64,000 nt of DNA from Pedobacter sp. (lineage in GTDB: Bacteria > Desulfobacterota > Desulfuromonadia > Desulfuromonadales > Syntrophotaleaceae). Each line of letters starts with the position of its first letter. Position 1 is the first letter of the stretch. Both the position numbers and the translations under genes were made by a program. Below are positions 1 through 64,000 of the stretch, one piece after another. The notes below the pieces were generated by a model. The model was given only the letters and a program-made list of their open reading frames with translations. It ran no database searches and was not told the origin of the DNA. Where the stretch lies: the NCBI GenBank assembly GCA_050253415.1, contig JBFWJC010000001.1, positions 1,224,679-1,288,678 of the forward strand, in the 5' to 3' direction.

Positions 1-1
1 G

Positions 2-604
2 CATCCTTTCATGCCTTTTATTACAGAAGAAATCTGGCAGGCATTGCCCGGTGCCCGTCCGACCGTATCGATCATGTCCGCTCCTTTTTCCAGCGTGGCG
101 ACGCTGCCTGTAGATCCGCAGGGTGCGGCACGGATGGAACTGGTTATGGATGTCATCAAAGGGATTCGTAATATCCGGGGGGAAATGAATGTCCCTCCAG
201 GTAAACGGATTGCCGCGGTTTTGGAATGTAAAACGGAGGATGCTGCCGACGTGCTGGCTGCGGGCGAGGGGTATATCAAGAGCCTTGCGCGGGTTGACTC
301 TCTTGTCTTTGGTGTGTCTGTCGAACGCCCGGCGCAGGCGGCCACACAGGTTGCAGGGGAGGTCGAGATCCTACTGCCCCTCGCCGGCCTGATCGATCTG
401 GATGAGGAGCAAAAGCGTCTGGAAAAGGAAATCGCCAAGGTTGAAAAGGATGTTGTTATGTTCAGTAAGAAGCTCTCCAACGAATCCTTTTTGGCCAAGG
501 CCCCCCCAGAAGTTCTGGAAAAGGATCAACAGAAATTGACCGATGCCCAGGAAAAACTGGCAATCTTGCAGCAGAGCCTGGATAAAATCGTTTCGTTAAA
601 ATAG
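2..604 (+). CDS. valS: Valyl-tRNA synthetase, C-terminal part (truncated by window edge)
   Basis: HPFMPFITEEIW motif, anticodon-binding region (IRNIRGEMNV) and C-terminal coiled coil KKLSNESFLAKAP. Confidence 0.95.
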   Translation, partial: HPFMPFITEEIWQALPGARPTVSIMSAPFSSVATLPVDPQGAARMELVMDVIKGIRNIRGEMNVPPGKRIAAVLECKTEDAADVLAAGEGYIKSLARVDSLVFGVSVERPAQAATQVAGEVEILLPLAGLIDLDEEQKRLEKEIAKVEKDVVMFSKKLSNESFLAKAPPEVLEKDQQKLTDAQEKLAILQQSLDKIVSLK

Positions 605-690
605 CAGGATTAGAAAGCTTACTGCTGTATCAGCCGTTGCAATGTTGGTTTGTATCCAGCGTTACTATTTCGGCTAGACCTGTACTATAC

Positions 691-726
691 AAAGCCCGTC
701 CAACCCTAAGGTTGGCGGGCTTTTTT
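691..726 (+). terminator. Rho-independent terminator after valS
   Basis: aaagcccg(t)ccaacc-ctaa-ggttggcgggc followed by tttttt. Confidence 0.85.
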
Positions 727-759
727 CATTGATGTGGTTTTTTCCAGGGGGTGAATGTC

Positions 760-787
760 TTGACAAATATGTCATGTTTCCTAGTCT
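760..787 (+). promoter_or_regulatory. Putative sigma70 promoter with overlapping palindrome
   Basis: TTGACA (760-765), 16 bp, TAGTCT (782-787); palindrome TGACA-AATA-TGTCA at 761-774. Confidence 0.45.
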
Positions 788-854
788 TAAGTTAAGCTAG
801 TTAAAATTAATTGGTTGATACTTATGGTATTGAGGACGTTCTGAGTGGTACGCG

Positions 855-3512
855 TTGGCAAGAGCCAAAGATGAGGAGACTGCAGCTGTGACATGGCCCT
901 GGAAACAACTGTTAGGCTTGGGATTGCTGATCCTGATTCTGAATGGCACCCTGCTGCTGTTGAGCTCTAAAGTTTTCCTCGGGAGTTATATCCGTCTGGA
1001 AAATAACCTTGCCCAGGAAACTGTGCAGCGCGGGGTCGGCGTCTATCAGGACGAGTTGGCCTTTCTGGAACGCATAACCAAGGACTGGGCCAACTGGGAT
1101 GACGCATACCGGTTTATGCAGACCCGTGACCCGGGCTTTTCTGACAGCAATCTCGTTGATAGCACTTTTTCCACCCTCAATGTCAACGTTATATTGTTTC
1201 TGGATAAAAACGGGGCGATTGTCGCCGGCAAGGCGTTCGATCTTGCCGGACAGCTCGAGGTACCCGTCTACCGCGGGTTACAGGAGGCGCTGGGCACCGA
1301 AAAGACCTATGAACGGCTGAAAATCGAGAGTCAGGGTGTCAATGGTCTGCTGAGCCTGCCGGAAGGCTTCCTGATGCTGGCCTGCCAGCCTGTGTTAACC
1401 GGTGAAAGACAGGGTCCTCCGCGGGGCACGTTGCTGATGGGGCGGTTCCTGGATGACAGCGAGTTGCACAGACTGAGCGCCAAGGCGAATCTTCCCATGG
1501 AATTCAGCCGCCTTCAATCGGGGCGTGAATGGCCTGCATGGTCCAGGGGAACGGGTGGCGAACCCGAGATTTTGTTGCGCACGGTCAATGCTAGAAGTCT
1601 GCGATCTCGTATTCTGTTGCGCGATATTTTCGGGGCGCCTGCCGTAGTCATGGCGGTCAGTCTGCCGAGGGATCTTTACAATCAGGGGCGCCACGCCATG
1701 CTTTACCTGCATCTCTGGATGCTTCTGGCAAGTGTTTTGGGCGGGCTAGGCGTCTTTATCGTCTGGGGGAGGCTACGGGGATCACAGCAAAAACAGCGTG
1801 ACAGTGAACATCTCTTCCAACATTTATTTCAGTTTTCCGCCGATGCTTTTTTTCTTTGTGACGAAGAGGGGCGGTTTGTGGATGTCAACCATCAGGCATG
1901 TGCAGGACTTGGCTTCTCCCGCCAGGAACTCTTATCTCTAAGTTGGAACGATATTACTATAGCCGCCATTGGTGATCTGATGTCCCGCACCCGACGTTTG
2001 AGCACCGCGCCGCCGAGCCCCATGGAAGCCATGTTCAGGGGAGCCGCTGACCATGCGTTTCCGGGGGATATCAGCGTCAGTCGTCTTGAATTGCAGGGAC
2101 AGAGTTTTTTCTTCGTGCTGGTGAGGGATATCACTGAGCGAAAGATCTCCGATGACCTGTTGCGTGAGCAAAAGGATCGGCTTAATTATCTTGCCTACCA
2201 CGATGTGCTGACCAGTCTGCCCAATCGTCTAAAGGCCATTGAGGTTCTTCAGACCTTTATTGCGCGCGCCAAACATCGGGACTCCATGGTCGGGGTGTTG
2301 CTGTTTGATATCGACCGATTCAAAAATATCAATGAATCTCTTGGGCATGAGACGGGAGACGAAATTTTGATGGAAATAGCAACCCGGATTCAGGGGCTTC
2401 TGCGCGATACGGATGTGGTGGCTCGTTTTGGCGGGGATGAATTCATGGTGTTGCTGGAACATGTGGAAGATGGGGAGGGGATAAAAACGGTTGCGGAAAA
2501 AATCCTCGAAGCGATAGCGCGGCCTCTGCATATCAAGGAACAACAGTTTTATCTCACCGGCAGCATCGGAATCAGTCTTTATCCTAAGCATGGAGAAGAT
2601 GTCCAGTCGATTCTAAAGGCAGCGGACAGCGCTATGTATTTTGCCAAAGATCAGGGACGCAATACGTTTCGGTTTTTCATCCCGATGCTTAAGGTCGATG
2701 TTGAAGCAAGGCTTTATCTCGAAACGGACCTGCGGCAGGCCCTTGAACAAAAACAGTTTGTGTTGTTTTATCAGCCTGAGTTTAATCTCAATACCGGCAA
2801 GGTGGAATGTCTGGAAGCCTTGGTGCGTTGGCAACACCCTAGCCGCGGCGTGGTAGGACCAGGGGAATTTATCCCCCTCGCAGAGGATACGGGACTGATC
2901 GTTCCGATTGGCGAATGGGTTCTGCAGGAGGCTTGCAGACAGGTGATGGCCTGGAGGCAGTTGGGACTTCCTCCGGTGAAGGTGGCCGTTAATATTTCAG
3001 CACGGCAGTTTCGGCAGTCCGGGTTTATTGAAATGGTATATCGTGTTCTAAAGCAAAGTGGCATGCCTGTGGAGTTGCTGGAACTTGAAATTACCGAAAG
3101 CATGGTTATTCAAAGTGCCGAGCACGCTCGGAACATGCTGAAAATGTTGCGACAGACCGGCATTTGTCTGGCCGTCGATGATTTTGGTCTGGGGTATTCT
3201 TCGCTGAGTTATCTTAAGCAATATCCCTTTTCCAAATTGAAAATGGATCGAGAATTTGTCAAAAATGTTGTAACCAATGCCAATGACAAAGCCATTGCTG
3301 CAGCGATTGTCTCCATGGGTACCAGCTTGGGGCTGGAGGTCGTTGCCGAGGGCATTGAAGGGCAGGAGCAGTTGGAGGCCCTTCGCGATTTGGGATGCCC
3401 TGCCGGTCAGGGATTTTACTTGACGGTCCCCCAAGATGCCGAGGAAACCGGACGGTTTCTTGCCTGTACCATGGGAGAGAACTCCCGTGTGGTTAAAGCC
3501 TTCAGGGCATAA
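855..3512 (+). CDS. Membrane CHASE4-PAS-GGDEF-EAL diguanylate cyclase/phosphodiesterase (start uncertain)
   Basis: Two TM segments, DWANWDD CHASE4 signature, RDTD I-site plus RFGGDEF, LEALVRW, DDFGLGYSS. Confidence 0.9.
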   Translation: MARAKDEETAAVTWPWKQLLGLGLLILILNGTLLLLSSKVFLGSYIRLENNLAQETVQRGVGVYQDELAFLERITKDWANWDDAYRFMQTRDPGFSDSNLVDSTFSTLNVNVILFLDKNGAIVAGKAFDLAGQLEVPVYRGLQEALGTEKTYERLKIESQGVNGLLSLPEGFLMLACQPVLTGERQGPPRGTLLMGRFLDDSELHRLSAKANLPMEFSRLQSGREWPAWSRGTGGEPEILLRTVNARSLRSRILLRDIFGAPAVVMAVSLPRDLYNQGRHAMLYLHLWMLLASVLGGLGVFIVWGRLRGSQQKQRDSEHLFQHLFQFSADAFFLCDEEGRFVDVNHQACAGLGFSRQELLSLSWNDITIAAIGDLMSRTRRLSTAPPSPMEAMFRGAADHAFPGDISVSRLELQGQSFFFVLVRDITERKISDDLLREQKDRLNYLAYHDVLTSLPNRLKAIEVLQTFIARAKHRDSMVGVLLFDIDRFKNINESLGHETGDEILMEIATRIQGLLRDTDVVARFGGDEFMVLLEHVEDGEGIKTVAEKILEAIARPLHIKEQQFYLTGSIGISLYPKHGEDVQSILKAADSAMYFAKDQGRNTFRFFIPMLKVDVEARLYLETDLRQALEQKQFVLFYQPEFNLNTGKVECLEALVRWQHPSRGVVGPGEFIPLAEDTGLIVPIGEWVLQEACRQVMAWRQLGLPPVKVAVNISARQFRQSGFIEMVYRVLKQSGMPVELLELEITESMVIQSAEHARNMLKMLRQTGICLAVDDFGLGYSSLSYLKQYPFSKLKMDREFVKNVVTNANDKAIAAAIVSMGTSLGLEVVAEGIEGQEQLEALRDLGCPAGQGFYLTVPQDAEETGRFLACTMGENSRVVKAFRA

Positions 3513-3522
3513 TGTCAGGGCA

Positions 3523-5871
3523 TCAAGGTTCTATTTCAGTGGTTTTGAGCAGCTGAGTAAGGCATGCGCGAATTTCACTGCTTTCTCCCATTTTTAATAT
3601 CCGTTTGCCCATTTTTTCCGCCTCAAGACTGGATATGCGACTCAACATCATTTTCATGCGAGGTATGAACGGTGCCGCCATGGAGAATTCGCGAATCCCC
3701 ATACCGATCAGGGCCAGTAGATTCAGAGGGTCATTAGCCATTTCGCCGCACAGACAAAGCCCCTTGCCCTGTTTCTGCGCAATGCGTGCGACATTATGGA
3801 GGACTTGTAACACTGCCGGGTGCAGAGGGTCGTAATACCGGTTGACCAGGGGATTGTTGCGATCAGCCGCCAGAAGGTATTGAATCAGGTCGTTGGTACC
3901 CAGGGCAAAAAAGTCGACTTCACGGGCCAACCAGTCGGCAAGTTGTACGGCCGCCGGTACTTCGACCATCATCCCCAGGGGGACATCCGCGACAAACGGT
4001 ACTCCTTCCTTCCTTAGATTCTGACAGGCCTCCTCGACGACGGCTTTGCAGGCCCGGATTTCTTCCACTCCCGAAATCATTGGGAACAGCATTTTCACCG
4101 GACCATGGCAGGCGGCCATGAGAATCGCCTCGATTTGAGTCCGGAAGATATCCAGGTTGTCCAGCGAGACGCGTACCGAACGCCATCCCATAAAAGGGTT
4201 TTCTTCATGGGGTGGCCGGAAATATGGGAGCGCCTTGTCCCCACCGATATCGAGGGTGCGGATGGTGACAGGTTTCCCGTCGAAGCCTTTGATCACCCGG
4301 GAATAGAGCTTATACTGCTCCTCACGGCTGGGGAAATCGGGGCGGATCATGTAGGGGAATTCGGTACGGTAAAGCCCGACCCCTTCGGCACCGTTACGCC
4401 GGGCGATTTCGATGTCGCTGACCAGACCGACGTTGGCACGCAGTATGATCTTCACGCCGTCGCTGGTTTGCGCCGGCAGATCGCGAAATTTTTCGATCTG
4501 GTGCATTTGCCGACCGGCATCTTCTTCCAGCCTGCGGTATTCATCCGCTACCTGCGGGTCGGGATTGATGTGCAGCAGTCCCGAGTTGGCATCGAGGATG
4601 ACATGGTCCTCCGGTGCCACATTTTTAAGGGCTCCCCGCACCCCCACAAGCGCCGGTATGCCAAGAGATTTGGCCATAATGACTGCATGGGAATTACGTT
4701 CCCCGGCTTCGGTGACGATGCCGCGAATCTGCTCGTGATCGAGGGCAGCCATGTCCGAAGGCAGGATTTCCCGTGCGATGAGAATCCCCGGGTGTTTCAG
4801 CTGCAGTGGGTGGGGATCCTGCCCCGCCAGATTGGCCATCAGGCGGCGGCCGATGTCGCGCATGTCGGCCGCGCGTTCGCGCAGGTAGGGGTCTTCCATT
4901 TTTTCAAAGGCTTCGACATAGTTGCCGATAACCCTTTCCACGGCATAGCGTGCCCCGTGGCCCTGCTCGATTTCGTCCTGAAGCCGTTTAAGCATGGCGC
5001 GGTCTTCAAGAATCATTAAATGGGTGTGGAAGATGGAGGCGTCGGCTTGAGAGAGTCTTTCCGCCATGCGTTTTTCAAGGTAAATGGTCTGAATGCGGGT
5101 TTGCTCCAAGGCCTCTTCCAGGAGCGATTCTTCCTTCGCCTGATCGAGGACTTCCTCGTCGAGAATGTCGGTAAGACCGTGTTCGGCAGACATGACATGG
5201 GCGGCTCCCGCGACCAGCCCCGGATAGGCAACCACTCCTCGCAGGGCGCTTTCCCTTGTTGTTTCGAGTTTTTGAGCTGATTCGGCAGGGCGTGTTGTTC
5301 CTGCCGCCTGTCGCAGCGCCTCGGCATAGCGGTTGGCTTGCGCCTCCTTGTGCTGGATGGAATCGAGCAGGCGCGCATTGACCACGATCGAGGCCACCTG
5401 AAAGGCAATGGTCGAAAGGGCGCTGATGTCTTCATCGCTGAACTTGCGAGAGGCACGGCTCTGAACAATAAGTGCCCCGATGGGGATATTCCGGTCGAAT
5501 AGCGGAATACCCAGAAAACTATGGAACCTTTCCTCCCCGGTTTCCTTGAAGTAACGATAACGCGGATGGTTCTGCGGTTCCTGCAAGGCCACCACTTTGC
5601 ACTCTTCCACCACCAGGCCGGTCAAGCCTTCGCTCACCTTCATGGTGACTCGGCCGACAGCACGGCGGGACAGACCCTTGGTGGCCCGCAATCGCAGAGT
5701 ATGCCGGTCTTCATCCAGTAGATAAATGGAACAGACGTCCGATATGGTGCGTCGCGCCACCACGGATACGATATTGTGCAGGGTTTCGTGCAGGTCGTGC
5801 GACTTGAGAATAAGCGTGCTGATATCCTCAAGGGTGCGAAGCCCAATGTGGTTTATATTTCTTGATGCCAT
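3523..5871 (-). CDS. ptsP: GAF-domain PEP-protein phosphotransferase (EI-Ntr)
   Basis: N-terminal GAF; NSHAVIMA phospho-His; GLYRTEF, TLDIGGDK, EENPFMGWR, GTNDLIQY. Confidence 0.93.
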   Translation of the reverse strand: MASRNINHIGLRTLEDISTLILKSHDLHETLHNIVSVVARRTISDVCSIYLLDEDRHTLRLRATKGLSRRAVGRVTMKVSEGLTGLVVEECKVVALQEPQNHPRYRYFKETGEERFHSFLGIPLFDRNIPIGALIVQSRASRKFSDEDISALSTIAFQVASIVVNARLLDSIQHKEAQANRYAEALRQAAGTTRPAESAQKLETTRESALRGVVAYPGLVAGAAHVMSAEHGLTDILDEEVLDQAKEESLLEEALEQTRIQTIYLEKRMAERLSQADASIFHTHLMILEDRAMLKRLQDEIEQGHGARYAVERVIGNYVEAFEKMEDPYLRERAADMRDIGRRLMANLAGQDPHPLQLKHPGILIAREILPSDMAALDHEQIRGIVTEAGERNSHAVIMAKSLGIPALVGVRGALKNVAPEDHVILDANSGLLHINPDPQVADEYRRLEEDAGRQMHQIEKFRDLPAQTSDGVKIILRANVGLVSDIEIARRNGAEGVGLYRTEFPYMIRPDFPSREEQYKLYSRVIKGFDGKPVTIRTLDIGGDKALPYFRPPHEENPFMGWRSVRVSLDNLDIFRTQIEAILMAACHGPVKMLFPMISGVEEIRACKAVVEEACQNLRKEGVPFVADVPLGMMVEVPAAVQLADWLAREVDFFALGTNDLIQYLLAADRNNPLVNRYYDPLHPAVLQVLHNVARIAQKQGKGLCLCGEMANDPLNLLALIGMGIREFSMAAPFIPRMKMMLSRISSLEAEKMGKRILKMGESSEIRACLTQLLKTTEIEP

Positions 5872-5922
5872 GATGTCAGGCCTTTCAAGGTATGTGGCTG
5901 GTATGGGGCCTTGTTTGCAATA

Positions 5923-8190
5923 TTAAGCGTTTTTCCCCGCTGGCGAGGCTGTTGAAAACTGCCGGCGTTGGATGCCATAGCGTTCCATCAGTCGATAGAA
6001 CGTGCGTCGGGGTAAATTAGCGCGCCGCGCAGCGGCGGATACGTTTCCGCTGGCTTCCCGCAGATAACGTTCCAGCAGGTCACGCTCGATCAGTTCCATC
6101 TGGTGTCCCCGTCTGGCCCGATAATCGTTGTTGGCCTCGTTCGGCACAACTGTTTGCCCGCATGATCCCACCATTAAAGGCAGGGACAGGTGTTCCTGTC
6201 GTAATGTCTCTTCCTGGCTTGCTGCGACAGCCCGTTCTATGATCGAGGCCAACTCAGGGATGTTGCCCGGCCAGGAGTAGTGGCGCAAGGTATCCATGGC
6301 CAGAGGGTCGATGCCTGTCACCTTTTTATTGAGCCGGCGACTGGCCCGTCGTAATTGCTGCATTGCCAAATCCGGCAACGCCTCCAAGCGGTTTCTAAGC
6401 GGCGGTAATGTCAGAGTGCAAAAGCTGAGCCGGAAAAACAGGTCGCCATTAAACCAGCCATCCCGGACGCCTTGCTCAAGATCCCGATGGCTGGTAACGA
6501 TGAGGCGTACGTCGATCGGCACCGATGCTTGCAATCCTGCCGGGATGATGGTTCCCTGATCAAGAAACTTCAACAGGGCGCGTTGTGTCTCCGGCCCGGC
6601 ATCGGCAATTTCATCCAACAGCAGGGTGCTGCCATTGGCCAGCTCCAGCATCCCCTGTGACGGTTTGGGACTCTGGTGACAGCCAAACAGTTCGGCTGTC
6701 AACTGGTTATCATCAAGCCCGGTGCAATTGATGGTGGCCATCGGTTGGTTGGCGCGGCGGCTGTGGCGATGAATGGTTCGTGCCAGAGTTTCTTTGCCGG
6801 TGCCGGCTTCGCCGCGTAACAGTAACGTCTTGTCACCGGGAGCCAGCTCCAGAGCAAAATCCCGCAATCGCCGCATCAAGTCGTCTTCTCCGAGGAGGTC
6901 CTCCGCGGAGGTATGTCGTAACAATTGTACAGCGTGCTGCAGGCGTTGCTTTTCGCCCTTAAGACGTTTTATGAAATAGGGCAGGCACATATCCTCTGTG
7001 GCCAGATTGCGACAGACGGCGGTTGCGTGTTCCCGACAGGATGCGTAACCGCAGGCACTGCAATTAAGCTCATCGCGTTGGGCAAATTTGTCCGTGGAAT
7101 GCAGTACCCGGCGGATGTTCTCGCCACTGGGGTGTTCCTGGCGGCGCTGTCGGTTACTGAACGTGCGCACCAACGATACTTTCCCGCCATCTATGAGATG
7201 CCCTCTGTTCGGTCGGGATGTTTCGGTCTGTTGAGCAAATTGCCGTACCAGATAGCCGCGTGCATAGGGTGACAGGCGGCTGGCGGGATCGCAAGGTCCC
7301 AGACAGCCGCCACGGCACAGACGCAGGTCGACAACTGCAGGCTTGATACGGCCCGCAGCCAGATCCCGGAAAATCTCCAGAGCATTGCGGGCGCCTTCCA
7401 CGGAAAGAACCTCGCCGAGATCGCCAGGAAAGTCCGGTATGAAGGCAGCCAAGGTTCCGCCTGTCAGGGGAAACTGTCGGCCCATACTGAGTTCCGGTCC
7501 ATCGAAAGGCGCATCCGGCATACACCCCGTGGTGATACCGGCTTGCTCCAGCAATTCGGCTGCTTCAGCAAAGGTCAGGGCCGCATCGACCGTATCATGT
7601 ATCTGCTCATCGGTGGTTTCAAGCTTGCCTGCAAAGCAGGAACTTATGGTGACAACACGCAGCGGACCGCTGTGGGCACTGCGTATCGCTCGAGCTGTTG
7701 CCACCAGGGGGGAAACCAGGGGTGCCAGGTTGCGTAACAATTGGGGGAAATGACGTTCAATAAGGGCTACAACTGCCGGGCAATGACCAAGAATAATCGG
7801 TGCTTGCGAGGTTGCCGGAGTGTCAGCAGATAATCGGTCAGCCAGCAACTCCACCCCCCAGGCTCCTTCAACAACAAGCTGAAAGCCCAGCTTTCGAAGT
7901 CCTGCGACCAACTGTCCCGGGCGCGTATCGCCGATATAGGCCGGGAAGGAAGGTGCAAGGATAGCCGCCATCGGTTCTTTGTGTTTCAGCAGGCGTCGGC
8001 AACGTTCCTGGGCGCTCGGTGCGCTTCGGGCCTGTTGGGAGCAGATTTGCAGGCAGCGGCCGCAACCTATGCAGCGACCATGGCTCAGGTCGGTGCCTTC
8101 CGCTGTGACGCTAATGGCCTTAACGGGGCAGTGGCGAACGCAGGCATAACAGCTGCGGCAGCGTTGCGCATCGGTTTGGATAGGACCCAT
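5923..8190 (-). CDS. [FeFe]-hydrogenase-like Fe-S sensor fused to an NtrC-type AAA+ and Fis HTH
   Basis: Two CxxCxxCxxxC motifs, degenerate H-cluster motifs (GHCP, SSCFAGKLE, LCRGGCLG), LNCSACGYASC, Walker A GEAGTGKE, Walker B LLLDE, C-terminal GNVSAAAR HTH. Confidence 0.82.
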   Translation of the reverse strand: MGPIQTDAQRCRSCYACVRHCPVKAISVTAEGTDLSHGRCIGCGRCLQICSQQARSAPSAQERCRRLLKHKEPMAAILAPSFPAYIGDTRPGQLVAGLRKLGFQLVVEGAWGVELLADRLSADTPATSQAPIILGHCPAVVALIERHFPQLLRNLAPLVSPLVATARAIRSAHSGPLRVVTISSCFAGKLETTDEQIHDTVDAALTFAEAAELLEQAGITTGCMPDAPFDGPELSMGRQFPLTGGTLAAFIPDFPGDLGEVLSVEGARNALEIFRDLAAGRIKPAVVDLRLCRGGCLGPCDPASRLSPYARGYLVRQFAQQTETSRPNRGHLIDGGKVSLVRTFSNRQRRQEHPSGENIRRVLHSTDKFAQRDELNCSACGYASCREHATAVCRNLATEDMCLPYFIKRLKGEKQRLQHAVQLLRHTSAEDLLGEDDLMRRLRDFALELAPGDKTLLLRGEAGTGKETLARTIHRHSRRANQPMATINCTGLDDNQLTAELFGCHQSPKPSQGMLELANGSTLLLDEIADAGPETQRALLKFLDQGTIIPAGLQASVPIDVRLIVTSHRDLEQGVRDGWFNGDLFFRLSFCTLTLPPLRNRLEALPDLAMQQLRRASRRLNKKVTGIDPLAMDTLRHYSWPGNIPELASIIERAVAASQEETLRQEHLSLPLMVGSCGQTVVPNEANNDYRARRGHQMELIERDLLERYLREASGNVSAAARRANLPRRTFYRLMERYGIQRRQFSTASPAGKNA

Positions 8191-8327
8191 GGACGATTCC
8201 GGTCGATTCGGCGTGAATTGTGTTCAGGGGAGAGGAGCGCTAAGAATTGTCGAAGTGTGCCACTTCTGCCACAGGTAAGTCAAACGATATTTGCAAAAGC
8301 GGCAACGGGGGAGGCAGAAGAGAATAT

Positions 8328-8500
8328 TGGTGATTAGTTATTAGTGATTAGTTGTTGGGTTTTGGTGTGAAGCATGATTGTCACCAGTCACCAGTCACCA
8401 GTCACCAGTCACCAGTCACCAGTCACCAGTCACCAGTCACCAGTCACCAGTCACCAGTCACCAGTCACCAGTCACCAGTCACCAGTGTCACTAGTCACTA
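8328..8500. repeat. Heptamer array: degenerate TGATTAG units, (GTCACCA)x15 at 8380-8484, then GTCACTA x2
   Basis: Read directly from sequence. Confidence 0.95.
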
Positions 8501-8501
8501 C

Positions 8502-9494
8502 CTAACGAGGGATGCGATAGCGGCCAACCTCGTCGCTGAAATGACACGCGGCCAAATGACCATTGCCCTGGTCGGTTAGTTCCGGGGACTGCTGGCGGCA
8601 CAACTCTCGGGCATAGGGGCAGCGGGGGTGAAAATGACAGCCGCTGGGAGGATTGAGAGGGGATGGTATTTCGCCGATCAGAGGACGTTTTTGCTTGCGG
8701 GCGTGAGGGTTGGGAATAGGGACCGCATTCAGTAGCGCTTCACTGTAGGGGTGTCGGGGAGTCTTGTAAAGCTGGTCGGCGGGGGTCAGTTCCACAATGC
8801 GCCCGAGGTACATGACAGCGACCCGGTCGCTGATATGTTCAATGATAGACAGGTCGTGGGCAATAAACAGATAGGTAAGTTCGAATTGCTGTTGGATATC
8901 CTGCATAAGGTTGACTACCTGCGCCTGAATGGAAAGATCCAGAGCCGAGACTGGTTCGTCGGCAATAATCAAGCGGGGTTTCACCGCCAAAGCCCGAGCA
9001 ATACCGATGCGCTGGCGTTGTCCTCCGGAGAATTCGTGGGGATAACGGTCCATATGGGCTGCCCCCAAGCCGACGGTTTCCAGCAGACGCACAACCTCCT
9101 GCCGCAATTCCCGACCTTTGGCCAAACCATGAATCTTGAGGGGTTCGCCGACAATGTCGGCCACCTGCATGCGGGGATTGAGGGACGAGTAGGGGTCCTG
9201 GAAGATCATTTGCAGATCCCGGCGGCGCGCGCGCATCTGCCTCGGAGACAAGGCCAGCAGATCCTCCCCCTCGAACAGTACCTCGCCACCATCCGGTTCC
9301 AGCAGCCGCAGGATCGCTTTGCCGGTGGTCGATTTGCCGCAGCCCGATTCGCCGACCAGGCCCAGGGTTTCTCCGGCCCGCAGGCTGAAAGAGACCCCGT
9401 CGACAGCCTTGAGGGCAAGATGCTTGCCGGCCAACGCGCCGGTAGTCACCTGAAAGGTTTTACGCAGGTTTCGCACGTCAAGCAGGTTGGTCAT
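8502..9494 (-). CDS. Oligopeptide/dipeptide ABC transporter ATPase (OppF/DppF-like)
   Basis: [18 protein letters not shown]-terminal PPSGCHFHPRC; start MTNLLD overlaps upstream stop (ATGA). Confidence 0.9.
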   Translation of the reverse strand: MTNLLDVRNLRKTFQVTTGALAGKHLALKAVDGVSFSLRAGETLGLVGESGCGKSTTGKAILRLLEPDGGEVLFEGEDLLALSPRQMRARRRDLQMIFQDPYSSLNPRMQVADIVGEPLKIHGLAKGRELRQEVVRLLETVGLGAAHMDRYPHEFSGGQRQRIGIARALAVKPRLIIADEPVSALDLSIQAQVVNLMQDIQQQFELTYLFIAHDLSIIEHISDRVAVMYLGRIVELTPADQLYKTPRHPYSEALLNAVPIPNPHARKQKRPLIGEIPSPLNPPSGCHFHPRCPYARELCRQQSPELTDQGNGHLAACHFSDEVGRYRIPR

Positions 9495-10447
9495 GCATCC
9501 CTCCAGCAGCGAACATAATGATCCGGAGTCACTTCCAGCATTGGCGGAAGTTTGCCCATTTCGGGGGCGAAGGGGGCCGGACAGTTGTCCAGAAATGTGC
9601 CCGTAGCGGGTTGGCCCGGTATCGACGCACCATGATTCATGGCCAGACGGTGCTGCTTTTGGCCTATTTTGGGAAGGCAAGCCAGAAGATTGCGGGTGTA
9701 GGGGTGGCGCGGATCGTCAAAGATAGCTGTGACGGGTGCGTATTCCATGATCAGGCCATCGTGCATGATGGCGACCTTGTCGGCTGTTTCGGCCACCACG
9801 CCCAGGTCATGGGTAATCAGCAGGGTTGCCATCTGATGCTGGCATTTAAGATCGTCGAGCAACTGAAGGATCTGGGCCTGAATGGTGACATCCAGGGCGG
9901 TAGTCGGTTCATCTGCAATAAGCAGTTGCGGGCGACAGGCGAGGGCCATGGCGATGATCACCCGTTGCCGCATGCCGCCGGACAGTTGGTGCGGGTATTC
10001 CCGGCAACGCTGTTGCGGTGAGGGGATGCCAACCTGGTCCAACAAGTCGGCTGCTTGTCGCAAGGCTTCTTGACGCTTGAGACCCTGGTGTACCCGTAAA
10101 ACTTCAGCAATCTGCTCCCCGACGCTGAACACCGGATTGAGAGCGGTCATCGGTTCCTGGAAGATCATGGCGATCTTGTTGCCGCGTACCCGACGCATTT
10201 CCGTTTCGGGCAGCAAGCGCAGGTCTTCTCCCCGGAACAGAATCTCACCCTCGACCACCCTCCCGGGGGGCGGCACAAGACGCAGTAAGGACAAGGCCGT
10301 GATCGATTTTCCGCAGCCGGATTCGCCAACCAGCGCCAGCGTTTCCCCTGCGTTCAGAGTGAAGTCGATACCACGCACAGCTTTGGTAAGGCCGGCTTTG
10401 GTGAAAAAATAGGTGCGCAGATTGTGGACTTCGAGCAAGTGGGGCAT
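9491..10447 (-). CDS. Oligopeptide/dipeptide ABC transporter ATPase (OppD/DppD-like)
   Basis: [30 protein letters not shown]. Confidence 0.9.
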
Positions 10448-10531
10448 GGACGCTCCTTTGCGGCTGGTTGCAGTCAGCCAATGTATCCGGAAAGCAAAGC
10501 ATCGTCAAGTAGGGGAGTGATCTCCAGGGGC

Positions 10532-10733
10532 AGCTATAAGCTATAAGCTGTAAGCTGTAAGCTGTAAGCTGGTGACAAGTGACAAGTGACAAGTGACAAG
10601 TGACAAGTGACAAGTGACAAGTGACAAGTGACAAGTGACAAGTGACAAGTGACAAGTGACAAGTGACAAGTGACAAGTGACAAGTGACAAGTGACAAGTG
10701 ACCAACTAATTACTAATCACTAATAACCAATCA
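10532..10733. repeat. Composite heptamer array: AGCTATA x2, AGCTGTA x3, (GTGACAA)x18 at 10572-10697, then ACTAATN-type units
   Basis: Read directly from sequence. Confidence 0.95.
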
Positions 10734-10811
10734 CCGCCTAACATTCTTCCCCTGCTTATGCGGGCATGTTAGAATCCGCATCTTGAAACACAATTTACCG
10801 GAGGTTTTTTG

Positions 10812-13088
10812 ATGTCCCTGAACGCACAGCAGGATAGCCGTGTCCTCGGTTACCTGATCGAAGAAACCGGGCTGCAGACAAGCCAGGTTGTCAATACCAT
10901 TGAATTATTGCGCGAGGGCGCTACGGTGCCCTTTATCGCCCGCTATCGTAAGGAACGTACCGGCGAACTGGATGAGGTGCAGATTCGCACCCTGGAAGAG
11001 CGCCTTGCTTATTTCACCGAACTTGAAGAGCGTAAAGCGACGGTCCTGGCTTCCATCGACGAACAGGGTAAACTGACGCCGGAGCTTGCCGCCCGTATCG
11101 GCACGACCCGCCAGAAGAATGAGCTGGAAGACCTGTATCTGCCGTACAAGCCAAAACGTCGCACCCGCGCTATGATCGCCCGTGAGCGGGGGTTGGAGCC
11201 GCTAGCCGGCCTGGTGGCCGCCCAACAGCTTACCAGCGGTACCCCCGAGCAGGCTGCCGCACCGTTTGTCGATCCGCAAGGCGAGGTTCCCGATGCCGCC
11301 GCGGCTTTGCAGGGCGCGGCCGATATTCTGGCCGAGAGACTCAGCGAAGATGCCGATATGCGTGCGGTGGTTCGGCGACTCACCTGGGAGCAGGGACTAT
11401 TTTGCTCCAAAGTGGCTCCCGACTTTGTGGACAAGGTCAGCAAGTTCGAGATGTATTACGATTATCAGGAACTTTTGCGCGAGATCCCATCCCACCGCAT
11501 GCTGGCCATGCGTCGGGGGGAAAAGGAAGAAGTTCTGCGGTTGTCGATCGTCGCTCCGGAGGAGGAATTGCTGCAGCGCCTCAAAAATCGCCTGCTGCAG
11601 GGGGAAAGCATTTTTCAGGCGTTGATTGAAAATATTGCAACGGATGCTTATCGTCGTCTGATCGCGCCCTCCATCGAAGTGGAATTGCGGCTTGAAGCTA
11701 AAAAGCTTGCCGATGAAGCGGCTATCGGCGTGTTTGCCGACAACCTGCGCAACCTGCTTTTGTTGCCGCCGGCCGGCAGCCGCAGGGTTCTGGGGGTCGA
11801 CCCCGGTCTGCGTACCGGCTCCAAGCTGGCTGCCGTGGATGGTACCGGGCGTTATCTGGAAGATACAACTATCTATCCCCATACCGGGAAAAGCCAGGTG
11901 GAGCCCGCCCGTCAGCAGCTTCTTCGCCTGATTCAGACTCATGCCATCGAAATGGTTGCCATCGGTAACGGCACCGCCGGTCGTGAAATGGATCTTTTTG
12001 TACGCGAGACCTTGAGCCAGGCCGGAATTAATCTGCCGGTGGTGATGGTTAACGAGGCCGGCGCCAGTGTCTACTCCGCATCGGATATCGCCAGGGAGGA
12101 GTTCCCCGATCTGGACCTGACGGTGCGCGGCGCCATCTCCATCGCCCGCCGCTTGCAGGATCCCCTCGCGGAGCTGGTTAAAATCGACCCCAAGAGCATC
12201 GGTGTCGGTCAATATCAACACGACGTCAATCAACCCGCTCTCAAAAAAGCCCTCGACGATACCGTGGAAAGCTGCGTTAACTTTGTCGGTGTCGATCTCA
12301 ACACCGCCTCGTGGGCCCTGCTGTCGTACGTTTCAGGGATCGGCGCGTCCCTGGCCAAGGCCATGGTGCGCCACCGGGAAAGCCAGGGTGCTTTCGCATC
12401 GCGCAAGGATTTGTTGCAAACTCCGCGCTTCGGTGCCAAGACCTATGAACAGGCCGCCGGATTTCTGCGCATTCGCGGTGGTTCCAACCCTCTCGACAAT
12501 ACCGCCGTGCATCCCGAGAATTATCCGACGGTGGAAAGCATGGCCGCCGATCTCGACCTGTCCGTAACTGAACTGGCGGCTGCTCCCGACAAAGTTGCCG
12601 GGCTGCGCCTGGAACGCTATGTGACCGAAACGGTGGGCCTGCCGACCTTGCGGGATATCGTCGAGGAATTGAAAAAGCCCGGGCGCGATCCGCGCCGTCA
12701 GTTCGAGACCGTTTCTTTTCGCGATGATATCCGTGAAATCAGTGACTTGAAGGAAGGCATGATCCTGCCCGGGACAGTCACCAATGTTGCCGCCTTTGGC
12801 GCATTTGTCGATATCGGTGTGCATCAGGACGGCCTGGTTCATGTCAGTCATCTGGCGCATAAGTTCGTCAAAGATCCCGGCGAAGTCGTTCGGGTCGGGG
12901 ATGTCGTTAAAGTCAAGGTTCTCACCGTTGATACGGCCCGCAAACGCATCGGCTTGTCCATTAAGGAAGCGCAGCCTGAGCCAACAGCCCAGCGACCGAC
13001 CCAAAGGCCCGAACGGAAACCTAAAAAGGAACCTCTAAAGGATGCCGCTGCCTGGGAAAATGCAGGATTTCGTGTCCGCCGCAAGTGA
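10812..13088 (+). CDS. tex: Tex-family RNA-binding transcriptional accessory protein
   Basis: GATVPFIARYRKE, GVDPGLRTG, EAGASVYSAS, DPKSIGVGQYQHD, C-terminal S1 domain; GGAGG RBS. Confidence 0.95.
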   Translation: MSLNAQQDSRVLGYLIEETGLQTSQVVNTIELLREGATVPFIARYRKERTGELDEVQIRTLEERLAYFTELEERKATVLASIDEQGKLTPELAARIGTTRQKNELEDLYLPYKPKRRTRAMIARERGLEPLAGLVAAQQLTSGTPEQAAAPFVDPQGEVPDAAAALQGAADILAERLSEDADMRAVVRRLTWEQGLFCSKVAPDFVDKVSKFEMYYDYQELLREIPSHRMLAMRRGEKEEVLRLSIVAPEEELLQRLKNRLLQGESIFQALIENIATDAYRRLIAPSIEVELRLEAKKLADEAAIGVFADNLRNLLLLPPAGSRRVLGVDPGLRTGSKLAAVDGTGRYLEDTTIYPHTGKSQVEPARQQLLRLIQTHAIEMVAIGNGTAGREMDLFVRETLSQAGINLPVVMVNEAGASVYSASDIAREEFPDLDLTVRGAISIARRLQDPLAELVKIDPKSIGVGQYQHDVNQPALKKALDDTVESCVNFVGVDLNTASWALLSYVSGIGASLAKAMVRHRESQGAFASRKDLLQTPRFGAKTYEQAAGFLRIRGGSNPLDNTAVHPENYPTVESMAADLDLSVTELAAAPDKVAGLRLERYVTETVGLPTLRDIVEELKKPGRDPRRQFETVSFRDDIREISDLKEGMILPGTVTNVAAFGAFVDIGVHQDGLVHVSHLAHKFVKDPGEVVRVGDVVKVKVLTVDTARKRIGLSIKEAQPEPTAQRPTQRPERKPKKEPLKDAAAWENAGFRVRRK

Positions 13089-13177
13089 GCACTTTGCCAG
13101 CACAAACCGCAAAAGACCCATATCACGCAAAGCCGCGAAGGCGCGAAGAAAATGGTTGAAGACGAAAAACACTCATT

Positions 13178-13363
13178 GAACGCAGATAAAGGCGGATGCA
13201 CGCGGATTAAGTCAAAATCAGAATCAAGTTGATGTGTTTATGCATGACCATGTTTACACTTTCCTTTGCTGCCAATTATCGGATTTTGTAAACAACGCGT
13301 TAATTTCTTACTTCTTAGGTAAATAAAGGTTTTATCCGCGTTTATCCGAAGTTATCTGCGTTC
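13178..13363. repeat. Long imperfect intergenic inverted repeat
   Basis: gaacgcagataaaggcggatgcacgcggattaa (about 13178-13210) pairs with ttatccgcgtttatccgaagttatctgcgttc (about 13332-13363). Confidence 0.75.
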
Positions 13364-13549
13364 GAAAAAAGGTTTTGAGGTGGGGTGTGTTGCAAAGAGA
13401 TAAAGCCGCAGAAGATTTTCTTCACGGTTTTTTGTGCCAAAAGTAGATGTTTGGCTTTACATGTGATGAAGTCTTTGGCGATTACAGTTGCAAGTAGCCA
13501 AGAATGAAAGCGTCACAGGCCAGTTTGATATGCCATAGGGAGATAACGG

Positions 13550-14425
13550 GTGGAAAAACTTGTCGATTTGCATTTGCACAGTCATTGTTCCGACGGACTC
13601 TATGCTCCGGCCGAAGTTATTCGCCGCGCGGCGGAGGCCGGGTTGGCGGCAGCAGCATTGGCTGACCACGACAATGTTGATGGGGTCGATGAAGCCATGC
13701 AGTCAGGGAAGGTTCACGGTATCGAAGTCCTTTCAGCCGTAGAACTTTCGGTGATATGGGAATCTTTCCGCGATATCCATCTGCTTGGCTACGATATCGA
13801 CCACCACCACCCGGTTTTAAAGTCTTCCCTGCAGGAGTTTCGAGATTTTCGAGCCGGTCGCAACGAGCAAATTGTTGAACGCATCAATGAAAAACTCGTG
13901 ACCGAAGCGCGCGCACCCATTACCTTTGCCGAGGTTCAGGCCCATGCGGAAGGGAGTCTCGGGCGACCGCATATCGCCATGGTTCTCATCGAACGCGGCT
14001 ACGTACGCAACCATGATGAAGCCTTTGTCAGATACCTGGTGCCGTGCGACGTGCCCAAGCGTTACTTCCCCATCGACGAAGCCATCGATCTGATCCACCT
14101 GGCCGGCGGTGTGACCTCTCTGGCACATCCACCCTATATCACCGACGACCGGCGGCAATTGCGGCAAATGTTCGATACTTTTTCCGAAATGGGGCTGGAC
14201 GGTATCGAGGCCTACAATAACCGTTGCACCAACGCCGATATCGACTGGTACATATCCGAGGCCAGGCGCCGCGATCTCATCGTTACCGGCGGGTCCGATT
14301 ATCATGGCGTTGAAGGTGCCGATATCGTCATCGGCGGTGGGCGCGGTAATCTGCGCATCCCTTATCGCTGTGTTGAGGACATCCACCGGACTGTGGCTCG
14401 TCGCGCCGGTAAGGGACAACCATGA
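13550..14425 (+). CDS. PHP-domain metal-dependent phosphoesterase (TrpH/YciV-like)
   Basis: DLHLHSHCSDG, DHD, GRPHIA, LAHP, TGGSDYHG. Confidence 0.9.
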   Translation: MEKLVDLHLHSHCSDGLYAPAEVIRRAAEAGLAAAALADHDNVDGVDEAMQSGKVHGIEVLSAVELSVIWESFRDIHLLGYDIDHHHPVLKSSLQEFRDFRAGRNEQIVERINEKLVTEARAPITFAEVQAHAEGSLGRPHIAMVLIERGYVRNHDEAFVRYLVPCDVPKRYFPIDEAIDLIHLAGGVTSLAHPPYITDDRRQLRQMFDTFSEMGLDGIEAYNNRCTNADIDWYISEARRRDLIVTGGSDYHGVEGADIVIGGGRGNLRIPYRCVEDIHRTVARRAGKGQP

Positions 14426-14973
14426 TGCACCATTTACCACCGGTGTTTATCGATTTTGAGGCTTCCAGCCTGTCGGGGTTTTCCTATCCCATCGAGGTGG
14501 CCTGGGGGACACGTACGGATGATATCCACAGTTGCCTTATCTCTCCTTCCCAGTGTCACGATTGCATCGACTGGGACGAAGATTCCGAGCTGCTGCATGG
14601 CCTCACCAGGCGCCAGCTTCTTGAGCAGGGCCTGCCCATGGGCAAGGTGTGCGATCTGTTGGGCGATGCCTTAAAAGGGCGACAGGTCTTCTCCGATGCC
14701 AACGGGTACGATAACTTCTGGCTGGAAAAATTGTTTCACGCCGCTGGCAGGACGCGGCCATCATTCACGATCCGGCATGTGGACGAATTGTTATGCGAGC
14801 GGCTCGCGCCGCAGCTGGTGCATCGCCGGGAATTGGTAGCGGCCCTTGAGGAACTGCGCCAGATAGCCCGCGATAAAGTACCGCGTCAGCACCGCGCCGG
14901 TTGGGACGTGCGCTTTCTGATCGAGCTATGGGATATGGTTTGCCGGCGTTGGCCGGCAACGGTTGATGATTGA
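14422..14973 (+). CDS. DEDDh/RNase H-like 3'-5' exonuclease-fold protein
   Basis: FIDFEAS, SDA..YD, HRAGWD; ATGA overlap with the PHP gene. Confidence 0.7.
   Translation: MMHHLPPVFIDFEASSLSGFSYPIEVAWGTRTDDIHSCLISPSQCHDCIDWDEDSELLHGLTRRQLLEQGLPMGKVCDLLGDALKGRQVFSDANGYDNFWLEKLFHAAGRTRPSFTIRHVDELLCERLAPQLVHRRELVAALEELRQIARDKVPRQHRAGWDVRFLIELWDMVCRRWPATVDD
14843..14955 (+). repeat. 113-bp direct repeat, copy 1
   Basis: Identical to 16276-16388 by eye. Confidence 0.95.
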
Positions 14974-15419
14974 ACATGGCATGCAGACGAACTTTGCGGG
15001 CCGGAAGCTGAATGGTAGTTTTCGGCCCGTGGTGTTATGGCTACTTGAAAATATGTTATTACTTACCTGCGTTTCAAAAAATTGACATTCATTTTAAGGT
15101 TAATTTTAAAAGAAATTTTTTAATATATTTATTGGGTAATATGTGATACCTAAGTAATCCAAAAATTACAGATTACAAGAACTTGTTTTTTTTGTTTAAT
15201 ATTTTGATTTATTTTTGATTAATTCAAACTTCCCCGATTTAACAATGAAGCAGGCAAGTTTATTGAGCTCCACTTTTATTTAATTGAGTGGCGTTTTTTG
15301 CTATCTTGCAACTAATCTAATATTATCAGTTGTCGATATCGATAATATCTGCAGAGACAGTATCTTTTTTATTGTTTTGAGTTGATTTTATTTGGGAAAA
15401 TATTTTGGAGGAGATAGTT

Positions 15420-16115
15420 ATGAAAAATGGAATCATTTTATTGTTGTGCTTTTGTTTGACTGCATGTGGTGGACTGAATAGTAAATTAGCAAATAAAACA
15501 AAACAGGTTGAATATTATCGAATTTTTGATATACAAACGGATGTCGAAAGGACCTCGATCATCGATGCCGCAAGTCGGGGTTTGGGTAGAAACGCGGGTG
15601 ACGCGCGGGAGGCAACGCCGATTCCTTCATTTTCAACTCCTCCTGAACAACCTGGTAGATTTAAAGTGGTCAACCAGATGGACACACTTAACGGGTCTGA
15701 GTTCGGACGCTCAATAGGTGCCTTGGCAGCCATTAGCGCTGGCATGGGAGGTGGAAGTTTGGGGCTTAAGTCAGCTCAGTGTGATGGGGCTGTTTGGACT
15801 GCCAACGCCACCAAAAGTGCTGATAGAAATTTCAACCTTAACTTGGTGACCTGTTTATTCGAATACAAAGGTGGATACCATTTGGATATGTACGCCCATC
15901 TTACAAAACAGGAGGGGGGAATGCTGCAGCTAAGCCGGGCGATGGCAAGTGCCCTTGTCGGTACTCCTGAAGAATGGGTTGAAAAAACGTTTCTAGATGT
16001 TGTTCGGCAAATACACAACGACACAAATGCTGAAATAGAGTTTTTGGAGGGGTACCCCAAAATGCAAGGTACGCCCTGGCTGGATAGTGGCGAGACTTTT
16101 ACAGCCAAAAACTAG
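15420..16115 (+). CDS. Hypothetical lipoprotein
   Basis: MKNG + hydrophobic stretch + LTAC lipobox; GGAGGAG RBS; AT-rich upstream region. Confidence 0.75.
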   Translation: MKNGIILLLCFCLTACGGLNSKLANKTKQVEYYRIFDIQTDVERTSIIDAASRGLGRNAGDAREATPIPSFSTPPEQPGRFKVVNQMDTLNGSEFGRSIGALAAISAGMGGGSLGLKSAQCDGAVWTANATKSADRNFNLNLVTCLFEYKGGYHLDMYAHLTKQEGGMLQLSRAMASALVGTPEEWVEKTFLDVVRQIHNDTNAEIEFLEGYPKMQGTPWLDSGETFTAKN

Positions 16116-16275
16116 TTTTAGAGGATAAAGCCATGGCTGGCCTTTCGTTTTATAAAAAAAAACGAAAAATGTTTGTTCCGTTGGTTGGTTTCATGTTCAA
16201 GCAGTTTGAATAAGAGTCAGGAACCATGCCGGACTTGAGAGCTAACGAGGCTCCCCGAGAAGGAAGTTCTGTCAA

Positions 16276-16388
16276 CCCTTGAGGAACTGCGCCAGATAGC
16301 CCGCGATAAAGTACCGCGTCAGCACCGCGCCGGTTGGGACGTGCGCTTTCTGATCGAGCTATGGGATATGGTTTGCCGGCGTTGGCCG
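16276..16388 (+). repeat. 113-bp direct repeat, copy 2 (duplicated 3' end of the exonuclease-like gene)
   Basis: Identical to 14843-14955; followed by in-frame TAG. Confidence 0.95.
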
Positions 16389-16500
16389 TAGGAAAATGGT
16401 GCGTAAACGGAGTTGTCGAGCAAATGTTCGCCGGGCGGAATCCTTATCAGGGGTTCCGCCCTGTTTTTTTGAGCTGCGCAGTAGTTGGAAAGGGGAGGTG

Positions 16501-16932
16501 TCAGGGGTGCTTTTTTTCAACGCATTTGGACATGTTGAGGAATGTTTTGATAAGGTCTTTCCAGGTTGCAATGCCTACAAGTTGGCCTTCGGTCGACAGG
16601 ATGGGTAAGCAGGATACGCCGGCTTCAAGTAAGACGTGGACTGCTTCTTCAATATCGGTGTCAACATTTACCGTAACGGGATCTCGGGACATGATCTGGT
16701 GGGCTTTTCGGTTCAGGATGTCAAGGTCCCGTAGCGTTTCCGCTGCCGTATCGAGAAAAGGGCTGGTAGCTTTTAATACGTCGCGGTCAGAGATAATGCC
16801 ACAGAGTTGACCATGGTCGGTTACCAGCAAATGGTGAAATTTAGCACTCGCCATGAGTCCATTGATCAAGTGCAGAGAGTCATCCATTTCAACAGTGACC
16901 ACGCGCTTTGTCATTATCTCGCTGATTTTCAT
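16501..16932 (-). CDS. Tandem CBS-domain protein
   Basis: MKISEIMTKRVVTV, GIISDRD, IMSRDPVTV, LVGIATWKD. Confidence 0.85.
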   Translation of the reverse strand: MKISEIMTKRVVTVEMDDSLHLINGLMASAKFHHLLVTDHGQLCGIISDRDVLKATSPFLDTAAETLRDLDILNRKAHQIMSRDPVTVNVDTDIEEAVHVLLEAGVSCLPILSTEGQLVGIATWKDLIKTFLNMSKCVEKKHP

Positions 16933-17087
16933 GAATGCACACTCCCAAACCATTTGTAAGTTGTATATACATAGCATGAATGCAGTTTTTGTGGCAATGC
17001 AGCAGGTTCGGTGGGTGCGTACATTTCCAGTATCTTGCTTGAAATCTTGCCTGTTTGCATAAGAGTGTTCAGACAAGTTGGAGATGG

Positions 17088-17786
17088 TCAGTCATCAGTC
17101 GAAATGTTCGCTTCTGTATCAAGTATGACATCCAGGATCTCCAATGCGGTGATACTGGATATGGGGATGCCGTGACCCTTTTTCCATTTTGTTACCGCTT
17201 CTTGTTTGTCGGGGCCGGTAACCACTACTAAAACCTGCCGCGCTTGGCTGAGGGTCTTCGCAGTGAGGCTGACCCTTTCGGATGGTGGTTTGGGGGCTCC
17301 GGTGACGGGGACAACGAGAATTTCTTCCGGATGGTGGTGTCCAGGAAACAGGCTGGCGGTATGCCCGTCTTCACCAAGCCCGAGGATCACCAGATCGAAA
17401 GGCAAGGCATCATCAACCACCGGAGAATAGAGTCGGGCTCCTTCGATCGGCCCCTTCTCGGCAGGAATGATGTGGATCTGCTCCCGGGGGATGTTCACAT
17501 GATCGAGCCAAGCCTTTACGGCCATGGTGCTGTTGCGATCGGAATGTCCGGCAGGCAGGCATCGTTCGTCGCCGAAAAAGATTTCCCATCGGCGCCAGTC
17601 CGCCTCAGCCTTGGCCAGTAACCTGTAGGTTGCTTCAGGGGTGCGCCCACCAGCCAACACCAGCCGAAATATGCCGCGTTGTGCGATGGCCTTGGATGCC
17701 TCTGCCAATATCCGGCTTGCAGCATTTTCAGCCACGGCAGCAGTATCGGGCAACTGGTGCCAGTGAATGGTCTGACCCTTTGCCAT
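17088..17786 (-). CDS. pgl: 6-phosphogluconolactonase
   Basis: LAGGRTP, FFGDERC, LGLGEDGHTASLFP; downstream of zwf. Confidence 0.92.
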   Translation of the reverse strand: MAKGQTIHWHQLPDTAAVAENAASRILAEASKAIAQRGIFRLVLAGGRTPEATYRLLAKAEADWRRWEIFFGDERCLPAGHSDRNSTMAVKAWLDHVNIPREQIHIIPAEKGPIEGARLYSPVVDDALPFDLVILGLGEDGHTASLFPGHHHPEEILVVPVTGAPKPPSERVSLTAKTLSQARQVLVVVTGPDKQEAVTKWKKGHGIPISSITALEILDVILDTEANISTDD

Positions 17787-17840
17787 GGAGCTTTTTCTCC
17801 TCAATTTTACCCTATGCTTCTGGTCCACGGCCTGTAGCAT

Positions 17841-17901
17841 CAGCTTACAGCTTACAGCTTACAGCTTACAGCTTACAGCTTACAGCTTACAGCTTACAGC
17901 T
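17841..17901. repeat. (CAGCTTA)x8 plus partial unit
   Basis: Read directly; includes the zwf stop codon (17894-17896). Confidence 0.95.
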
Positions 17902-19393
17902 GTTTTATCCCACACCCGCACGGTTCCAGGGTATTGCGCCAGAACCGGCACGGGTCATCGAAAAGTTGGTCGGCTTCGGCCGGCCCCCACGAGCCTGACC
18001 GGTAGGGATGCAGGTCTTGCCCGGAGTGGGACCAGGCCTGCATTACCGGGTCGACGATACGCCAGGCCTGTTCCACCTCTTCATAGCTCAAGAACAGGGA
18101 GCGGTCGCCTCGGATGATGTCGAGCAGCAACTCTTCATAGGCGTCGTTGACGATTTCATCGGCTCTCCTAAAACTGGCGTCAAGGGCTGTCTGACGGGTG
18201 GCGAGGGCTTCGCCGGGGGCCTTGACGGTCATCTCCATACGCATGCATTCGTGAGGCTGGATACCGATCAACAGCCAGTTGGAGGCTTCGCAATGCACAT
18301 GGCTGGCGCGGAAGAATTGCTGGGGCGGTTGTTTGAAACAGATGGCCACCAGCGCCTGTTTTTGAGCCATGCGTTTACCGGTGCGCAGCAAAAAGGGTAC
18401 GCCGGCCCAGCGCCAGTTGTCGATATGCAGTTTGAGGGCGGCGAAGGTTTCCGTATGGCTGTCACCAGCTACGCGCGCCTCGTCCCGGTAGCCGATGACG
18501 GCATTGCCGCCTACCGTGCCGGTGTTGTACTGACCGCGCACGGCGACCTCGTCCACCTGGTCGGGGAGGATGGGGCGTATCGATTTGAGGACCTTGAGTT
18601 TTTCGGCGTGCAAAGCCTCGGCGGCCATGGAGACCGGGGATTCCATGGCGACAAAGGTCAGCAGCTGCAGCAGATGGCTCTGGATCATGTCGCTCAGGGC
18701 GCCTGATTTTTCGTAGGTTGCTCCGCGTTCTCCTATGCCTTGCGGTTCGGCATGGATGATCTGAATGTGGTCGATGGTGTTGCGATTCCAGAGCGGCTCC
18801 ATCAACACGTTGCCGAAGCGGAATACCAGGATGTTGCGCACCGTTTCCTTGCCCAGATAATGGTCGATACGAAAGATCTGTTCTTCGCGCAGATGTTCGG
18901 CGAGCTTCTGTTGCAGGGCCACGGCGCTTTGCAGATCGGAGCCAAAGGGTTTTTCGATTACGACCCGCCGCCCGCCCTCGGTTTCATCGAGCAGTTTGGC
19001 CCGATCCAGGTTGGAAATGACATCCGCATATTCGGCTGGGCTCAGGGCCATATAAAACGCCAGATCGACTGGAAAGTCCCTGTTCCTCGACAATTTCCCG
19101 TAAAGCGTTTCGTAAAAGGAGGAATCGCGCAGGTCGCCGCGCACGTAGTCGGTACGTGCGGCAAAACGGGAAAAAACCTCGTCGTTCAATCCGCCGCGAA
19201 CGTTGCCGGCCAGATGGGCGCGGATTTCGGCCAGCCAGGCGTCGCGGTCGGGATGACGGCGGCCGTTGGCCAGGATGCGGGTATCGGGGTGCAGACGGTT
19301 GGCAGCATCGAGGTGATAAAGGGCCGGCAGCAATTTGTTGCGGGCCAGATCGCCGGTCGCGCCGAAAATCACAAAGGTGCAGGGGTCAGTCAT
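17894..19393 (-). CDS. zwf: Glucose-6-phosphate 1-dehydrogenase
   Basis: FGATGDLA, EKPFG, RIDHYLGKE, NWRWAGVPFLLRTGK. Confidence 0.93.
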   Translation of the reverse strand: MTDPCTFVIFGATGDLARNKLLPALYHLDAANRLHPDTRILANGRRHPDRDAWLAEIRAHLAGNVRGGLNDEVFSRFAARTDYVRGDLRDSSFYETLYGKLSRNRDFPVDLAFYMALSPAEYADVISNLDRAKLLDETEGGRRVVIEKPFGSDLQSAVALQQKLAEHLREEQIFRIDHYLGKETVRNILVFRFGNVLMEPLWNRNTIDHIQIIHAEPQGIGERGATYEKSGALSDMIQSHLLQLLTFVAMESPVSMAAEALHAEKLKVLKSIRPILPDQVDEVAVRGQYNTGTVGGNAVIGYRDEARVAGDSHTETFAALKLHIDNWRWAGVPFLLRTGKRMAQKQALVAICFKQPPQQFFRASHVHCEASNWLLIGIQPHECMRMEMTVKAPGEALATRQTALDASFRRADEIVNDAYEELLLDIIRGDRSLFLSYEEVEQAWRIVDPVMQAWSHSGQDLHPYRSGSWGPAEADQLFDDPCRFWRNTLEPCGCGIKQL

Positions 19394-20828
19394 GGCGGTC
19401 CTTGTGAGGGGAGTGGAATGTTTCCCAGTCGGTGTGGAAGAAGGTGCCGCGCGGCTGGTCGGTGCGTTCGTAGGTGTGTGCGCCAAAATAGTCGCGCTGG
19501 GCCTGCAGCAGGTTAGCCGGCAGACTGGGGCAGCGATAGCCATCGAAAAAAGCAAGCGCGGATGAAAGCGCGGGCAGGGGGATGCCAAGTTCCACCCCCA
19601 TGATTATGGCTTGGCGCCAGCCATTTTCGGCTTTGCCTAATTGCTCGACAAAGAACGGGGCTAGCAACAGGTTCTCCAGTTGACTGTCGGTTTCGAAGGC
19701 CGCGGCAATATCGTTAAGAAAGATACTGCGGATAATGCAGCCGCCGCGCCAGATAAGAGCAATGCTTTGGTAGTCGAGATGCCAGCCGAAAGCATTGGCC
19801 GCGTCTTTGAGCAGCATGAACCCTTGCGCATAGGAAATGATCTTGGCTGCGTACAGGGCGTCGTGGATGGCCGCTACAGAATCTTTTTCCAGCTTCACCG
19901 GTGATTGTAGCGCGGAGTTGAACTGTGCCGAGGCGCGCATCCGTTCGTCCCGCCGGGACGACAGGGCCCGGGCAAAAACCGCTTCGCTGATGGTGGTCAG
20001 GGGGGTGCCCAATTGCAGCGCTTCGATCCCTGTCCATAGACCTGTACCTTTTTGGCCTGCAGTATCAAGGATACTATCGATCAGAGGCAGGCCGTTGGTT
20101 TCCTTCGCTGCAAGGATGCGACCGGTGATTTCGATGAGATAAGAGTTGAGAGGGCCTTCGTTCCAGCGGCTGAAAAGTTCGGCCAGTTGGTCCGTGTCCA
20201 GTTGCATTCCGAAACGCAGCAGATGGTACGCTTCGCCGATTAGCTGCATGTCGCCATATTCGATGCCGTTGTGCACCATCTTCACGAAGTGTCCTGCGCC
20301 CTGTGGGCCGATCCAGCGGCAGCAGGGTTGATCGTCGACCCGGGCGGCGATCGCCTCGAGTATCGGGCGAATATGGGGCCAGGCCGCTACGTTGCCTCCC
20401 GGCATCAGGGACGGTCCCCGGCGGGCGCCTTCCTCGCCGCCGGAAATGCCGCAGCCCACGAACAGCAGGTTCTGTTCGGCCAAAGCGGTGACGCGACGTT
20501 TGGTATCGTTGGGATGAGAATTGCCGCCGTCGATAATAATATCGCCAGCTTCAAGGCAGGAACGCAACAGTTCGAGGGTGTCGTCAACCGCCTGACCGGC
20601 TTTGACCATCAGCAGCACCATGCGTGGCCGAGGCAGACACGCTACCAGTTCGGATACGGAATGGCATCCGATAATGGTGCTGTTTGCCGCAGCTTCGGCA
20701 AGAAACGCATCGGTTCTGGCAGCGGTTCGGTTGTAGACAGCCACCCGGTAACCGTGGTCCTGGATATTAAGGGCCAGATTCTGTCCCATAACCGCCAGTC
20801 CGATGAGTCCGATATCCGCTTTTTTCAC
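19386..20828 (-). CDS. gnd: 6-phosphogluconate dehydrogenase, decarboxylating
   Basis: GLAVMG, DGGN, GAGHFVKMVHNGIEY, QAQRDYFGAH; GTG start after AAGG. Confidence 0.95.
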   Translation of the reverse strand: MKKADIGLIGLAVMGQNLALNIQDHGYRVAVYNRTAARTDAFLAEAAANSTIIGCHSVSELVACLPRPRMVLLMVKAGQAVDDTLELLRSCLEAGDIIIDGGNSHPNDTKRRVTALAEQNLLFVGCGISGGEEGARRGPSLMPGGNVAAWPHIRPILEAIAARVDDQPCCRWIGPQGAGHFVKMVHNGIEYGDMQLIGEAYHLLRFGMQLDTDQLAELFSRWNEGPLNSYLIEITGRILAAKETNGLPLIDSILDTAGQKGTGLWTGIEALQLGTPLTTISEAVFARALSSRRDERMRASAQFNSALQSPVKLEKDSVAAIHDALYAAKIISYAQGFMLLKDAANAFGWHLDYQSIALIWRGGCIIRSIFLNDIAAAFETDSQLENLLLAPFFVEQLGKAENGWRQAIIMGVELGIPLPALSSALAFFDGYRCPSLPANLLQAQRDYFGAHTYERTDQPRGTFFHTDWETFHSPHKDRHD

Positions 20829-21082
20829 GTTGAATGACCTTCGGGTGAAAGATTTCAAGAATTATGCAATCGGACAATATCCTGAAATAAATTTACCGCG
20901 GAGAACGCCGAGTTCGCAGAGAGTAGTCAATCGTTGAATGATTGTTATGACATTTCATTATCATATTTGATACATGCTGGCAAAGATTCACTGCCTTCAC
21001 CTTGGGGGCAATGTTGGTTTATGCAAAAAACAGGACCGGCAGCAAGATGATGCTCGTGCTAACGCAAACCTGTCTGCCATGT

Positions 21083-23656
21083 TCAGAACCAGTCGTGCAT
21101 GTCAAAATTGAATCTGGATTCTGTGTCGAGGAAATCCTGAATTTTTTCGGGTACCATCGGTTTGGCAAAATAGTAGCCTTGCATCACATTGCAGCCATGC
21201 GACATGAGAAAAGATAACTGTTGCTGGTTTTCCACACCCTCGGCGATGAGTTTCAGTCCAAGGCTTTGGGCCATGGCAATGGTTGCCCTGGCGATAGCCT
21301 TGTCGCCTTCATCGGTGTCGATGTCCCGAACGAATTCCTGGGCGATTTTGATGCGGTCGATGGGGAGCTTTTTAAGGTAGCTGAGCGAGGAATAACCGGT
21401 GCCGAAGTCATCGATGGAAAATTGAATACCCAGCAGTTTCAGTTCTCTGAGTGCTTCTATCGCCACATCCATGTTTTCCAGAAACACGCTTTCGGTAAGT
21501 TCCAATTCCAGAAGCTGAGGTTGCAGACCCGTTTCTTGTAACGTCTTTTTGATGCGTTGCACAAGGTCGGGCTGGTGAAACTGTTTGGCTGAGAGATTGA
21601 CGGCTATGCGCAGGGGGGGCTGACGGGTCTCCTGCCAGAGGACCGCCTGGCTGCAGGCGGTACGCAGGATCCATTCTCCCAAGGGGCGAATCAGCCCTGT
21701 TTCCTCGGCCAGGGGAATAAACTGTGCGGGCGAAATAAGCCCATCATCAAGACTCTGCCACCGCACCAAGGCTTCCATTCCCGTAACCTTCCCGAGACCG
21801 AGATCGATCTGTGGCTGGTAGACAAGAAACATTTCCCCTTGTTGAAGGGCCCTGCGCAGGTTGATTTCCATACGGTGTCGTTTGTCTGTTTGTTGCGCCA
21901 GTTGGGAGGAAAAAAAGTGATAGTCGTTGCGACCTTTCTTTTTAGCTTCGTACATGGCGGTATCGGCTTGCTTGAGCAGTGTTTCCGGGTCCTGTCCGTC
22001 TTGTGGATAAAGGGCAATGCCGATGCTGGCAGTTGTAATGATTTCGGTATCGCCGATAACGAAGGGTTTTTCGTTTAGTAACCGGAGAATTTTAGTCGTG
22101 ACGATGGTGGTATTCTGAACCTCGTCCAAATCGGTCAGCAGCAGGATGAATTCGTCCCCTCCCCAGCGGGCCAGTGTATCGCAACTGCGAATGGCGTTTC
22201 GCAATCTGTTGGATACTTCCTGAATGAGCCGGTCGCCTTTTGCATGGCCCAGGGTGTCGTTGATATTCTTGAAATTATCCAGGTCAAGCAGCAGAACTGC
22301 CACGAATTTATTCAAACGCCTGGCATGCCCGAGGGCCAGATCCATATGGTCTTTGAGAAGGGTCCTGTTCGGCAGTCCCGTCAAACTATCGAAATACGCC
22401 AAAAGCTTGATCTGTGCCTCGGTTTTCTTTTTATCTGTAATATCGATAGCTGAGGCCATGATGGACAATGGCTTGCCATCCTGGTTTTTTACCACTTGAG
22501 CCTGCAGTTCTATATCGAAACCGGTACCGTCCTTTTTCTTGCCCCTTGATTCGCCATGCCAGACATTCCGTACTTTAAGAGCCTCCAGAATCATCGTGGC
22601 CTTATGGGGGTCCTCCTGGAGATCGATAATGCTTGCACCGAGTAGTTCTGGTTCGGCATCGTAGTTCCACAAATTCAGAGCCGCCTTGTTGGCGTAGTTT
22701 AAATACCCCTGCACATCCGCCATGATCATGGGGGTCAGTGACGCGTCAATGGCCCATTTGGCCAGAAGAAACTGTTGTTGGGTGTTTTTCATGGCCGTGA
22801 CATCGCGGGAGATGGCCAGAACCTCTGTGGGGTCTCCATGACTGTTCCGGGTCGCGATGTTGGCGGTTATCAGAAAACAGCGCTCTTTGCCCTGAGCGTC
22901 GAGCATCAGGTTTTCACTGCTGTGCACATGTCCGTCTTGAAAGGCTTTGACTGCATGGCAGAACGGTTCGCATGGGGTGGGACTGCGATGCAGGGCTGTG
23001 TAGCATTTTTTTCCTACCAAATCATTTCCGAACATTTTTTTTGCTATATCGTTGGCCCAGGTAATGTTCAACTCCGGGTCCACCATGTGGATCGGGTCGC
23101 CGATGCTCTGCAGCATGGCATTGAGTGTTCCTTCTCTCTGACTCAAGGCCTGCAGGGTCTTTCGGTAGCGGATGACAAGCCAGCTCAGGGCGCAGGAAAG
23201 ACCGATGAAGATGCCGGTAATGGTCAGGATTATCGCAGCATGCTGATTATATTCTGAGGAATTGGGCATTTGGTTGCCAGTTGCGGCGGCAGAAGGAAGT
23301 TGTTGTCGAGCGACGTGAAATGCTCGCAAGGTATTGTCGCTAGAGGTCAAACCGAAACCAGAGGGAGTTCCTTCGTGTTTTGGAAAGGAGGAATATCCAA
23401 TCCGGAAGGATTCGTTGATCACCATATGGGGGTAATGGTGGAAAAGGTTTTCCCTGCGCGTATTCGCAGCGGGAACCGCCATCCTGGGAACTGAGCCGCT
23501 GCCGATTTTTAGACTGTCGGTCCATGCGTCGTAACGGAGTAAGGGCTGCGTGTATTTCGCTACGCAGGGGGGCGCGCACACCAGTCCCCACGCCAACATT
23601 GCAAGGCTGGTTATGCGAAGAAGTTGCCATGGATGGGAAAATGTTTTTTTGATCAT
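21083..23656 (-). CDS. Membrane PAS-PAS-GGDEF-EAL protein
   Basis: TM segment, two PAS-like regions, RWGGDEF, MEALVRW, DDFGTGYSS. Confidence 0.88.
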   Translation of the reverse strand: MIKKTFSHPWQLLRITSLAMLAWGLVCAPPCVAKYTQPLLRYDAWTDSLKIGSGSVPRMAVPAANTRRENLFHHYPHMVINESFRIGYSSFPKHEGTPSGFGLTSSDNTLRAFHVARQQLPSAAATGNQMPNSSEYNQHAAIILTITGIFIGLSCALSWLVIRYRKTLQALSQREGTLNAMLQSIGDPIHMVDPELNITWANDIAKKMFGNDLVGKKCYTALHRSPTPCEPFCHAVKAFQDGHVHSSENLMLDAQGKERCFLITANIATRNSHGDPTEVLAISRDVTAMKNTQQQFLLAKWAIDASLTPMIMADVQGYLNYANKAALNLWNYDAEPELLGASIIDLQEDPHKATMILEALKVRNVWHGESRGKKKDGTGFDIELQAQVVKNQDGKPLSIMASAIDITDKKKTEAQIKLLAYFDSLTGLPNRTLLKDHMDLALGHARRLNKFVAVLLLDLDNFKNINDTLGHAKGDRLIQEVSNRLRNAIRSCDTLARWGGDEFILLLTDLDEVQNTTIVTTKILRLLNEKPFVIGDTEIITTASIGIALYPQDGQDPETLLKQADTAMYEAKKKGRNDYHFFSSQLAQQTDKRHRMEINLRRALQQGEMFLVYQPQIDLGLGKVTGMEALVRWQSLDDGLISPAQFIPLAEETGLIRPLGEWILRTACSQAVLWQETRQPPLRIAVNLSAKQFHQPDLVQRIKKTLQETGLQPQLLELELTESVFLENMDVAIEALRELKLLGIQFSIDDFGTGYSSLSYLKKLPIDRIKIAQEFVRDIDTDEGDKAIARATIAMAQSLGLKLIAEGVENQQQLSFLMSHGCNVMQGYYFAKPMVPEKIQDFLDTESRFNFDMHDWF

Positions 23657-23990
23657 TATTTTATGCTAGTTCACATTTGTTAATATGCAACAGTCTTTCC
23701 ATCGTTGATTCAATCTTTTGTGACAGGACTTTTCTGGACTCATTCGATGGACTGAATTGCATGCATGGTGCATTCATTTATTGTGGAAAAACTACAAAGC
23801 GTAGTGCTCATCTTTCCGAGGCATGTGCCGTGCTTTGCGCCACACGCGCAACAGTGAGAGACTGCTCTGGTTTTTCCGGATAGGGTCCGGATGAGGCTGC
23901 CGAAATTCGGAGTATAATTCTGGAACAGGGTGAAACAGCGGTAAAAGGGGTGCGCGTGATATCTGAGCTACATGGAAAATGGGAGGTATG

Positions 23991-25007
23991 ATGAACAAAA
24001 GACGGGTAGCGCTGCTGCTCCTGGTCCTATTGATTTCAGTAGGTCTGGGCGCATGGTTGCTACGCAAATCCTCGGGCCATGGTGGTGCGTTGGTGCTTTA
24101 CGGCAATGTCGATATCCGCAAGGTAGATCTTGCGTTTCGGGTCAGTGGCCGGGTTGCTGATGTACTCTTCGAAGAGGGCGACCTTGTAAAGCCTGGGCAG
24201 GTGGTGGCTTACCTTGATGATACCCCTTATCGCGACGAAGTAAGTCTTGCGGCGGCACGCCAAAGCCAGGCTGCGGCACAGTGGGAGAAGATGAAAGCCG
24301 GCAGTCGCCCACAAGAAATTGCCCAGGCTGAAGCGTTGGTTGCGGAACGGCAGGCTACCCTGCATAACTTGCAGTTGGAATACCGCCGCAGTAAAAATCT
24401 GGTTGGCAGCGGTGCAATTTCGAAGCAGGCATTTGATAATGCCACGGCTCGCTTGCAGGAAGGCCAGGCAAGATTGGCCACCGCGCAACAGGGGCTGCGT
24501 CTGGCCCGCGATGGTTTCCGCGCCGAAGATGTCGCAGCCGCCCACGCAAATTTTGAAGCCGCTGAGGCGAGTTTGGCCAGTGCGCGTACACGTTTGGCCG
24601 ATACCGAAATAAAGGCGCCTGCAGCAGGGACTATCCTCACCCGGGTGGAGGAGCCAGGGGCTATCGTGCAGGCCGGTCAGACCGTGGCGATCCTGTCTCT
24701 GGTCGACCCCGTGTGGGTCAGGGCTTATGTGGAAGAGCCGGATCTCGGCCGCATCCGGCCGGGCATGACCGCCGAAGTTTTCACCGACACCGATCCGGGC
24801 AAACCTTACCGCGGACATGTCGGGTTCATCTCGCCGGAAGCGGAATTCACCCCTAAGGCAGTACAGACGGAAGAGTTGCGTACCCGCCTGGTTTTTCAGC
24901 TGCGGATTATCGTGGATAATCCGGACCAGAGGTTGCGGCAGGGCATGCCGGTTACCGTTCGCCTAAGGGAAACGGAGCCCCAACCAGTGAAGCCGGGTGA
25001 CGCGTGA
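23991..25007 (+). CDS. HlyD-family periplasmic adaptor (YbhG-like)
   Basis: LYGNVDIR, coiled coil, FISPEAEFTPKAVQTEELRT. Confidence 0.88.
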   Translation: MNKRRVALLLLVLLISVGLGAWLLRKSSGHGGALVLYGNVDIRKVDLAFRVSGRVADVLFEEGDLVKPGQVVAYLDDTPYRDEVSLAAARQSQAAAQWEKMKAGSRPQEIAQAEALVAERQATLHNLQLEYRRSKNLVGSGAISKQAFDNATARLQEGQARLATAQQGLRLARDGFRAEDVAAAHANFEAAEASLASARTRLADTEIKAPAAGTILTRVEEPGAIVQAGQTVAILSLVDPVWVRAYVEEPDLGRIRPGMTAEVFTDTDPGKPYRGHVGFISPEAEFTPKAVQTEELRTRLVFQLRIIVDNPDQRLRQGMPVTVRLRETEPQPVKPGDA

Positions 25008-26740
25008 TAACCGAAGCGGTAACGCTCCGGAAATTGCAGTATCGATTTGCCAAGGATCAGCCTGCGGCCGTCGATGAGGTGTCGGCAGTGATCCGCACCG
25101 GCCGCATCACCGGCCTGGTGGGACCGGATGGCGCCGGGAAAACTACCTTGCTGCGCCTGATGGCAGGGCTGTTGTTGCCGACTTCCGGAACGATCCGGGT
25201 GTTCGATCAGGATACATGCGGTGCCGGGGATAAATTGTCGCGGTTGTTGGGTTACATGCCCCAGAGGTTTGGCCTGTATGAGGACCTGACCGTACGGCAA
25301 AATCTGCGGTTGTATGCCGATCTGCAGGGGGTTGTCGGTGAGGAACGGACAACTGCTTTCAGCCGCTTGTTGGCGTTTACCGCACTCGCCCCCTTTCAGG
25401 AACGCCTGGCCGGACGTCTGTCCGGTGGTATGAAACAGAAACTGGGGCTTGCTTGCGCTCTGCTGCGCAAACCCCGCCTGTTGTTGCTGGATGAGCCGAG
25501 TGTAGGGGTCGATCCGGTCAGCCGCCGTGAGTTGTGGCGCATGGTTCAGGAATTGGTCGATGAAACCACGGCGGTGGTGTGGTCCACCGCTTACCTGGAT
25601 GAAGCGGAAAAGTGCCACGACATCCTGTTGCTCAACGAGGGGCGGCTGCTGCACGCCGGAGCGCCGGCATCTCTAACCGACGCGATGGCGGGGCGCTGTT
25701 TCCAACTCATGGATATCACCGGCAGCCGTCGCCAGGTGCTGGCTGCAGCGCTGAGGCGGGATGACGTGCAGGACGGTATCATCCAGGGACGCAGCGTTCG
25801 CCTGATAACAGCCAAAGGGGAAACGAAAAGCGGCCTCAATGATTTTGCCGGCGCTGCGGGGGGACGTCTGCAAGAGGTTGCTCCACGTTTCGAGGATGCG
25901 TTTGTGGATATCCTCGGCGGTGGTCCGGGTGGCGATTCTGCGCTTGCCGCCGTTATGGCACCGGTCGCGGAAGATATCCATATTGCTGTCGAGGCCGACG
26001 GACTGACCAAAAAATTCGGTGAATTTACGGCTGCCCGGAATGTTTCATTTGCCATCAACAGAGGGCAAATTTTTGGTCTTCTGGGTCCCAACGGCGCGGG
26101 CAAATCAACCATTTTCAAGATGATGTGCGGCCTGCTGCGCCCCACAGCGGGGCAGGGTCGGGTGGTTGGATTTGATCTGCAGAAGGCATCCGGTCAGGCG
26201 CGGTCCCGACTGGGATATATGGCGCAGAAATTTTCCCTGTATGGCGATCTGTCCGCCCGCCAGAATCTTGATTTTTTCTCCGGCATCTACGGCCTGACGG
26301 GCGTTCGACAACGTCGCACCGTGGAACGCATGATCGGTACCTTCAACCTCGAACCGTTTCTGGCAACTTCCGCGCGGGAATTACCACTGGGTTTCAAACA
26401 ACGACTGGCCCTGGCCTGCGCGGTCATGCACGAGCCTGCGGTATTGTTTCTCGATGAACCGACTTCCGGGGTCGACCCCCTGACCCGCAGGGAGTTCTGG
26501 ACCCATATCAACGGTCTGGTGGAGCGTGGCGTTACGATTCTGGTGACGACCCATTTTATGGACGAGGCGGAATATTGTGATCGTATCGCCCTTATTTACA
26601 AGGGGCAGCTTATCTCTACGGCGCCACCCGATGGACTGAAGCAAGAGGCCAGTTCGGAGAAGTTGCCCGATCCAACCCTTGAGGATGCCTTTATCACACT
26701 GATAGAGCGCTGGGATGCTCGTGAGGGGGAGGAATCATGA
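25004..26740 (+). CDS. ABC transporter with duplicated ATPase (YbhF-like)
   Basis: GPDGAGKT / LSGGMKQK and GPNGAGKS / LPLGFKQR. Confidence 0.9.
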   Translation: MITEAVTLRKLQYRFAKDQPAAVDEVSAVIRTGRITGLVGPDGAGKTTLLRLMAGLLLPTSGTIRVFDQDTCGAGDKLSRLLGYMPQRFGLYEDLTVRQNLRLYADLQGVVGEERTTAFSRLLAFTALAPFQERLAGRLSGGMKQKLGLACALLRKPRLLLLDEPSVGVDPVSRRELWRMVQELVDETTAVVWSTAYLDEAEKCHDILLLNEGRLLHAGAPASLTDAMAGRCFQLMDITGSRRQVLAAALRRDDVQDGIIQGRSVRLITAKGETKSGLNDFAGAAGGRLQEVAPRFEDAFVDILGGGPGGDSALAAVMAPVAEDIHIAVEADGLTKKFGEFTAARNVSFAINRGQIFGLLGPNGAGKSTIFKMMCGLLRPTAGQGRVVGFDLQKASGQARSRLGYMAQKFSLYGDLSARQNLDFFSGIYGLTGVRQRRTVERMIGTFNLEPFLATSARELPLGFKQRLALACAVMHEPAVLFLDEPTSGVDPLTRREFWTHINGLVERGVTILVTTHFMDEAEYCDRIALIYKGQLISTAPPDGLKQEASSEKLPDPTLEDAFITLIERWDAREGEES

Positions 26741-27858
26741 ACGCCCCCCTGCGGCGAATCAAAGCTCTGATTATCAAGGAATTCACCCAGGTGCTGCGGG
26801 ATCCGAGCAGCTTGCTTATTGCTTTTGTGCTGCCTTTGATTTTGCTGTTTCTGTTTGGTTTCGGTGTGTCGCTGGATGCCCGTCGAATCCATATCGGTGT
26901 AGCGGTGCAGGATATGGGGACTCCGGCCCGTGGACTGACATCGGCGTTTTTGGCCAGTCCCTACTTCGAAACGCAGGTGGGCAAGGACCCCCGCCCCTTT
27001 GAACAGCAACTGCTGGCCGGCCATGTTCGGGGCATGGTGGTGATCCCTCAGGACTTCAGCCGGCGTCTGGCCGGGGGCGGTGAAGCCGCGGTGCAGGTCA
27101 TAGCGGATGGCAGCGAGACCAATACCGCCAACTATGTGCAGAATTATGCCCAGGGCGTGGTGTCGGTATGGGGACAGCAGCAGAGGGAAAAAGAGGGGGG
27201 CGATGACAGTTTCGAGCCGCAACTGGTCTCGCGCATATGGTTCAATCCCGAATTGGAAAGTCGCAACTCCCTGATTCCGGGGGCGGTGGCGATCATCATG
27301 GCCATTATCGGTACCCTGCTGACGGCCCTGGTGGTATCCCGCGAGTGGGAGCGTGGTACCATGGAGGCTCTTATGGCTACTCCCGTAGGCATGGTCGAAC
27401 TGTTGGCCGGCAAGCTGGTACCCTATTTTATCCTTGGCCTGCTGGCGATGCTGGGCAGCGTGACCATCGCCGTCTGGCTGTTCCATGTCCCGTATCGCGG
27501 TTCCGTGGTAGCCCTGCTGCTGACCTCCAGCGCCTTTTTGCTGGCCGCCCTGGGCCAGGGGTTGCTTATATCCACTCTCGCCAAAAATCAGTTTATCGCG
27601 GCGCAGGCCGCCTTGATCACCGGTTTTTTGCCGGCCTTTCTGCTTTCCGGTTTTGTGTTTGAAATCGCGTCCATGCCTTTGCCGATCCGTATTTTGACCC
27701 GCATTGTACCGGCCCGTTATCTGGTGACCAATCTCCAGACCTTGTTTCTGGTTGGGGATGTATGGGGATTGCTCTGGACCAACACCATGATTCTGTTGCT
27801 GCTGGCCGGTATTCTCTTTCTGCTGACGGCAAAAAAGACCGTCAAGCGCCTGAGGTAG
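26737..27858 (+). CDS. ABC-2 permease (YbhS-like)
   Basis: WFNPELES, REWERGTMEALM, multiple TM segments. Confidence 0.88.
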   Translation: MNAPLRRIKALIIKEFTQVLRDPSSLLIAFVLPLILLFLFGFGVSLDARRIHIGVAVQDMGTPARGLTSAFLASPYFETQVGKDPRPFEQQLLAGHVRGMVVIPQDFSRRLAGGGEAAVQVIADGSETNTANYVQNYAQGVVSVWGQQQREKEGGDDSFEPQLVSRIWFNPELESRNSLIPGAVAIIMAIIGTLLTALVVSREWERGTMEALMATPVGMVELLAGKLVPYFILGLLAMLGSVTIAVWLFHVPYRGSVVALLLTSSAFLLAALGQGLLISTLAKNQFIAAQAALITGFLPAFLLSGFVFEIASMPLPIRILTRIVPARYLVTNLQTLFLVGDVWGLLWTNTMILLLLAGILFLLTAKKTVKRLR

Positions 27859-27864
27859 ATACGC

Positions 27865-28968
27865 GTGTTTGGTCGCATCCGTACCCTGATGATCAAGGAA
27901 TTGCTCGCCATTCTGCGGGATAAGAAGAGCCGCTTTATTCTCATTATCCCGCCGCTGGTGCAGCTGTTCGTATTTTCCTTCGCTGCCACCCAGGAGGCCC
28001 GCAACCTGAGTCTGGCGGTCCTCAACCAGGATCGTGGCCATGCTGCCCTGCATCTGCAGGAACGTTTCGTTGCGGCACGTACCTTCAGTCGGGTCATTTA
28101 TCTACACCATCCGGCCGAGGTGGTCACGGTTATCGAGAACCAGCAGGCCATAGCGGTGTTATGGATTCCGGTTGATTTTTCCGCCGATCTGGCAAGCGGT
28201 CGCAGGGCGCAGGCCAGTTTTATCCTCGATGGTCGTAAAACCAATGCCGCCCAGATCGTACAGGGCTATGCAACCCGCATTATGAACGCTTTTGTGGCTG
28301 GTGAGTCAGGGGATAAAAAGGGTGCGAGGGTCCGTCTTGAGGTCCGCAACTGGTTTAACCCCAATCTCGAATTCAAGTGGTTCACCGTGCCGAGCCTGGT
28401 TTGCATTCTCACTACCCTCATCGGACTGCTGGTGACAGGGCTTTCTGTGGCGCGGGAACGGGAAATGGGCACTTTCGATCAACTGATGGTATCGCCTTTG
28501 CATGCCCTGGAGATACTTGCCGGCAAGGCGGTGCCCGCCTTGCTGGTCGCAGTCCTCGAAGGAACCCTCATCGTGCTGGCGGCAGTTCTGGTGTTGGGGG
28601 TGCCGCTCAACGGCTCGTTATTGTTGCTGTATGCCGGGATGACGGTTTTTCTGGCGGCTATCATCGGCGTCGGATTGTTTATTTCATCTCTTTCCATTAC
28701 CCAGCAACAGGCGGTGCTGGGAGCCTTCATGTTCATGGTGCCGGCCGTGATCCTGTCCGGATTCGCCAGTCCCATCGAAAACATGCCGGACTGGCTGCAG
28801 TCCGTCACTTTGGGAAACCCGCTGCGCTATTTCATGACCATCGTTCGGGGAGTGTTCCTGAAGGATATTTCGCCCGCCATGGTCTGGGACCAGACCTGGC
28901 CCATGGCAATCATCGCCGCGTGTACCCTGTCGGCAGCGACCTGGCTGTTTAAAAAAAGGATGGAATAG
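27865..28968 (+). CDS. ABC-2 permease (YbhR-like)
   Basis: NWFNPNL, AREREMGTFDQL, SPIENMP. Confidence 0.88.
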   Translation: MFGRIRTLMIKELLAILRDKKSRFILIIPPLVQLFVFSFAATQEARNLSLAVLNQDRGHAALHLQERFVAARTFSRVIYLHHPAEVVTVIENQQAIAVLWIPVDFSADLASGRRAQASFILDGRKTNAAQIVQGYATRIMNAFVAGESGDKKGARVRLEVRNWFNPNLEFKWFTVPSLVCILTTLIGLLVTGLSVAREREMGTFDQLMVSPLHALEILAGKAVPALLVAVLEGTLIVLAAVLVLGVPLNGSLLLLYAGMTVFLAAIIGVGLFISSLSITQQQAVLGAFMFMVPAVILSGFASPIENMPDWLQSVTLGNPLRYFMTIVRGVFLKDISPAMVWDQTWPMAIIAACTLSAATWLFKKRME

Positions 28969-28980
28969 AGGGGCAGGTTC

Positions 28981-29110
28981 AAGCTGTAAGTTGTAAGCTG
29001 TAAGCTGTAAGCTGGGAGCTGGGAGCTGGGAGCTGGGAGCAAGTGACAAGTGACCAACTAATTGCTAATCACCAATAACTAGTCACTAGTCACTGATTGC
29101 CACTAATCAC
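28981..29110. repeat. Composite heptamer array (AAGCTGT, GAGCTGG, AAGTGAC, ACTAATN/GTCACTA units) between convergent genes
   Basis: Read directly; same module order as 10532-10733. Confidence 0.9.
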
Positions 29111-30759
29111 TGTTCAGCAAGATACTTTGCCCGCAACGCCTTCTTGTCGGTCTTGCCGACGCTGGTTTTGTCGATGGCCTCGACGAATCGGATGCGGGTC
29201 AGCAGGGCATATTTGGAGAGGATGCCTTTGTCGACAAAGTCGCGCAGGTAGGCAAGCAGCTTCTTTTCCGAAACATCCTTGCCCGGTTCCGGTTTGAGAA
29301 CCGTCAGTGCCAGGGGCAGTTCGCCCCATTTGGCGTCCGCCCGGCCGATGACGGCCGTTTCCTGTACTGCCGGGTGATGGCACAGAACATCCTCTAGTTC
29401 CAGAGATGACACCCATTCTCCTCCGACTTTGATGATGTCCTTGGTGCGGTCGCTGATTTTCAGATAGCCGCGACTGTCCCGGCTGGCCACGTCGCCGGTA
29501 TGCAGATATCCGCCCCGCCACAAGTTTTCTGAATTTTTATGATCCTTCAGGTAGCTCTGGGTCAGCCACGGCGCCCGCACCACGATTTCTCCAACGCTGC
29601 GGCCGTCGTTCGGTACCTGCTGCATCTGTTCATCGACCAATTGTACATCGACCAGTGGCAGAGGTCTGCCGGTTTTGCAGCGGATGTCGATCTGTTCTTC
29701 GCGGCTGAGATTTTTCATGTCCGGTGACAGGTGCGCCAGCGTCAAAATCGGACAGGTTTCCGACATGCCGTACCCGGTAAAAATATCGATGCCACGTTGC
29801 AATGCAGCCAGGCACAGGGCACGTGGCAGGGCCGAGCCGCCGATAATGACCTTCCACTGGGATAGATCGACCCTTTCGGCCAGAGGATGGCTTAGCAGCA
29901 TGTGCAGGATGGTCGGCACGCAATGGGAGAAGGTAACCCCTTCACTGTCAATGAGTTTGAGCAGCGCTTCGGGCGTGTAGCGGCCGGGATAGACCTGTTT
30001 GACCCCCAACGCTGTCGCTACGTAAGGCAATCCCCAGGCATGCACATGAAACATCGGTGTCAGCGGCATGTACACATCGCCCTGATGCAGGTTGCCGTGC
30101 CCGGCGGTACCCAGGGCAGCCATGGCGGTCAGGGTGTGCAACACCAGCTGTCGGTGGCTGAAACTGACGCCTTTGGGCATCCCGGTGGTGCCGGTGGTAA
30201 AGAAGGTCGTGGCGCGGGTATTCTCATCAAAGTCGGGGAAATCGCAAAGTGGCGGGCAGGCTCGCAGCATGCTTTCGTATTCGGCGACAAATTCGATGCC
30301 GGTGGCAGGGGCGGCGTCATCCTCGTTGATAAGAACGAATTTCTTAACCGTATCAATGCGGCCCTTGATCGGTTCCAGCAATGGCAGGAAGTCGCTGTGC
30401 ACCAGCAGTGCATCGTCTTCGGCATGCTCGATGGTGTAGAGCATCTGCTCGGGTGACAGGCGTACGTTGATGGTATGCAGCACGGCCCCGAGCATCGGCA
30501 CGGCGAAAAAGCATTCGAGGTAGCGGTGGCTGTCGTAATCCATAACCGCCACCGTATCGCCGGCCTTGACGCCCAATGCTTTGAGCGCATTGGCCAAACG
30601 GGCGATGCGTTCTTGCAGTTCGGGGTAGGAGAGTTGCAGGCGGTCGCGGTAGACGATGCTGTTGCCGGAGTTCGCCGCAGCCGAATGGTTCAGCAGGTGC
30701 TTGATCAGCAGGGGGGAACTGTAGGCTGAATCAGTGCGATCGATCAGGTGGTCGTGCAT
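29107..30759 (-). CDS. Fatty-acid/acyl-CoA ligase (AlkK/DmdB-like)
   Basis: TTGTTGMPKG, GYGMSET, HTGD, DRTKDIIKVGGE, KTSVGK. Confidence 0.88.
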   Translation of the reverse strand: MHDHLIDRTDSAYSSPLLIKHLLNHSAAANSGNSIVYRDRLQLSYPELQERIARLANALKALGVKAGDTVAVMDYDSHRYLECFFAVPMLGAVLHTINVRLSPEQMLYTIEHAEDDALLVHSDFLPLLEPIKGRIDTVKKFVLINEDDAAPATGIEFVAEYESMLRACPPLCDFPDFDENTRATTFFTTGTTGMPKGVSFSHRQLVLHTLTAMAALGTAGHGNLHQGDVYMPLTPMFHVHAWGLPYVATALGVKQVYPGRYTPEALLKLIDSEGVTFSHCVPTILHMLLSHPLAERVDLSQWKVIIGGSALPRALCLAALQRGIDIFTGYGMSETCPILTLAHLSPDMKNLSREEQIDIRCKTGRPLPLVDVQLVDEQMQQVPNDGRSVGEIVVRAPWLTQSYLKDHKNSENLWRGGYLHTGDVASRDSRGYLKISDRTKDIIKVGGEWVSSLELEDVLCHHPAVQETAVIGRADAKWGELPLALTVLKPEPGKDVSEKKLLAYLRDFVDKGILSKYALLTRIRFVEAIDKTSVGKTDKKALRAKYLAEQ

Positions 30760-30818
30760 GGCAGATTCACCTTTTGCTGAAGGATTGATACGAGTACGGC
30801 AGATGTTTTCGGTATCTT

Positions 30819-31469
30819 TCAGACGAGACGCCCGTCCTCCATATGGATAATGGTACTGTTCAGCCGTTTCGGTTGGTCCGGGGAGTGGGTAGCCTGGATG
30901 ATGGTCATGCCCTGTTCGACCAAGGTCGGCATCAACTGATCAAAGGCTTCAATACTGGCGCGGTCCATGTTGGAGGTCGGTTCATCCAGTAACAGTAAAC
31001 GAGGTTGTAGTACCAGGGCCCTGGCTATAGCTACCCGCTGTTGTTCTCCGCCGGAAAGTTCGCGGGCGTTGCGCCGACCGAAGCCTGAAAGTCCTACCAG
31101 CTCAAGGGTTGCGTGTGTCAGGCGATGTTGCTCCTTGCTGTCGATACCCCGGATCTTGAGACCGTAAGCCACATTATGTCGCACCGAGCGGTTAAGCAGA
31201 TAGGGCGACTGATGCACCAGAGTTATATGCTGGCGCAGGAGTTGTAAATTTTTCTTTTTCCACAAGACCTGTTCGCCATCAAGCAAAAGATGCCCATAGG
31301 TCGGTTTGAGCAATAAGGAGGCGATTTGCAGCAGGGTGCTTTTACCGCAACCGTTGGACCCGATCAGCGAATAAAGATGCTGTGGTAGAAAGTCAAGCTC
31401 ATTGATCTGCAAAGCCAAATGGCTGTTGTAACGCATTTCGATGGAACGCAGCGATAGGATAGGCTTCAC
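30819..31469 (-). CDS. tupC: Tungstate-type ABC transporter ATPase
   Basis: GSNGCGKS, LSGGEQQR; directly downstream of TupB-like permease. Confidence 0.7.
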   Translation of the reverse strand: MKPILSLRSIEMRYNSHLALQINELDFLPQHLYSLIGSNGCGKSTLLQIASLLLKPTYGHLLLDGEQVLWKKKNLQLLRQHITLVHQSPYLLNRSVRHNVAYGLKIRGIDSKEQHRLTHATLELVGLSGFGRRNARELSGGEQQRVAIARALVLQPRLLLLDEPTSNMDRASIEAFDQLMPTLVEQGMTIIQATHSPDQPKRLNSTIIHMEDGRLV

Positions 31470-31472
31470 GGC

Positions 31473-32159
31473 TTACCTCTGTTGCAAAAAGTTCAAAAAC
31501 ATATTGATCAGCAGGGCGACCGACATCAGGAAAATGCCGAGGGCCAGGCCAAAGGCGAATTCCCCCTTGCTGGTTTCCAGAGCGATGGCGGTGGTCATGG
31601 TGCGGGTCACCCCTCGGATATTGCCCCCCAGCATCATGGCGACACCGACTTCGGCAATAATCCGCCCGAATCCTGCAATGATGGCAGCGACGACACCGAA
31701 GCGGATCTCCTGCAACAGCAGAACAGCACCGCGGGTGGTGCTGGCACCAAGGGTCAGGGCGGTCGGCATGATGCGGCTGTCCGAGGCGCTTAGCGCGCCG
31801 AGGGTGTAGTTGGCGATGATCGGTGTGGCGAGGATAATCTGGCCGATGATCATGGCAGACGGTGTAAACAGCAAACCGAATTGCCCCAAAGGGCCCATGC
31901 GGCTCAAAAAACCGTACACCACCAGGCCGACTACCACCGTCGGCAGGGCCATGAGGGTGTTGAGCAGGGTGATCACCACCCGTCGCCCGGGGAAACGTCC
32001 GATGCCGATGGCCAGGCCTGCCGGAACGCCTGCTATTGTGGCGAAGACGATAGCGATGGAGGACACATACAGGGATGTCCACACCGTGCTGTAGACCTCC
32101 GGATCGAGCGACAGGATCAAATCCAGTGCGGTTTTTAGCGAATCGAACAAAAATCCCAC
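31473..32159 (-). CDS. tupB: Tungstate-type ABC transporter permease
   Basis: LMALPTVVVGL, GFGRIIAEVG..MMLGGNI..TRTMTTAIALETSKG typical of TupB. Confidence 0.85.
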   Translation of the reverse strand: MGFLFDSLKTALDLILSLDPEVYSTVWTSLYVSSIAIVFATIAGVPAGLAIGIGRFPGRRVVITLLNTLMALPTVVVGLVVYGFLSRMGPLGQFGLLFTPSAMIIGQIILATPIIANYTLGALSASDSRIMPTALTLGASTTRGAVLLLQEIRFGVVAAIIAGFGRIIAEVGVAMMLGGNIRGVTRTMTTAIALETSKGEFAFGLALGIFLMSVALLINMFLNFLQQR

Positions 32160-32562
32160 AGTAATACTCCGGATGTTTCGCGACGGTTTCAGTCGGTTAG
32201 AAAAGAGGCTTATATGGGGTCGCAGCCTCTATCGGAAATGGTCTCAGCCGTATGCAATGATCCGTTCGGTACGGAAGAACCGGACGGGCGCAGAGTATAT
32301 AACGTTTTTATGCCCTTTGAAAAGGTACATAATGGCCATAATAGGTATACGGAGAGATGACTGGTGAGTTGAAACATCTTTATAGATGTGGCTGTTCTCA
32401 ACCAAGGTTATGAAGGGTACAATTCAAGGAAGCAATAAAGAGCTGATGAAGTGGCAAAACGATAATTTTTCATCGCGGGGGACCGCTTTTTTTTAACAGT
32501 TACCCTTGACAACAATGCCGGGAAGACACAAACAGGGATCATCGTAAAAGAGGAGTGCAGGC

Positions 32563-33336
32563 ATGCTTGGAGCTCTGGCTGGCGACATTATCGGATCACG
32601 GTTTGAGTGGAACAACATTAAAACCAAGGACTTCGAGCTGTTTGAAGAGGATTCTCGATTTACCGATGATACGGTACTGACCGTGGCCCAGGCTGACAGC
32701 CTGCTCAGTGGAGAACCTTTTACCCTGAAACTTAAAGAGTATTTCTGGCTCTATCCGCATGCCGGATATGGCGGCCGTTTTTACCGCTGGGCTGGTAGCT
32801 CCTCCGCCGAACCGTACAACTCTTTCGGCAACGGATCGGCCATGCGCATCAGCCCTGTCGGCTGGTATTTCAACGATTTGTCGACGGTCCTCAGCGAGGC
32901 GCATCGCAGCGCCGCCGTGACCCACAATCATCCCGAAGGCATCAAGGGGGCGCAAGCGGTGGCTGCCGCTATTTTTCTGGCCCGCAGCGGAGAGCACAAA
33001 GCCGACATCCGGGAATTCATCGCCATGCGATTCGGTTACGATTTTTCCCGGAGTCTGGACGATATTCGACCGGACTATTGTTTCGATGTCTCCTGTCAGG
33101 GGTCGGTGCCCCAGGCATTGCAGGCTTTTTTCGAATCGGACGGATTTGAAGATGCCATCCGCAATGCGATCTCCATAGGCGGTGACAGCGATACCATTGC
33201 TTGCATAACCGGTGGGGTTGCCGAAGCCTTTTACGGCGAGGTACCCGATGCGATAGCTCAGGAGGTGTTTAGACGGCTCGATGAAAAACTGGCGTGTGTG
33301 ACGCGGAACTTTCTCCTGGCCGTCGGTCGACTCTGA
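32563..33336 (+). CDS. ADP-ribosylglycohydrolase family protein
   Basis: GALAGDIIGS, FTDDT, SFGNGSAMR, VTHNH, GGDSDT. Confidence 0.9.
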   Translation: MLGALAGDIIGSRFEWNNIKTKDFELFEEDSRFTDDTVLTVAQADSLLSGEPFTLKLKEYFWLYPHAGYGGRFYRWAGSSSAEPYNSFGNGSAMRISPVGWYFNDLSTVLSEAHRSAAVTHNHPEGIKGAQAVAAAIFLARSGEHKADIREFIAMRFGYDFSRSLDDIRPDYCFDVSCQGSVPQALQAFFESDGFEDAIRNAISIGGDSDTIACITGGVAEAFYGEVPDAIAQEVFRRLDEKLACVTRNFLLAVGRL

Positions 33337-33439
33337 AGATTGAATCTGCTGGAGGGAAAAGATTTTTGAGTCTTTCGAGTGGGAGGCGCGTTGCTGTACA
33401 AGATGGGACAAAACTACAGCAGGATATCCAAGACGCACA

Positions 33440-33476
33440 AAAAAAGAAGGTCGCCACTTCTGTGGCGACCTTTATT
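33440..33476. terminator. Probably bidirectional terminator
   Basis: aaggtcgccac-ttct-gtggcgacctt, with A-tract on the left and T-rich right side, between convergent genes. Confidence 0.8.
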
Positions 33477-33499
33477 GTCACTTTATTTAATCCAAAGGG

Positions 33500-33694
33500 T
33501 TAGTGCTTCGGCCCACGTTTCATTGCGATGAGTTCCGCACCCAGAGCCTCGGCAATCTGTTTGAGTTCGCTCATACGCATGTGTTTGCTGTAAACCTTGA
33601 GGTTCACGTCCGACACGGCACCAACGATGTAACGCGGAGTTTTGGCACCGTCTACCATTTTTTCACGCTCACGATAAAAGATCTTGCCGCCCAT
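33500..33694 (-). CDS. Small basic hypothetical protein (64 aa)
   Basis: MGGKIFYRER start with strong GAGGAGG RBS; ends before terminator. Confidence 0.7.
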   Translation of the reverse strand: MGGKIFYREREKMVDGAKTPRYIVGAVSDVNLKVYSKHMRMSELKQIAEALGAELIAMKRGPKH

Positions 33695-33783
33695 GGTGTC
33701 CTCCTCTCGGTGTACCGCTCTCAATAGCGGTAGATACATTCACACTCTTATTGTATCACCATAGTCAAGGATTGATGCAAATC

Positions 33784-34590
33784 TCAGGCGCGAATAATGG
33801 TGCCGACCGCTTCGCCGCGCAGGGCCTTGGCGATATTGCCATTTTCATGGCCGTTGATAATGCGTACCTGTTTGAGGTTGGCGGCATCCTGGAGCAGATT
33901 CAACAGCTTGCGTTCCATGACCATATCTTCCATATCCATGGCCAGCAGTTCCCCCGCAGTGATGTCGGGGATCTGCTGCGCATCGGGATTGACGAACGGG
34001 TTTTCGGTAAATAAGCCGTTGACGTTCTTAACCAGGATACAGCTTTTGGCGCCAAGCACCTCGGCCATCAGAAATGCTCCCGTATCGGTGCGATGGGGTG
34101 GAATCAGTCCTGTACCCGCAGGGTGTTCAAACAGCCCGTAAGGGGGAGTGCCGTGGGTGACGGGCAGGAAGCCAAGCTTGAGCATCATCGGCAGATCGAG
34201 CAGATCATCGCTCTTTATGCGGGTGCCACCCCAAGGCGACAGGAGCAGGGCCAACATCTCGGCATTCTGCTCGCTGATTTTGCCGGCCAGTTCAGCCAGT
34301 ACCCCGGTGGGCATACCGAGATCGATGCCGATATCGAGGATGTGCCGTACCCGCACTCCGCCACCGGTGACGATCAGCAGCTTGTGGTCTTTGGATGCTT
34401 CGCCGATTTCCTTCACCAGGGGCATGACCACTTCGCGACCGTAATCCATGGTGCCGTGTCCGCCGACTTTGATCACGTGCAGATCGGGGATCAGTCGCAT
34501 CGGTTTGATATGTGCGTGGGATTTCATAAGTCCCTTGCGTACCAGAGACTCGCCTTTGAGTTTGTTTTCCAGTTCGTGCCGCTCTCCCAT
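33784..34590 (-). CDS. Molybdenum/tungsten storage protein-like (MosA/MosB, amino-acid-kinase fold)
   Basis: VIKVGG, HKLLIVTGGG.R.RH, GTPPY, IPPHRTDTG.FL.AE, ALRGEAVGTII resemble Azotobacter MoSto subunits (from recall). Confidence 0.75.
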   Translation of the reverse strand: MGERHELENKLKGESLVRKGLMKSHAHIKPMRLIPDLHVIKVGGHGTMDYGREVVMPLVKEIGEASKDHKLLIVTGGGVRVRHILDIGIDLGMPTGVLAELAGKISEQNAEMLALLLSPWGGTRIKSDDLLDLPMMLKLGFLPVTHGTPPYGLFEHPAGTGLIPPHRTDTGAFLMAEVLGAKSCILVKNVNGLFTENPFVNPDAQQIPDITAGELLAMDMEDMVMERKLLNLLQDAANLKQVRIINGHENGNIAKALRGEAVGTIIRA

Positions 34591-34702
34591 AATCGATAGC
34601 CTCCCACATTAAGGGTTTGCTTTTTAAGGGCTTTCTCTTATGAAGCTTACCAGATGCGGGCAAACAAGCATTGGCAGGTTCTGACCGGTTGAAAGCAAAC
34701 CG

Positions 34703-34737
34703 AAAACCGGAGGTCTCCGCGGGGGAAGACCTCCGGT
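34703..34737 (-). terminator. Terminator after DUF4125 gene
   Basis: accggaggtct...agacctccggt stem, T-tract on the minus strand. Confidence 0.75.
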
Positions 34738-34764
34738 CGTTAATTGGGGGGATTTTGTAGCTGC

Positions 34765-35364
34765 TCAGGTGGGTTGCGAGTCGGTTTTTTCCTGCAGGGC
34801 CTTTTCCAGGGTTTCCAGGGAGTCGAAGCCCCATTGTCCGGCAAGATAGCGATAGGTTGCTTCGGAAAGGCTCGATCCTGACTGTTGCAGGGCTATCATA
34901 TCGCTGTGGAGTAGTTGCAATGTCTTTTCCGAGTACGTTTCAAGTTCGCCGCGCAGGTAGGTTTCAAAAGAAGTCAGGCCGGGGGCGTCTTCTTGCCTGC
35001 TCAAGGGGCGCCCGCCACGCATCAGGTATGGGAAACTGGCAATGAACTGTTTTTGTCCGGCCAGGGCCAGATCAACAATGGCGTCGATCAGCGGACTGAA
35101 GTTTTCACAAGGTAACAGGTTATCCATGCGGGCATACTTGATGGCCAGCAGGTTGCGATCCGTAGCCTTGGCCCGTTGCAGGTCGATGAGGTAGCTTTCC
35201 AGGGCTGGGGCGGACCAGGCAGCAAACTGGGCTTTCCGGTGCAGTTTAAAACTCTCGGGGTCCTCCTGGCAACGGTAACGGTGGGTGGTTGGAACGGACA
35301 GGAACATGACCAACTCCAGTTCCAAGATTTGTTCAGTGATGAGATTTCGGGTTTCCATGGGCAT
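34765..35364 (-). CDS. DUF4125 family protein
   Basis: CQED..F..R, NLLAIKYARM, TSFETYLRGELETYS. Confidence 0.75.
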   Translation of the reverse strand: MPMETRNLITEQILELELVMFLSVPTTHRYRCQEDPESFKLHRKAQFAAWSAPALESYLIDLQRAKATDRNLLAIKYARMDNLLPCENFSPLIDAIVDLALAGQKQFIASFPYLMRGGRPLSRQEDAPGLTSFETYLRGELETYSEKTLQLLHSDMIALQQSGSSLSEATYRYLAGQWGFDSLETLEKALQEKTDSQPT

Positions 35365-35376
35365 CCCTCCAGGTCG

Positions 35377-36303
35377 TTAATCACATACCGTAAAGTGTTT
35401 TCGCAGATTGGGGTCTTGGATCCCTGCCTGCACCACCGGGCCATGATCGAGCAGAAAACTGCTATTTGAGTCACTGAGCCCTTGCCGGTGCAGTTCTTCG
35501 ATGACCAGACCGCAGAGCGTTTCGATAAGGGCGACCTTTTCCTCTCCATTCGCGGTATTCAACAAGGTACTTATGTTTACGTGAATGACCGAGCCGAGAA
35601 GAGGTAAATCCTTTGTCGCCCGGTGCAGCCATTTGTAAAACGGCGGATAGCGCCGGTTGAGCAAAAACGCCATGGACATGAGGCTCTGGCAGAACTGCAA
35701 CTCAGCATAGCGGCTGGCAAAAGGTTCGTCGCGCTTGAGGCTGCGTGCCAGGTTGTACTGCCCGGTCTGGGCCATGGTCATGCAGCGTGATGCGATTTTC
35801 TTGCGGCGGATATCCTCCGGGTAGTAGTCAAGCAGATGCCGACGCCATTTGGAAAAATGATCCGCAGGATCGTGAAATACCAGGCCGTTGGTACAGACGC
35901 TCATATTTTGATCCGGCAGGGCAAGCCATTCCTGCAGCGCCTGGGGAGGATGATCAAGCCCGGTATATCGGATATAGAAACTGCGGATACTCATAACGCC
36001 CATGCGCCCGTCCTCACCGGGGCTGGTTTGACGCGGTCCAAAGCCGGAAAAGGACGGCGGCAGCTTGCGGTAAGCGGCGTCCAGTTCGGCTCCGTAAGTC
36101 GCATAATCTTCCTGCTGCAACCACAGGCAAAAGCCCGGCCCCCAGTCATGGTCGCGCGATAGAACATCGTCGAATCCGTAACATTCGGATCCCGGACCCA
36201 CCAGGCCTGCCGCGACTCGGTCGGCGATGTCCTTGAAGGACTCCTCGATCATGGGCAGTCCATGGGTGAAGAAATACTCTTTGGCCAACGGCAGTCCCTG
36301 CAT
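35377..36303 (-). CDS. DUF4037 family protein (nucleotidyltransferase-like)
   Basis: AGLVGPGSECYGFDDVLSRDHDWGP, TNG.VF.D, GQYN, PFYKW. Confidence 0.78.
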   Translation of the reverse strand: MQGLPLAKEYFFTHGLPMIEESFKDIADRVAAGLVGPGSECYGFDDVLSRDHDWGPGFCLWLQQEDYATYGAELDAAYRKLPPSFSGFGPRQTSPGEDGRMGVMSIRSFYIRYTGLDHPPQALQEWLALPDQNMSVCTNGLVFHDPADHFSKWRRHLLDYYPEDIRRKKIASRCMTMAQTGQYNLARSLKRDEPFASRYAELQFCQSLMSMAFLLNRRYPPFYKWLHRATKDLPLLGSVIHVNISTLLNTANGEEKVALIETLCGLVIEELHRQGLSDSNSSFLLDHGPVVQAGIQDPNLRKHFTVCD

Positions 36304-36317
36304 AACGAATCCTTTGC

Positions 36318-36983
36318 TTATCCTTTGATAAGCGCGATGTTCTTAACGGTGTGGCGGGCTTTGGCGGTATTGTCGGTCTGCTCGTACAGATCCCTGGCCC
36401 GTTCAAAATGGGCAAGCCCTGCCTTCTTGTCACCGATCATGGCATGGATATAGCCGATGTTGGCATGCTGATCGGCCACCTTGTCGAGGGCTCCGGCTTT
36501 TAGGAAAAGTGTTTGGGCCTGCTGGTAGTAGTCCAGAGCCAGGGTATATTCGTGTTTATCCCGGCAGACGGAACCCAGGTTGCCCAGTTGTTCGGCGACC
36601 TTCTCCGGTTGGCCGCAACGATCAAATGCATGCATGGCGTTGTTAAAGGCTGCGCTGGCTTCGTCATAGCGTTGCATGCGTGTTAGCAGCAATCCTATAT
36701 TATTCTGGGATGAAGCCATTCCTGCCGTGTCGCCCGCACTGGAAAAGATGGAATGAACGCTCTGGTAGGTTGCCAGGGCTTTATCCGGTTGCCCGGAGGC
36801 GCAGTATATGTCGGCCACGATCATCCGTTGCGTTGCCTCATTGGCGACATCCCCGGTTTCTGCATAGAGCCTGGCTGATTCTTTAAAAGCTTCCAATGCT
36901 GCATCGTAAGAAGCTGTTTTCAGGTGTTTGAGGCCATCTCGGGCTAAGATGTCCGCCATCTTCGCAGTCGGTTCGTTTGCCAT
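36318..36983 (-). CDS. Tetratricopeptide repeat protein
   Basis: Repeated about 40-aa helical units with NIG/NLG...AL.YY. Confidence 0.85.
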   Translation of the reverse strand: MANEPTAKMADILARDGLKHLKTASYDAALEAFKESARLYAETGDVANEATQRMIVADIYCASGQPDKALATYQSVHSIFSSAGDTAGMASSQNNIGLLLTRMQRYDEASAAFNNAMHAFDRCGQPEKVAEQLGNLGSVCRDKHEYTLALDYYQQAQTLFLKAGALDKVADQHANIGYIHAMIGDKKAGLAHFERARDLYEQTDNTAKARHTVKNIALIKG

Positions 36984-37093
36984 GGGGGCTCCTGTTCAGG
37001 CGGTTCAGCCATGTGGTAATCATAGTTTGCGGGGAGCTGGGTCTGGACCAGGCCTTTACGTATAATGCCGTAGACGCCATCTAATCTCAATAC

Positions 37094-37125
37094 AAAACGA
37101 ACATGATCCGTAACAAGATGAACAT
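37094..37125. promoter_or_regulatory. Putative DeoR/GlpR-type operator upstream of the TPR operon
   Basis: AAAACGAACATG (37094-37105) and ATGAACAT (37118-37125). Confidence 0.6.
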
Positions 37126-37296
37126 AAAAGATCAGTCTTTGTGGTAGGAGTGTGAAAAAAGGGGGGAAACAATTTGCGCCGCAGAATGGTTTTATAATAA
37201 ATTCAAACAGACACTTGTTTTCACCTCTCCAACATGCAAGGAAATATTCTTGAGGGTCGGTTCTGTCCTGCTTGCATTTTATGATAAAGGGGCATC

Positions 37297-38203
37297 ATGG
37301 ATCAGATGACTTCGGGCTATGAAAATCTTTTGGAAAACCTTTTTGAGGGGCTTTATTTTGTTGATGCGGATCGTACGATCATTCGATGGAACAAAGCCGC
37401 TGAGAAACTGACGGGCTTCACATCCGCGGAGATGCTCGGAAAGCACTGCTCGGACAACCTGCTGAACCACGTCGATGAAAATGGTCGCCAGCTTTGCATT
37501 GGGCACTGCCCCCTGGTTAGGGTTATGGACGAGGGTCTCCCGCGGGAGCAGGATGTTTTTCTTCACCATAAGAATGGTCATCGCCTTCCGATCCGAGTGC
37601 GTGCCCATCCGTTATGCGACAGTGGCGGAACGGTGGTCGGAGCCGCTGAGCTGTTCACTGACTTGAGCGAAAGCTCCGGTGTCATGCAGCAGATGGAAGA
37701 TTTTAAGCGACAGGCTTTGACGGACAGCCTGACCGGTTTGCCGAACCGGGCCTGTCTCGAGGTTGAGTTGGAACGTTGCCTGGATGAATACAAGCGTTAC
37801 GGTTGGAATATAGGTCTGTTGTTCCTGGATGTTGATCATTTCAAGGCCGTCAACGATACTTTCGGGCACGATCGTGGCGACGATGTCCTGCGTCTTGTCG
37901 CCACGACTCTTGCGCATAATTGCCGTGCATCCGATATCGTCGGTCGCTGGGGGGGGCGAGGAATTCGTCGGATTGGTGCGCAATGCAACCCCTTTGAATC
38001 TGCTGCATATCGCCGAACGGAACAGGATGCTTGTGGAGCAGTCTTTTATCATGGTTGATGGGCGGCCCTTGGGCGTGACCATTTCCCTTGGTGCTGTACT
38101 GGCCCGGCCTGGCGAATCGGCGGAAAGTCTTGTGCGGCGCGCCGATCAGCTTATGTTTGAAAGTAAAAACAAGGGGCGAAATTGCGTCTCGTCCGATGTT
38201 TGA
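37297..38203 (+). pseudogene. PAS-GGDEF diguanylate cyclase frameshifted at a G8 run
   Basis: First frame ends VGRWGG then junk; the other frame resumes GGEEF...RADQLMFESKNKGRN; G8 at 37949-37956 where G7 restores RWGGEEF. Confidence 0.85.
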
Positions 38204-38720
38204 TGTTTTGTGTCTGATTTTCAGGGTCGCTGGTTAGCGGGCCTGTAGTCCTGTCCTGTTCATCTCCCACTGTTTGAAATTCAGTTGGCGTATTTTTTGT
38301 TTCACCTTCCTGTCATCCCTTCCCGAGTACTGCCTGCCTTTTTACCGCCTGTTGCACGATTTTGAACCAAACGACAAGTTTTCTCTGATGCCCTACGCTG
38401 GTTTGATGTTCACCATGATTCCCTTCGATTGCAGATCTCCTTTTGGCAGCCGCCGGCTTTTTCTGAAAGAAATTTTGTGACCCGTACGTCGATAGATCCA
38501 GGTTTTATCGCTCTATTTGTGATTGTTTGTAAAGTGGGTGATCGTGTGTGAGACCTTGAGGTGTGCGATGTGGAATGTTTGTGTATTGTCCTTATGTCTC
38601 CGGTCGTTCCATTAAATCGCCGTAAAAACAATAAGTTGTCAGCGGGTGTTGGCGCAGTGGAAGCATTGCGTGTCGGTTTTTGGTAGGTAGATAATGTTTT
38701 GTTGTGTAATAAAATTTACG

Positions 38721-38763
38721 CTTGACAACAAAAACGAACATCATTTACATTCATGTCGAACAC
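38721..38763 (+). promoter_or_regulatory. Putative cutC promoter with operator in the spacer
   Basis: TTGACA 38722-38727, 18 bp containing AAACGAACAT, TACATT 38746-38751; second CGAACA at 38757-38762. Confidence 0.7.
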
Positions 38764-38921
38764 AATGGTTCATTGATCCATGGTTGCAAGGTTGATTTAT
38801 CTGAGCCTGCTCGGGATTTGTTGGAGGGGGTAAGCAGATACGTAAGGCTGTTGCATCATCGGATCGGGGACGTTTAGCTCATGCTTGCTAACCTTTTACA
38901 CCCAAATAACGGAGGTTGATC

Positions 38922-41348
38922 ATGGCAGGATCTTGTTGTGGTGGAATTGCGGAAGGTGCCACCCGGAAAAAGTTCGAGCTTCCCGAGCGTATTCAGCGCC
39001 TCAAGGATGCTTATCTGCAAGTTAAACCCAGCATCGCTATCGGTCGGGCTCTGGCTTTTACAGAAGTCACCCGGGAAAACCCCGGTATGCCGAATATTCT
39101 GCGTCGCGCGCTGGCTTTTAAAAAGGCCTGTGAAAACGCTCCGTTGCTGATTCAGGCGGACGAGTTGATTGTTGGCCATCCCTGCGGCAAGCCGCGCGCC
39201 GGTGCTTTCTCTCCGGATATCGCATGGAAATGGGTGCGTGACGAGCTGGATACCATTGGTACCCGTTCGCAGGATCCATTTGTCATCACCGAAGAAGACA
39301 AGCAAGTCATGCGCGACGAGATCTTCCCCTTCTGGGAAGGTAAATCCCTTGATGAAATCTGCGAAACCCAATATCGCGAAGCCGGACTCTGGGAATTTGC
39401 CGCAGAGGCTTTCGTCAGTGACTTGTCCTATCATCAGGTTAATGGCGGTGGCGATACCTGCCCCGGTTTTGACGTGATCCTGTTCACTAAAGGTGTCAAC
39501 GGTATCAAGGCTGAAGCCGAGGCGAACCTTGCCAAGCTGTCCATGGACGTGCCCGACGACATCGATAAAATTTATTTCTACAAAGCGGCCATTCAGACCT
39601 GCGAAGGTATCGTCCTCTACGCCAATCGCCTGTCTGCCTATGCGATGGAGCTGGCAGCCAACGAGTCGGATCCCAAGCGCAAGGCCGAGTTGGAAAATAT
39701 CGCCAAGGTCAACGCTCGCGTACCTGCCAATCCTCCGAGTACTTTCCAGGAAGCCCTGCAGTCGATCTGGACCATCGAGTCGCTGTTTGTTATCGAGGAA
39801 AACCAGACCGGTCTGTCCCTGGGACGTCTTGACCAGTATGTCTATCCCTGCTTTGAGGCCGATATTAAAGCCGGTCGCATCGATGAAAACCAGGCTTTTG
39901 AACTGATGAGCTGTTTCATCATCAAATGCGCTGAAATGATGTGGCTGACCAGTGAACTGGCCGCCAAATATTTCGCCGGCTACCAGCCGTTTATCAACCT
40001 GTGCGTCGGTGGGCAGAAGCGTGAAGGCGGCGACGCCACCAATGACCTGACCTACCTGGTTATGGATGTTGTTCGCAAGCTCGGCGTGTACCAGCCTTCA
40101 CTGGCCTGTCGTATTCATAATCAGTCCCCGCAAAAATACCTGCAGAAGATAGTCGAAGTCGTCAAGGCGGGGCTCGGCTTCCCCGCCTGCCATTTTGACG
40201 ATGCCCACATCAAGATGATGCTTCGTAAAGGCTACGATTTCGAAGATGCCCGTGACTACTGCCTGATGGGCTGCGTCGAGCCTCAAAAGTCGGGTCGCAT
40301 CTACCAGTGGACTTCGACTGGCTACACCCAGTGGCCCGTTGCCATCGAGTTTGTGCTTAATCGTGGTGTCATGAAGTGGCATGGTACCAAGCAGGGTATC
40401 GATACCGGTGCTCTGGACCAGTTTTCCACCTACGAGCAGTTCGATGCCGCCGTCAAAGAGCAGATTGAATACATCTGCAAGATGTCCGCTGTCGGCACCG
40501 TTATCAGCCAGCGGGTTCACCGCGACGTGGCACCCAAGCCTTTGATGTCCATGTTCGTTGAAGGCTGCATGGAGACCGGCAAGGATGTTTCCGCAGGTGG
40601 TGCCGTGCTTAACCACGGCCCTGGTTTGATCTTCTCCGGCCTGGCCACTTACGTGGACTCCATGGCCGCCATCAAGAAGCTTGTGTTTGACGACAAAAAA
40701 TACACTCTGGCCGATTTTCAGAAGGCTCTCGATGCCAACTGGGAAGGTTACGAGCAGATGCGTCAGGATTGCCTTGATGCTCCCAAGTATGGCAACGACG
40801 ATGACTACGCAGACTTGATCGCTTCTGACCTGGTCGAATCGACTGAAAAGATCTGCCGTCAATTCAAGATGCTCTACTCCACCATGAGCCACGGAACCCT
40901 GTCTATCTCCAACAATACTCCCATCGGGGAACTGACCGGCGCGACTGCGGACGGCCGCATGGCCTTTACCCCGCTGTCTGACGGCATCAGTCCTGTGCAG
41001 GGTGCCGACAAGAAGGGGCCCACCGCTATTATCAAGTCGGTCAGCAAGATGAACGCTGAATCGATGAATATCGGCATGGTGCATAACTTCAAACTGATGG
41101 ATGGCCTCCTTGAAACTCCTGAAGGAGAGGCCGGTTTGATTACCTTGCTGCGCACGGCGTCTATTATGGGCAATGGCCAGATGCAGTTCAGCTATGTCGA
41201 CAACGATGTTCTTAAGCAGGCCCAACAAAGCCCTGAGGAATATCGTGATCTGATGATTCGCGTGGCAGGTTACAGCGCCTTCTTTGTCGAGCTCTGCAAG
41301 GAAGTTCAGGATGAAATCATCAGCCGCACCGTGCTGAAAGGTTTTTGA
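38922..41348 (+). CDS. cutC: Choline trimethylamine-lyase (glycyl radical enzyme)
   Basis: RVAGYS glycyl loop; GCVEP thiyl Cys/Glu; choline-pocket residues at CutC spacing ([16 protein letters not shown] at Cys+13, Y at Cys+17); GGAGG RBS. Confidence 0.93.
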
Positions 41349-41361
41349 GTCTAATCGCATC

Positions 41362-41389
41362 GGGGTGGCCCGGGTTTCCGAGCCACCCC
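41362..41389 (+). terminator. GC-rich hairpin after cutC (weak U-tract)
   Basis: ggggtggcccgg-gttt-ccgagccacccc. Confidence 0.5.
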
Positions 41390-41632
41390 AGTGTGTTTCA
41401 TATGTGTCTCTGGAATGTTGAAGCGGGCCGAAGGAATTTTTCCATAATAGCATGTTTGATTTTATGTATGTTTCGATGAAATAAGCCTGATTCGCACTCT
41501 GCTATCCCGGATGTGAACCGGTCTTGATCTGGTACAGGGAAAAATTTTGCCAGATGTAAGCCCTAGGAGTCGCCTGCGGAAGTCTCGCGCTGGCGGTACA
41601 AGCAGGACATTACTCGATGGAGGAGCAAGGCA

Positions 41633-43000
41633 ATGACGAAAGTGCGGTTTTTGAAGAAAGTTTGGCTTGGTGTGCTGGCCGCTTGCATGGGTTTGACGGC
41701 GGTGCCAGTCCAAGCGGAAATTTATGGAGTTGACTATCAGGGGTTGCATGCCGGGGTTGGTTTGAGCGCAGCCATGGGCACCTTCCACACCAACAATTCC
41801 AATTTTGGCGCCGGTGGCGTCGTTAATGGCGACAAGGACAACAGCTGGTTTGAGGCGTACATCATGCCCAGCCTGAATCTGTCCTACGACACGGGCAAGT
41901 TCGGCATGTTCTATGGAGAGTTTTCCTACGTAGGCACTCAGACTTTCGGCGGCGTTGACCCCGCAGGCTTTTCCCTGGATGACAACGGCAATGAAAATCC
42001 CGGTGACTGGGAATCCGAACTGTTCTATGCCGGGTGGAAATCCGGGAAATTGATCCCCGGGTTGCCTGAAAATGTCATCGATATCTCCTATGGTGAGCAG
42101 ACCTTTTCAATCGGCGACGGTTTCCTTGTGGCCGATGCCGAGTTCGACGGTGCCAAGGGTTGCTACTGGATCGCTCCCCACAAATCTTTCCGTGAAACCG
42201 CCATTCTCAAGATAAATACCCAACCGGTACGCGCGGATATTTTTTACCTGAAGGCCGATAAAGATTACGCCGATGCCGAACTGTACGGGATTAACGTCGA
42301 GTACATCAAAGAAGGCTGGGGTACTGTCGGTGCCAACTACATGAAAGTTACCAACGCTGACGAGAACAGCGCCTGGTATGCCAACCGCGATGGCATGGAT
42401 ATCTGGTCTGTGCGTTTCCAGGGTACTCCGCTGGCTTCTTTCGGGCTGGAGGAATTGTTCCTGTCCGGTGAGTATGCCGGGGAGAGCGGCGGGGACCGCG
42501 CAAAGGTTGATGCCTATGGCTACTATGTCGAGGCCGGCTGGACCTTTTCCAACCTGCCCTGGACCCCGACTCTCAGCTACCGTTATGCCTTTTTCTCCGG
42601 CGACGATGTTGATACCGATGAATATGAAGGTTTTGACCCTCTGTTCTACGGTTTCCTGCGTGGCTGGGGAACCCACTTCATGGGTGAGGTTACCGGCGAA
42701 TACTACCTGTTCAACAATAATCAGCATGTACAGATGGTGCATCTGAATGTATTGCCCACCGACAAACTGTCCCTCGGAGCTATCTACTACAACTTCACGT
42801 TGGACAAAGCCAGTGCCTGGGGTGTTGACTCGGATGATTTCTCCGATGAAATCAACGTTTACGCCGACTATGCTCTCAACGACAACGTGTGGCTGAGCGG
42901 CGTTTTCGGGTGTGCATTCCCTGGCGAAGGTGCTGAGCAAGCCTTCGGTGACGACCAGGCCATGATGATTGTAGAAGCTTATGTGACCTTTACCTTCTAA
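41633..43000 (+). CDS. Outer-membrane beta-barrel channel (alginate-export/AlgE-like)
   Basis: Signal peptide ending VQA, alternating aromatic strands, SGDD...FDPLFYG, C-terminal Phe. Confidence 0.75.
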   Translation: MTKVRFLKKVWLGVLAACMGLTAVPVQAEIYGVDYQGLHAGVGLSAAMGTFHTNNSNFGAGGVVNGDKDNSWFEAYIMPSLNLSYDTGKFGMFYGEFSYVGTQTFGGVDPAGFSLDDNGNENPGDWESELFYAGWKSGKLIPGLPENVIDISYGEQTFSIGDGFLVADAEFDGAKGCYWIAPHKSFRETAILKINTQPVRADIFYLKADKDYADAELYGINVEYIKEGWGTVGANYMKVTNADENSAWYANRDGMDIWSVRFQGTPLASFGLEELFLSGEYAGESGGDRAKVDAYGYYVEAGWTFSNLPWTPTLSYRYAFFSGDDVDTDEYEGFDPLFYGFLRGWGTHFMGEVTGEYYLFNNNQHVQMVHLNVLPTDKLSLGAIYYNFTLDKASAWGVDSDDFSDEINVYADYALNDNVWLSGVFGCAFPGEGAEQAFGDDQAMMIVEAYVTFTF

Positions 43001-43011
43001 CACGTTATGTC

Positions 43012-43047
43012 AACGCGGACCCTGGCTTTTGGGGTCCGCGTTAAAAA
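43012..43047. terminator. Hairpin after the porin gene
   Basis: aacgcggaccc...gggtccgcgtt. Confidence 0.55.
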
Positions 43048-43171
43048 ACTTCCTCCCAGGGCTCCCCGTTCAGGCCGATAGGTTTGCGGGGGGCCTTTTT
43101 ACTTTTCTCTGTCCTGGCGGCTTTCTGGGTTGGGGTGAAATGGTTTGCACAATGAACGCGGAGTATTGCAC

Positions 43172-43483
43172 ATGGGAAGAGATGGTTCAGATGATCCCTG
43201 TCGGGGTCGCTATCTGCAGAAGCTTGCACAGAATGATGAGATCCCTGGCATTACCGTTTGTATGGGGAAATCCTGCTATGTGCGCGGAAACCAGCAGAAC
43301 CTGGTGTATATCGAGGGCTTTCTGAAGCAGCGGGGATTGGATGTGCGGGTCGATTTGCGTGGCAAGCGGTGTGGCGAGTCCTGTGAGTCCGGGCCACATA
43401 TTACTATCGGCAATTCGGCGTATAGCGATGTTACTTTGGTGAGACTCAAAGACTTGTTGGTGAAACATTACGCGTGCACGTGA
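43172..43483 (+). CDS. Thioredoxin-like [2Fe-2S] ferredoxin (NuoE/HfsA-like)
   Basis: ITVCMGKSCYVRG ... CGESCESGP. Confidence 0.65.
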   Translation: MGRDGSDDPCRGRYLQKLAQNDEIPGITVCMGKSCYVRGNQQNLVYIEGFLKQRGLDVRVDLRGKRCGESCESGPHITIGNSAYSDVTLVRLKDLLVKHYACT

Positions 43484-43523
43484 TCGGTACAGGCAGCGGC
43501 CAAGCCAGGCATGCACGAATCTT

Positions 43524-44723
43524 TTATCCCCGGCTGGGGAGGAGTGCTTCCTGCAGCATGTCTTCAACTCTGACGTGATTGGTTTCCAGCCAGCGTAGCA
43601 GGCGGACATGATGTTTCAGGTAAAACAGATACTCTTCGTCCGGGCAGTTCCCTGTCTCCAGGTAGTAGGTGTCTACGGAGGCCCATTTGATCAGCGATAG
43701 GCTGGCGGCCGTCAGCATGGGCCTGAATAGCCGGATTTCCGATGGCAAGAGGAGGCCGGGTTTGCTGGAGCGTTCGGCCCGTTCCTGATAAGACTGTAAA
43801 AATAGTGCAGCCTTTTGTAGCCAGAGTTTGCCGTCCATGGGGTCTTCCCAGCAGCTGCAGAAGTAGATGACCGCCAGGGCTACATCAAACATGCGCAGGT
43901 CGAGGCAGGCACGATCAAAGTCGAACACGCCGATGACCCGGTTGAGGTTGTATTTCTGGTTGCCAGGATGGAAATCACCATGGATGGCGATAACGGGCAG
44001 ATCCAAAGCTTCCGCCAGTTGTTCGGATGTCTGCTTGCTGATGCGCAGGATGTCCGCAAGGTTGTCCAAAAAGTATTTATCGAAGCAACTATCCTCGGCC
44101 AACTTGGCGCAACGCTGCAGGTCTGCCGGAAAACGGGACAGGACTTTAAGGATGGGTTGGTGCGGGGAGGGGAGCGACCCGGGATCGAACCCGGCCGTGG
44201 AGCAGTGGAGTTCTGCAAGGATCCTTCCGGAGTAGATGTATTCTTCGTCGCTCAGTCGGTTAGATGTCCAGGAGTATTTGTCTTCTCCGCCGATGAATTC
44301 AAACATGGCGTAATGAAGATCTTTGGCGCCCTGAGTTTCCAGGGATTTCAGTTGAACAAAGTTCTCGCCCCCATTCGTGCGTATGAGTCGCGCAATCATT
44401 TGGCTGCCGCTGGCCACAATGTGGTCTATCAGGGCGTGCTCAAAGTAGATGTGGTCAATAGATGTTTCCGGACGATAGAGGCGCAGAAGATATTTTTTGG
44501 AATGACCGTTCTTTAGCATTGTAACGCTAAAGCTCAGGTTGGTGTAGCCACCGTAAAGTTGAGCGACCTTTTGCACGTTGCCCAGGGTATAGTAATCCCT
44601 CACAACTTGCGTTGCCTGGTCGATCAGCAGGTTGCAGGGCTGCTGTTGTGGCGGCTCTACGAAGTAGGGGAGGCGTCTTGGGGGTTCCCAGTTCCTTCGT
44701 AGTAATGGTCCTCCGCCCGGCAT
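43524..44723 (-). CDS. APH/choline-kinase-superfamily phosphotransferase (homoserine kinase type II-like)
   Basis: GGYTN, IHGDFHPGN, VFDFD; start overlaps the DeoR stop (TAATG). Confidence 0.8.
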   Translation of the reverse strand: MPGGGPLLRRNWEPPRRLPYFVEPPQQQPCNLLIDQATQVVRDYYTLGNVQKVAQLYGGYTNLSFSVTMLKNGHSKKYLLRLYRPETSIDHIYFEHALIDHIVASGSQMIARLIRTNGGENFVQLKSLETQGAKDLHYAMFEFIGGEDKYSWTSNRLSDEEYIYSGRILAELHCSTAGFDPGSLPSPHQPILKVLSRFPADLQRCAKLAEDSCFDKYFLDNLADILRISKQTSEQLAEALDLPVIAIHGDFHPGNQKYNLNRVIGVFDFDRACLDLRMFDVALAVIYFCSCWEDPMDGKLWLQKAALFLQSYQERAERSSKPGLLLPSEIRLFRPMLTAASLSLIKWASVDTYYLETGNCPDEEYLFYLKHHVRLLRWLETNHVRVEDMLQEALLPSRG

Positions 44724-45550
44724 TAATCGGCCACCAGTACTCGAATGCCAAGGGCTTTGAGGTCGTGCAGGTATTCCTCGGGGAGTTTGTGATCGACAAT
44801 CAGTAAATCGACCTTATCGATGGGCGCGACTACAAGGTCGGCCACGCGGCCGAACGAGCTGTGGGTGGCAAGCACGATTATCTGCCCCCTGGTTTGCTGT
44901 ATCATGGCGCGCTCAAGGGCGGCTTCGGTAAAGGAAGGAGTGGTTATGCCGTCGCGGAAGCTGATGCCGTCAGGAATCAAAAAAGCCTTTTTGGGGTGAA
45001 GCTCCTGAATCGTTTCCATGGTCAGCGCTCCTTCCATGGAGTGGGTTTCGGGACGGTACTCGCCGCCAAGAAGGATCAATTCGGCCCTTTTCCCCTTGAT
45101 CTCCTGGATGGCGCCTACATTGTTGGTATAGACACGAACGGGCATGTCCGGATCAAGGTGCCGCAATACATAAAGTGCCGTGGTCCCCGAATGGAGAAAC
45201 AGGGTGTCGTGGGGTTCGATCAGGGAGGCGGCTTTGCGGCCGATCTGATCCTTGATATCGGGCAGTTCCTTAAGTCGGGTTTCGTAAGGCTCCTCGTGGG
45301 TCATACGTTCCTGGCGATAAACCGCACCACCATACGTACGTTCAAGGAGGCCTTGGCGCTCAAGGGTTTCGAGGTCGCGACGAATAGTCATTTCCGACAC
45401 GCCCATCATTTCGCTCAAATCCGTTACTCGAATAGTAAGTCTTTCCCTTAACAGGTCGCGGATTCGCATATGCCGTTCCGCTGGCAGTAACTGGTCGTTA
45501 TGGCTAACCTGTCCATTGGCCTTGGTAGTCTTATTATTGTCTTCAAGCAT
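44723..45550 (-). CDS. DeoR/GlpR-family transcriptional regulator
   Basis: VSEMTIRRDL HTH, RTYGGA, SGTT, LLGGE. Confidence 0.93.
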   Translation of the reverse strand: MLEDNNKTTKANGQVSHNDQLLPAERHMRIRDLLRERLTIRVTDLSEMMGVSEMTIRRDLETLERQGLLERTYGGAVYRQERMTHEEPYETRLKELPDIKDQIGRKAASLIEPHDTLFLHSGTTALYVLRHLDPDMPVRVYTNNVGAIQEIKGKRAELILLGGEYRPETHSMEGALTMETIQELHPKKAFLIPDGISFRDGITTPSFTEAALERAMIQQTRGQIIVLATHSSFGRVADLVVAPIDKVDLLIVDHKLPEEYLHDLKALGIRVLVAD

Positions 45551-45556
45551 CGTGTT

Positions 45557-45612
45557 TGTTCGATCCTTTCGTTTTTTGTTCTTTTATAGCACTTTTGGAA
45601 GCTTTAGGGCAA
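45557..45612 (-). promoter_or_regulatory. Putative deoR promoter with operator-like repeats
   Basis: Minus strand TTGCCC-18-TATAAA, then AAGAACA / AAACGAA / ATCGAACA before the ATG. Confidence 0.45.
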
Positions 45613-45998
45613 TGGAAGTTTTTACGATAAGTGTCTGCTAAAATACGTTTTTGATTCCCGGGATTACCGCTTGACCGGCGGTTTTAGGAGTTTTGTGGAG
45701 ATCCTCTTCTCCCTTTGAAGTGCGGAGCCATAGTTGGGGCGGGTTTGTTAGACGATGAGCATTACCATATGAAGAATTATGTTTGCTTGTGAGAAGCTTA
45801 GCGGTGCGGTGCGTGGTATATGCTGTCATCCCGATGTTTGGATTAAAAGGCTTTAGGTGTATTTGAAGATGTTGAAAAAACGTGGTTTTATGATTCGCTG
45901 TCAAGGCTATGAGATAGGGCTTTCCAGGCGATTGCAGGGGTGTGTGCAGATCAGGGCTAGGGTGTTCTAGGATGCTCGATGTTTCTTTTAAAATAACA

Positions 45999-46041
45999 CT
46001 TGACAACATAAACGAACATGACCTAGAGTTTGATTGTTCAT
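45999..46041 (+). promoter_or_regulatory. Putative promoter/operator of the transporter operon
   Basis: CTTGACAACATAAACGAACAT is 20/21 identical to 38721-38741; TAGAGT -10 at the same 18-bp spacing; inverted TGTTCAT downstream. Confidence 0.7.
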
Positions 46042-46556
46042 GTGGACACTAAAGTTACTTGAGGGCGACGGCTCTCGGGCCTGTTTGTTTACGGATGTTT
46101 GCGTTAGCTTGTTACGCGTTGCATTTGTAATACATAGGTTGCAAAGGGCGTACAGGTGCATGCAACGATCCGTTTGGAGTTTGTTCCAAATCGGGTTTTA
46201 GCAAGTCCTTTTAAGTTGCAGGACTTCGGCACTTACGACGCAATAGGTTGGTTCGATTGTGGTTGCTGTCTGGGTGATGGTCGCCGGACGGGTTTGAGAT
46301 GTGTTTTCGAGGCGATGAATGCCAAGCGGATTGAATGCGAGGTCCTTTGTTTCATGGGGGCTCGTCTGCTGACCCGTGGAGGGCAAATCCTCCAAAGGTG
46401 GGCACTGCCGGCTGCCTCATCGGTCGGTGTTTTGGTAATCCACAAAAGTATTATGCAAATGATTGAGTTGCCCTTTTCTGATTGAAGTGTGCTTTACCAA
46501 TGGCAGTTTTCACTCTAAGGGTAGGACAAAACAACCATTTTATTGGAGACGGCATT

Positions 46557-47588
46557 ATGGCTAACGGGGTGCAATCAGCAAGTATCGCCGGAACACGGGT
46601 TTCGGCACGGCAAGTTTTTGAACAAAAAGAACTGGGGTTTGTCAAGCGAGGCCTGGCAACCGCTCTGGGTTCGGGTATGTTGTGGGGGCTTGACGGTGTC
46701 ATTCTCGGCATAGCGCTGGCGATGGCTCCTTTTACCGCGGGTGCCACGATGTATGCGGCACCACTGGCCGGTTCGGCATTGCATGACGGGTTCGCCGGTC
46801 TGTGGCTGGCTCTTTACAATATCTTTACCGGTCGCTGGAAAGACATCGGCCGTTCCTTGAAAACCTTCCCTGGTTTTATCGTTTGCCTGGGGGCATTGCT
46901 CGGCGGCCCGATCGGCATGGGTGCCTATCTGCTTGGTATTAACTTTGCCGGCGCTGCTTATGCCATGGGGATTTCCGCCGGCTATCCGGTCGTTGGCGCC
47001 ATTATGGCCCGTCTGATTCTCAAAGAAAAAATCAGCCCTCGTGTCTGGGCCGGCATTCTTATCTGTGTGGCCGGTGCAGTCATTCTTGGCTATGTTCCGC
47101 CTGAGGGTGGCTCTATGCCGCACTTCTACCTCGGTATCGGTTGTTCCTTGCTGGCTGCATTTGGCTGGGGTACGGAAGGTGTTCTGGCTACCTTCGGTAT
47201 GGACATGGTAGACCCGGCGGTCGCCATTAATATTCGCGAAGCCACTTCCTGTGTTGTTTCCTTGCTGGCAGTCCTTCCGTTTGTTGCCGGACTGGCTGTT
47301 TTCGGTCAGGCGCTGATTACGCCTAATGTTGTGTGGATTATCGCTCTTGCAGGTTTGGCCGGTGGTTTCTCCTACCTGCTCTGGTACAAGGCTTTCAGCA
47401 TGTGCGGTTGCAGTCGCTGCATGGCCCTGAACATCACCTACGCTATCTGGGGTCTGGTGTTCTCCTATTTCCTGACAGACGTTGCGATTACCACCAACCT
47501 GGTCATCGGCGCCATCGTCATCACCATTGGCGCTATCATGGTCGTTGGCAATCCCAAAGAAATGATCAACCTGCGGGCGGAGGTTTAA
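46557..47588 (+). CDS. EamA/DMT-family transporter, LicB-like (probable choline uptake)
   Basis: About 10 TM segments; LHD.F, LGGPIGM.AY, GWGTEGV, MALNITY..W; context in the cut locus. Confidence 0.75.
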   Translation: MANGVQSASIAGTRVSARQVFEQKELGFVKRGLATALGSGMLWGLDGVILGIALAMAPFTAGATMYAAPLAGSALHDGFAGLWLALYNIFTGRWKDIGRSLKTFPGFIVCLGALLGGPIGMGAYLLGINFAGAAYAMGISAGYPVVGAIMARLILKEKISPRVWAGILICVAGAVILGYVPPEGGSMPHFYLGIGCSLLAAFGWGTEGVLATFGMDMVDPAVAINIREATSCVVSLLAVLPFVAGLAVFGQALITPNVVWIIALAGLAGGFSYLLWYKAFSMCGCSRCMALNITYAIWGLVFSYFLTDVAITTNLVIGAIVITIGAIMVVGNPKEMINLRAEV

Positions 47589-47589
47589 A

Positions 47590-47874
47590 ATGGCAGCTGT
47601 ACTTCCAATGCGTTTCCGGATCCTTCATTACTTCTCCACTGTGAAGGAAGCTTCGACAAAAGAACTGATGAACGGCCTGCGTTCCGAATACGGCAGCGAA
47701 GGGCAGTTCAACGAAAATGTCATCAACGAACATCTCATGTCCATGCGGGCAGGAGGACTGATCGAAACCAACGATATCGAATTGGACCAGAGCAATAACC
47801 TGGTTGTCAATTATTCGATCACCGAATTCGGGCAGGGGCGTCTCAAGTATCTGCCTAAATCCTGGAAGATCTAA
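47590..47874 (+). CDS. Small winged-helix-like protein
   Basis: 94 aa, starts 1 nt after the transporter stop; EYG.E.QF ... YSITEFG wing pattern. Confidence 0.65.
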   Translation: MAAVLPMRFRILHYFSTVKEASTKELMNGLRSEYGSEGQFNENVINEHLMSMRAGGLIETNDIELDQSNNLVVNYSITEFGQGRLKYLPKSWKI

Positions 47875-47887
47875 ACGTAAGCAGCAG

Positions 47888-47930
47888 CTGAAAAATCGCC
47901 GTCCTAATGATCGGGGCGGCGATTTTTCAG
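47888..47930. terminator. Terminator hairpin
   Basis: ctgaaaaatcgccgtcc...gggcggcgatttttcag. Confidence 0.8.
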
Positions 47931-47990
47931 AGTAATTGGTGAATGGTGATTGATTTTAAATGATTTTGACCCATCACCAGTCACCAGTTA

Positions 47991-48159
47991 CTGGGAGTCT
48001 GTCGGACTATCCATGAGCCGGCTGCAAATTCGTTTGTTTGGCCCATATTTCAGGTCCTTTTTGGCCCATAGTTACAACTATGAACCTTCAAACGACCTAA
48101 AATCTGTTCTCAAACATCCAAATTTTCGCTTCGCCCCTTATAGTCCGACAGGCTCCTAG
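47991..48159. mobile_element. MITE-like element with 20-bp terminal inverted repeats
   Basis: ctgggagtctgtcggactat ... atagtccgacaggctcctag (18/20 complementary); no credible coding capacity. Confidence 0.7.
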
Positions 48160-48190
48160 TCACTCCGTTTCACTGTCGAGAGGTAACACC

Positions 48191-49147
48191 ATGAGTGAAC
48201 AAGCAACGATAAAAGGCGTGGTTTTCGATATCCAGAAGTATTCCATGCACGATGGTCCCGGCGTGAGAACGCTGGTCTTCCTTAAGGGATGTCCTCTGCG
48301 CTGTAAATGGTGTTCCAACCCTGAAAGTATTTCCTCCGCATTTCAAGTAATGTGTCTGGCCGACCAGTGTGTTTCCTGCGGTCGGTGTATCGATGTCTGT
48401 CCTTCCGGGGTTCACAAAATGGTAGCCGTCAGCAATGGTCAACCGCAGCACCAGGTCGACCGTACCGCAACCTGCATCGGTTGCGGTGTCTGCGCGAAAA
48501 GTTGCCCAGCCAAGGCGTTGCGTATTGCGGGCAAGGAAATGACGGTGGACGAAGTGGTCAGCGTCATTATGGAAGATCAGTTTTTTTATTTCACATCCGG
48601 CGGGGGGGTAACCATCGGCGGTGGTGAACCGACTTTTCAGCCGGCCTTCGCCGGTGCCATACTACGTCAAGCTCGTCTCAATGGCGTGCATACCGCCATG
48701 GAAACCTGTGGCCAGTCAACGTGGGAGATCTATCAGGAGCTGGCACCTTACACCGATCTGTTTCTTTATGATCTCAAGCATATTGATCCTGATAGGCACA
48801 AGGCCAATACCGGTGTCAGCAATGAACGGATTTTGGACAACCTCGCCCGCCTGCTCGAACTCGGGGCCAATGTGCTGGTAAGGATCCCGCTGATCGCAGG
48901 AGTGAACGATGACGTCGATTCACTGTCCCGGGCTTTGTCCTGGCTTGAGAAGACCGCGAACAATGCCTCCAATCTCAAAGGGGTCGAGGTCTTGCCTTAT
49001 CACCGCTTGGGGGAAAGCAAATACCATCAGCTCAATGAGGAATATCCCATGGGCGCCATGGCCGGGCATACGGACGATCAGTTGAAAGAGGTTGAAAAAA
49101 TTCTTTTGCAATTCAATCTGCCGGCGCGTATCGTTAAGCACGGCTGA
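48191..49147 (+). CDS. cutD: Choline TMA-lyase activating enzyme (radical SAM)
   Basis: HDGPGVRT, GCPLRCKWCSNPE, two ferredoxin motifs, GGGEP, LPYH. Confidence 0.88.
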   Translation: MSEQATIKGVVFDIQKYSMHDGPGVRTLVFLKGCPLRCKWCSNPESISSAFQVMCLADQCVSCGRCIDVCPSGVHKMVAVSNGQPQHQVDRTATCIGCGVCAKSCPAKALRIAGKEMTVDEVVSVIMEDQFFYFTSGGGVTIGGGEPTFQPAFAGAILRQARLNGVHTAMETCGQSTWEIYQELAPYTDLFLYDLKHIDPDRHKANTGVSNERILDNLARLLELGANVLVRIPLIAGVNDDVDSLSRALSWLEKTANNASNLKGVEVLPYHRLGESKYHQLNEEYPMGAMAGHTDDQLKEVEKILLQFNLPARIVKHG

Positions 49148-49610
49148 TTGGCATCGGTCTTGCTCTTTAACAGCGTGTGCGTTTTTTATACACGGAGGTG
49201 GCCTTGTTCTTCCTCCGCCTTTAGCGCATTGGCGTCAGCTTTATATCAGTGAATTGTTGCTGACTCCCTGGTCTGCACGTAAAAATCCAGAACCTTGAAA
49301 ATTCAATGCATTCGGGGCGGGGCTTATGCCTGCCGCTTGGCACGTTTGCGCCTGACAGGAATGACTTTTAACGGAGTCTTTCCTTTGTGCCGGTCTGCAA
49401 GCCTGAATGATGCGGCACGTTGTTCTATCTATTTTTAATAATTTTGGCTAGATGTTGCTGATGGATAGTGATATGTTTTTCAGCACGACTGCCTTATTTT
49501 TAGAAGCACCTGTAGATAAATTTTGTTGGTTTTTAAATACCTTTAATCATGCTCGGAGTACGGGGCTCTTCAGCCGCAATTTTTTTCGGGCTTTTGCATG
49601 AGGTACCATT

Positions 49611-50036
49611 TTGGACAAGATCGATTGGACGCTCTGGTTACAGGTGGGCAATTTTCTGTTGTTGATCGTGATCCTGCAGCGGTTGCTGTATCGGCCGTTA
49701 CTGGCGATTCTTGATCAGCGTCAGGTCCGTCAGGATAACGCTGTGCAGCGCAGCCGGGATCTGGAGGCGCAGATCGCACAGCAGCAAGACGCTTTTGACG
49801 CACAACTGTCGCAGGCCAAGCTGCAGGCGCAGCAGGCGCGCAGCGCGGCGTTGGAGCAGGCACAAAAACAACAAGCCTTGCTGATCGGCGAAGCGCACGA
49901 TCAGGCTATGGCTACCCTGGAACAGGTCCGCCGCGAGGTGGCCGGGCAGCTTGCCGTCGAAGCCGGGCTGCTACAAAGCTATGCCGCGCGCCTGGGCGAT
50001 GATGTGGCTGAACGACTGTTGGGGAGGCCGCTGTGA
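49611..50036 (+). CDS. ATP synthase F0 subunit b' (start uncertain)
   Basis: N-terminal TM (QVGNF...LYRPL) plus coiled coil; first gene of the atp operon. Confidence 0.8.
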   Translation: MDKIDWTLWLQVGNFLLLIVILQRLLYRPLLAILDQRQVRQDNAVQRSRDLEAQIAQQQDAFDAQLSQAKLQAQQARSAALEQAQKQQALLIGEAHDQAMATLEQVRREVAGQLAVEAGLLQSYAARLGDDVAERLLGRPL

Positions 50037-50608
50037 TAAACACCAGACGATGGATTCGGATTGCAGGCCTGAGTGCCCTGGCGTTGCTGGTAGCGGGAAG
50101 TGCCCTTGCCAGCGAAGCGGGTGGACATGGCGGCGGACAGGTTAAAGATTTTCTGTACCGTTTGCTCGACTTCGGCATTACCTTCGGTGCGCTGTATTTT
50201 CTTTTGCGCGGACCGCTCAAACGGGCCCTTGGAGATCGCCGTCAACGGCTGGTCGATGAACTCGAACAGTCCCGTCAGTTGCAGGCAAGTGCAGAGAGTC
50301 GATTTGCCGCCTGCCAGCAACAGTTGGTTGATGCCGATGCCCAGATTGCCAAACTTACGGCCGAGCTGCAGGGTGAAAGTGTCATGCAGTGCCTCCGCAT
50401 TGAAGAACAGGCGCAAAAACTGGCGGCGGACATCCGTGCCGAAGCTTCTCGCAGTGCAGAACGTGAAGTTGCTGCGGCGCGCAAACAGCTGCATGCCGAA
50501 GCCGTGCGGCTGGCGATGGAATTGGCCGAACAGCGCATCAAGCAGCATATGGTACCCGAAGATCAGGCGCGTATGGTTGACGAATATCTGCGCAAGGCAG
50601 GGGAGTAA
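50033..50608 (+). CDS. atpF: ATP synthase F0 subunit b
   Basis: ASEAGGHGG N-terminal extension, TM, coiled coil. Confidence 0.85.
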   Translation: MINTRRWIRIAGLSALALLVAGSALASEAGGHGGGQVKDFLYRLLDFGITFGALYFLLRGPLKRALGDRRQRLVDELEQSRQLQASAESRFAACQQQLVDADAQIAKLTAELQGESVMQCLRIEEQAQKLAADIRAEASRSAEREVAAARKQLHAEAVRLAMELAEQRIKQHMVPEDQARMVDEYLRKAGE

Positions 50609-50610
50609 TA

Positions 50611-51156
50611 GTGAAAACAACAGCGATATCAAGACGGTACGCCAAGGCATTGGTCAACCTGGCGGCACGCGACGGGCAACTCGAAGCGACCTTCGAGCAG
50701 CTCGGCAGGTTGCAGCAGGCGTTTGCCTGTGAGCCGCGTTTGTTGCCACTGCTGAGCAGTCCGACGTTGGCGGCCGATAAAAAAGCTGGTCTTCTGGAGG
50801 GGCTGAGCAGTTACCTGCAACTGAGCAAGACTCTGCGTAATTTGCTGGGACTGTTACAGCAGCGTCAGAGGTTGGAATACTTCGACGCCCTGGTAGCGGC
50901 CTTTCGCGAGCAGGCCGATATACAGTTGGGCATTGTACGTGCGCAGGTGCAAAGTGCGCAACCTCTGGATGCAAACCAACGACAGGCTATTAGCGCGCAA
51001 TTGGAAAAACGCTACGGTAAACAACCGGCGCTGGAGTTGGCCGTTGATCCGGAGCTTTTGGGTGGCGTGCGCATCGAAGTTGACGGGCAGGTGCTTGATG
51101 GAACGCTGCGGTCCGGACTGCGCCGGATGGCGGGATATCTCAACCTGAATCCGTGA
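50611..51156 (+). CDS. atpH: ATP synthase F1 delta
   Basis: ISRRYAKAL, VDPELLGG, LDGTLR. Confidence 0.92.
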   Translation: MKTTAISRRYAKALVNLAARDGQLEATFEQLGRLQQAFACEPRLLPLLSSPTLAADKKAGLLEGLSSYLQLSKTLRNLLGLLQQRQRLEYFDALVAAFREQADIQLGIVRAQVQSAQPLDANQRQAISAQLEKRYGKQPALELAVDPELLGGVRIEVDGQVLDGTLRSGLRRMAGYLNLNP

Positions 51157-51289
51157 GTTAGTGCTCATTCGGAAACTCTGGATGGGCATAGTGTCGTTTT
51201 TATATGGGAAACGAGCCGTTTTCGGATGAAAATGAGTCAGGGATAGGAACATGGCCCGGTTACATTTTATGGATTCCGGTTCAACAATA

Positions 51290-51439
51290 GATGCTTTCGC
51301 AAAAAGACATGAGATGGCTAGTCAGAAACTTTGTCCGGCAAGGTGTCGTGGTTTTTCAGGGGGAAAGGCATACATAGGGTATGTACAGGTCCTGAAAAAA
51401 CGCGGCAACGCTGTAGGGCGGATTTTTTGCGATGCGATC
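51290..51439. repeat. MITE-like palindromic element inside the atp operon
   Basis: gatgctttcgcaaaaa ... tttttgcgatgcgatc ends, nested internal stems (tttttcagg/cctgaaaaa, tacat/atgta). Confidence 0.6.
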
Positions 51440-51459
51440 AATAAAGGGTGAAGGACGTT

Positions 51460-52968
51460 ATGGACATCAAAGCAGAAGAAATCTGCTCCATCATCGAGCA
51501 GCAGATTGAAAACTTCGACCGCGAGATCGAAATCAGCGAAACGGGCACCATTATCTCCGTTGGCGACGGTATTGCCCGCATCCACGGCCTGACTCGGGCC
51601 ATGGCCGGCGAACTGCTGGAGTTTCCTGGCGACGTCATCGGTATGGTGCTCAACCTCGAAGAAGATAATGTCGGGGCCGCAATTTTGGGCGAAGCCCATC
51701 ATATCAAGGAAGGCGACAGCGTGCGGCGCACCGGCCGTATCGTCGAAGTACCCGTCGGCGAGGCGCTCATCGGGCGCGTGGTCAACGGCATCGGTGAGCC
51801 TATTGATGGACTCGGCGAGTTACTGGGCGCCGAGGCGCGGCAGGTCGAAGTCAAGGCACCCGGCATCGTCACCCGTAAATCGGTCAACCAGCCGGTGCAG
51901 ACCGGTCTCAAAGCCATCGACGCCCTGGTGCCCATCGGCCGAGGCCAGCGCGAACTGATCATCGGCGATCGGCAGACCGGCAAGACCGCGTTGGCCATCG
52001 ACACCATTATTAATCAAAAAGGCCAGGATATGGTCTGCATCTACGTCGCCATCGGACAGAAACAGTCGACAGTGGCGCAGGTGGTGGACAAACTCAAGCA
52101 GCACGGTGCCATGGAGTACACCATTGTCGTGTCGGCCGGTGCCAGTGAGCCGGCACCGCTGCAGTTCATTGCCCCCTATGCCGGGGTGACGATGGGTGAA
52201 TTTTTCCGCGACAGCGGCCGCCACGCTCTGATCGTTTACGACGATCTTTCCAAGCATGCCGTCGCGTATCGACAGTTGTCCTTGCTGCTGCGGCGTCCGC
52301 CCGGCCGCGAAGCCTTTCCCGGTGACGTCTTCTACCTGCACAGCCGTCTGTTGGAGCGGGCTGCCAAGCTCAACGACGAACTTGGTGGCGGCAGCCTCAC
52401 CGCCCTGCCGATCATTGAGACTCAGGCTGGCGATTTGTCCGCCTACATCCCGACCAACGTCATTTCCATCACCGACGGTCAGATCTTCTTGGAAGCCGAC
52501 CTGTTCTACTCCGGGGTGCGCCCCGCCATCAACGTTGGCCTGTCGGTCTCCCGCGTCGGTGGCAGCGCCCAGGTCAAAGCCATGAAACAGGTGGCCGGTA
52601 CCCTGCGCCTGGCGCTGGCCCAGTACCGGGAGATGGCTGCGTTTGCCCAGTTCGGCTCCGATCTCGACGCCGCCACGCAGAAACAGCTGGCACGCGGCGC
52701 GCGTCTGGTGGAAATCCTCAAGCAGCCCCAGTATCGGCCGCTGCCGGTGGAAAAGCAGATCATGCTGATCTATGCCGCCAACAATGGCTACGTTGACGAG
52801 TACCCGATCAATGCCCTGCGACGCTACGAAGACGAGCTGTACAGCTATCTCGAGCACAGCCATGGCGACCTGCTCAAGGATCTGGCCGAGAAAAAAGCCA
52901 TCGACAGCGATCTCGACGGCCGCATCAAAGCCACCCTCAAGGCGTTCGGGGAACAGTTCACGGCGTAA
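51460..52968 (+). CDS. atpA: ATP synthase F1 alpha
   Basis: [28 protein letters not shown]. Confidence 0.97.
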
Positions 52969-53127
52969 AAGCAGTTGCAAGTTAAGGGAAGCTGTAAGCT
53001 TTAAGTTTCAAGCTGTAAGTAAAGTCAAAGGCGAAAGACTCAAATAGTTGCTTTTGTGCTTGATCGATCCAGCTTTAAGCAACATGTTTTACAGCTTGCG
53101 ACTCTTCTTTCGCAGAAAGAAAGAATA

Positions 53128-55454
<2,327 letters not shown>

Positions 55455-55462
55455 AAAAATAA

Positions 55463-55557
55463 TTTACCGCGGAGATCGCTGAGGCCGCAAAGGAAGTCAA
55501 GAGACTACAAAACGCCTTTTTCGTTTTCTCCGCGCGCTTTGCGGGCTCTGCGGTAAA
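55463..55557. repeat. Intergenic inverted repeat (TTTACCGCGGAG family); half copy at about 20892-20922
   Basis: tttaccgcggagatcgctgaggccgcaaagga ... tctccgcgcgctttgcgggctctgcggtaaa. Confidence 0.7.
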
Positions 55558-55585
55558 CAAGTTTTTCAGAAAAGGAAAGCCATTT

Positions 55586-56002
55586 ATGGCGCAGAAACTG
55601 AAACTGGAAATCGTGACACCGGCCAGCCAGGTGCTCAGTGAAGAGGTCGATGAGATCACCGCGCCGGGCAGCAATGGGCAGTTCGGAGTGTTACCCGGGC
55701 ATACACCCTTGCTGACCACTCTGGAGGTGGGGGAGTTCAGTTACCGCAAAGGCAGTGACGTATATTATCTGGCGGTGAACTGGGGGTATGTGGAAGTTGC
55801 CGATGACCGGGTGCTGGTGCTGGTGGAAACCGCCGAATCTCAAGATCACATCGACCTGGCACGGGCCAAGGAAGCTCTGGGCCGGGCCGAGGCCAAGCTC
55901 AAGGAATTGAATCCTGCGGATAAGGAATACCGTATCCTGCAGGGCGCCTTGCAACGGGCCCTGGTACGTATTCAGGTTGGATCCCGTGGCAGTCGGCATT
56001 AA
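55586..56002 (+). CDS. atpC: ATP synthase F1 epsilon
   Basis: EIVTP, GQFGVLPGHTPL, IDLARA. Confidence 0.95.
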   Translation: MAQKLKLEIVTPASQVLSEEVDEITAPGSNGQFGVLPGHTPLLTTLEVGEFSYRKGSDVYYLAVNWGYVEVADDRVLVLVETAESQDHIDLARAKEALGRAEAKLKELNPADKEYRILQGALQRALVRIQVGSRGSRH

Positions 56003-56038
56003 TCTGAAAGACAACTCGAACTCTTCGGGACGGACGAA

Positions 56039-56743
56039 ATGACGCATCCCTTTATTTTTCTTAAATGGTTGATCGAAAAGCTTCATGTCGGGTTTACCCT
56101 CGAGGAGTTGGAGCTGTACGGTTTTTTTCAACATGTGACTCATACCTGGCTGGTGATGGCCATCCTGGTTGGGGTGGGGCTGTTGGCCGCTCGCAAACCC
56201 AGCCTGATTCCCTCGGGTGCGCAGAATCTGATGGAAGTGTTGGTCGTCGAAATCCAGCGCATGGTTCGTGAAACCATGGGACCCAAGGGGATGGCTTATT
56301 TTCCCCTGATTGCCACTTTGACCCTTTTTATTCTGGTGTCCAATCTTTTGGGCTTGATACCGGGTTTTGCACCGCCTACCGCCAGTCTCAACACCAATGC
56401 CGCGTTGGCTGTGACCGTTTTTGCCATGACGCACATCGTCGGTCTGCGAGAACATGGTCTGAAATATCTCAAACACTTCGTGGGACCGGTCTGGTGGTTG
56501 GCTCCTCTTATCCTGCCGATTGAAATTATCGGGCATCTGGCGCGCCCCTTGTCCCTAACGCTACGTTTGTTTGGCAACATGTACGGCCACGAAATCGTAC
56601 TTATGATTTTCTTTACCTTGGTTCCGCTGCTGTTGCCTATTCCGATGATGATTATGGGGATTCTGGTTGCCTTTATTCAGACCTTCGTTTTTATGTTGTT
56701 ATCCATGATCTATATCGCAGGGGCCTTGGAAGAGGCACACTAA
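56039..56743 (+). CDS. atpB: ATP synthase F0 subunit a
   Basis: [27 protein letters not shown]. Confidence 0.95.
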
Positions 56744-56856
56744 CGACATTTGAGATCTATGTTTAAGGCGTCAAGCTATACGCCTTTCAATCGGTTGAAA
56801 ACTTTTTAAAGACGGTCTGACGACCGCCGCATCAAGCAAACACAAGGAGAATTACA

Positions 56857-57123
56857 ATGGATTTTTTCACCTGGGTTATGATTACCGCTGGCTTTGGTAT
56901 GGCCATTGGATCGATGGGAACCGCTATTGGACAAGGCTTGGCCGTTAAGAGTGCTTTGGAAGGCGTAGCCCGGAATCCTGGCGCAAGCGGCAAGATTCTG
57001 ACAACCATGATGATTGGTCTCGCTATGATCGAGTCCCTGGCTATCTACGTATTCGTTGTGGCCATGATCATCCTGTTTGCCAATCCGTTCAAAGACGTGG
57101 TACTGGAACTGCTGGCCAAGTAA
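56857..57123 (+). CDS. atpE: ATP synthase F0 subunit c
   Basis: GQG...ARNP...IESLAIY. Confidence 0.96.
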   Translation: MDFFTWVMITAGFGMAIGSMGTAIGQGLAVKSALEGVARNPGASGKILTTMMIGLAMIESLAIYVFVVAMIILFANPFKDVVLELLAK

Positions 57124-57252
57124 TTAGGCCATGTTCCACCCGGTCTTCGATCCTGCCACCCGGAACGGGAGGGGGGATGGTGACGGCGCCTCCGATCCTC
57201 CCGCCGTTCCGGGTTGGTCAGGTATTATACCCGATCGCGCTTTAAGATTGTC

Positions 57253-57293
57253 AAACGCCGGTTTTCTCTTTGCGAGAAGCCGGCGTTTTTTTT
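57253..57293 (+). terminator. Terminator of the atp operon
   Basis: aaacgccggttttctc-tttgc-gagaagccggcg followed by T8. Confidence 0.85.
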
Positions 57294-57643
57294 GCAACAT
57301 CGTCTCGTCGAAACTTTCTTTGAATTTAATTCCGTGTTCTTCAACAAGTGGCTATCTCGCCCGTTCAATTAAGAAGCATCCATTGAGGCATGAAGCCTGA
57401 TTCCGAGTCATCAAGAAGGCGAAATGTGAGTTGTCTTAGCCTTGTCTTGCTGTTTGAATAATGGTTAGTTGTTTGCTCATCCGTACTTTTCGGTGAAAGC
57501 CGTTCTAAAAAGGAACCTTTCATGCTCTGTTTGCCATGTAACCGACGGGTGTTAATCTTTACAGGTAAAGGGCTCATCTAATTCTTGATTTGATCAGCAG
57601 GATGCTCGTTACTGGAAGGTATGATCGGGAGAGGTAGGTTATC

Positions 57644-57874
57644 ATGTGGTATTTTTTCAGTACTGTGGGTACTTTTATTATCGCCATCGAGCCTTCCGGG
57701 GAGTTTGGTCTCTGGATAGATACGGATAAACTGGCGATTTTTCCCTGTCCGGAAGATGCTGTTGAGTCGGTTAGATGTCAAAAAACCGGATATGCCCCAT
57801 GGGACGAACTTAAGGACGCAAACCCTCCAGAAGACCTGGCTGGGTGGATGGTTATGCCGGGTACGGCACTGTGA
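57644..57874 (+). CDS. Small hypothetical protein
   Basis: GAGGTAGG RBS, 76-aa ORF with protein-like composition. Confidence 0.55.
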   Translation: MWYFFSTVGTFIIAIEPSGEFGLWIDTDKLAIFPCPEDAVESVRCQKTGYAPWDELKDANPPEDLAGWMVMPGTAL

Positions 57875-57935
57875 ACCCGTATGTCTGATTGCGGCCGTTA
57901 TGTGATGTCTGTAGGCCGCGGAAAGGATGGCCAGC

Positions 57936-58688
57936 ATGATCGATATTATTCGGGCGAGCGAACGTCATTTTTCGGATTTCGATTGGTTGCAGACCTACTG
58001 GTTGTTTTCCTTTTCGAGTTATTACGATCCGCACAATATCCAGTTCGGGGCACTGCGGGTGTTCAACGACGATGTTGTGCAGCCGGGGAGGGGGTTCCCA
58101 ACCCATCCGCATGAGGAAATGGAGATCGTCACCATTGTGCTTGATGGGGAAATGACCCACGAGGACAGTATGGGGAATAAAACGGTGATCCGGGCAGGAG
58201 ATGTGCAACGCATGAGTGCCGGTACGGGTTTGACGCATTCGGAGTTCAATCGCGCCGACAAGCCGGTTCATTTTTATCAGATTTGGATTTTTCCGGATAC
58301 AGCGGGGCTAAAGCCGAGTTACGATCAACGACACTTCGAGCCTGATCAGTGGCAGGATCGGTTGTTGGCTGTGGCCTCCGGGCAGGGCATGGAGGGCGCA
58401 GTGACCTTTCACACCGATGCCACCATTTACCGTTGCAGCCTCGATGAAGGCAAGACAGTCGCCCTGAATGACATACAGGGCCGCAGAATTTTTGTTTATC
58501 TCACCGACGGTCGATTGGTGGTCCACGGTCATGTCATTGAAAAGAACGACCAGGTGCGCATCGATAAGGATGATCCATTGGTGCTGAAGGCGTTAACTCC
58601 AACACAGTTTATCGTTGTCGATGTCCCGTCATGCAAAGGTTATGGCTACGACACCCAAACACTTCGTGGCGCACGCGATACCGCTTAG
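57936..58688 (+). CDS. Pirin-family protein (YhhW-like)
   Basis: FGALRVFNDD, GFPTHPH..MEI, HEDSMGN, MSAGTG..HSE. Confidence 0.92.
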   Translation: MIDIIRASERHFSDFDWLQTYWLFSFSSYYDPHNIQFGALRVFNDDVVQPGRGFPTHPHEEMEIVTIVLDGEMTHEDSMGNKTVIRAGDVQRMSAGTGLTHSEFNRADKPVHFYQIWIFPDTAGLKPSYDQRHFEPDQWQDRLLAVASGQGMEGAVTFHTDATIYRCSLDEGKTVALNDIQGRRIFVYLTDGRLVVHGHVIEKNDQVRIDKDDPLVLKALTPTQFIVVDVPSCKGYGYDTQTLRGARDTA

Positions 58689-58931
58689 ACTGCATGTTAC
58701 GCTATCGGAGCGTTCTTGTGGGCCGTCTTGTGGCGTTTACGTAGCCCCTGTGCGTTTCTATGGACTGCATCTATTTGCTGGAACTTTCCCCCCTCATTGA
58801 TCTAAACTTCATCCTTATTAAAATGCGTTCTTGCGTGCCTGGCCGAATTTTCCGTACTTCTGTGCGGGGGCAAAGTTTGCTCCCTTTTTGTATCGGTTGG
58901 GGAATAGACAACTCGCTTTGAGGTAAACGTA

Positions 58932-61565
58932 ATGCGTAAAGACAGTTTCATCATCGCTATCACGGTTGCGGTTCTGACAATTATGTTTTGGGCGTTGATT
59001 AATCGTCCGGAAACGGAGCCGGCATGGCCGTCGACCATACAGGGGTTTTCCTTTGCGCCTTATCACGAAGGACAGTCGGCGATTGACCGCATCTATCCCA
59101 GTCGGGAACAGATTGATGCGGATCTGGCCCTGCTCGCCGGTCTTACTTACGCGGTGCGTACTTACAGTGTGGATGGTACTCTGGGGGATATCCCCGAGTT
59201 GGCTCGCAAGCATAAGATCAATGTCGCTTTGGGCGCATGGCTTGACGAGGACCGCGACAGGAACGCGCAGGAAGTGGACCGCCTGCTGGAGGTAGTCTCC
59301 CGGGCGCGCAATGTGGTGCGCATCATTGTTGGCAACGAGGTGCTGCTACGCGAAAACCTTTCCGTGCCGGAAATGATCGCTCACCTGGACCGCGTCCGTG
59401 CTGCGGTTGATATCCCGGTGAGTACGGCGGAACCCTGGCATGTCTGGATCGACCACCCGGAACTGGTCGATCATGTGGACTATATCGCCGTACACATGCT
59501 GCCGTTCTGGGAGGGGGTGTCTCTCGATAATGCGATCGACTACGTGGTTGAGCGCATGGACGACCTCAAACGCCATTTTCCCGGCAAGCGCATTGTTATC
59601 TCCGAGGTGGGCTGGCCGAGCAACGGTCGCACCATAAAACATGCAGTCGCTTCCAGAGCCAACGAAGCGACGTTTCTGCGTCGGTTCCTCGACCGTGCGG
59701 CAAAGGAAGATTATGTCTATTATGTGATGGAGGCTTTCGATCAACCCTGGAAACAGGAATCGGAAGGATCCGTCGGGGCCTACTGGGGTGTGTATAACGC
59801 CCAGCGGGAGCCTAAATTCACCTTTGATAAACCGATAGTCAAGATCCCCGAGTGGCCGGTTCTGGCGGCGATCTCCGTGGTCGCGGCGCTGATCACCTTT
59901 GCCCTGCTGCTCATAGATAGCCGGCGTCTGCGCAAACGCGGCCGAAGCTTTTTGGCGGTGATTGCCTACATGGCAGCTACTGCGGTGGTGTGGATTGTCT
60001 ACGACTACACTAACCAGTACCTGACGCTGGCCAATGTTGTGGTAGGGGTGCTGCTGATTTTCGGTATGATCGGTGTCATCGTCGTGCTGCTGGCGGAGGC
60101 CCATGAATGGGCCGAAGCTCTGTGGCTGCGCGAGCACCGGCGACTGTTCGTACCGCAAGAGGTTGCGGACGAAAAGCTGCCCATGGTTTCCATTCATGTG
60201 CCGGCATATAACGAACCACCCGAAATGATGATCGAGACCTTGGATGCGCTTGCAGCCCTCGATTACCCTTGTTTTGAAGTTTTGGTCATCGACAATAACA
60301 CGAAAGACCCCGCCATATGGCAACCCGTCGAAGCTCACTGCGCCAAGCTCGGCCCACGTTTTCGCTTTTTTCATAAAGCTCCTTTGGAGGGGTTCAAAGC
60401 CGGGGCTCTTAATTTTGCCTTGCAACAAACCGCAGAGCACGCCGAGATCGTGGCGGTTATCGACAGCGACTACCAAGTACATACCAGGTGGCTGCGCGAT
60501 CTGTGTCCGCAATTTCTCAATCCTGAAATCGCCATCGTCCAGGCTCCCCAAGATTACCGGGATACCCGGGAAAATGCCTTTAAGGCCATGGCTTATGCAG
60601 AATACCGTGGATTTTTCTACATCGGCATGATCGTCCGCAACGAACGCAATGCGATTATCCAGCACGGCACCATGACCATGGTGCGCCGCAAGGTGCTGGA
60701 GCAGGTGGGTGGTTGGGCCCAGTGGTGCATTACCGAAGATGCGGAACTGGGGCTGCGGATTTTCGAGGCGGGGCTCTCTGCAACCTATATTCCTCAAAGT
60801 TACGGCCGCGGCCTGATGCCCGATACGTTTATCGATTACAAAAAACAGCGTTTTCGCTGGGCCTATGGTTCGGTGCAGATTATGCGCCGGCATGTCCGCA
60901 CGCTGTTGTTCGGTAGTCGGGGGCAATTGACCGTCGGGCAGCGGTATCACTTTTTAGCTGGCTGGTTACCTTGGCTGGCAGATGGGATTAATGTCATTTT
61001 CAACCTCGCGGCTTTGTTCTGGTCAGCTGCCATGCTGTTGGCCCCCACCAAGGTGGCACCGCCACTTCTGGTGTTTGCCTTGTTGCCGCTGGCATTATTT
61101 GTATTCAAGGTGGGGAAACTGGTTTATTTGTACGAAACGCGCGTTGGTGCCACCAGTATCCAGACTCTGGCCGCAGCTTTTGCCGGTTTGGCCCTCTCTC
61201 ATACCATCGGGATCGCCATGCTCACCGGCTTTGTTAAAACCGGCCTGCCTTTTTTCCGCACCCCTAAGCAGGCCAGCAAACAGGCGTTGTTCAAGGCTCT
61301 GCAGGCTGCCCGGGAAGAGACCTTGTTTCTTGTTGGGCTTTGCCTGGCATCTTTGGCCATTATTGCCAGGATTGGCGTTGAATCGCTGGATCTTCTGGTA
61401 TGGTGCATTATGTTGTTGATACAGGGGGTCCCCTATGCCGCGGCCCTGGCCGTGTCCATCCTCAGTGCCTTCCCCCGGTTGCCGGCAGGTTTTATCGGCG
61501 AGACAGGCAGCATGAAGTCTGCTGCTCAAGCTGTTTTGGGGCAGAAGGCCGAGTCGCAGGATTGA
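58932..61565 (+). CDS. GH17-GT2 fusion, NdvB-like cyclic beta-1,3-glucan synthase
   Basis: GH17 motifs VGNE, ISEVGWPS, EAFDQPWK; GT2 motifs KAGALN, DSD, TED, QRFRW. Confidence 0.85.
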   Translation: MRKDSFIIAITVAVLTIMFWALINRPETEPAWPSTIQGFSFAPYHEGQSAIDRIYPSREQIDADLALLAGLTYAVRTYSVDGTLGDIPELARKHKINVALGAWLDEDRDRNAQEVDRLLEVVSRARNVVRIIVGNEVLLRENLSVPEMIAHLDRVRAAVDIPVSTAEPWHVWIDHPELVDHVDYIAVHMLPFWEGVSLDNAIDYVVERMDDLKRHFPGKRIVISEVGWPSNGRTIKHAVASRANEATFLRRFLDRAAKEDYVYYVMEAFDQPWKQESEGSVGAYWGVYNAQREPKFTFDKPIVKIPEWPVLAAISVVAALITFALLLIDSRRLRKRGRSFLAVIAYMAATAVVWIVYDYTNQYLTLANVVVGVLLIFGMIGVIVVLLAEAHEWAEALWLREHRRLFVPQEVADEKLPMVSIHVPAYNEPPEMMIETLDALAALDYPCFEVLVIDNNTKDPAIWQPVEAHCAKLGPRFRFFHKAPLEGFKAGALNFALQQTAEHAEIVAVIDSDYQVHTRWLRDLCPQFLNPEIAIVQAPQDYRDTRENAFKAMAYAEYRGFFYIGMIVRNERNAIIQHGTMTMVRRKVLEQVGGWAQWCITEDAELGLRIFEAGLSATYIPQSYGRGLMPDTFIDYKKQRFRWAYGSVQIMRRHVRTLLFGSRGQLTVGQRYHFLAGWLPWLADGINVIFNLAALFWSAAMLLAPTKVAPPLLVFALLPLALFVFKVGKLVYLYETRVGATSIQTLAAAFAGLALSHTIGIAMLTGFVKTGLPFFRTPKQASKQALFKALQAAREETLFLVGLCLASLAIIARIGVESLDLLVWCIMLLIQGVPYAAALAVSILSAFPRLPAGFIGETGSMKSAAQAVLGQKAESQD

Positions 61566-61701
61566 TGGTTTGATGATGGCGGATTTATTGCTATGTTCGG
61601 CATTGAAAGCGGGTCATTAAGCGAAAAAAGCAACCAATTTGGTTGTGTTTTTAGTCTCACGAGTAAACCACAACAGGATATGCTCAATCATCCAACATAT
61701 A

Positions 61702-61738
61702 AGAACGGCGCAACCTGGTTTTTGGGTTGCGCCGTTCT
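61702..61738. terminator. Hairpin between convergent units
   Basis: agaacggcgcaacc...ggttgcgccgttct. Confidence 0.65.
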
Positions 61739-61788
61739 GCGTCTTATATATGGGACGGATTCAACTAGCAAGTGCAACGGATGACTTG

Positions 61789-62160
61789 CTAGTTGAATCC
61801 GTCATGTGTTTCTTCCGGAGATTGATAGACTTTACGGCCGACGTGAAAGGTCAGTAGCCACTCATCCTGCAGTTCCCTGTAAGTACACGCCTTGACATTA
61901 GGGTGCAGGAATAACATTTCGCACCAGTTTGCCGGTACCTTAATCACATCGACAACACTGCTGAAGGGATAATCGAAGACCCCGTAGACATCCACGGTCA
62001 CTCTTTGGTCCTGCCCTACCACCCCGCCTGCAATGAAGGCCGGCCTTGCTGGCTCCACATTATGTCCATGTGTAGCCCTGCCCCTTCTCTGCTTCCTTGG
62101 CGATTGCGGGAAAAAATAAGATAGCCCCATTTGCAGCAATAAGCAGCACCATTATCAGAA
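61789..62160 (-). pseudogene. Probable remnant of a secreted protein gene
   Basis: Signal-peptide-like segment in one frame ends at a stop; a protein-like segment (DVYGVFDYPF...NWCEMLFLHPNVKAC) in another frame ends abruptly. Confidence 0.4.
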
Positions 62161-62210
62161 GAATTGTCTGCCTGGGGTCTTTCAATATGGTGGATTTCGT
62201 CTCAATTGGC

Positions 62211-63569
62211 TCAATCAAGGTCGCCGCAGAACCCGAAGTGCTCCTCAAGGGCCTGGAAAACCGCTAGATAGCGTTGATGCACGTCCCGGCGGTCCTCCTC
62301 GGCGGGGAGGCCGTCGCGACTGCCGCGTTCGATCATCGCCGCCTGGCGCGCCAGGGCGCGGCGTTGCTCTTCTCTGCAGGTGACGGACAGGAGGGTGGCA
62401 AGCATCTCCAGCAAGCGGATGGTGACCGCAACGTCGCGTCGCCCGTGCTGGCGAATCTGATCCACGGCAGCGGACAGGGCTCCGTCGAAGGTCTGCGGGT
62501 GGGTAATCAGCCGCAGCCGGTCTTCGGCGTCGAAGTGCCATGGGACCGGCAGGCGGCGGCGGGCTAGATTTGCCAGGGCCGAGCCGAGGTAATCGATGCA
62601 GTTGATGGCAGTGAAGGGATCGTTGATCCCGGGTGACAGGGCACGAACGGCGACTTCCACCAACTGGTTGATCAGGTGCTCGATGTCCTGTTCGGGGCTG
62701 CGCTTGGCGCCGACGATGAAGGCTCCCTTGACCGCATCGGCCAGCTCCGCCGGTCGAGCGCCGTCCGCGGACCAGACGTAAGCCAGTGGGGTGCCGCGGG
62801 TCACGAAATCCCCGGGGCGGAACTCCAGTCGCAGCAAAAGGTCGTGGTCGATGGCCAGCTTCAGCAGGCCGCTGATATTCACCGCCTGCAGGTAGCCGCT
62901 ACTGTGGGCACCAATCGGCCGGGCGGCGGAATCGAAATCCTCCGGCAGTTCGCCGGGGCGCAGCGCTTCCCTCCCTTTGGCCGGTAACCCGTCGTCATGC
63001 TCGGGAAAGTCTCTAACAATGGCGTGTTCGAGGTCTTCGCTGACATTGGCGATGACAGTCATCGCCTGGATCGAATCGGCCACGTGATGGATGAAGAAGA
63101 TCAGGACGGCGACGCTGAAGACCGCCAGCAGAAAACCGACCAGCAACGACAACTGGGGGACGAAACCCTCGGGCCCGCTGCCGTGGATGGTGCGCAACAC
63201 CAGCAGGCAGTAGAGGTAGGTGCCAATGAAGCTGCCGAAGACCACCTGGTTGGCCCGATCGCGCATGAAGCTGTTGAGCAGGCGGGGGCCGAATTGCTGG
63301 GAGGCCAGGGAGAGAGCGACGATGGTGATGGAGAAGACGACGCCGGTGACGGTGACCATCGCCCCGGCCACCGTCGACAGGAAGGCCCGGGCCCCTTCCG
63401 GTTCATTGCCGCCCATCCAGGCGACCCCCTTGGTCACGGTCACTTCCCAGCGACGGTCGATGCTGCCAAGGGAAATAACCAGGACGACCGCACCGAGGGC
63501 CATCAGGCCGGGAAGGAACCAATAGTTGGAGCGCAGCTTCTCCCAGAGATTGATCAATCGGGTCTTCAT
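62211..63569 (-). CDS. DUF2254 family membrane protein
   Basis: LASQQFGPRLL, SGYLQ, RALSPGINDPFTA. Confidence 0.85.
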   Translation of the reverse strand: MKTRLINLWEKLRSNYWFLPGLMALGAVVLVISLGSIDRRWEVTVTKGVAWMGGNEPEGARAFLSTVAGAMVTVTGVVFSITIVALSLASQQFGPRLLNSFMRDRANQVVFGSFIGTYLYCLLVLRTIHGSGPEGFVPQLSLLVGFLLAVFSVAVLIFFIHHVADSIQAMTVIANVSEDLEHAIVRDFPEHDDGLPAKGREALRPGELPEDFDSAARPIGAHSSGYLQAVNISGLLKLAIDHDLLLRLEFRPGDFVTRGTPLAYVWSADGARPAELADAVKGAFIVGAKRSPEQDIEHLINQLVEVAVRALSPGINDPFTAINCIDYLGSALANLARRRLPVPWHFDAEDRLRLITHPQTFDGALSAAVDQIRQHGRRDVAVTIRLLEMLATLLSVTCREEQRRALARQAAMIERGSRDGLPAEEDRRDVHQRYLAVFQALEEHFGFCGDLD

Positions 63570-63674
63570 CGGGAGCCTTTCCTGTACCGATTCAAGAATA
63601 GCAGGAACCCTGCACGGCACCAGGCAGGGGGCCTGACGGGTAGTATTTTATCAAAAACGTGGAAGCGACTATTC

Positions 63675-64000
63675 TTATCCCCCCTGCTTGGAATCGAACA
63701 TCCCGTTCCCACTGATTTTTTCTGCGACCTTCCTGAAGTGATATCCGTAGACGGCATAGTTGATAGCCAGGGGGAAGAGCCGCGGTTTTCTCAAGAGCGA
63801 CCAGAAGAAGAGTTTCCAGAACTGGAGTCGTTCCTTGCCGATCACCCCCAGGAATAGGATCGACTTGAAAAACGCTCCGATGTGGCCTTGCTGCAGATGA
63901 AAATGTCCCTGGGGACGCGGCCGATATTCCCGAAAGAGCTGGATCACTCGTCGATAGTACTGTTTAGGGGCATAGATGGTGTCGAGGATTCTCTGGTAGC
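63675..64000 (-). CDS. C-terminus (DUF4070-like) of a B12-binding radical SAM protein, truncated by window edge
   Basis: TIYAPKQYY.R ... ER..FWK ... A..GYHF. Confidence 0.65.
   Translation of the reverse strand, partial: YQRILDTIYAPKQYYRRVIQLFREYRPRPQGHFHLQQGHIGAFFKSILFLGVIGKERLQFWKLFFWSLLRKPRLFPLAINYAVYGYHFRKVAEKISGNGMFDSKQGG

Follow-up and report, generated by a model that had tools for sequence, protein, structure and literature searches.

Gene content of the cut locus

We analyzed a window of 64,000 nucleotides from a Syntrophotaleaceae genome (assembly GCA_050253415.1; 4.1 Mb in 18 contigs, 100% complete by marker genes) and found, at positions 38721..49147, every gene that an earlier sequence-only reading had listed there, each at or near the position it had been given. 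On the forward strand lie cutC, which encodes a short form of choline trimethylamine-lyase (38922..41348), a gene for an outer-membrane beta-barrel channel of the AlgE / alginate-export family (the porin, 41633..43000), and a gene for a small thioredoxin-like [2Fe-2S] ferredoxin (43145..43483, start uncertain). On the reverse strand follow a small-molecule kinase gene (43524..44723) and a gene for a DeoR-family regulator (44723..45550), our candidate repressor of the regulon. The forward strand then carries a gene for an EamA/DMT transporter resembling LicB and MttP (46557..47588, in an ORF that opens at 46482), which we propose as the inner-membrane choline carrier; orf94, for a 94-aa PadR-like winged-helix protein (47590..47874) that is the constant partner of the EamA gene; and cutD, for the radical-SAM activase of CutC (48191..49147). 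Two promoter-like sites on the forward strand precede cutC (38722..38751; TTGACA, 18 nt, TACATT) and the eamA-orf94-cutD run (46000..46029; TTGACA, 18 nt, TAGAGT). Two further ORFs (45638-46009 and 46156-46485) are poorly conserved in the sister genomes and are probably not genes. The locus as a whole is conserved and syntenic in three sister genomes (G005, G006, and G007), with the same gene order and chromosomal site.

Identity of CutC and CutD

The cutC ORF spans 38916-41348, and a GGAGG at 38911-38915 precedes the ATG at 38922, which is the likely start and would give the protein of 808 aa expected from the sequence-only reading. CutC scores 1580 bits against the NCBI equivalog TIGR04394 (cut-off 1050); the runner-up family, PFL2-3 (the PFL2/glycerol-dehydratase subfamily), reaches 638.8 bits, under its cut-off of 678.2. 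CutD scores 398.8 bits against TIGR04395 (cut-off 360), and cutD starts 6,842 bp past the end of cutC, on the same strand. The alignment of CutC to solved CutC structures is ungapped (to 5fau, over residues 150-520), and the residue numbers of this enzyme and of the D. alaskensis enzyme differ by 36, an offset that combines the chain numbering with what we take to be the native length of 846 aa. In D. alaskensis numbering, we checked the essential residues Asp216, Phe395, Cys489, Glu491, and Gly821, as listed in PMC4453576, and the pocket residues Tyr208, Thr502, Tyr506, and Phe389, as listed in PMC12451663: All nine are kept (here D180, F359, C453, E455, G785, Y172, T466, Y470, and F353). Judged by family scores and residues, the enzyme is a bona fide CutC accompanied by its activase, as first proposed, and conversion of choline to trimethylamine is predicted.

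A different substrate, 1,2-ethanediol, would suit a host genus that ferments it, and a diol-dehydratase role was proposed for the homologous Pcar_0937/Pcar_0943 in Aklujkar et al. 2012 (PMC3543383). We regard it as very improbable that the glycyl radical enzyme is a diol dehydratase in place of a choline lyase: The equivalog and subfamily scores both speak for CutC, the choline-pocket residues are all retained, and the diol-dehydratase subfamily model is passed instead by two further glycyl radical enzymes of the genome (847 and 869 bits), which have N/H where CutC has Y208/D216. Later papers, moreover, name Pelobacter as a cutC-bearing choline degrader, among them PMC6200775, which cites growth of Pelobacter species on choline.

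Among known choline lyases, the core of this CutC is nearer to the enterobacterial type II form, as had been supposed: It scores 1422 bits against the type II enzyme of Klebsiella and 1261 against the type I enzyme of Desulfovibrio, and in the CutC tree it falls on the same side as type II, in a clade of 55 rows with a support of 98. The CutC of one other locus (L024) is 98% identical to it. What sets the protein apart is its N terminus. In full-length Klebsiella CutC the core begins at residue 362, which aligns to residue 22 here; only ~20 residues stand ahead of the core, and the N-terminal domain of ~340 aa is absent, in agreement with the sequence-only reading.

Absence of shell genes

Anaerobic trimethylamine production depends mainly on CutC, both in the gut and in sediments, where it feeds methanogenesis; the enzyme is commonly presented as one that works inside a microcompartment. 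In a six-frame search of the whole genome that covered all but 4,535 bases, neither PF00936 (BMC-H) nor PF03319 (BMC-P) had a match, while the E. coli and Synechococcus controls did; PF00936 is likewise found in 0 of the 17 genomes of the family, single-contig genomes included. Among the 57 window ORFs scanned there are no BMC, Aldedh, Fe-ADH, or PTA families, which upholds the original observation that shell, aldehyde dehydrogenase, and alcohol dehydrogenase genes are missing from the window. Elsewhere in the genome we find 12 Aldedh, six AOR, and 13 Fe-ADH matches, unlinked to the cut locus. Since enzymes for aldehydes and alcohols are thus plentiful but unlinked, the natural reading is that of a cytosolic CutC in an acetaldehyde specialist, the one that had been put forward.

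Out of the 44 CutC loci with Tyr506 that were judged, the 40 with an N-terminal extension all have shell genes, and the four that lack the extension all lack shell genes. This pattern bears on whether shell genes, perhaps of a novel type, were simply missed in unsearched or unassembled sequence, for which the 4,535 bases outside the search and the 18 contigs leave some room. We consider this extremely unlikely, even more so than the diol-dehydratase reading: A shell requires several genes, and a shell locus with its enzymes exceeds 4.5 kb; BMC-H is absent across the 17 genomes, some of them in a single contig; and the CutC here lacks the extension that all 40 shell-adjacent Tyr506 enzymes possess. 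A canonical CutC, it appears, can dispense with any shell when its host is built around acetaldehyde, and the N-terminal extension may offer a simple sequence marker that distinguishes encapsulated from free CutC. A shell-less Pelobacter cut system, which had been presented as the main novelty, is nevertheless not new, the shell-less state of the Pelobacter cut genes being stated in the text of Jameson et al. 2018 (PMC6200775).

Accessory genes between cutC and cutD

All of the intervening genes that had been named (the porin, the [2Fe-2S] protein, the kinase-DeoR pair, the LicB-like transporter, and the winged-helix protein) lie between cutC and cutD, and they differ greatly in how widely they occur. 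The porin (Pfam Alginate_exp, PF13372, 50.6 bits) has a signal-peptide-like N terminus and ends in F. It lies directly 3′ of cutC in G005, G006, G007, G008, G015, and L026, which are all the Desulfuromonadales loci that cover that stretch; none of the other 76 CutC loci has it. The [2Fe-2S] protein has a weak match to 2Fe-2S_thioredx (PF01257; 28.7 bits against a cut-off of 24.8) and a CX4C...CX3C pattern. Among the relatives it occurs only in G007 (73% identity) and G015 (44%); because it is missing from two sister genomes, G005 and G006, it is not essential.

The transporter and its partner are much more widespread. Homologues of EamA adjoin cutC in 35 of the 80 other CutC loci and are also found inside mth-type clusters. 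The counterpart in E. limosum is reported as choline-induced (PMC12155760), and so is Ddes_1354, a "predicted transporter" according to PMC4453576, which we infer from its position to belong to the EamA family. For the 94-aa protein there is no Pfam match to the copy here and a weak one (E 0.00099) to its paralogue in a second eamA pair. Its AlphaFold model (pLDDT 90.5) has the topology H-H-H-E-E-H, with a C-terminal helix, and Foldseek matches it to PadR/LmrR entries (E 1e-4 to 3e-3; TM 0.53-0.74); as modeled, it has a PadR-like winged helix-turn-helix fold. A PadR-like gene adjoins EamA in 26 of the 80 CutC loci and in two mth-type loci, L158 and L164.

The nearest CutC relatives (L044, L045, L050, L086, and L094) have cutC-eamA-orf94-cutD as an uninterrupted run. 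The layout here differs from theirs by an insertion 3′ of cutC, porin-(ferredoxin)-kinase-deoR, and it is this insertion alone (the porin, the ferredoxin, which varies, and the kinase-DeoR pair) that is lineage specific. The description of the accessory set as unusual accordingly holds for these parts and fails for EamA and the winged-helix protein, which regularly accompany cutC and mth clusters elsewhere. The overall interpretation stands in part: for the identity of CutC and CutD, the type II-like core, the missing N-terminal domain, and the lack of shell genes.

A kinase-DeoR pair shared with choline demethylation clusters

The kinase has a match to Pfam APH (80.7 bits) and a predicted model with a pLDDT of 89.6. 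Its Foldseek matches are small-molecule kinases, including aminopropanol and choline kinases, with N-acetylhexosamine and homoserine kinases ranking above the choline kinases; we annotate it as a probable choline kinase, of the APH/choline-kinase fold. It shares 30% and 33% identity with the kinases of the mth-type clusters of L158 and L164 (361 and 365 aa; E 7e-69 and 4e-66), a level that does not fix the substrate, and the two homologue searches have matches in common. Both clusters, confirmed by Pfam, have the architecture kinase-EamA-orf94-MttB-corrinoid-pterinMT. The MthK/MthB pathway of E. limosum is described with the same architecture, and its MthK has been proven to be a choline kinase (Jiang et al. 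2025; PMC12155760). By way of the L158 and L164 kinases, sequence similarity assigns our kinase to the family of the MthK-type clusters. It is found in exactly six of the 17 genomes of the family: the six that carry CutC.

The deoR gene overlaps the start of the kinase gene, to which it is translationally coupled. DeoR combines an N-terminal HTH_DeoR domain (PF08220, 61.2 bits) with a C-terminal DeoRC sensor domain (PF00455, 135.3 bits). None of the NCBIfam equivalogs reaches its cut-off (the best is AgaR, 169 against 260), and at E≤1e-5 the protein matches only itself in the genome. It is 44% identical to a DeoR that heads a deoR-kinase-MttB-corrinoid operon, and in seven metagenome loci deoR, kinase, and MttB lie on one strand with the pair at the operon head. 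For MttB itself (PF06253), neither this genome nor any other of the 17 in the family gives a match. From these contexts, the kinase-repressor pair looks borrowed from a different choline pathway, and it may act here as a choline sensor. In the literature searched, we did not find the assignment of the kinase to the MthK-cluster family, the deoR-kinase operon heads, or the absence of MttB here.

Because the deoR-kinase pair heads MthK/MthB operons elsewhere and this genome has no MthB, we propose a signaling role for the kinase, which would produce phosphocholine to that end. The kinase could instead be metabolic, trapping choline after uptake or supplying phosphocholine for lipids or surface decoration, or it could persist, no longer active, from an mth pathway that was lost. 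In the pathway where they are known (PMC12155760), kinases of the MthK family are metabolic enzymes, the EamA carrier resembles LicB, and the kinase match of one genome (G008) falls into two pieces, which, if the break is real, makes the kinase dispensable there. The MttB partner, however, is missing throughout the family, the genome has no LicD, and a trap would spend ATP needlessly and call for a phosphatase, the substrate of CutC being free choline. At least five genomes (G000, G005, G006, G007, and G015) retain the kinase in translational coupling with deoR, and its HxDxHPGN and DFD motifs are intact. We therefore judge a metabolic role unlikely.

A shared box at three promoters

The two promoter-like sites share a box of 20 nt that spans the −35 site and spacer (TTGACAACAAAAACGAACAT before cutC, where it makes up the first 20 nt of the site, and TTGACAACATAAACGAACAT before eamA-orf94-cutD). 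The site before cutC is among the two best sigma-70-like sites in 38000-49700, agreeing at 10 of 12 positions, and the block at this promoter is the same, letter for letter, in four genomes of the genus. The box occurs twice in the window, against 0 expected. The whole genome (4.1 Mb) has just one copy more, three in total, and none of the reversed control. The third copy precedes the second pair of eamA and PadR-like genes, 6.8 kb beyond the window. The same box lies 5′ of eamA in G005, G006, and G007. Across ~1.8 Mb of loci scanned, every locus with the box (≤3 mismatches) has deoR and the kinase as well; these co-occurrence counts are not independent, since the carriers are related (two genera of one family and the Desulfuromonas MAG L026). 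With such related carriers the box could also be a lineage-specific promoter and nothing more. We found no matching box 5′ of the deoR-kinase-MttB operons of the metagenomes.

The PadR-like protein is placed as well as DeoR to bind the box. Its predicted fold is that of PadR/LmrR winged-helix proteins, it is encoded in two of the three box-bearing operons, and it accompanies the choline carrier in cut and mth clusters alike; DeoR would in that case control its own operon or something else. Against this, the box (≤3 mismatches) is absent from ~25 loci that have EamA and a PadR-like gene without deoR, although at just 31-55% identity the PadR-like homologues of those loci might recognize different sites. 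We give control by the PadR-like protein a minor chance, slightly better than that of a metabolic kinase, and take DeoR as the preferred candidate.

Proposed regulon

The account that we find reasonably probable as a whole is a shell-less, cytosolic choline trimethylamine-lyase regulon under kinase-DeoR sensing, built on what is observed: the gene identities, a genome with neither shell genes nor MttB, a box common to three promoters, and the kinase family with its contexts. Choline would enter through the AlgE-type outer-membrane channel and be moved over the inner membrane by the EamA carrier. CutC, activated by CutD, would cleave it to trimethylamine and acetaldehyde, and the latter would pass to the many unlinked cytosolic aldehyde and alcohol enzymes of the host, with no microcompartment. 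The kinase would turn choline into phosphocholine as a signal, freeing the DeoR repressor, which would otherwise occupy the common box at the cutC-porin, eamA-orf94-cutD, and second eamA-padR-like promoters. We infer what the porin carries, and likewise choline as the substrate of the kinase, phosphocholine as the effector, and DeoR as the box binder. It counts against a phosphocholine effector that the DeoR family includes regulators whose ligands are unphosphorylated. The more specific proposal, that an MthK-family choline kinase has been kept without its methyltransferase partner only to make a phosphorylated signal, with phosphocholine inducing a DeoR-controlled, shell-less CutC regulon through one box at three promoters, is tentative, and we hold it to be possible but on balance doubtful.

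If true, it would be the third regulatory system of cut genes, after MerR and TetR, and a case in which a catabolic enzyme has come to serve a repressor as its input device. The kinase-DeoR pair links both known anaerobic choline pathways, that of the lyase and that of the demethylase. As a possible choline- or phosphocholine-responsive switch, it offers a concrete candidate for choline sensing and bears on the prediction of environmental cutC expression.

Comparison with known choline clusters

As in the cut locus of Pelobacter carbinolicus and P. acetylenicus, several genes separate enzyme and activase here and no shell genes are near; unlike that locus, this one, like that of G007, has an extra [2Fe-2S] ferredoxin gene. 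The split cutC...cutD layout cannot count as new, having been described for Pcar_0937/Pcar_0943 in Aklujkar et al. 2012 (PMC3543383), where the relevance of the genes in between is called uncertain. New with respect to the Pelobacter papers are the kinase family, the link of deoR-kinase to mth operons, and the shared promoter box.

The type II (GRM2) clusters of Klebsiella, Proteus, and E. coli have the closest solved CutC core (the 1422-bit, ungapped match), but the locus here lacks their ~340-aa N-terminal domain, BMC-H/BMC-P, and adjacent cutF, cutO, and cutH. Its only regulators are DeoR and the PadR-like protein, whereas a TetR regulator is described for type II clusters (PMC4453576; PMC6971018). 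The E. limosum MthK-MthB-MthC-MthA cluster shares with it the kinase family and the EamA carrier with its small partner. In contrast to that cluster, the present family has no MttB-family methyltransferase, no corrinoid protein or pterin methyltransferase is linked, and the kinase is paired with a choline lyase, an enzyme that makes no use of phosphocholine. Type I (GRM1) clusters of Desulfovibrio differ in having ~20 genes, eight of them for shell proteins, a MerR activator, and a CutC with an N-terminal extension of ~40-60 aa. They resemble this locus in having an EamA-type transporter and a small partner gene beside the cluster (as in L035; compare the choline-induced Ddes_1354 in PMC4453576), and both kinds of host are obligately anaerobic deltaproteobacteria.

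Identity of the glycyl radical enzyme

The cutC open reading frame spans 38916-41348; the ATG at 38922 is its likely start, because GGAGG stands at 38911-38915, and the product then has 808 aa. It scores 1580 bits against the NCBI CutC equivalog model (cut-off 1050), and CutD, encoded at 48191-49147, scores 398.8 bits against its own equivalog model (cut-off 360). Among solved structures, the best match is the Klebsiella pneumoniae CutC core (1422 bits), followed by Desulfovibrio alaskensis CutC (1261 bits). The full-length Klebsiella chain of 1150 residues is matched as well, its core beginning at residue 362, aligned with residue 22 of the window protein. The sequence-only reading, which had described a type II-like core without the long N-terminal extension, agrees with these alignments. 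Over residues 150-520 the window protein aligns with solved CutC without gaps, and it keeps nine out of nine diagnostic positions: the CutC-defining residues reported by Martinez-del Campo et al. (Asp216, Phe395, Cys489, Glu491, and Gly821; PMC4453576) and the pocket residues added from a 2025 QM/MM paper (Tyr208, Thr502, Tyr506, and Phe389; PMC12451663). The choline pocket first recognized from the sequence alone is confirmed.

An old guess for the homologous Pcar_0937 was ethanediol dehydratase (PMC3543383). The host genome encodes two further glycyl radical enzymes (G000:C8:78044-80383 and G000:C2:587695-590028), both of which score above the cut-off of the PFL2/glycerol-dehydratase subfamily model (at 847 and 869 bits) and have pocket residues that differ from those of CutC; diol or glycerol dehydration in the host is probably the task of these paralogues. 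Since cutC keeps the choline pocket and two paralogues with other pockets pass the subfamily model, the ethanediol identity is unlikely for the window gene.

Absence of shell genes

A six-frame search covering the entire genome (4.10 Mb in 18 contigs, 4,535 bases left out; completeness by markers 100%) detected neither of the shell families BMC-H (PF00936) and BMC-P (PF03319), and the positive controls, E. coli and Synechococcus, both matched. BMC-H occurs in 0 out of 17 genomes of the family, of which six have a CutC above the cut-off. The lack of shell genes noted in the window holds for the genome, and that of BMC-H for the family too; we consider a shell-less, cytosolic CutC near certain. 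Candidate acetaldehyde enzymes are plentiful genome-wide and unlinked to cutC, with 12 Aldedh, six tungsten-type AOR, and 13 Fe-ADH matches.

In the phylum sample, CutC exceeds the cut-off in seven of 401 genomes. Among the five of these tested for BMC-H, three, belonging to one genus, have ten matches each, all on the cutC-bearing contig and several a few kb from cutC; G028 and G180 have none. G028, from another family of the phylum, carries a shell-less cut locus of another kind (L022, G028:C1:376000-395999), in the order BCCT transporter, sigma-54 activator, OsmC, lipoamide dehydrogenase, GcvH, adjacent cutC-cutD, and lipoate ligase. For 50 of the best 80 CutC loci we searched genome-wide and found BMC-H somewhere in 44 of 49 genomes; the five without it are two Pelobacter MAGs, a Desulfuromonas MAG, a Desulfuromonadales MAG, and one Anaerovorax MAG. 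For the remaining 30 loci, BMC-H was judged only from flanks of at most 10 kb.

A shell-less Pelobacter cut system is already in print (Jameson et al. 2018; PMC6200775), and Martinez-del Campo et al. (PMC4453576) report cutC/cutD apart from other cut genes in three out of 459 genomes. The terms choline, microcompartment, and glycyl are absent from Schmidt 2014 (PMC4275255), and Pelobacter is unmentioned in Jameson 2016 (PMC5537630). Among the papers searched, none dealt with Syntrophotalea and choline; supplementary tables such as S2 of Aklujkar 2012 and S4/S5 of Jiang 2025 may be relevant here. The sequence-only reading had conceded that cutC in Pelobacter-like hosts is not new and had taken the architecture and regulon to be the point; of these the shell-less state is already known, and what is new is the accessory-gene make-up and its probable logic.

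An insertion between cutC and cutD

Downstream from cutC lie an AlgE-type outer-membrane barrel (porin, 41633-43000), a small thioredoxin-like [2Fe-2S] ferredoxin (43145-43483), an APH-fold kinase (43524-44723, minus strand), and a DeoR-family regulator (44723-45550, minus strand), the kinase start overlapping the deoR stop. An EamA transporter (likely 46557-47588) and a 94-aa protein, orf94 (47590-47874), precede cutD. The model of the orf94 protein is a winged helix (pLDDT 90.5) that matches PadR/LmrR regulators in a fold search. We found no convincing gene in the ~1 kb between deoR and eamA, and no family reached its gathering score in an Rfam scan of the window. A conserved leader RNA before eamA was considered and dropped because leader length varies between genomes, from ~190 to 555 nt.

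Using tblastn, we compared the window proteins with the 80 CutC loci. The EamA transporter is found in 35 of them and orf94 in 26, nearly always directly after EamA; the porin and the kinase are each found in only four. DeoR also appears in four, one of which (L070, 32% identity) is an unrelated family member. The accessory set, initially called unusual, is therefore common as far as EamA and orf94 are concerned and remains unusual for porin, kinase, and DeoR. The closest CutC relatives (L044, L045, L050, L086, and L094) have cutC-eamA-orf94-cutD without gaps. The window layout is this order with porin-(ferredoxin)-kinase-deoR inserted after cutC, hence the 6.8 kb between cutC and cutD.

The insertion is lineage specific. 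The same layout occupies the same chromosomal site in the family relatives G005, G006, and G007 (the G008 contig is too short to tell) and recurs in a Desulfuromonas MAG (L026) with a second eamA-orf94 pair; in G015, deoR-kinase, porin, and ferredoxin adjoin cutC. The kinase is present in exactly the six CutC-bearing genomes of the family, and a homologue occurs in Syntrophotalea sp. (NCBI name). The CutC of one Pelobacter sp. locus (L024) is 98% identical to that of the window. The kinase match in G008 (G008:C2:9115-10223) falls in two overlapping pieces (residues 1-256 and 251-370), which suggests a frameshift or assembly error. The ferredoxin gene is missing from G005 and G006. In G015, the kinase-porin interval (L012 2624-5863) holds a PP2C/SpoIIE phosphatase and a 584-aa Fe-hydrogenase-like PAS protein, with the ferredoxin adjacent; these genes look like a sensory-hydrogenase module, of which the lone window ferredoxin may be a remnant.

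The locus is flanked upstream by a TPR/DUF4037/DUF4125 group and a PAS-GGDEF gene, and downstream by the ATP synthase operon. In the PAS-GGDEF diguanylate cyclase gene (37297-38205, plus strand), the GGEEF motif is where the frame shifts: The ORF that starts at 37297 runs on through out-of-frame residues to its end at 38058, and the remainder of the domain lies in another frame (~37955-38205), so that the gene is either a pseudogene or affected by an assembly error. Elsewhere in the window (5923-8190, minus strand), a 755-aa protein combines ferredoxin and Fe-hydrogenase large-subunit domains with a sigma-54 activator AAA+ domain and a Fis-type HTH.

Relatives of the kinase and DeoR

The predicted structure of the kinase (pLDDT 89.6) matches the folds of N-acetylhexosamine kinase, homoserine kinase II, choline and ethanolamine kinases, and a microcompartment-associated aminopropanol kinase; by sequence, its single match among PDB chains is a weak one to homoserine kinase 2ppq (E 0.0018). 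Gene context elsewhere is more informative. In the best 80 of 137 metagenome loci with relatives, many of them short contigs, the stretch covered includes an MttB-family methyltransferase gene in 24, a corrinoid protein in 15, and a DeoR homologue in 12. Seven of these 80 (L116, L120, L121, L122, L123, L126, and L136) have deoR-kinase-MttB on one strand, an order confirmed by Pfam for L121, whose DeoR is 44% identical to that of the window. Within its own genome, the window DeoR matches only itself at E ≤ 1e-5.

Two further loci, L158 (an Acetobacterium record) and L164, have the order kinase-EamA-orf94-MttB; in L158, genes for a corrinoid protein and a pterin methyltransferase come next. The mth cluster of Eubacterium limosum has the same architecture, and its MthK, shown to be a choline kinase (Km 2.8 uM), supplies phosphocholine to the MttB-family methyltransferase MthB (PMC12155760). 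The window kinase is 30%-33% identical to the L158 and L164 kinases over ~360 residues (E 7e-69 and 4e-66), and it is by way of these kinases and their clusters that we liken it to MthK. An MttB-family gene is present neither in the window genome nor in any of the 17 genomes of the family, and LicD was not found in the genome. On a metagenome contig (L160 3-2818), the gene for a CutC-like glycyl radical enzyme (51% identity) directly precedes one for a kinase of this family (31% identity), an independent second case of lyase and kinase being paired.

A promoter box and its possible regulator

The two best sigma-70-like sites in 38000-49700 lie before cutC (38722) and before eamA (46000) and have a 20-mer in common, TTGACAACAWAAACGAACAT. 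None would be expected in the window, which has two copies. Genome-wide, a search with ≤3 mismatches gives three copies of the box and none of its reversed control; the third copy is 6.8 kb beyond the window, ahead of another EamA gene and an ORF with weak similarity to PadR. The block before cutC is invariant in four genomes of the genus, and the box core is kept in eight promoters of five genomes. More GAACAT/ATGTTC half-sites follow downstream from the box, with a palindrome in G005 and G006. The half-site CGAACAT may resemble the E. coli GlpR operator.

These observations are consistent with the following scheme. Choline would enter by the outer-membrane channel and then the EamA carrier, and the kinase would convert a small share to phosphocholine, which would free the box of DeoR. 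As the box overlaps the predicted -35 site and spacer, bound DeoR would block RNA polymerase; CutC, once made, would act free in the cytosol. A first pathway intermediate is the customary kind of inducer for DeoR-family repressors. Phosphocholine is that intermediate in mth operons. In the window, the deoR-kinase pair may have been carried over to a lyase with no use for phosphocholine. We regard the release of DeoR by kinase-made phosphocholine as tentative and less likely than not. Among the papers searched, we found none tying DeoR and phosphocholine to choline catabolism, a point on which subscription journals and supplements may bear.

One main rival is that the PadR-like protein, not DeoR, binds the box: Both eamA promoters with a box precede PadR-like genes. 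The box (≤3 mismatches) was found only in loci that also have deoR and kinase (~1.8 Mb of loci searched). The other main rival is a metabolic or vestigial role of the kinase, whose regular partners elsewhere are DeoR and MthB. In 565 kb of metagenome deoR-kinase-MttB operon loci, whose DeoRs are only 38%-47% identical, AAACGAACAT has no exact match, and a longer box pattern gives only scattered two-mismatch matches.

CutC phylogeny and protein length

A FastTree phylogeny of 88 rows (the window, 75 of the 80 loci, ten further loci, and the two paralogues as outgroup; truncated loci L040, L050, L068, L073, and L098 left out; supports are local SH-like values only) separates CutC into a type I clade of 29 rows and a clade of 55 rows (support 98). 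Type I proteins have 845-898 aa except in L030, where a contig edge cuts the protein yet BMC-H genes adjoin, and in G028 (815 aa), where BMC-H was not found. Long type II forms (Photobacterium, Faecalimicrobium, and Clostridium tarantellae; 1135-1149 aa) fall in the 55-row clade, together with Peptococcaceae, two Desulfuromonadales rows, and the five rows of Pelobacter type. These five have as their sister group (support 97) a well-supported clade of 30 rows, all short CutC-like proteins (the likeliest starts give 792-809 aa) with Phe instead of Tyr506 (D. alaskensis numbering).

Members of this Phe506 clade (L019, L037-L039, L041, L043, L046, L047, L049, L053, L054, L056, L057, L059-L067, L069, L071, L072, L075, L077, L080, L093, and L102) score above the CutC cut-off where tested (L019, 1337 bits), mostly have no BMC-H within 10 kb, and often lack even cutD; in 20 neighborhoods, we found no conserved partner besides the enzyme itself.

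We compared length with shell genes in 70 CutC loci having at least 12 kb of sequence and an intact 5′ end. BMC-H is in the locus for 40 out of 40 Tyr506 proteins of at least 838 aa and for none of four short Tyr506 proteins; the Phe506 group has 19 short proteins without BMC-H, five short with it, and two long without, and because the rows are kin to one another, these counts describe a pattern rather than a test. With that dependence in mind, the N-terminal extension of Tyr506 CutC could be a sequence marker that distinguishes encapsulated from free enzymes.

Follow-up and report, generated by a model that had tools for sequence, protein, structure and literature searches.

A DeoR-family regulator and a candidate choline kinase between cutC and cutD: possible sensing of choline as phosphocholine in a microcompartment-free cut cluster

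Introduction

Why does a gene cluster for the breakdown of free choline carry a kinase, translationally coupled to a regulator of the DeoR family? The question is raised by a 64,000 nt stretch of the genome of Pedobacter sp. (Desulfobacterota; Syntrophotaleaceae), here called the window, in which a deoR-kinase pair is flanked by bona fide cutC and cutD genes. The breakdown of choline to trimethylamine is relevant to carbon and nitrogen flow in gut and sediment, and to our knowledge the induction of cutC is poorly known outside enterobacteria. The effectors of DeoR, GlpR, FucR, UlaR and LacR are phosphorylated metabolites. A literature search gave no paper describing a DeoR-kinase pair in a cut cluster. 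The findings presented below point to phosphocholine as the form in which the cell may sense choline.

Results

The cutCD gene cluster

The genes and sites discussed are listed in Table 1. CutC passes the equivalog model TIGR04394 (1580 bits, cut-off 1050) and is closest to the solved CutC chains, with 1261-1502 bits against the CutC chains of the PDB. CutD passes TIGR04395 (398.8 bits, cut-off 360). Judged by its sequence, CutC is a standard free-choline lyase. The start of cutC is likelier at ATG 38923, behind a GGAGG, and the true start of eamA is likely ATG 46557. The alignment to an EamA paralogue, which is 58% identical, begins at residue 26.

Table 1. Features of the cut locus, in coordinates of the window
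Feature	Position	Strand	Length	Basis or remark
Exact AACGAACAT copy	37096..37104	+		
PAS-GGDEF gene	37297..38058			190 nt downstream of the AACGAACAT copy
Box 1, TTGACAACAAAAACGAACAT	38722..38741	+		At the cutC promoter-like site
Second half-site TCGAACA	38756..38762			Near Box 1
cutC, choline trimethylamine-lyase	38916..41348	+		TIGR04394 and PDB CutC matches
Outer-membrane channel candidate (Alginate_exp)	41633..43000	+		PF13372, 50.6 bits
Small thioredoxin-like [2Fe-2S] ferredoxin candidate	43145..43483	+		PF01257, 28.7 bits
Kinase, MthK-like choline kinase candidate, APH fold	43524..44723	-	399 aa	ORF, PF01636, MthK homology, catalytic blocks
DeoR-family regulator	44723..45550	-	275 aa	HTH_DeoR and DeoRC
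Box 2, TTGACAACATAAACGAACAT	46000..46019	+		At the eamA promoter-like site
Imperfect palindrome TGTTCATGTGGACA	46035..46048			Near Box 2
EamA/LicB-like transporter, candidate choline importer	46482..47588	+		PF00892
orf94, small protein	47590..47874	+		Constant position after EamA; weak winged-helix likeness
cutD, CutC-activating radical SAM enzyme	48191..49147	+		TIGR04395

The genome is 100% complete and 4.1 Mb in size. We did not find microcompartment shell genes anywhere in it, and searches of the whole genome gave no matches to MttB/MthB (PF06253) or LicD (PF04991), and no other PF01633 kinase. With MttB and LicD absent, no known consumer of phosphocholine was found. The sequence-only reading of the window held that CutC uses free choline and that a kinase is not needed for catabolism. 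An Rfam scan of positions 36000-51500 gave zero matches at E <= 0.1, and thus no known riboswitch in the 930-nt spacer between deoR and eamA.

The kinase is present in 6 of the 401 sampled genomes of the class, and CutC scores above its cut-off in the same six. The gene order in the five relatives is CutC, porin, kinase and DeoR on the reverse strand, EamA, orf94 and CutD. The channel gene behind cutC is syntenic in genomes G070, G094, G116 and G164, and the ferredoxin candidate is found in G116 too. In the five nearest genomes that lack CutC, DeoR is missing as well.

Both open reading frames of the pair were confirmed. The + strand at their junction reads ggcATTAatcgg; on the minus strand, the DeoR stop codon TAA (44725-44723) and the kinase ATG (44723-44721) have one base in common (TAATG). 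Within the genus the junction is TAATG in G070 and G092 and TAAATG in G094, and the start and the tight coupling are retained in 4/4 genomes. The two genes are separated by 18 nt in G116, by 15 nt in G164 and by 50-90 nt in Thermoleophilia. Because the tight junction is conserved within the genus, we regard the arrangement as real and not as a chance overlap of reading frames. Contigs from four metagenome runs contain zero indels within 43524-45550.

The kinase

The kinase belongs to the APH family (PF01636; 80.7 bits, cut-off 23.2). Its catalytic motifs are IHGDFHPGN at residues 247-255 and FDFD at residues 267-270, and H248, D250, H252, N255 and D268-F269-D270 are invariant across 33 family members. 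The sequence-only reading had pointed out the HGDxHxxN and DFD motifs and the TAATG overlap, and both are borne out. It had also inferred that the kinase makes phosphocholine or a similar compound, and this is backed by homology to MthK of Eubacterium limosum, a biochemically proven choline kinase (Jiang et al., J Biol Chem 2025, PMC12155760), at 29% identity over 365 of the 399 residues (E 4e-49). The reference used was ORF L099:1480-2748, which by eye matches the sequence in Fig. S5 of that paper. MthK has a Km of 2.8 uM, and its phosphate transfer is reversible and ADP-dependent (PMC12155760). The P-loop, LLRxY, Brenner and DFD blocks of MthK are all intact in 5/5 full-length cut-linked kinases; the cut clade has FDFDR where the rest of the family has FDFDW. 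We consider the protein a candidate choline kinase of the MthK family, with choline as the predicted substrate. The Choline_kinase model PF01633 gives 24.7 bits, below its 29-bit cut-off, in a match confined to residues 53-88.

Public sources label members of this family as homoserine kinase type II, and the nearest solved sequence relative is the homoserine kinase 2ppq (E 2.5e-12). A true homoserine kinase was named in the sequence-only reading as a finding that would speak against it. The kinase scores only 56.4 bits with the equivalog model NF003558 (cut-off 271) and 39.6 bits with TIGR00938 (cut-off 255.9), and we reject the type II identity. A homoserine kinase candidate is encoded elsewhere in the genome (TIGR02535, 555 bits, cut-off 446).

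The AlphaFold2 model of the kinase has a pLDDT of 89.2. In Foldseek it matches NahK, 2ppq, APH(9) and choline kinases with a probability of 1.00. The best fold matches are NahK, 2ppq, the aminopropanol kinase 6ef6 and choline kinases; the fold search thus does not separate the substrates.

In the kinase tree the cut-linked kinases form a single clade within the family. The tree has two main groups, one with every DeoR-linked kinase and the other with MthK. The trees omit loci L010, L058 and L062, which are broken or partial, and L026. Rooting with distant APH proteins failed because of long branches, with one outgroup misplaced, and we claim no direction of transfer. MttB genes lie near the family kinase in 25 of the 49 non-cut loci, and at most family loci the kinase is found beside other regulators (PocR/AraC, GntR, TetR). 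These neighbours indicate that the ordinary role of the family is metabolic. Other kinase clades adjoin sulfotransferase-like, MtmB-like or acyl-CoA-ligase genes. In four of 50 non-cut loci (L027, L052, L055 and L060) EamA genes follow MthK homologues, independent of DeoR, and the mth cluster itself contains a LicB/MttP-like EamA (PMC12155760). Related to a proven choline kinase, the family occurs across many phyla in clusters for methylamine and choline.

Selection on the kinase

The dN/dS of the kinase is 0.14-0.26 in five comparisons that span two taxonomic families, with dS near saturation. Over the same pairs of genomes, its dN exceeds that of DeoR by a factor of 6-8. The kinase ORF is intact in four of the five relatives. 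The kinase of G092 has a 1-nt deletion within the HGDFHPGN codons, which removes a single T from a stretch of three (TTT) and could reflect a sequencing error. A further kinase, at L122, has a frame change, and EamA is also broken on the same contig. An in-frame TAA that we had ascribed to the kinase of G164 is the DeoR stop codon, and that kinase is intact.

The regulator

The regulator has an N-terminal HTH_DeoR domain (61.2 bits) and a complete C-terminal DeoRC sensor domain (135.3 bits). It reaches none of the DeoR equivalog models, the best being AgaR with 169 bits against 260, and it has a single solved relative, 7l6l. It is 91-95% identical across three genomes of the same genus. The genome-wide best match to DeoR is the kinase-adjacent copy in 4/5 genomes tested. 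At 10 of the 49 non-cut loci a DeoR gene lies no more than 5 kb from the kinase, which makes the two genes neighbours in other phyla too.

The regulator is also found without the kinase. Locus L124 encodes an orthologue that is 84% identical and lies in the corresponding part of the chromosome, where its neighbours are an outer-membrane barrel gene and an OpuA-type ABC transporter; the L124 contig, which extends about 7 kb on one side and 4.6 kb on the other, contains no kinase, cutC or eamA. In G057 and G109 a DeoR that is 61-63% identical adjoins a molybdenum hydroxylase, and neither genome has the kinase or CutC. Two Thermoleophilia genomes encode equally similar DeoR paralogues away from the kinase. 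A structure prediction for a complex of DeoR and the kinase returned the verdict 'no answer' with a score of 0.00, which bears on neither side.

A candidate operator

A 20-nt box, TTGACAACAnAAACGAACAT, is shared by cutC and two genes for EamA (LicB-like) transporters, and in each case it overlaps the promoter. Its 14-nt core occurs at exactly three sites in the 4.1-Mb genome, upstream of cutC, of eamA and of the second, 58% identical eamA. Box 1 contains the -35 hexamer of the cutC promoter-like site and extends into its spacer. Promoter and terminator scans overall were not above chance (8 vs 9.0 and 15 vs 14.1) and were used only for the positions of the two promoter-like sites. The exact 9-mer AACGAACAT has five copies in the window against 0.49 expected, a number reached in 0 of 100 shuffles. 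With one mismatch it is not enriched (15 vs 13.7), and only exact copies are.

Among the relatives, the box is found upstream of cutC in 5/5 and of eamA in 4/5, with 0-4 mismatches; the copy in G116 lies at a contig edge. The box is conserved, and its occurrence is specific to the predicted regulon. We suggest that it is a candidate GAACA-type operator occupied by the DeoR repressor, and its motif AWCGAACATW resembles the E. coli GlpR half-site. No box was found upstream of deoR-kinase in the window, and this fits a constitutive sensor unit. G164 has a four-mismatch copy directed at deoR itself. No enrichment of the GAACA 7-mer was seen around DeoR genes in other phyla, which makes the operator untraceable beyond cut-type loci.

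Discussion

A proposed sensing circuit

Based on these observations, and by analogy with other DeoR-family systems, we propose that DeoR and the kinase form a constitutive sensor pair in which phosphocholine is the putative inducer. We hold this reading tentatively, at somewhat short of even confidence. The kinase and a DeoR-type repressor would be made together from one small operon without a box, and the repressor would occupy the GAACA-type operator at the promoters of cutC and the two EamA choline-transporter genes. Choline would leak into the cell via a basal transporter and be converted to phosphocholine by the kinase. Since the organism has no known route that consumes phosphocholine, we propose that the compound serves purely as a signal. 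It would be bound by the DeoR sensor domain, as phosphorylated metabolites are in other DeoR/GlpR-type repressors, and cutC, the porin gene, eamA, orf94 and cutD would be turned on. As the MthK reaction is reversible via ADP (PMC12155760), the phosphocholine pool could drain while CutC consumes free choline.

The DeoR-kinase pair seems to have been taken over from clusters of the mth type, which demethylate phosphocholine and have it as a true intermediate. On this basis we put forward, as a decidedly tentative proposal, that free-choline catabolism would here be induced by an off-pathway phosphorylated derivative. A choline kinase would be kept only for the signal, the regulator-kinase pair would have been lifted ready-made onto a microcompartment-free cutCD cluster, and through the kinase equilibrium a micromolar choline level would give rise to an amplified phosphocholine signal.

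Alternative explanations

In reaching this estimate we counted several observations against a phosphocholine sensor: the kinase-free DeoR orthologues (L124, G057/G109) and the Thermoleophilia paralogues; the metabolic role of the family, the fast kinase dN and the frame changes in G092 and L122; and the 29% identity to MthK, the PF01633 score below cut-off and the G164 box at deoR. Some of them favour a repressor whose ligand is free choline or a different compound (glycerol-3-phosphate or glycerophosphocholine, for example), with a separate, metabolic job for the kinase. That job could be trapping of choline after uptake by EamA, a phosphocholine reserve, or the reverse release of choline, plus ATP, from imported phosphocholine for use by CutC. 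DeoR orthologues and paralogues without a kinase exist, family members are mainly metabolic enzymes, EamA follows MthK homologues in the four non-cut loci regardless of DeoR, and the reversible, ADP-dependent transfer of MthK (PMC12155760) would permit the last of these jobs. The kinase, however, sits in the regulator operon and not with the structural genes behind a box-bearing promoter, and the MttB and LicD searches of the genome found no consumer of its product. Phosphorylating a substrate that CutC uses unphosphorylated would presumably cost a fermenter ATP, and E. limosum, though a different organism, does not grow on phosphocholine. We judge this explanation unlikely, while giving it real weight. 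It is quite improbable that the pair controls or detoxifies something else, with a related small alcohol or amino alcohol (dimethylethanolamine, ethanolamine, homoserine) in place of choline as substrate. The distance to MthK, the FDFDR signature of the cut clade and fold matches that do not tell substrates apart leave room for it, and the differing neighbours of other clades may mean other substrates. Against it stand the choline-specific context of CutC, CutD and a LicB-like EamA, the wide miss of the homoserine kinase models together with the separate TIGR02535 candidate, and the absence of the kinase from 395 of the 401 class genomes.

The kinase might instead be a leftover, drifting with little or no function after a DeoR-kinase-EamA-orf94 module of a phosphocholine-demethylating cluster was joined to cutCD. 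Such a history would account for a dN 6-8 times that of its neighbours and for the frame changes in G092 and L122, and it would fit a family tied elsewhere to MttB genes of which the cut-linked kinases are one clade. A dN/dS far under 1 across two taxonomic families nevertheless argues for constraint, as do the intact catalytic blocks in every full-length copy and the start and tight coupling kept throughout the genus; the G092 change may be a sequencing error, and the L122 contig breaks EamA as well. We find drift very doubtful. The kinase itself could also be the sensor, binding DeoR in the presence of choline and ATP and removing it from DNA, by analogy with Gal3/Gal1-Gal80 in yeast. Translational coupling would give matched amounts of the two proteins, and they are kept as neighbours in several phyla. 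A pure sensor would have no need of the fully retained catalytic residues, though, and the genes are 50-90 nt apart in Thermoleophilia, while DeoR retains its complete small-molecule domain, so that a protein-protein switch of this kind seems highly improbable.

If the phosphocholine reading is true, a sensor of phosphocholine demethylation would have been put to new use, governing a competing pathway for the same nutrient, and the kinase would be a rare case of an enzyme retained solely for inducer synthesis. Whatever the effector, the public label 'homoserine kinase type II', though widespread, is unsupported for this kinase family, and the 20-nt promoter/operator box marks a small choline regulon.

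Comparison with known systems

The CutC/CutD pair is shared with canonical cut clusters, both proteins passing the equivalog models. Unlike those clusters, the present one has no shell genes; an outer-membrane channel, EamA with orf94 and the DeoR-kinase pair are found instead. Martinez-del Campo et al. (2015) reportedly divided cut clusters into type I (Desulfovibrio, Firmicutes) and type II (Gammaproteobacteria).

Among kinases, the closest parallel is MthK of E. limosum, with full-length homology, the same motif blocks and an adjoining EamA/LicB-like transporter gene. MthK, which is also a DMAE-phosphate:choline phosphotransferase, however feeds phosphocholine to the MttB-family demethylase MthB, whereas the genome studied here has no MttB and its kinase is part of a cutCD cluster and a DeoR operon. 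The MthK family is delimited by co-localisation with MthB (PMC12155760); here the neighbours are cutC and cutD. LicA and other PF01633 kinases have the APH fold and the Brenner and DFD motifs in common with the kinase, and choline kinases are among its fold matches, but it scores below the Pfam cut-off and its genome lacks LicD. Homoserine kinase type II (ThrB2) includes the nearest solved sequence relative, 2ppq, yet the kinase remains far below the equivalog cut-offs of that family.

The proposed logic is most like that of GlpK/GlpR, FucK/FucR and LacR (tagatose-6-P), in that a kinase product would induce a DeoR-family repressor, and the GAACA half-sites resemble the GlpR operator. There the controlled pathway has the phosphorylated inducer as one of its intermediates, whereas phosphocholine would be off the CutC pathway.

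The cut gene cluster

The best PDB matches of CutC are, by far, solved CutC chains (1261-1502 bits). Among 401 sampled genomes of the class, CutC was found in six, and the kinase in the identical six; these represent three genera and two families, and as kin they are not independent. The five relatives all have the order CutC, porin, kinase and DeoR (on the opposite strand), EamA, orf94 and CutD. DeoR is absent from the five nearest CutC-free genomes.

Coordinates of features in the window and of the third exact box
Feature	Position	Strand	Length	Remarks
DUF4125, DUF4037, TPR trio	34765-36983			upstream of cutC
PAS-GGDEF gene	37297-38058			between the DUF trio and cutC
CutC glycyl-radical enzyme	38916-41348			equivalog model, 1580 bits vs 1050
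Outer-membrane channel candidate	41633-43000			Alginate_exp family
Kinase ORF	43524..44723	minus	399 aa	
DeoR regulator ORF	44723..45550	minus	275 aa	
deoR-eamA spacer	45551-46481		about 930 nt	about 1000 nt to likelier eamA start
orf94	47590-47874			
CutD activase	48191-49147			equivalog model, 398.8 bits vs 360
Third exact box	L116 1501-1520 (G000:C1:1295514-1295527)			upstream of second EamA gene L116:53-1093 (minus)

In all cut-type loci long enough to show it, the channel candidate lies directly 3' of cutC, and the DUF trio is syntenic in three relatives (G070, G094 and G164). The spacer between deoR and eamA is unusually long, contains doubtful ORFs only, gave no Rfam family matches, and differs by small indels and skipped parts among contigs of other metagenome runs. 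In cut-type and mth-type loci orf94 invariably follows EamA. It has a weak, sub-threshold winged-helix likeness (HTH_20, PadR), and the C-terminal tail of the Eubacterium limosum EamA (L099:2791-4083, minus strand) is faintly like it (E 0.023). Orf94 could serve the transporter as an accessory domain, or it could be a second regulator.

The DeoR-kinase gene pair

The regulator has HTH_DeoR and DeoRC domains (Pfam). The minus-strand junction reads TTAATGCC, so the DeoR TAA (44725-44723) and the kinase ATG (44723-44721) overlap by one base, common to both codons, as the sequence-only reading had claimed (TAATG). The kinase motifs that it described as kept are likewise present, as IHGDFHPGN and FDFD, and the Pfam APH score is 80.7 bits (cut-off 23.2). 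Within the genus the junction stays tight, being TAATG in G070 and G092 and TAAATG in G094. In G116 the genes are 18 nt apart and in G164 15 nt apart. Contigs from four other metagenome runs have no indels within 43524-45550.

Identity of the kinase

Relatives of the kinase carry the public label 'homoserine kinase type II', and a true homoserine kinase was the outcome that the sequence-only reading had named as contrary to its proposal. This identity was rejected: the kinase scores far below the model cut-offs (56.4 bits vs 271 and 39.6 vs 255.9), and a separate TIGR02535 homoserine kinase candidate is encoded elsewhere in the genome.

Jiang, Kountz, Zhang and Krzycki (J Biol Chem 2025, PMC12155760) describe a choline kinase, MthK, in Eubacterium limosum and give its Km as 2.8 uM. 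In brief, the phosphocholine goes to the MttB-family methyltransferase MthB, MthK can also use dimethylethanolamine phosphate as phosphate donor for choline in an ADP-dependent reaction, and the mth cluster includes a LicB/MttP-like EamA transporter (PMC12155760). Our MthK reference is a 422-aa ORF (L099:1480-2748), and its source genome shares its family with an Acetobacterium locus. It is identical, compared by eye, to the sequence in Fig. S5 of PMC12155760, and it is divergent from an MttB ORF, in agreement with the paper. Its alignment with the window kinase spans 365 residues (29% identity, E 4e-49), and both proteins have the P-loop, LLRxY, Brenner and DFD blocks. By homology and motifs, we assign the kinase to the MthK family; the contextual mark of the family is lacking, because no MthB gene is present. 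The cut-linked kinases form a single clade within the family in an unrooted tree (SH-aLRT 100).

Neighbours of the kinase family

Our survey of the genes within 5 kb of the kinase took in another 49 loci, spread over many phyla. An MttB-family gene was found in 25 of these, a DeoR gene in ten and a dimethylglycine-dehydrogenase-like (DMGDH-like) gene in six; CutC was found in none. Four loci have the kinase followed by an EamA transporter gene and the small orf94. The order in Firmicutes is EutBCA, PocR/AraC, corrinoid protein, kinase, MttB, corrinoid protein, pterin methyltransferase, HAD hydrolase and RACo; in Thermoleophilia it is DeoR, kinase, MttB, corrinoid protein and MtmB-like; and in Chloroflexota it is DeoR (divergent), kinase, CBS protein, PF01633 kinase and DMGDH-like. 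For four of five tested genomes of other phyla, the best match of the window DeoR is the copy adjoining the kinase.

In L032 (3150-4631, minus strand), and similarly in L021, both from Desulfobacterales MAGs, an MttB-family gene occurs as two adjacent ORFs of 327 and 161 aa, which span profile positions 30-337 and 345-498. An in-frame stop translated as pyrrolysine would give this pattern. Three Chloroflexota loci (L053 9947-16449, L050 and L058) have the MthK-like kinase together with a true PF01633 choline/ethanolamine kinase, adjoining the DMGDH-like gene and the CBS protein, an arrangement that hints at oxidative use of phosphorylated methyl-ethanolamines.

A box shared by the cutC and eamA promoters

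The promoter-like sites of cutC and eamA have a 20-nt box, TTGACAACAnAAACGAACAT, in common. The exact 9-mer AACGAACAT occurs five times in the window, between 37096 and 47733, against 0.49 expected; none of 100 shuffles reached at least five. Genome-wide, the 14-nt core is matched exactly at three sites, before cutC, eamA and a second eamA paralogue, which is 58% identical to that of the window and lies about 6.8 kb past its end. Among the relatives, the box precedes cutC in all five and eamA in four, each with 0-4 mismatches; G116 has a 2-mismatch copy at a contig edge. At the cutC promoters another TCGAACA follows about 22 nt after the box, and at the eamA promoters a TGTTCATATGAACA-like palindrome follows. 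The half-site presumably resembles the GlpR operator. DeoR is the sole full regulator within the cut cluster, and we infer that it binds the box. The window has no copy of the box before the deoR-kinase operon; in G164 one with 4 mismatches is present at this place.

A second eamA-orf94 pair in G164 follows a 2-mismatch box, and an exact AACGAACAT lies 190 nt upstream of the PAS-GGDEF gene (37096).

Possible role of the pair

We tentatively suggest that the kinase is the phosphocholine-making partner of DeoR, with phosphocholine as inducer. DeoR and the choline kinase would form a constitutive sensor unit, and phosphocholine build-up would release the box-bearing promoters. This is the most economical reading and the most likely one, because the kinase product is without a known consumer in the genome, because the kinase is grouped with the regulator rather than the structural genes, because DeoR-family sensors usually bind phosphorylated ligands, and because homologues of DeoR and MthK also adjoin in other phyla that have phosphocholine as a true intermediate.

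A separate metabolic role for phosphocholine is rather unlikely; the genome (completeness 100%) has no MttB genes, no LicD and no PF01633 kinase. The AlphaFold model of the kinase (pLDDT 89.2) has the general APH fold, which does not discriminate substrates; we find a substrate other than choline improbable. That the kinase is a drifting leftover is also improbable, and slightly more so. At the amino-acid level it has diverged 6-8 times as much as DeoR, frame changes affect kinase and EamA alike in L122, and the G092 kinase has a 1-base deletion within the HGDFHPGN codons, one T of a TTT run (L010 about 9864-9885; 40-contig draft), which may be a sequencing error or a frameshift/pseudogene. 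Judged from codon substitutions, purifying selection acts on the kinase: dN/dS is 0.14-0.26 in five comparisons in which dS is near saturation. A protein-protein sensor formed by DeoR and the kinase seems very improbable.

A DeoR search of metagenome contigs gave three loci, two repeating the cut cluster. The third, L124 from a close relative, has the same chromosomal setting and encodes a DeoR of 84% identity, together with genes for an outer-membrane barrel and for an OpuA-type quaternary-amine ABC transporter (1986-7828). This insert takes the place of the DUF4125-to-cutD segment, flanking genes being unchanged, and no kinase is found on the contig. The barrel-like protein (451 aa) is unrelated to the window channel and in an analogous place beside the transporter. 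In G057 and G109, of another family, a DeoR 61-63% identical lies beside a molybdenum hydroxylase, and kinase and CutC are absent. Thermoleophilia genomes contain DeoR paralogues of equal similarity that are not beside any kinase. In view of such DeoR copies lacking a kinase, and of the divergence and frame changes of the kinase, we hold phosphocholine as inducer at somewhat less than an even chance.

Comparison with known cut clusters

In the literature searched, outside Tables S4/S5 of the MthK paper, we found no report that connects cutC to DeoR or cut regulation to a choline kinase. A microcompartment shell is generally a feature of published cut clusters. We did not find a shell gene (PF00936) anywhere in the genome, and the cutCD cluster would thus work without a shell. 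The cluster has unusual company, and its proposed control logic is unusual and testable. It combines known kinds, an MthK-family kinase and a cutCD cluster, in what seems a new form. In contrast to published cut clusters, it has no microcompartment and instead an outer-membrane channel, a LicB-like carrier with orf94, and a DeoR-kinase pair.
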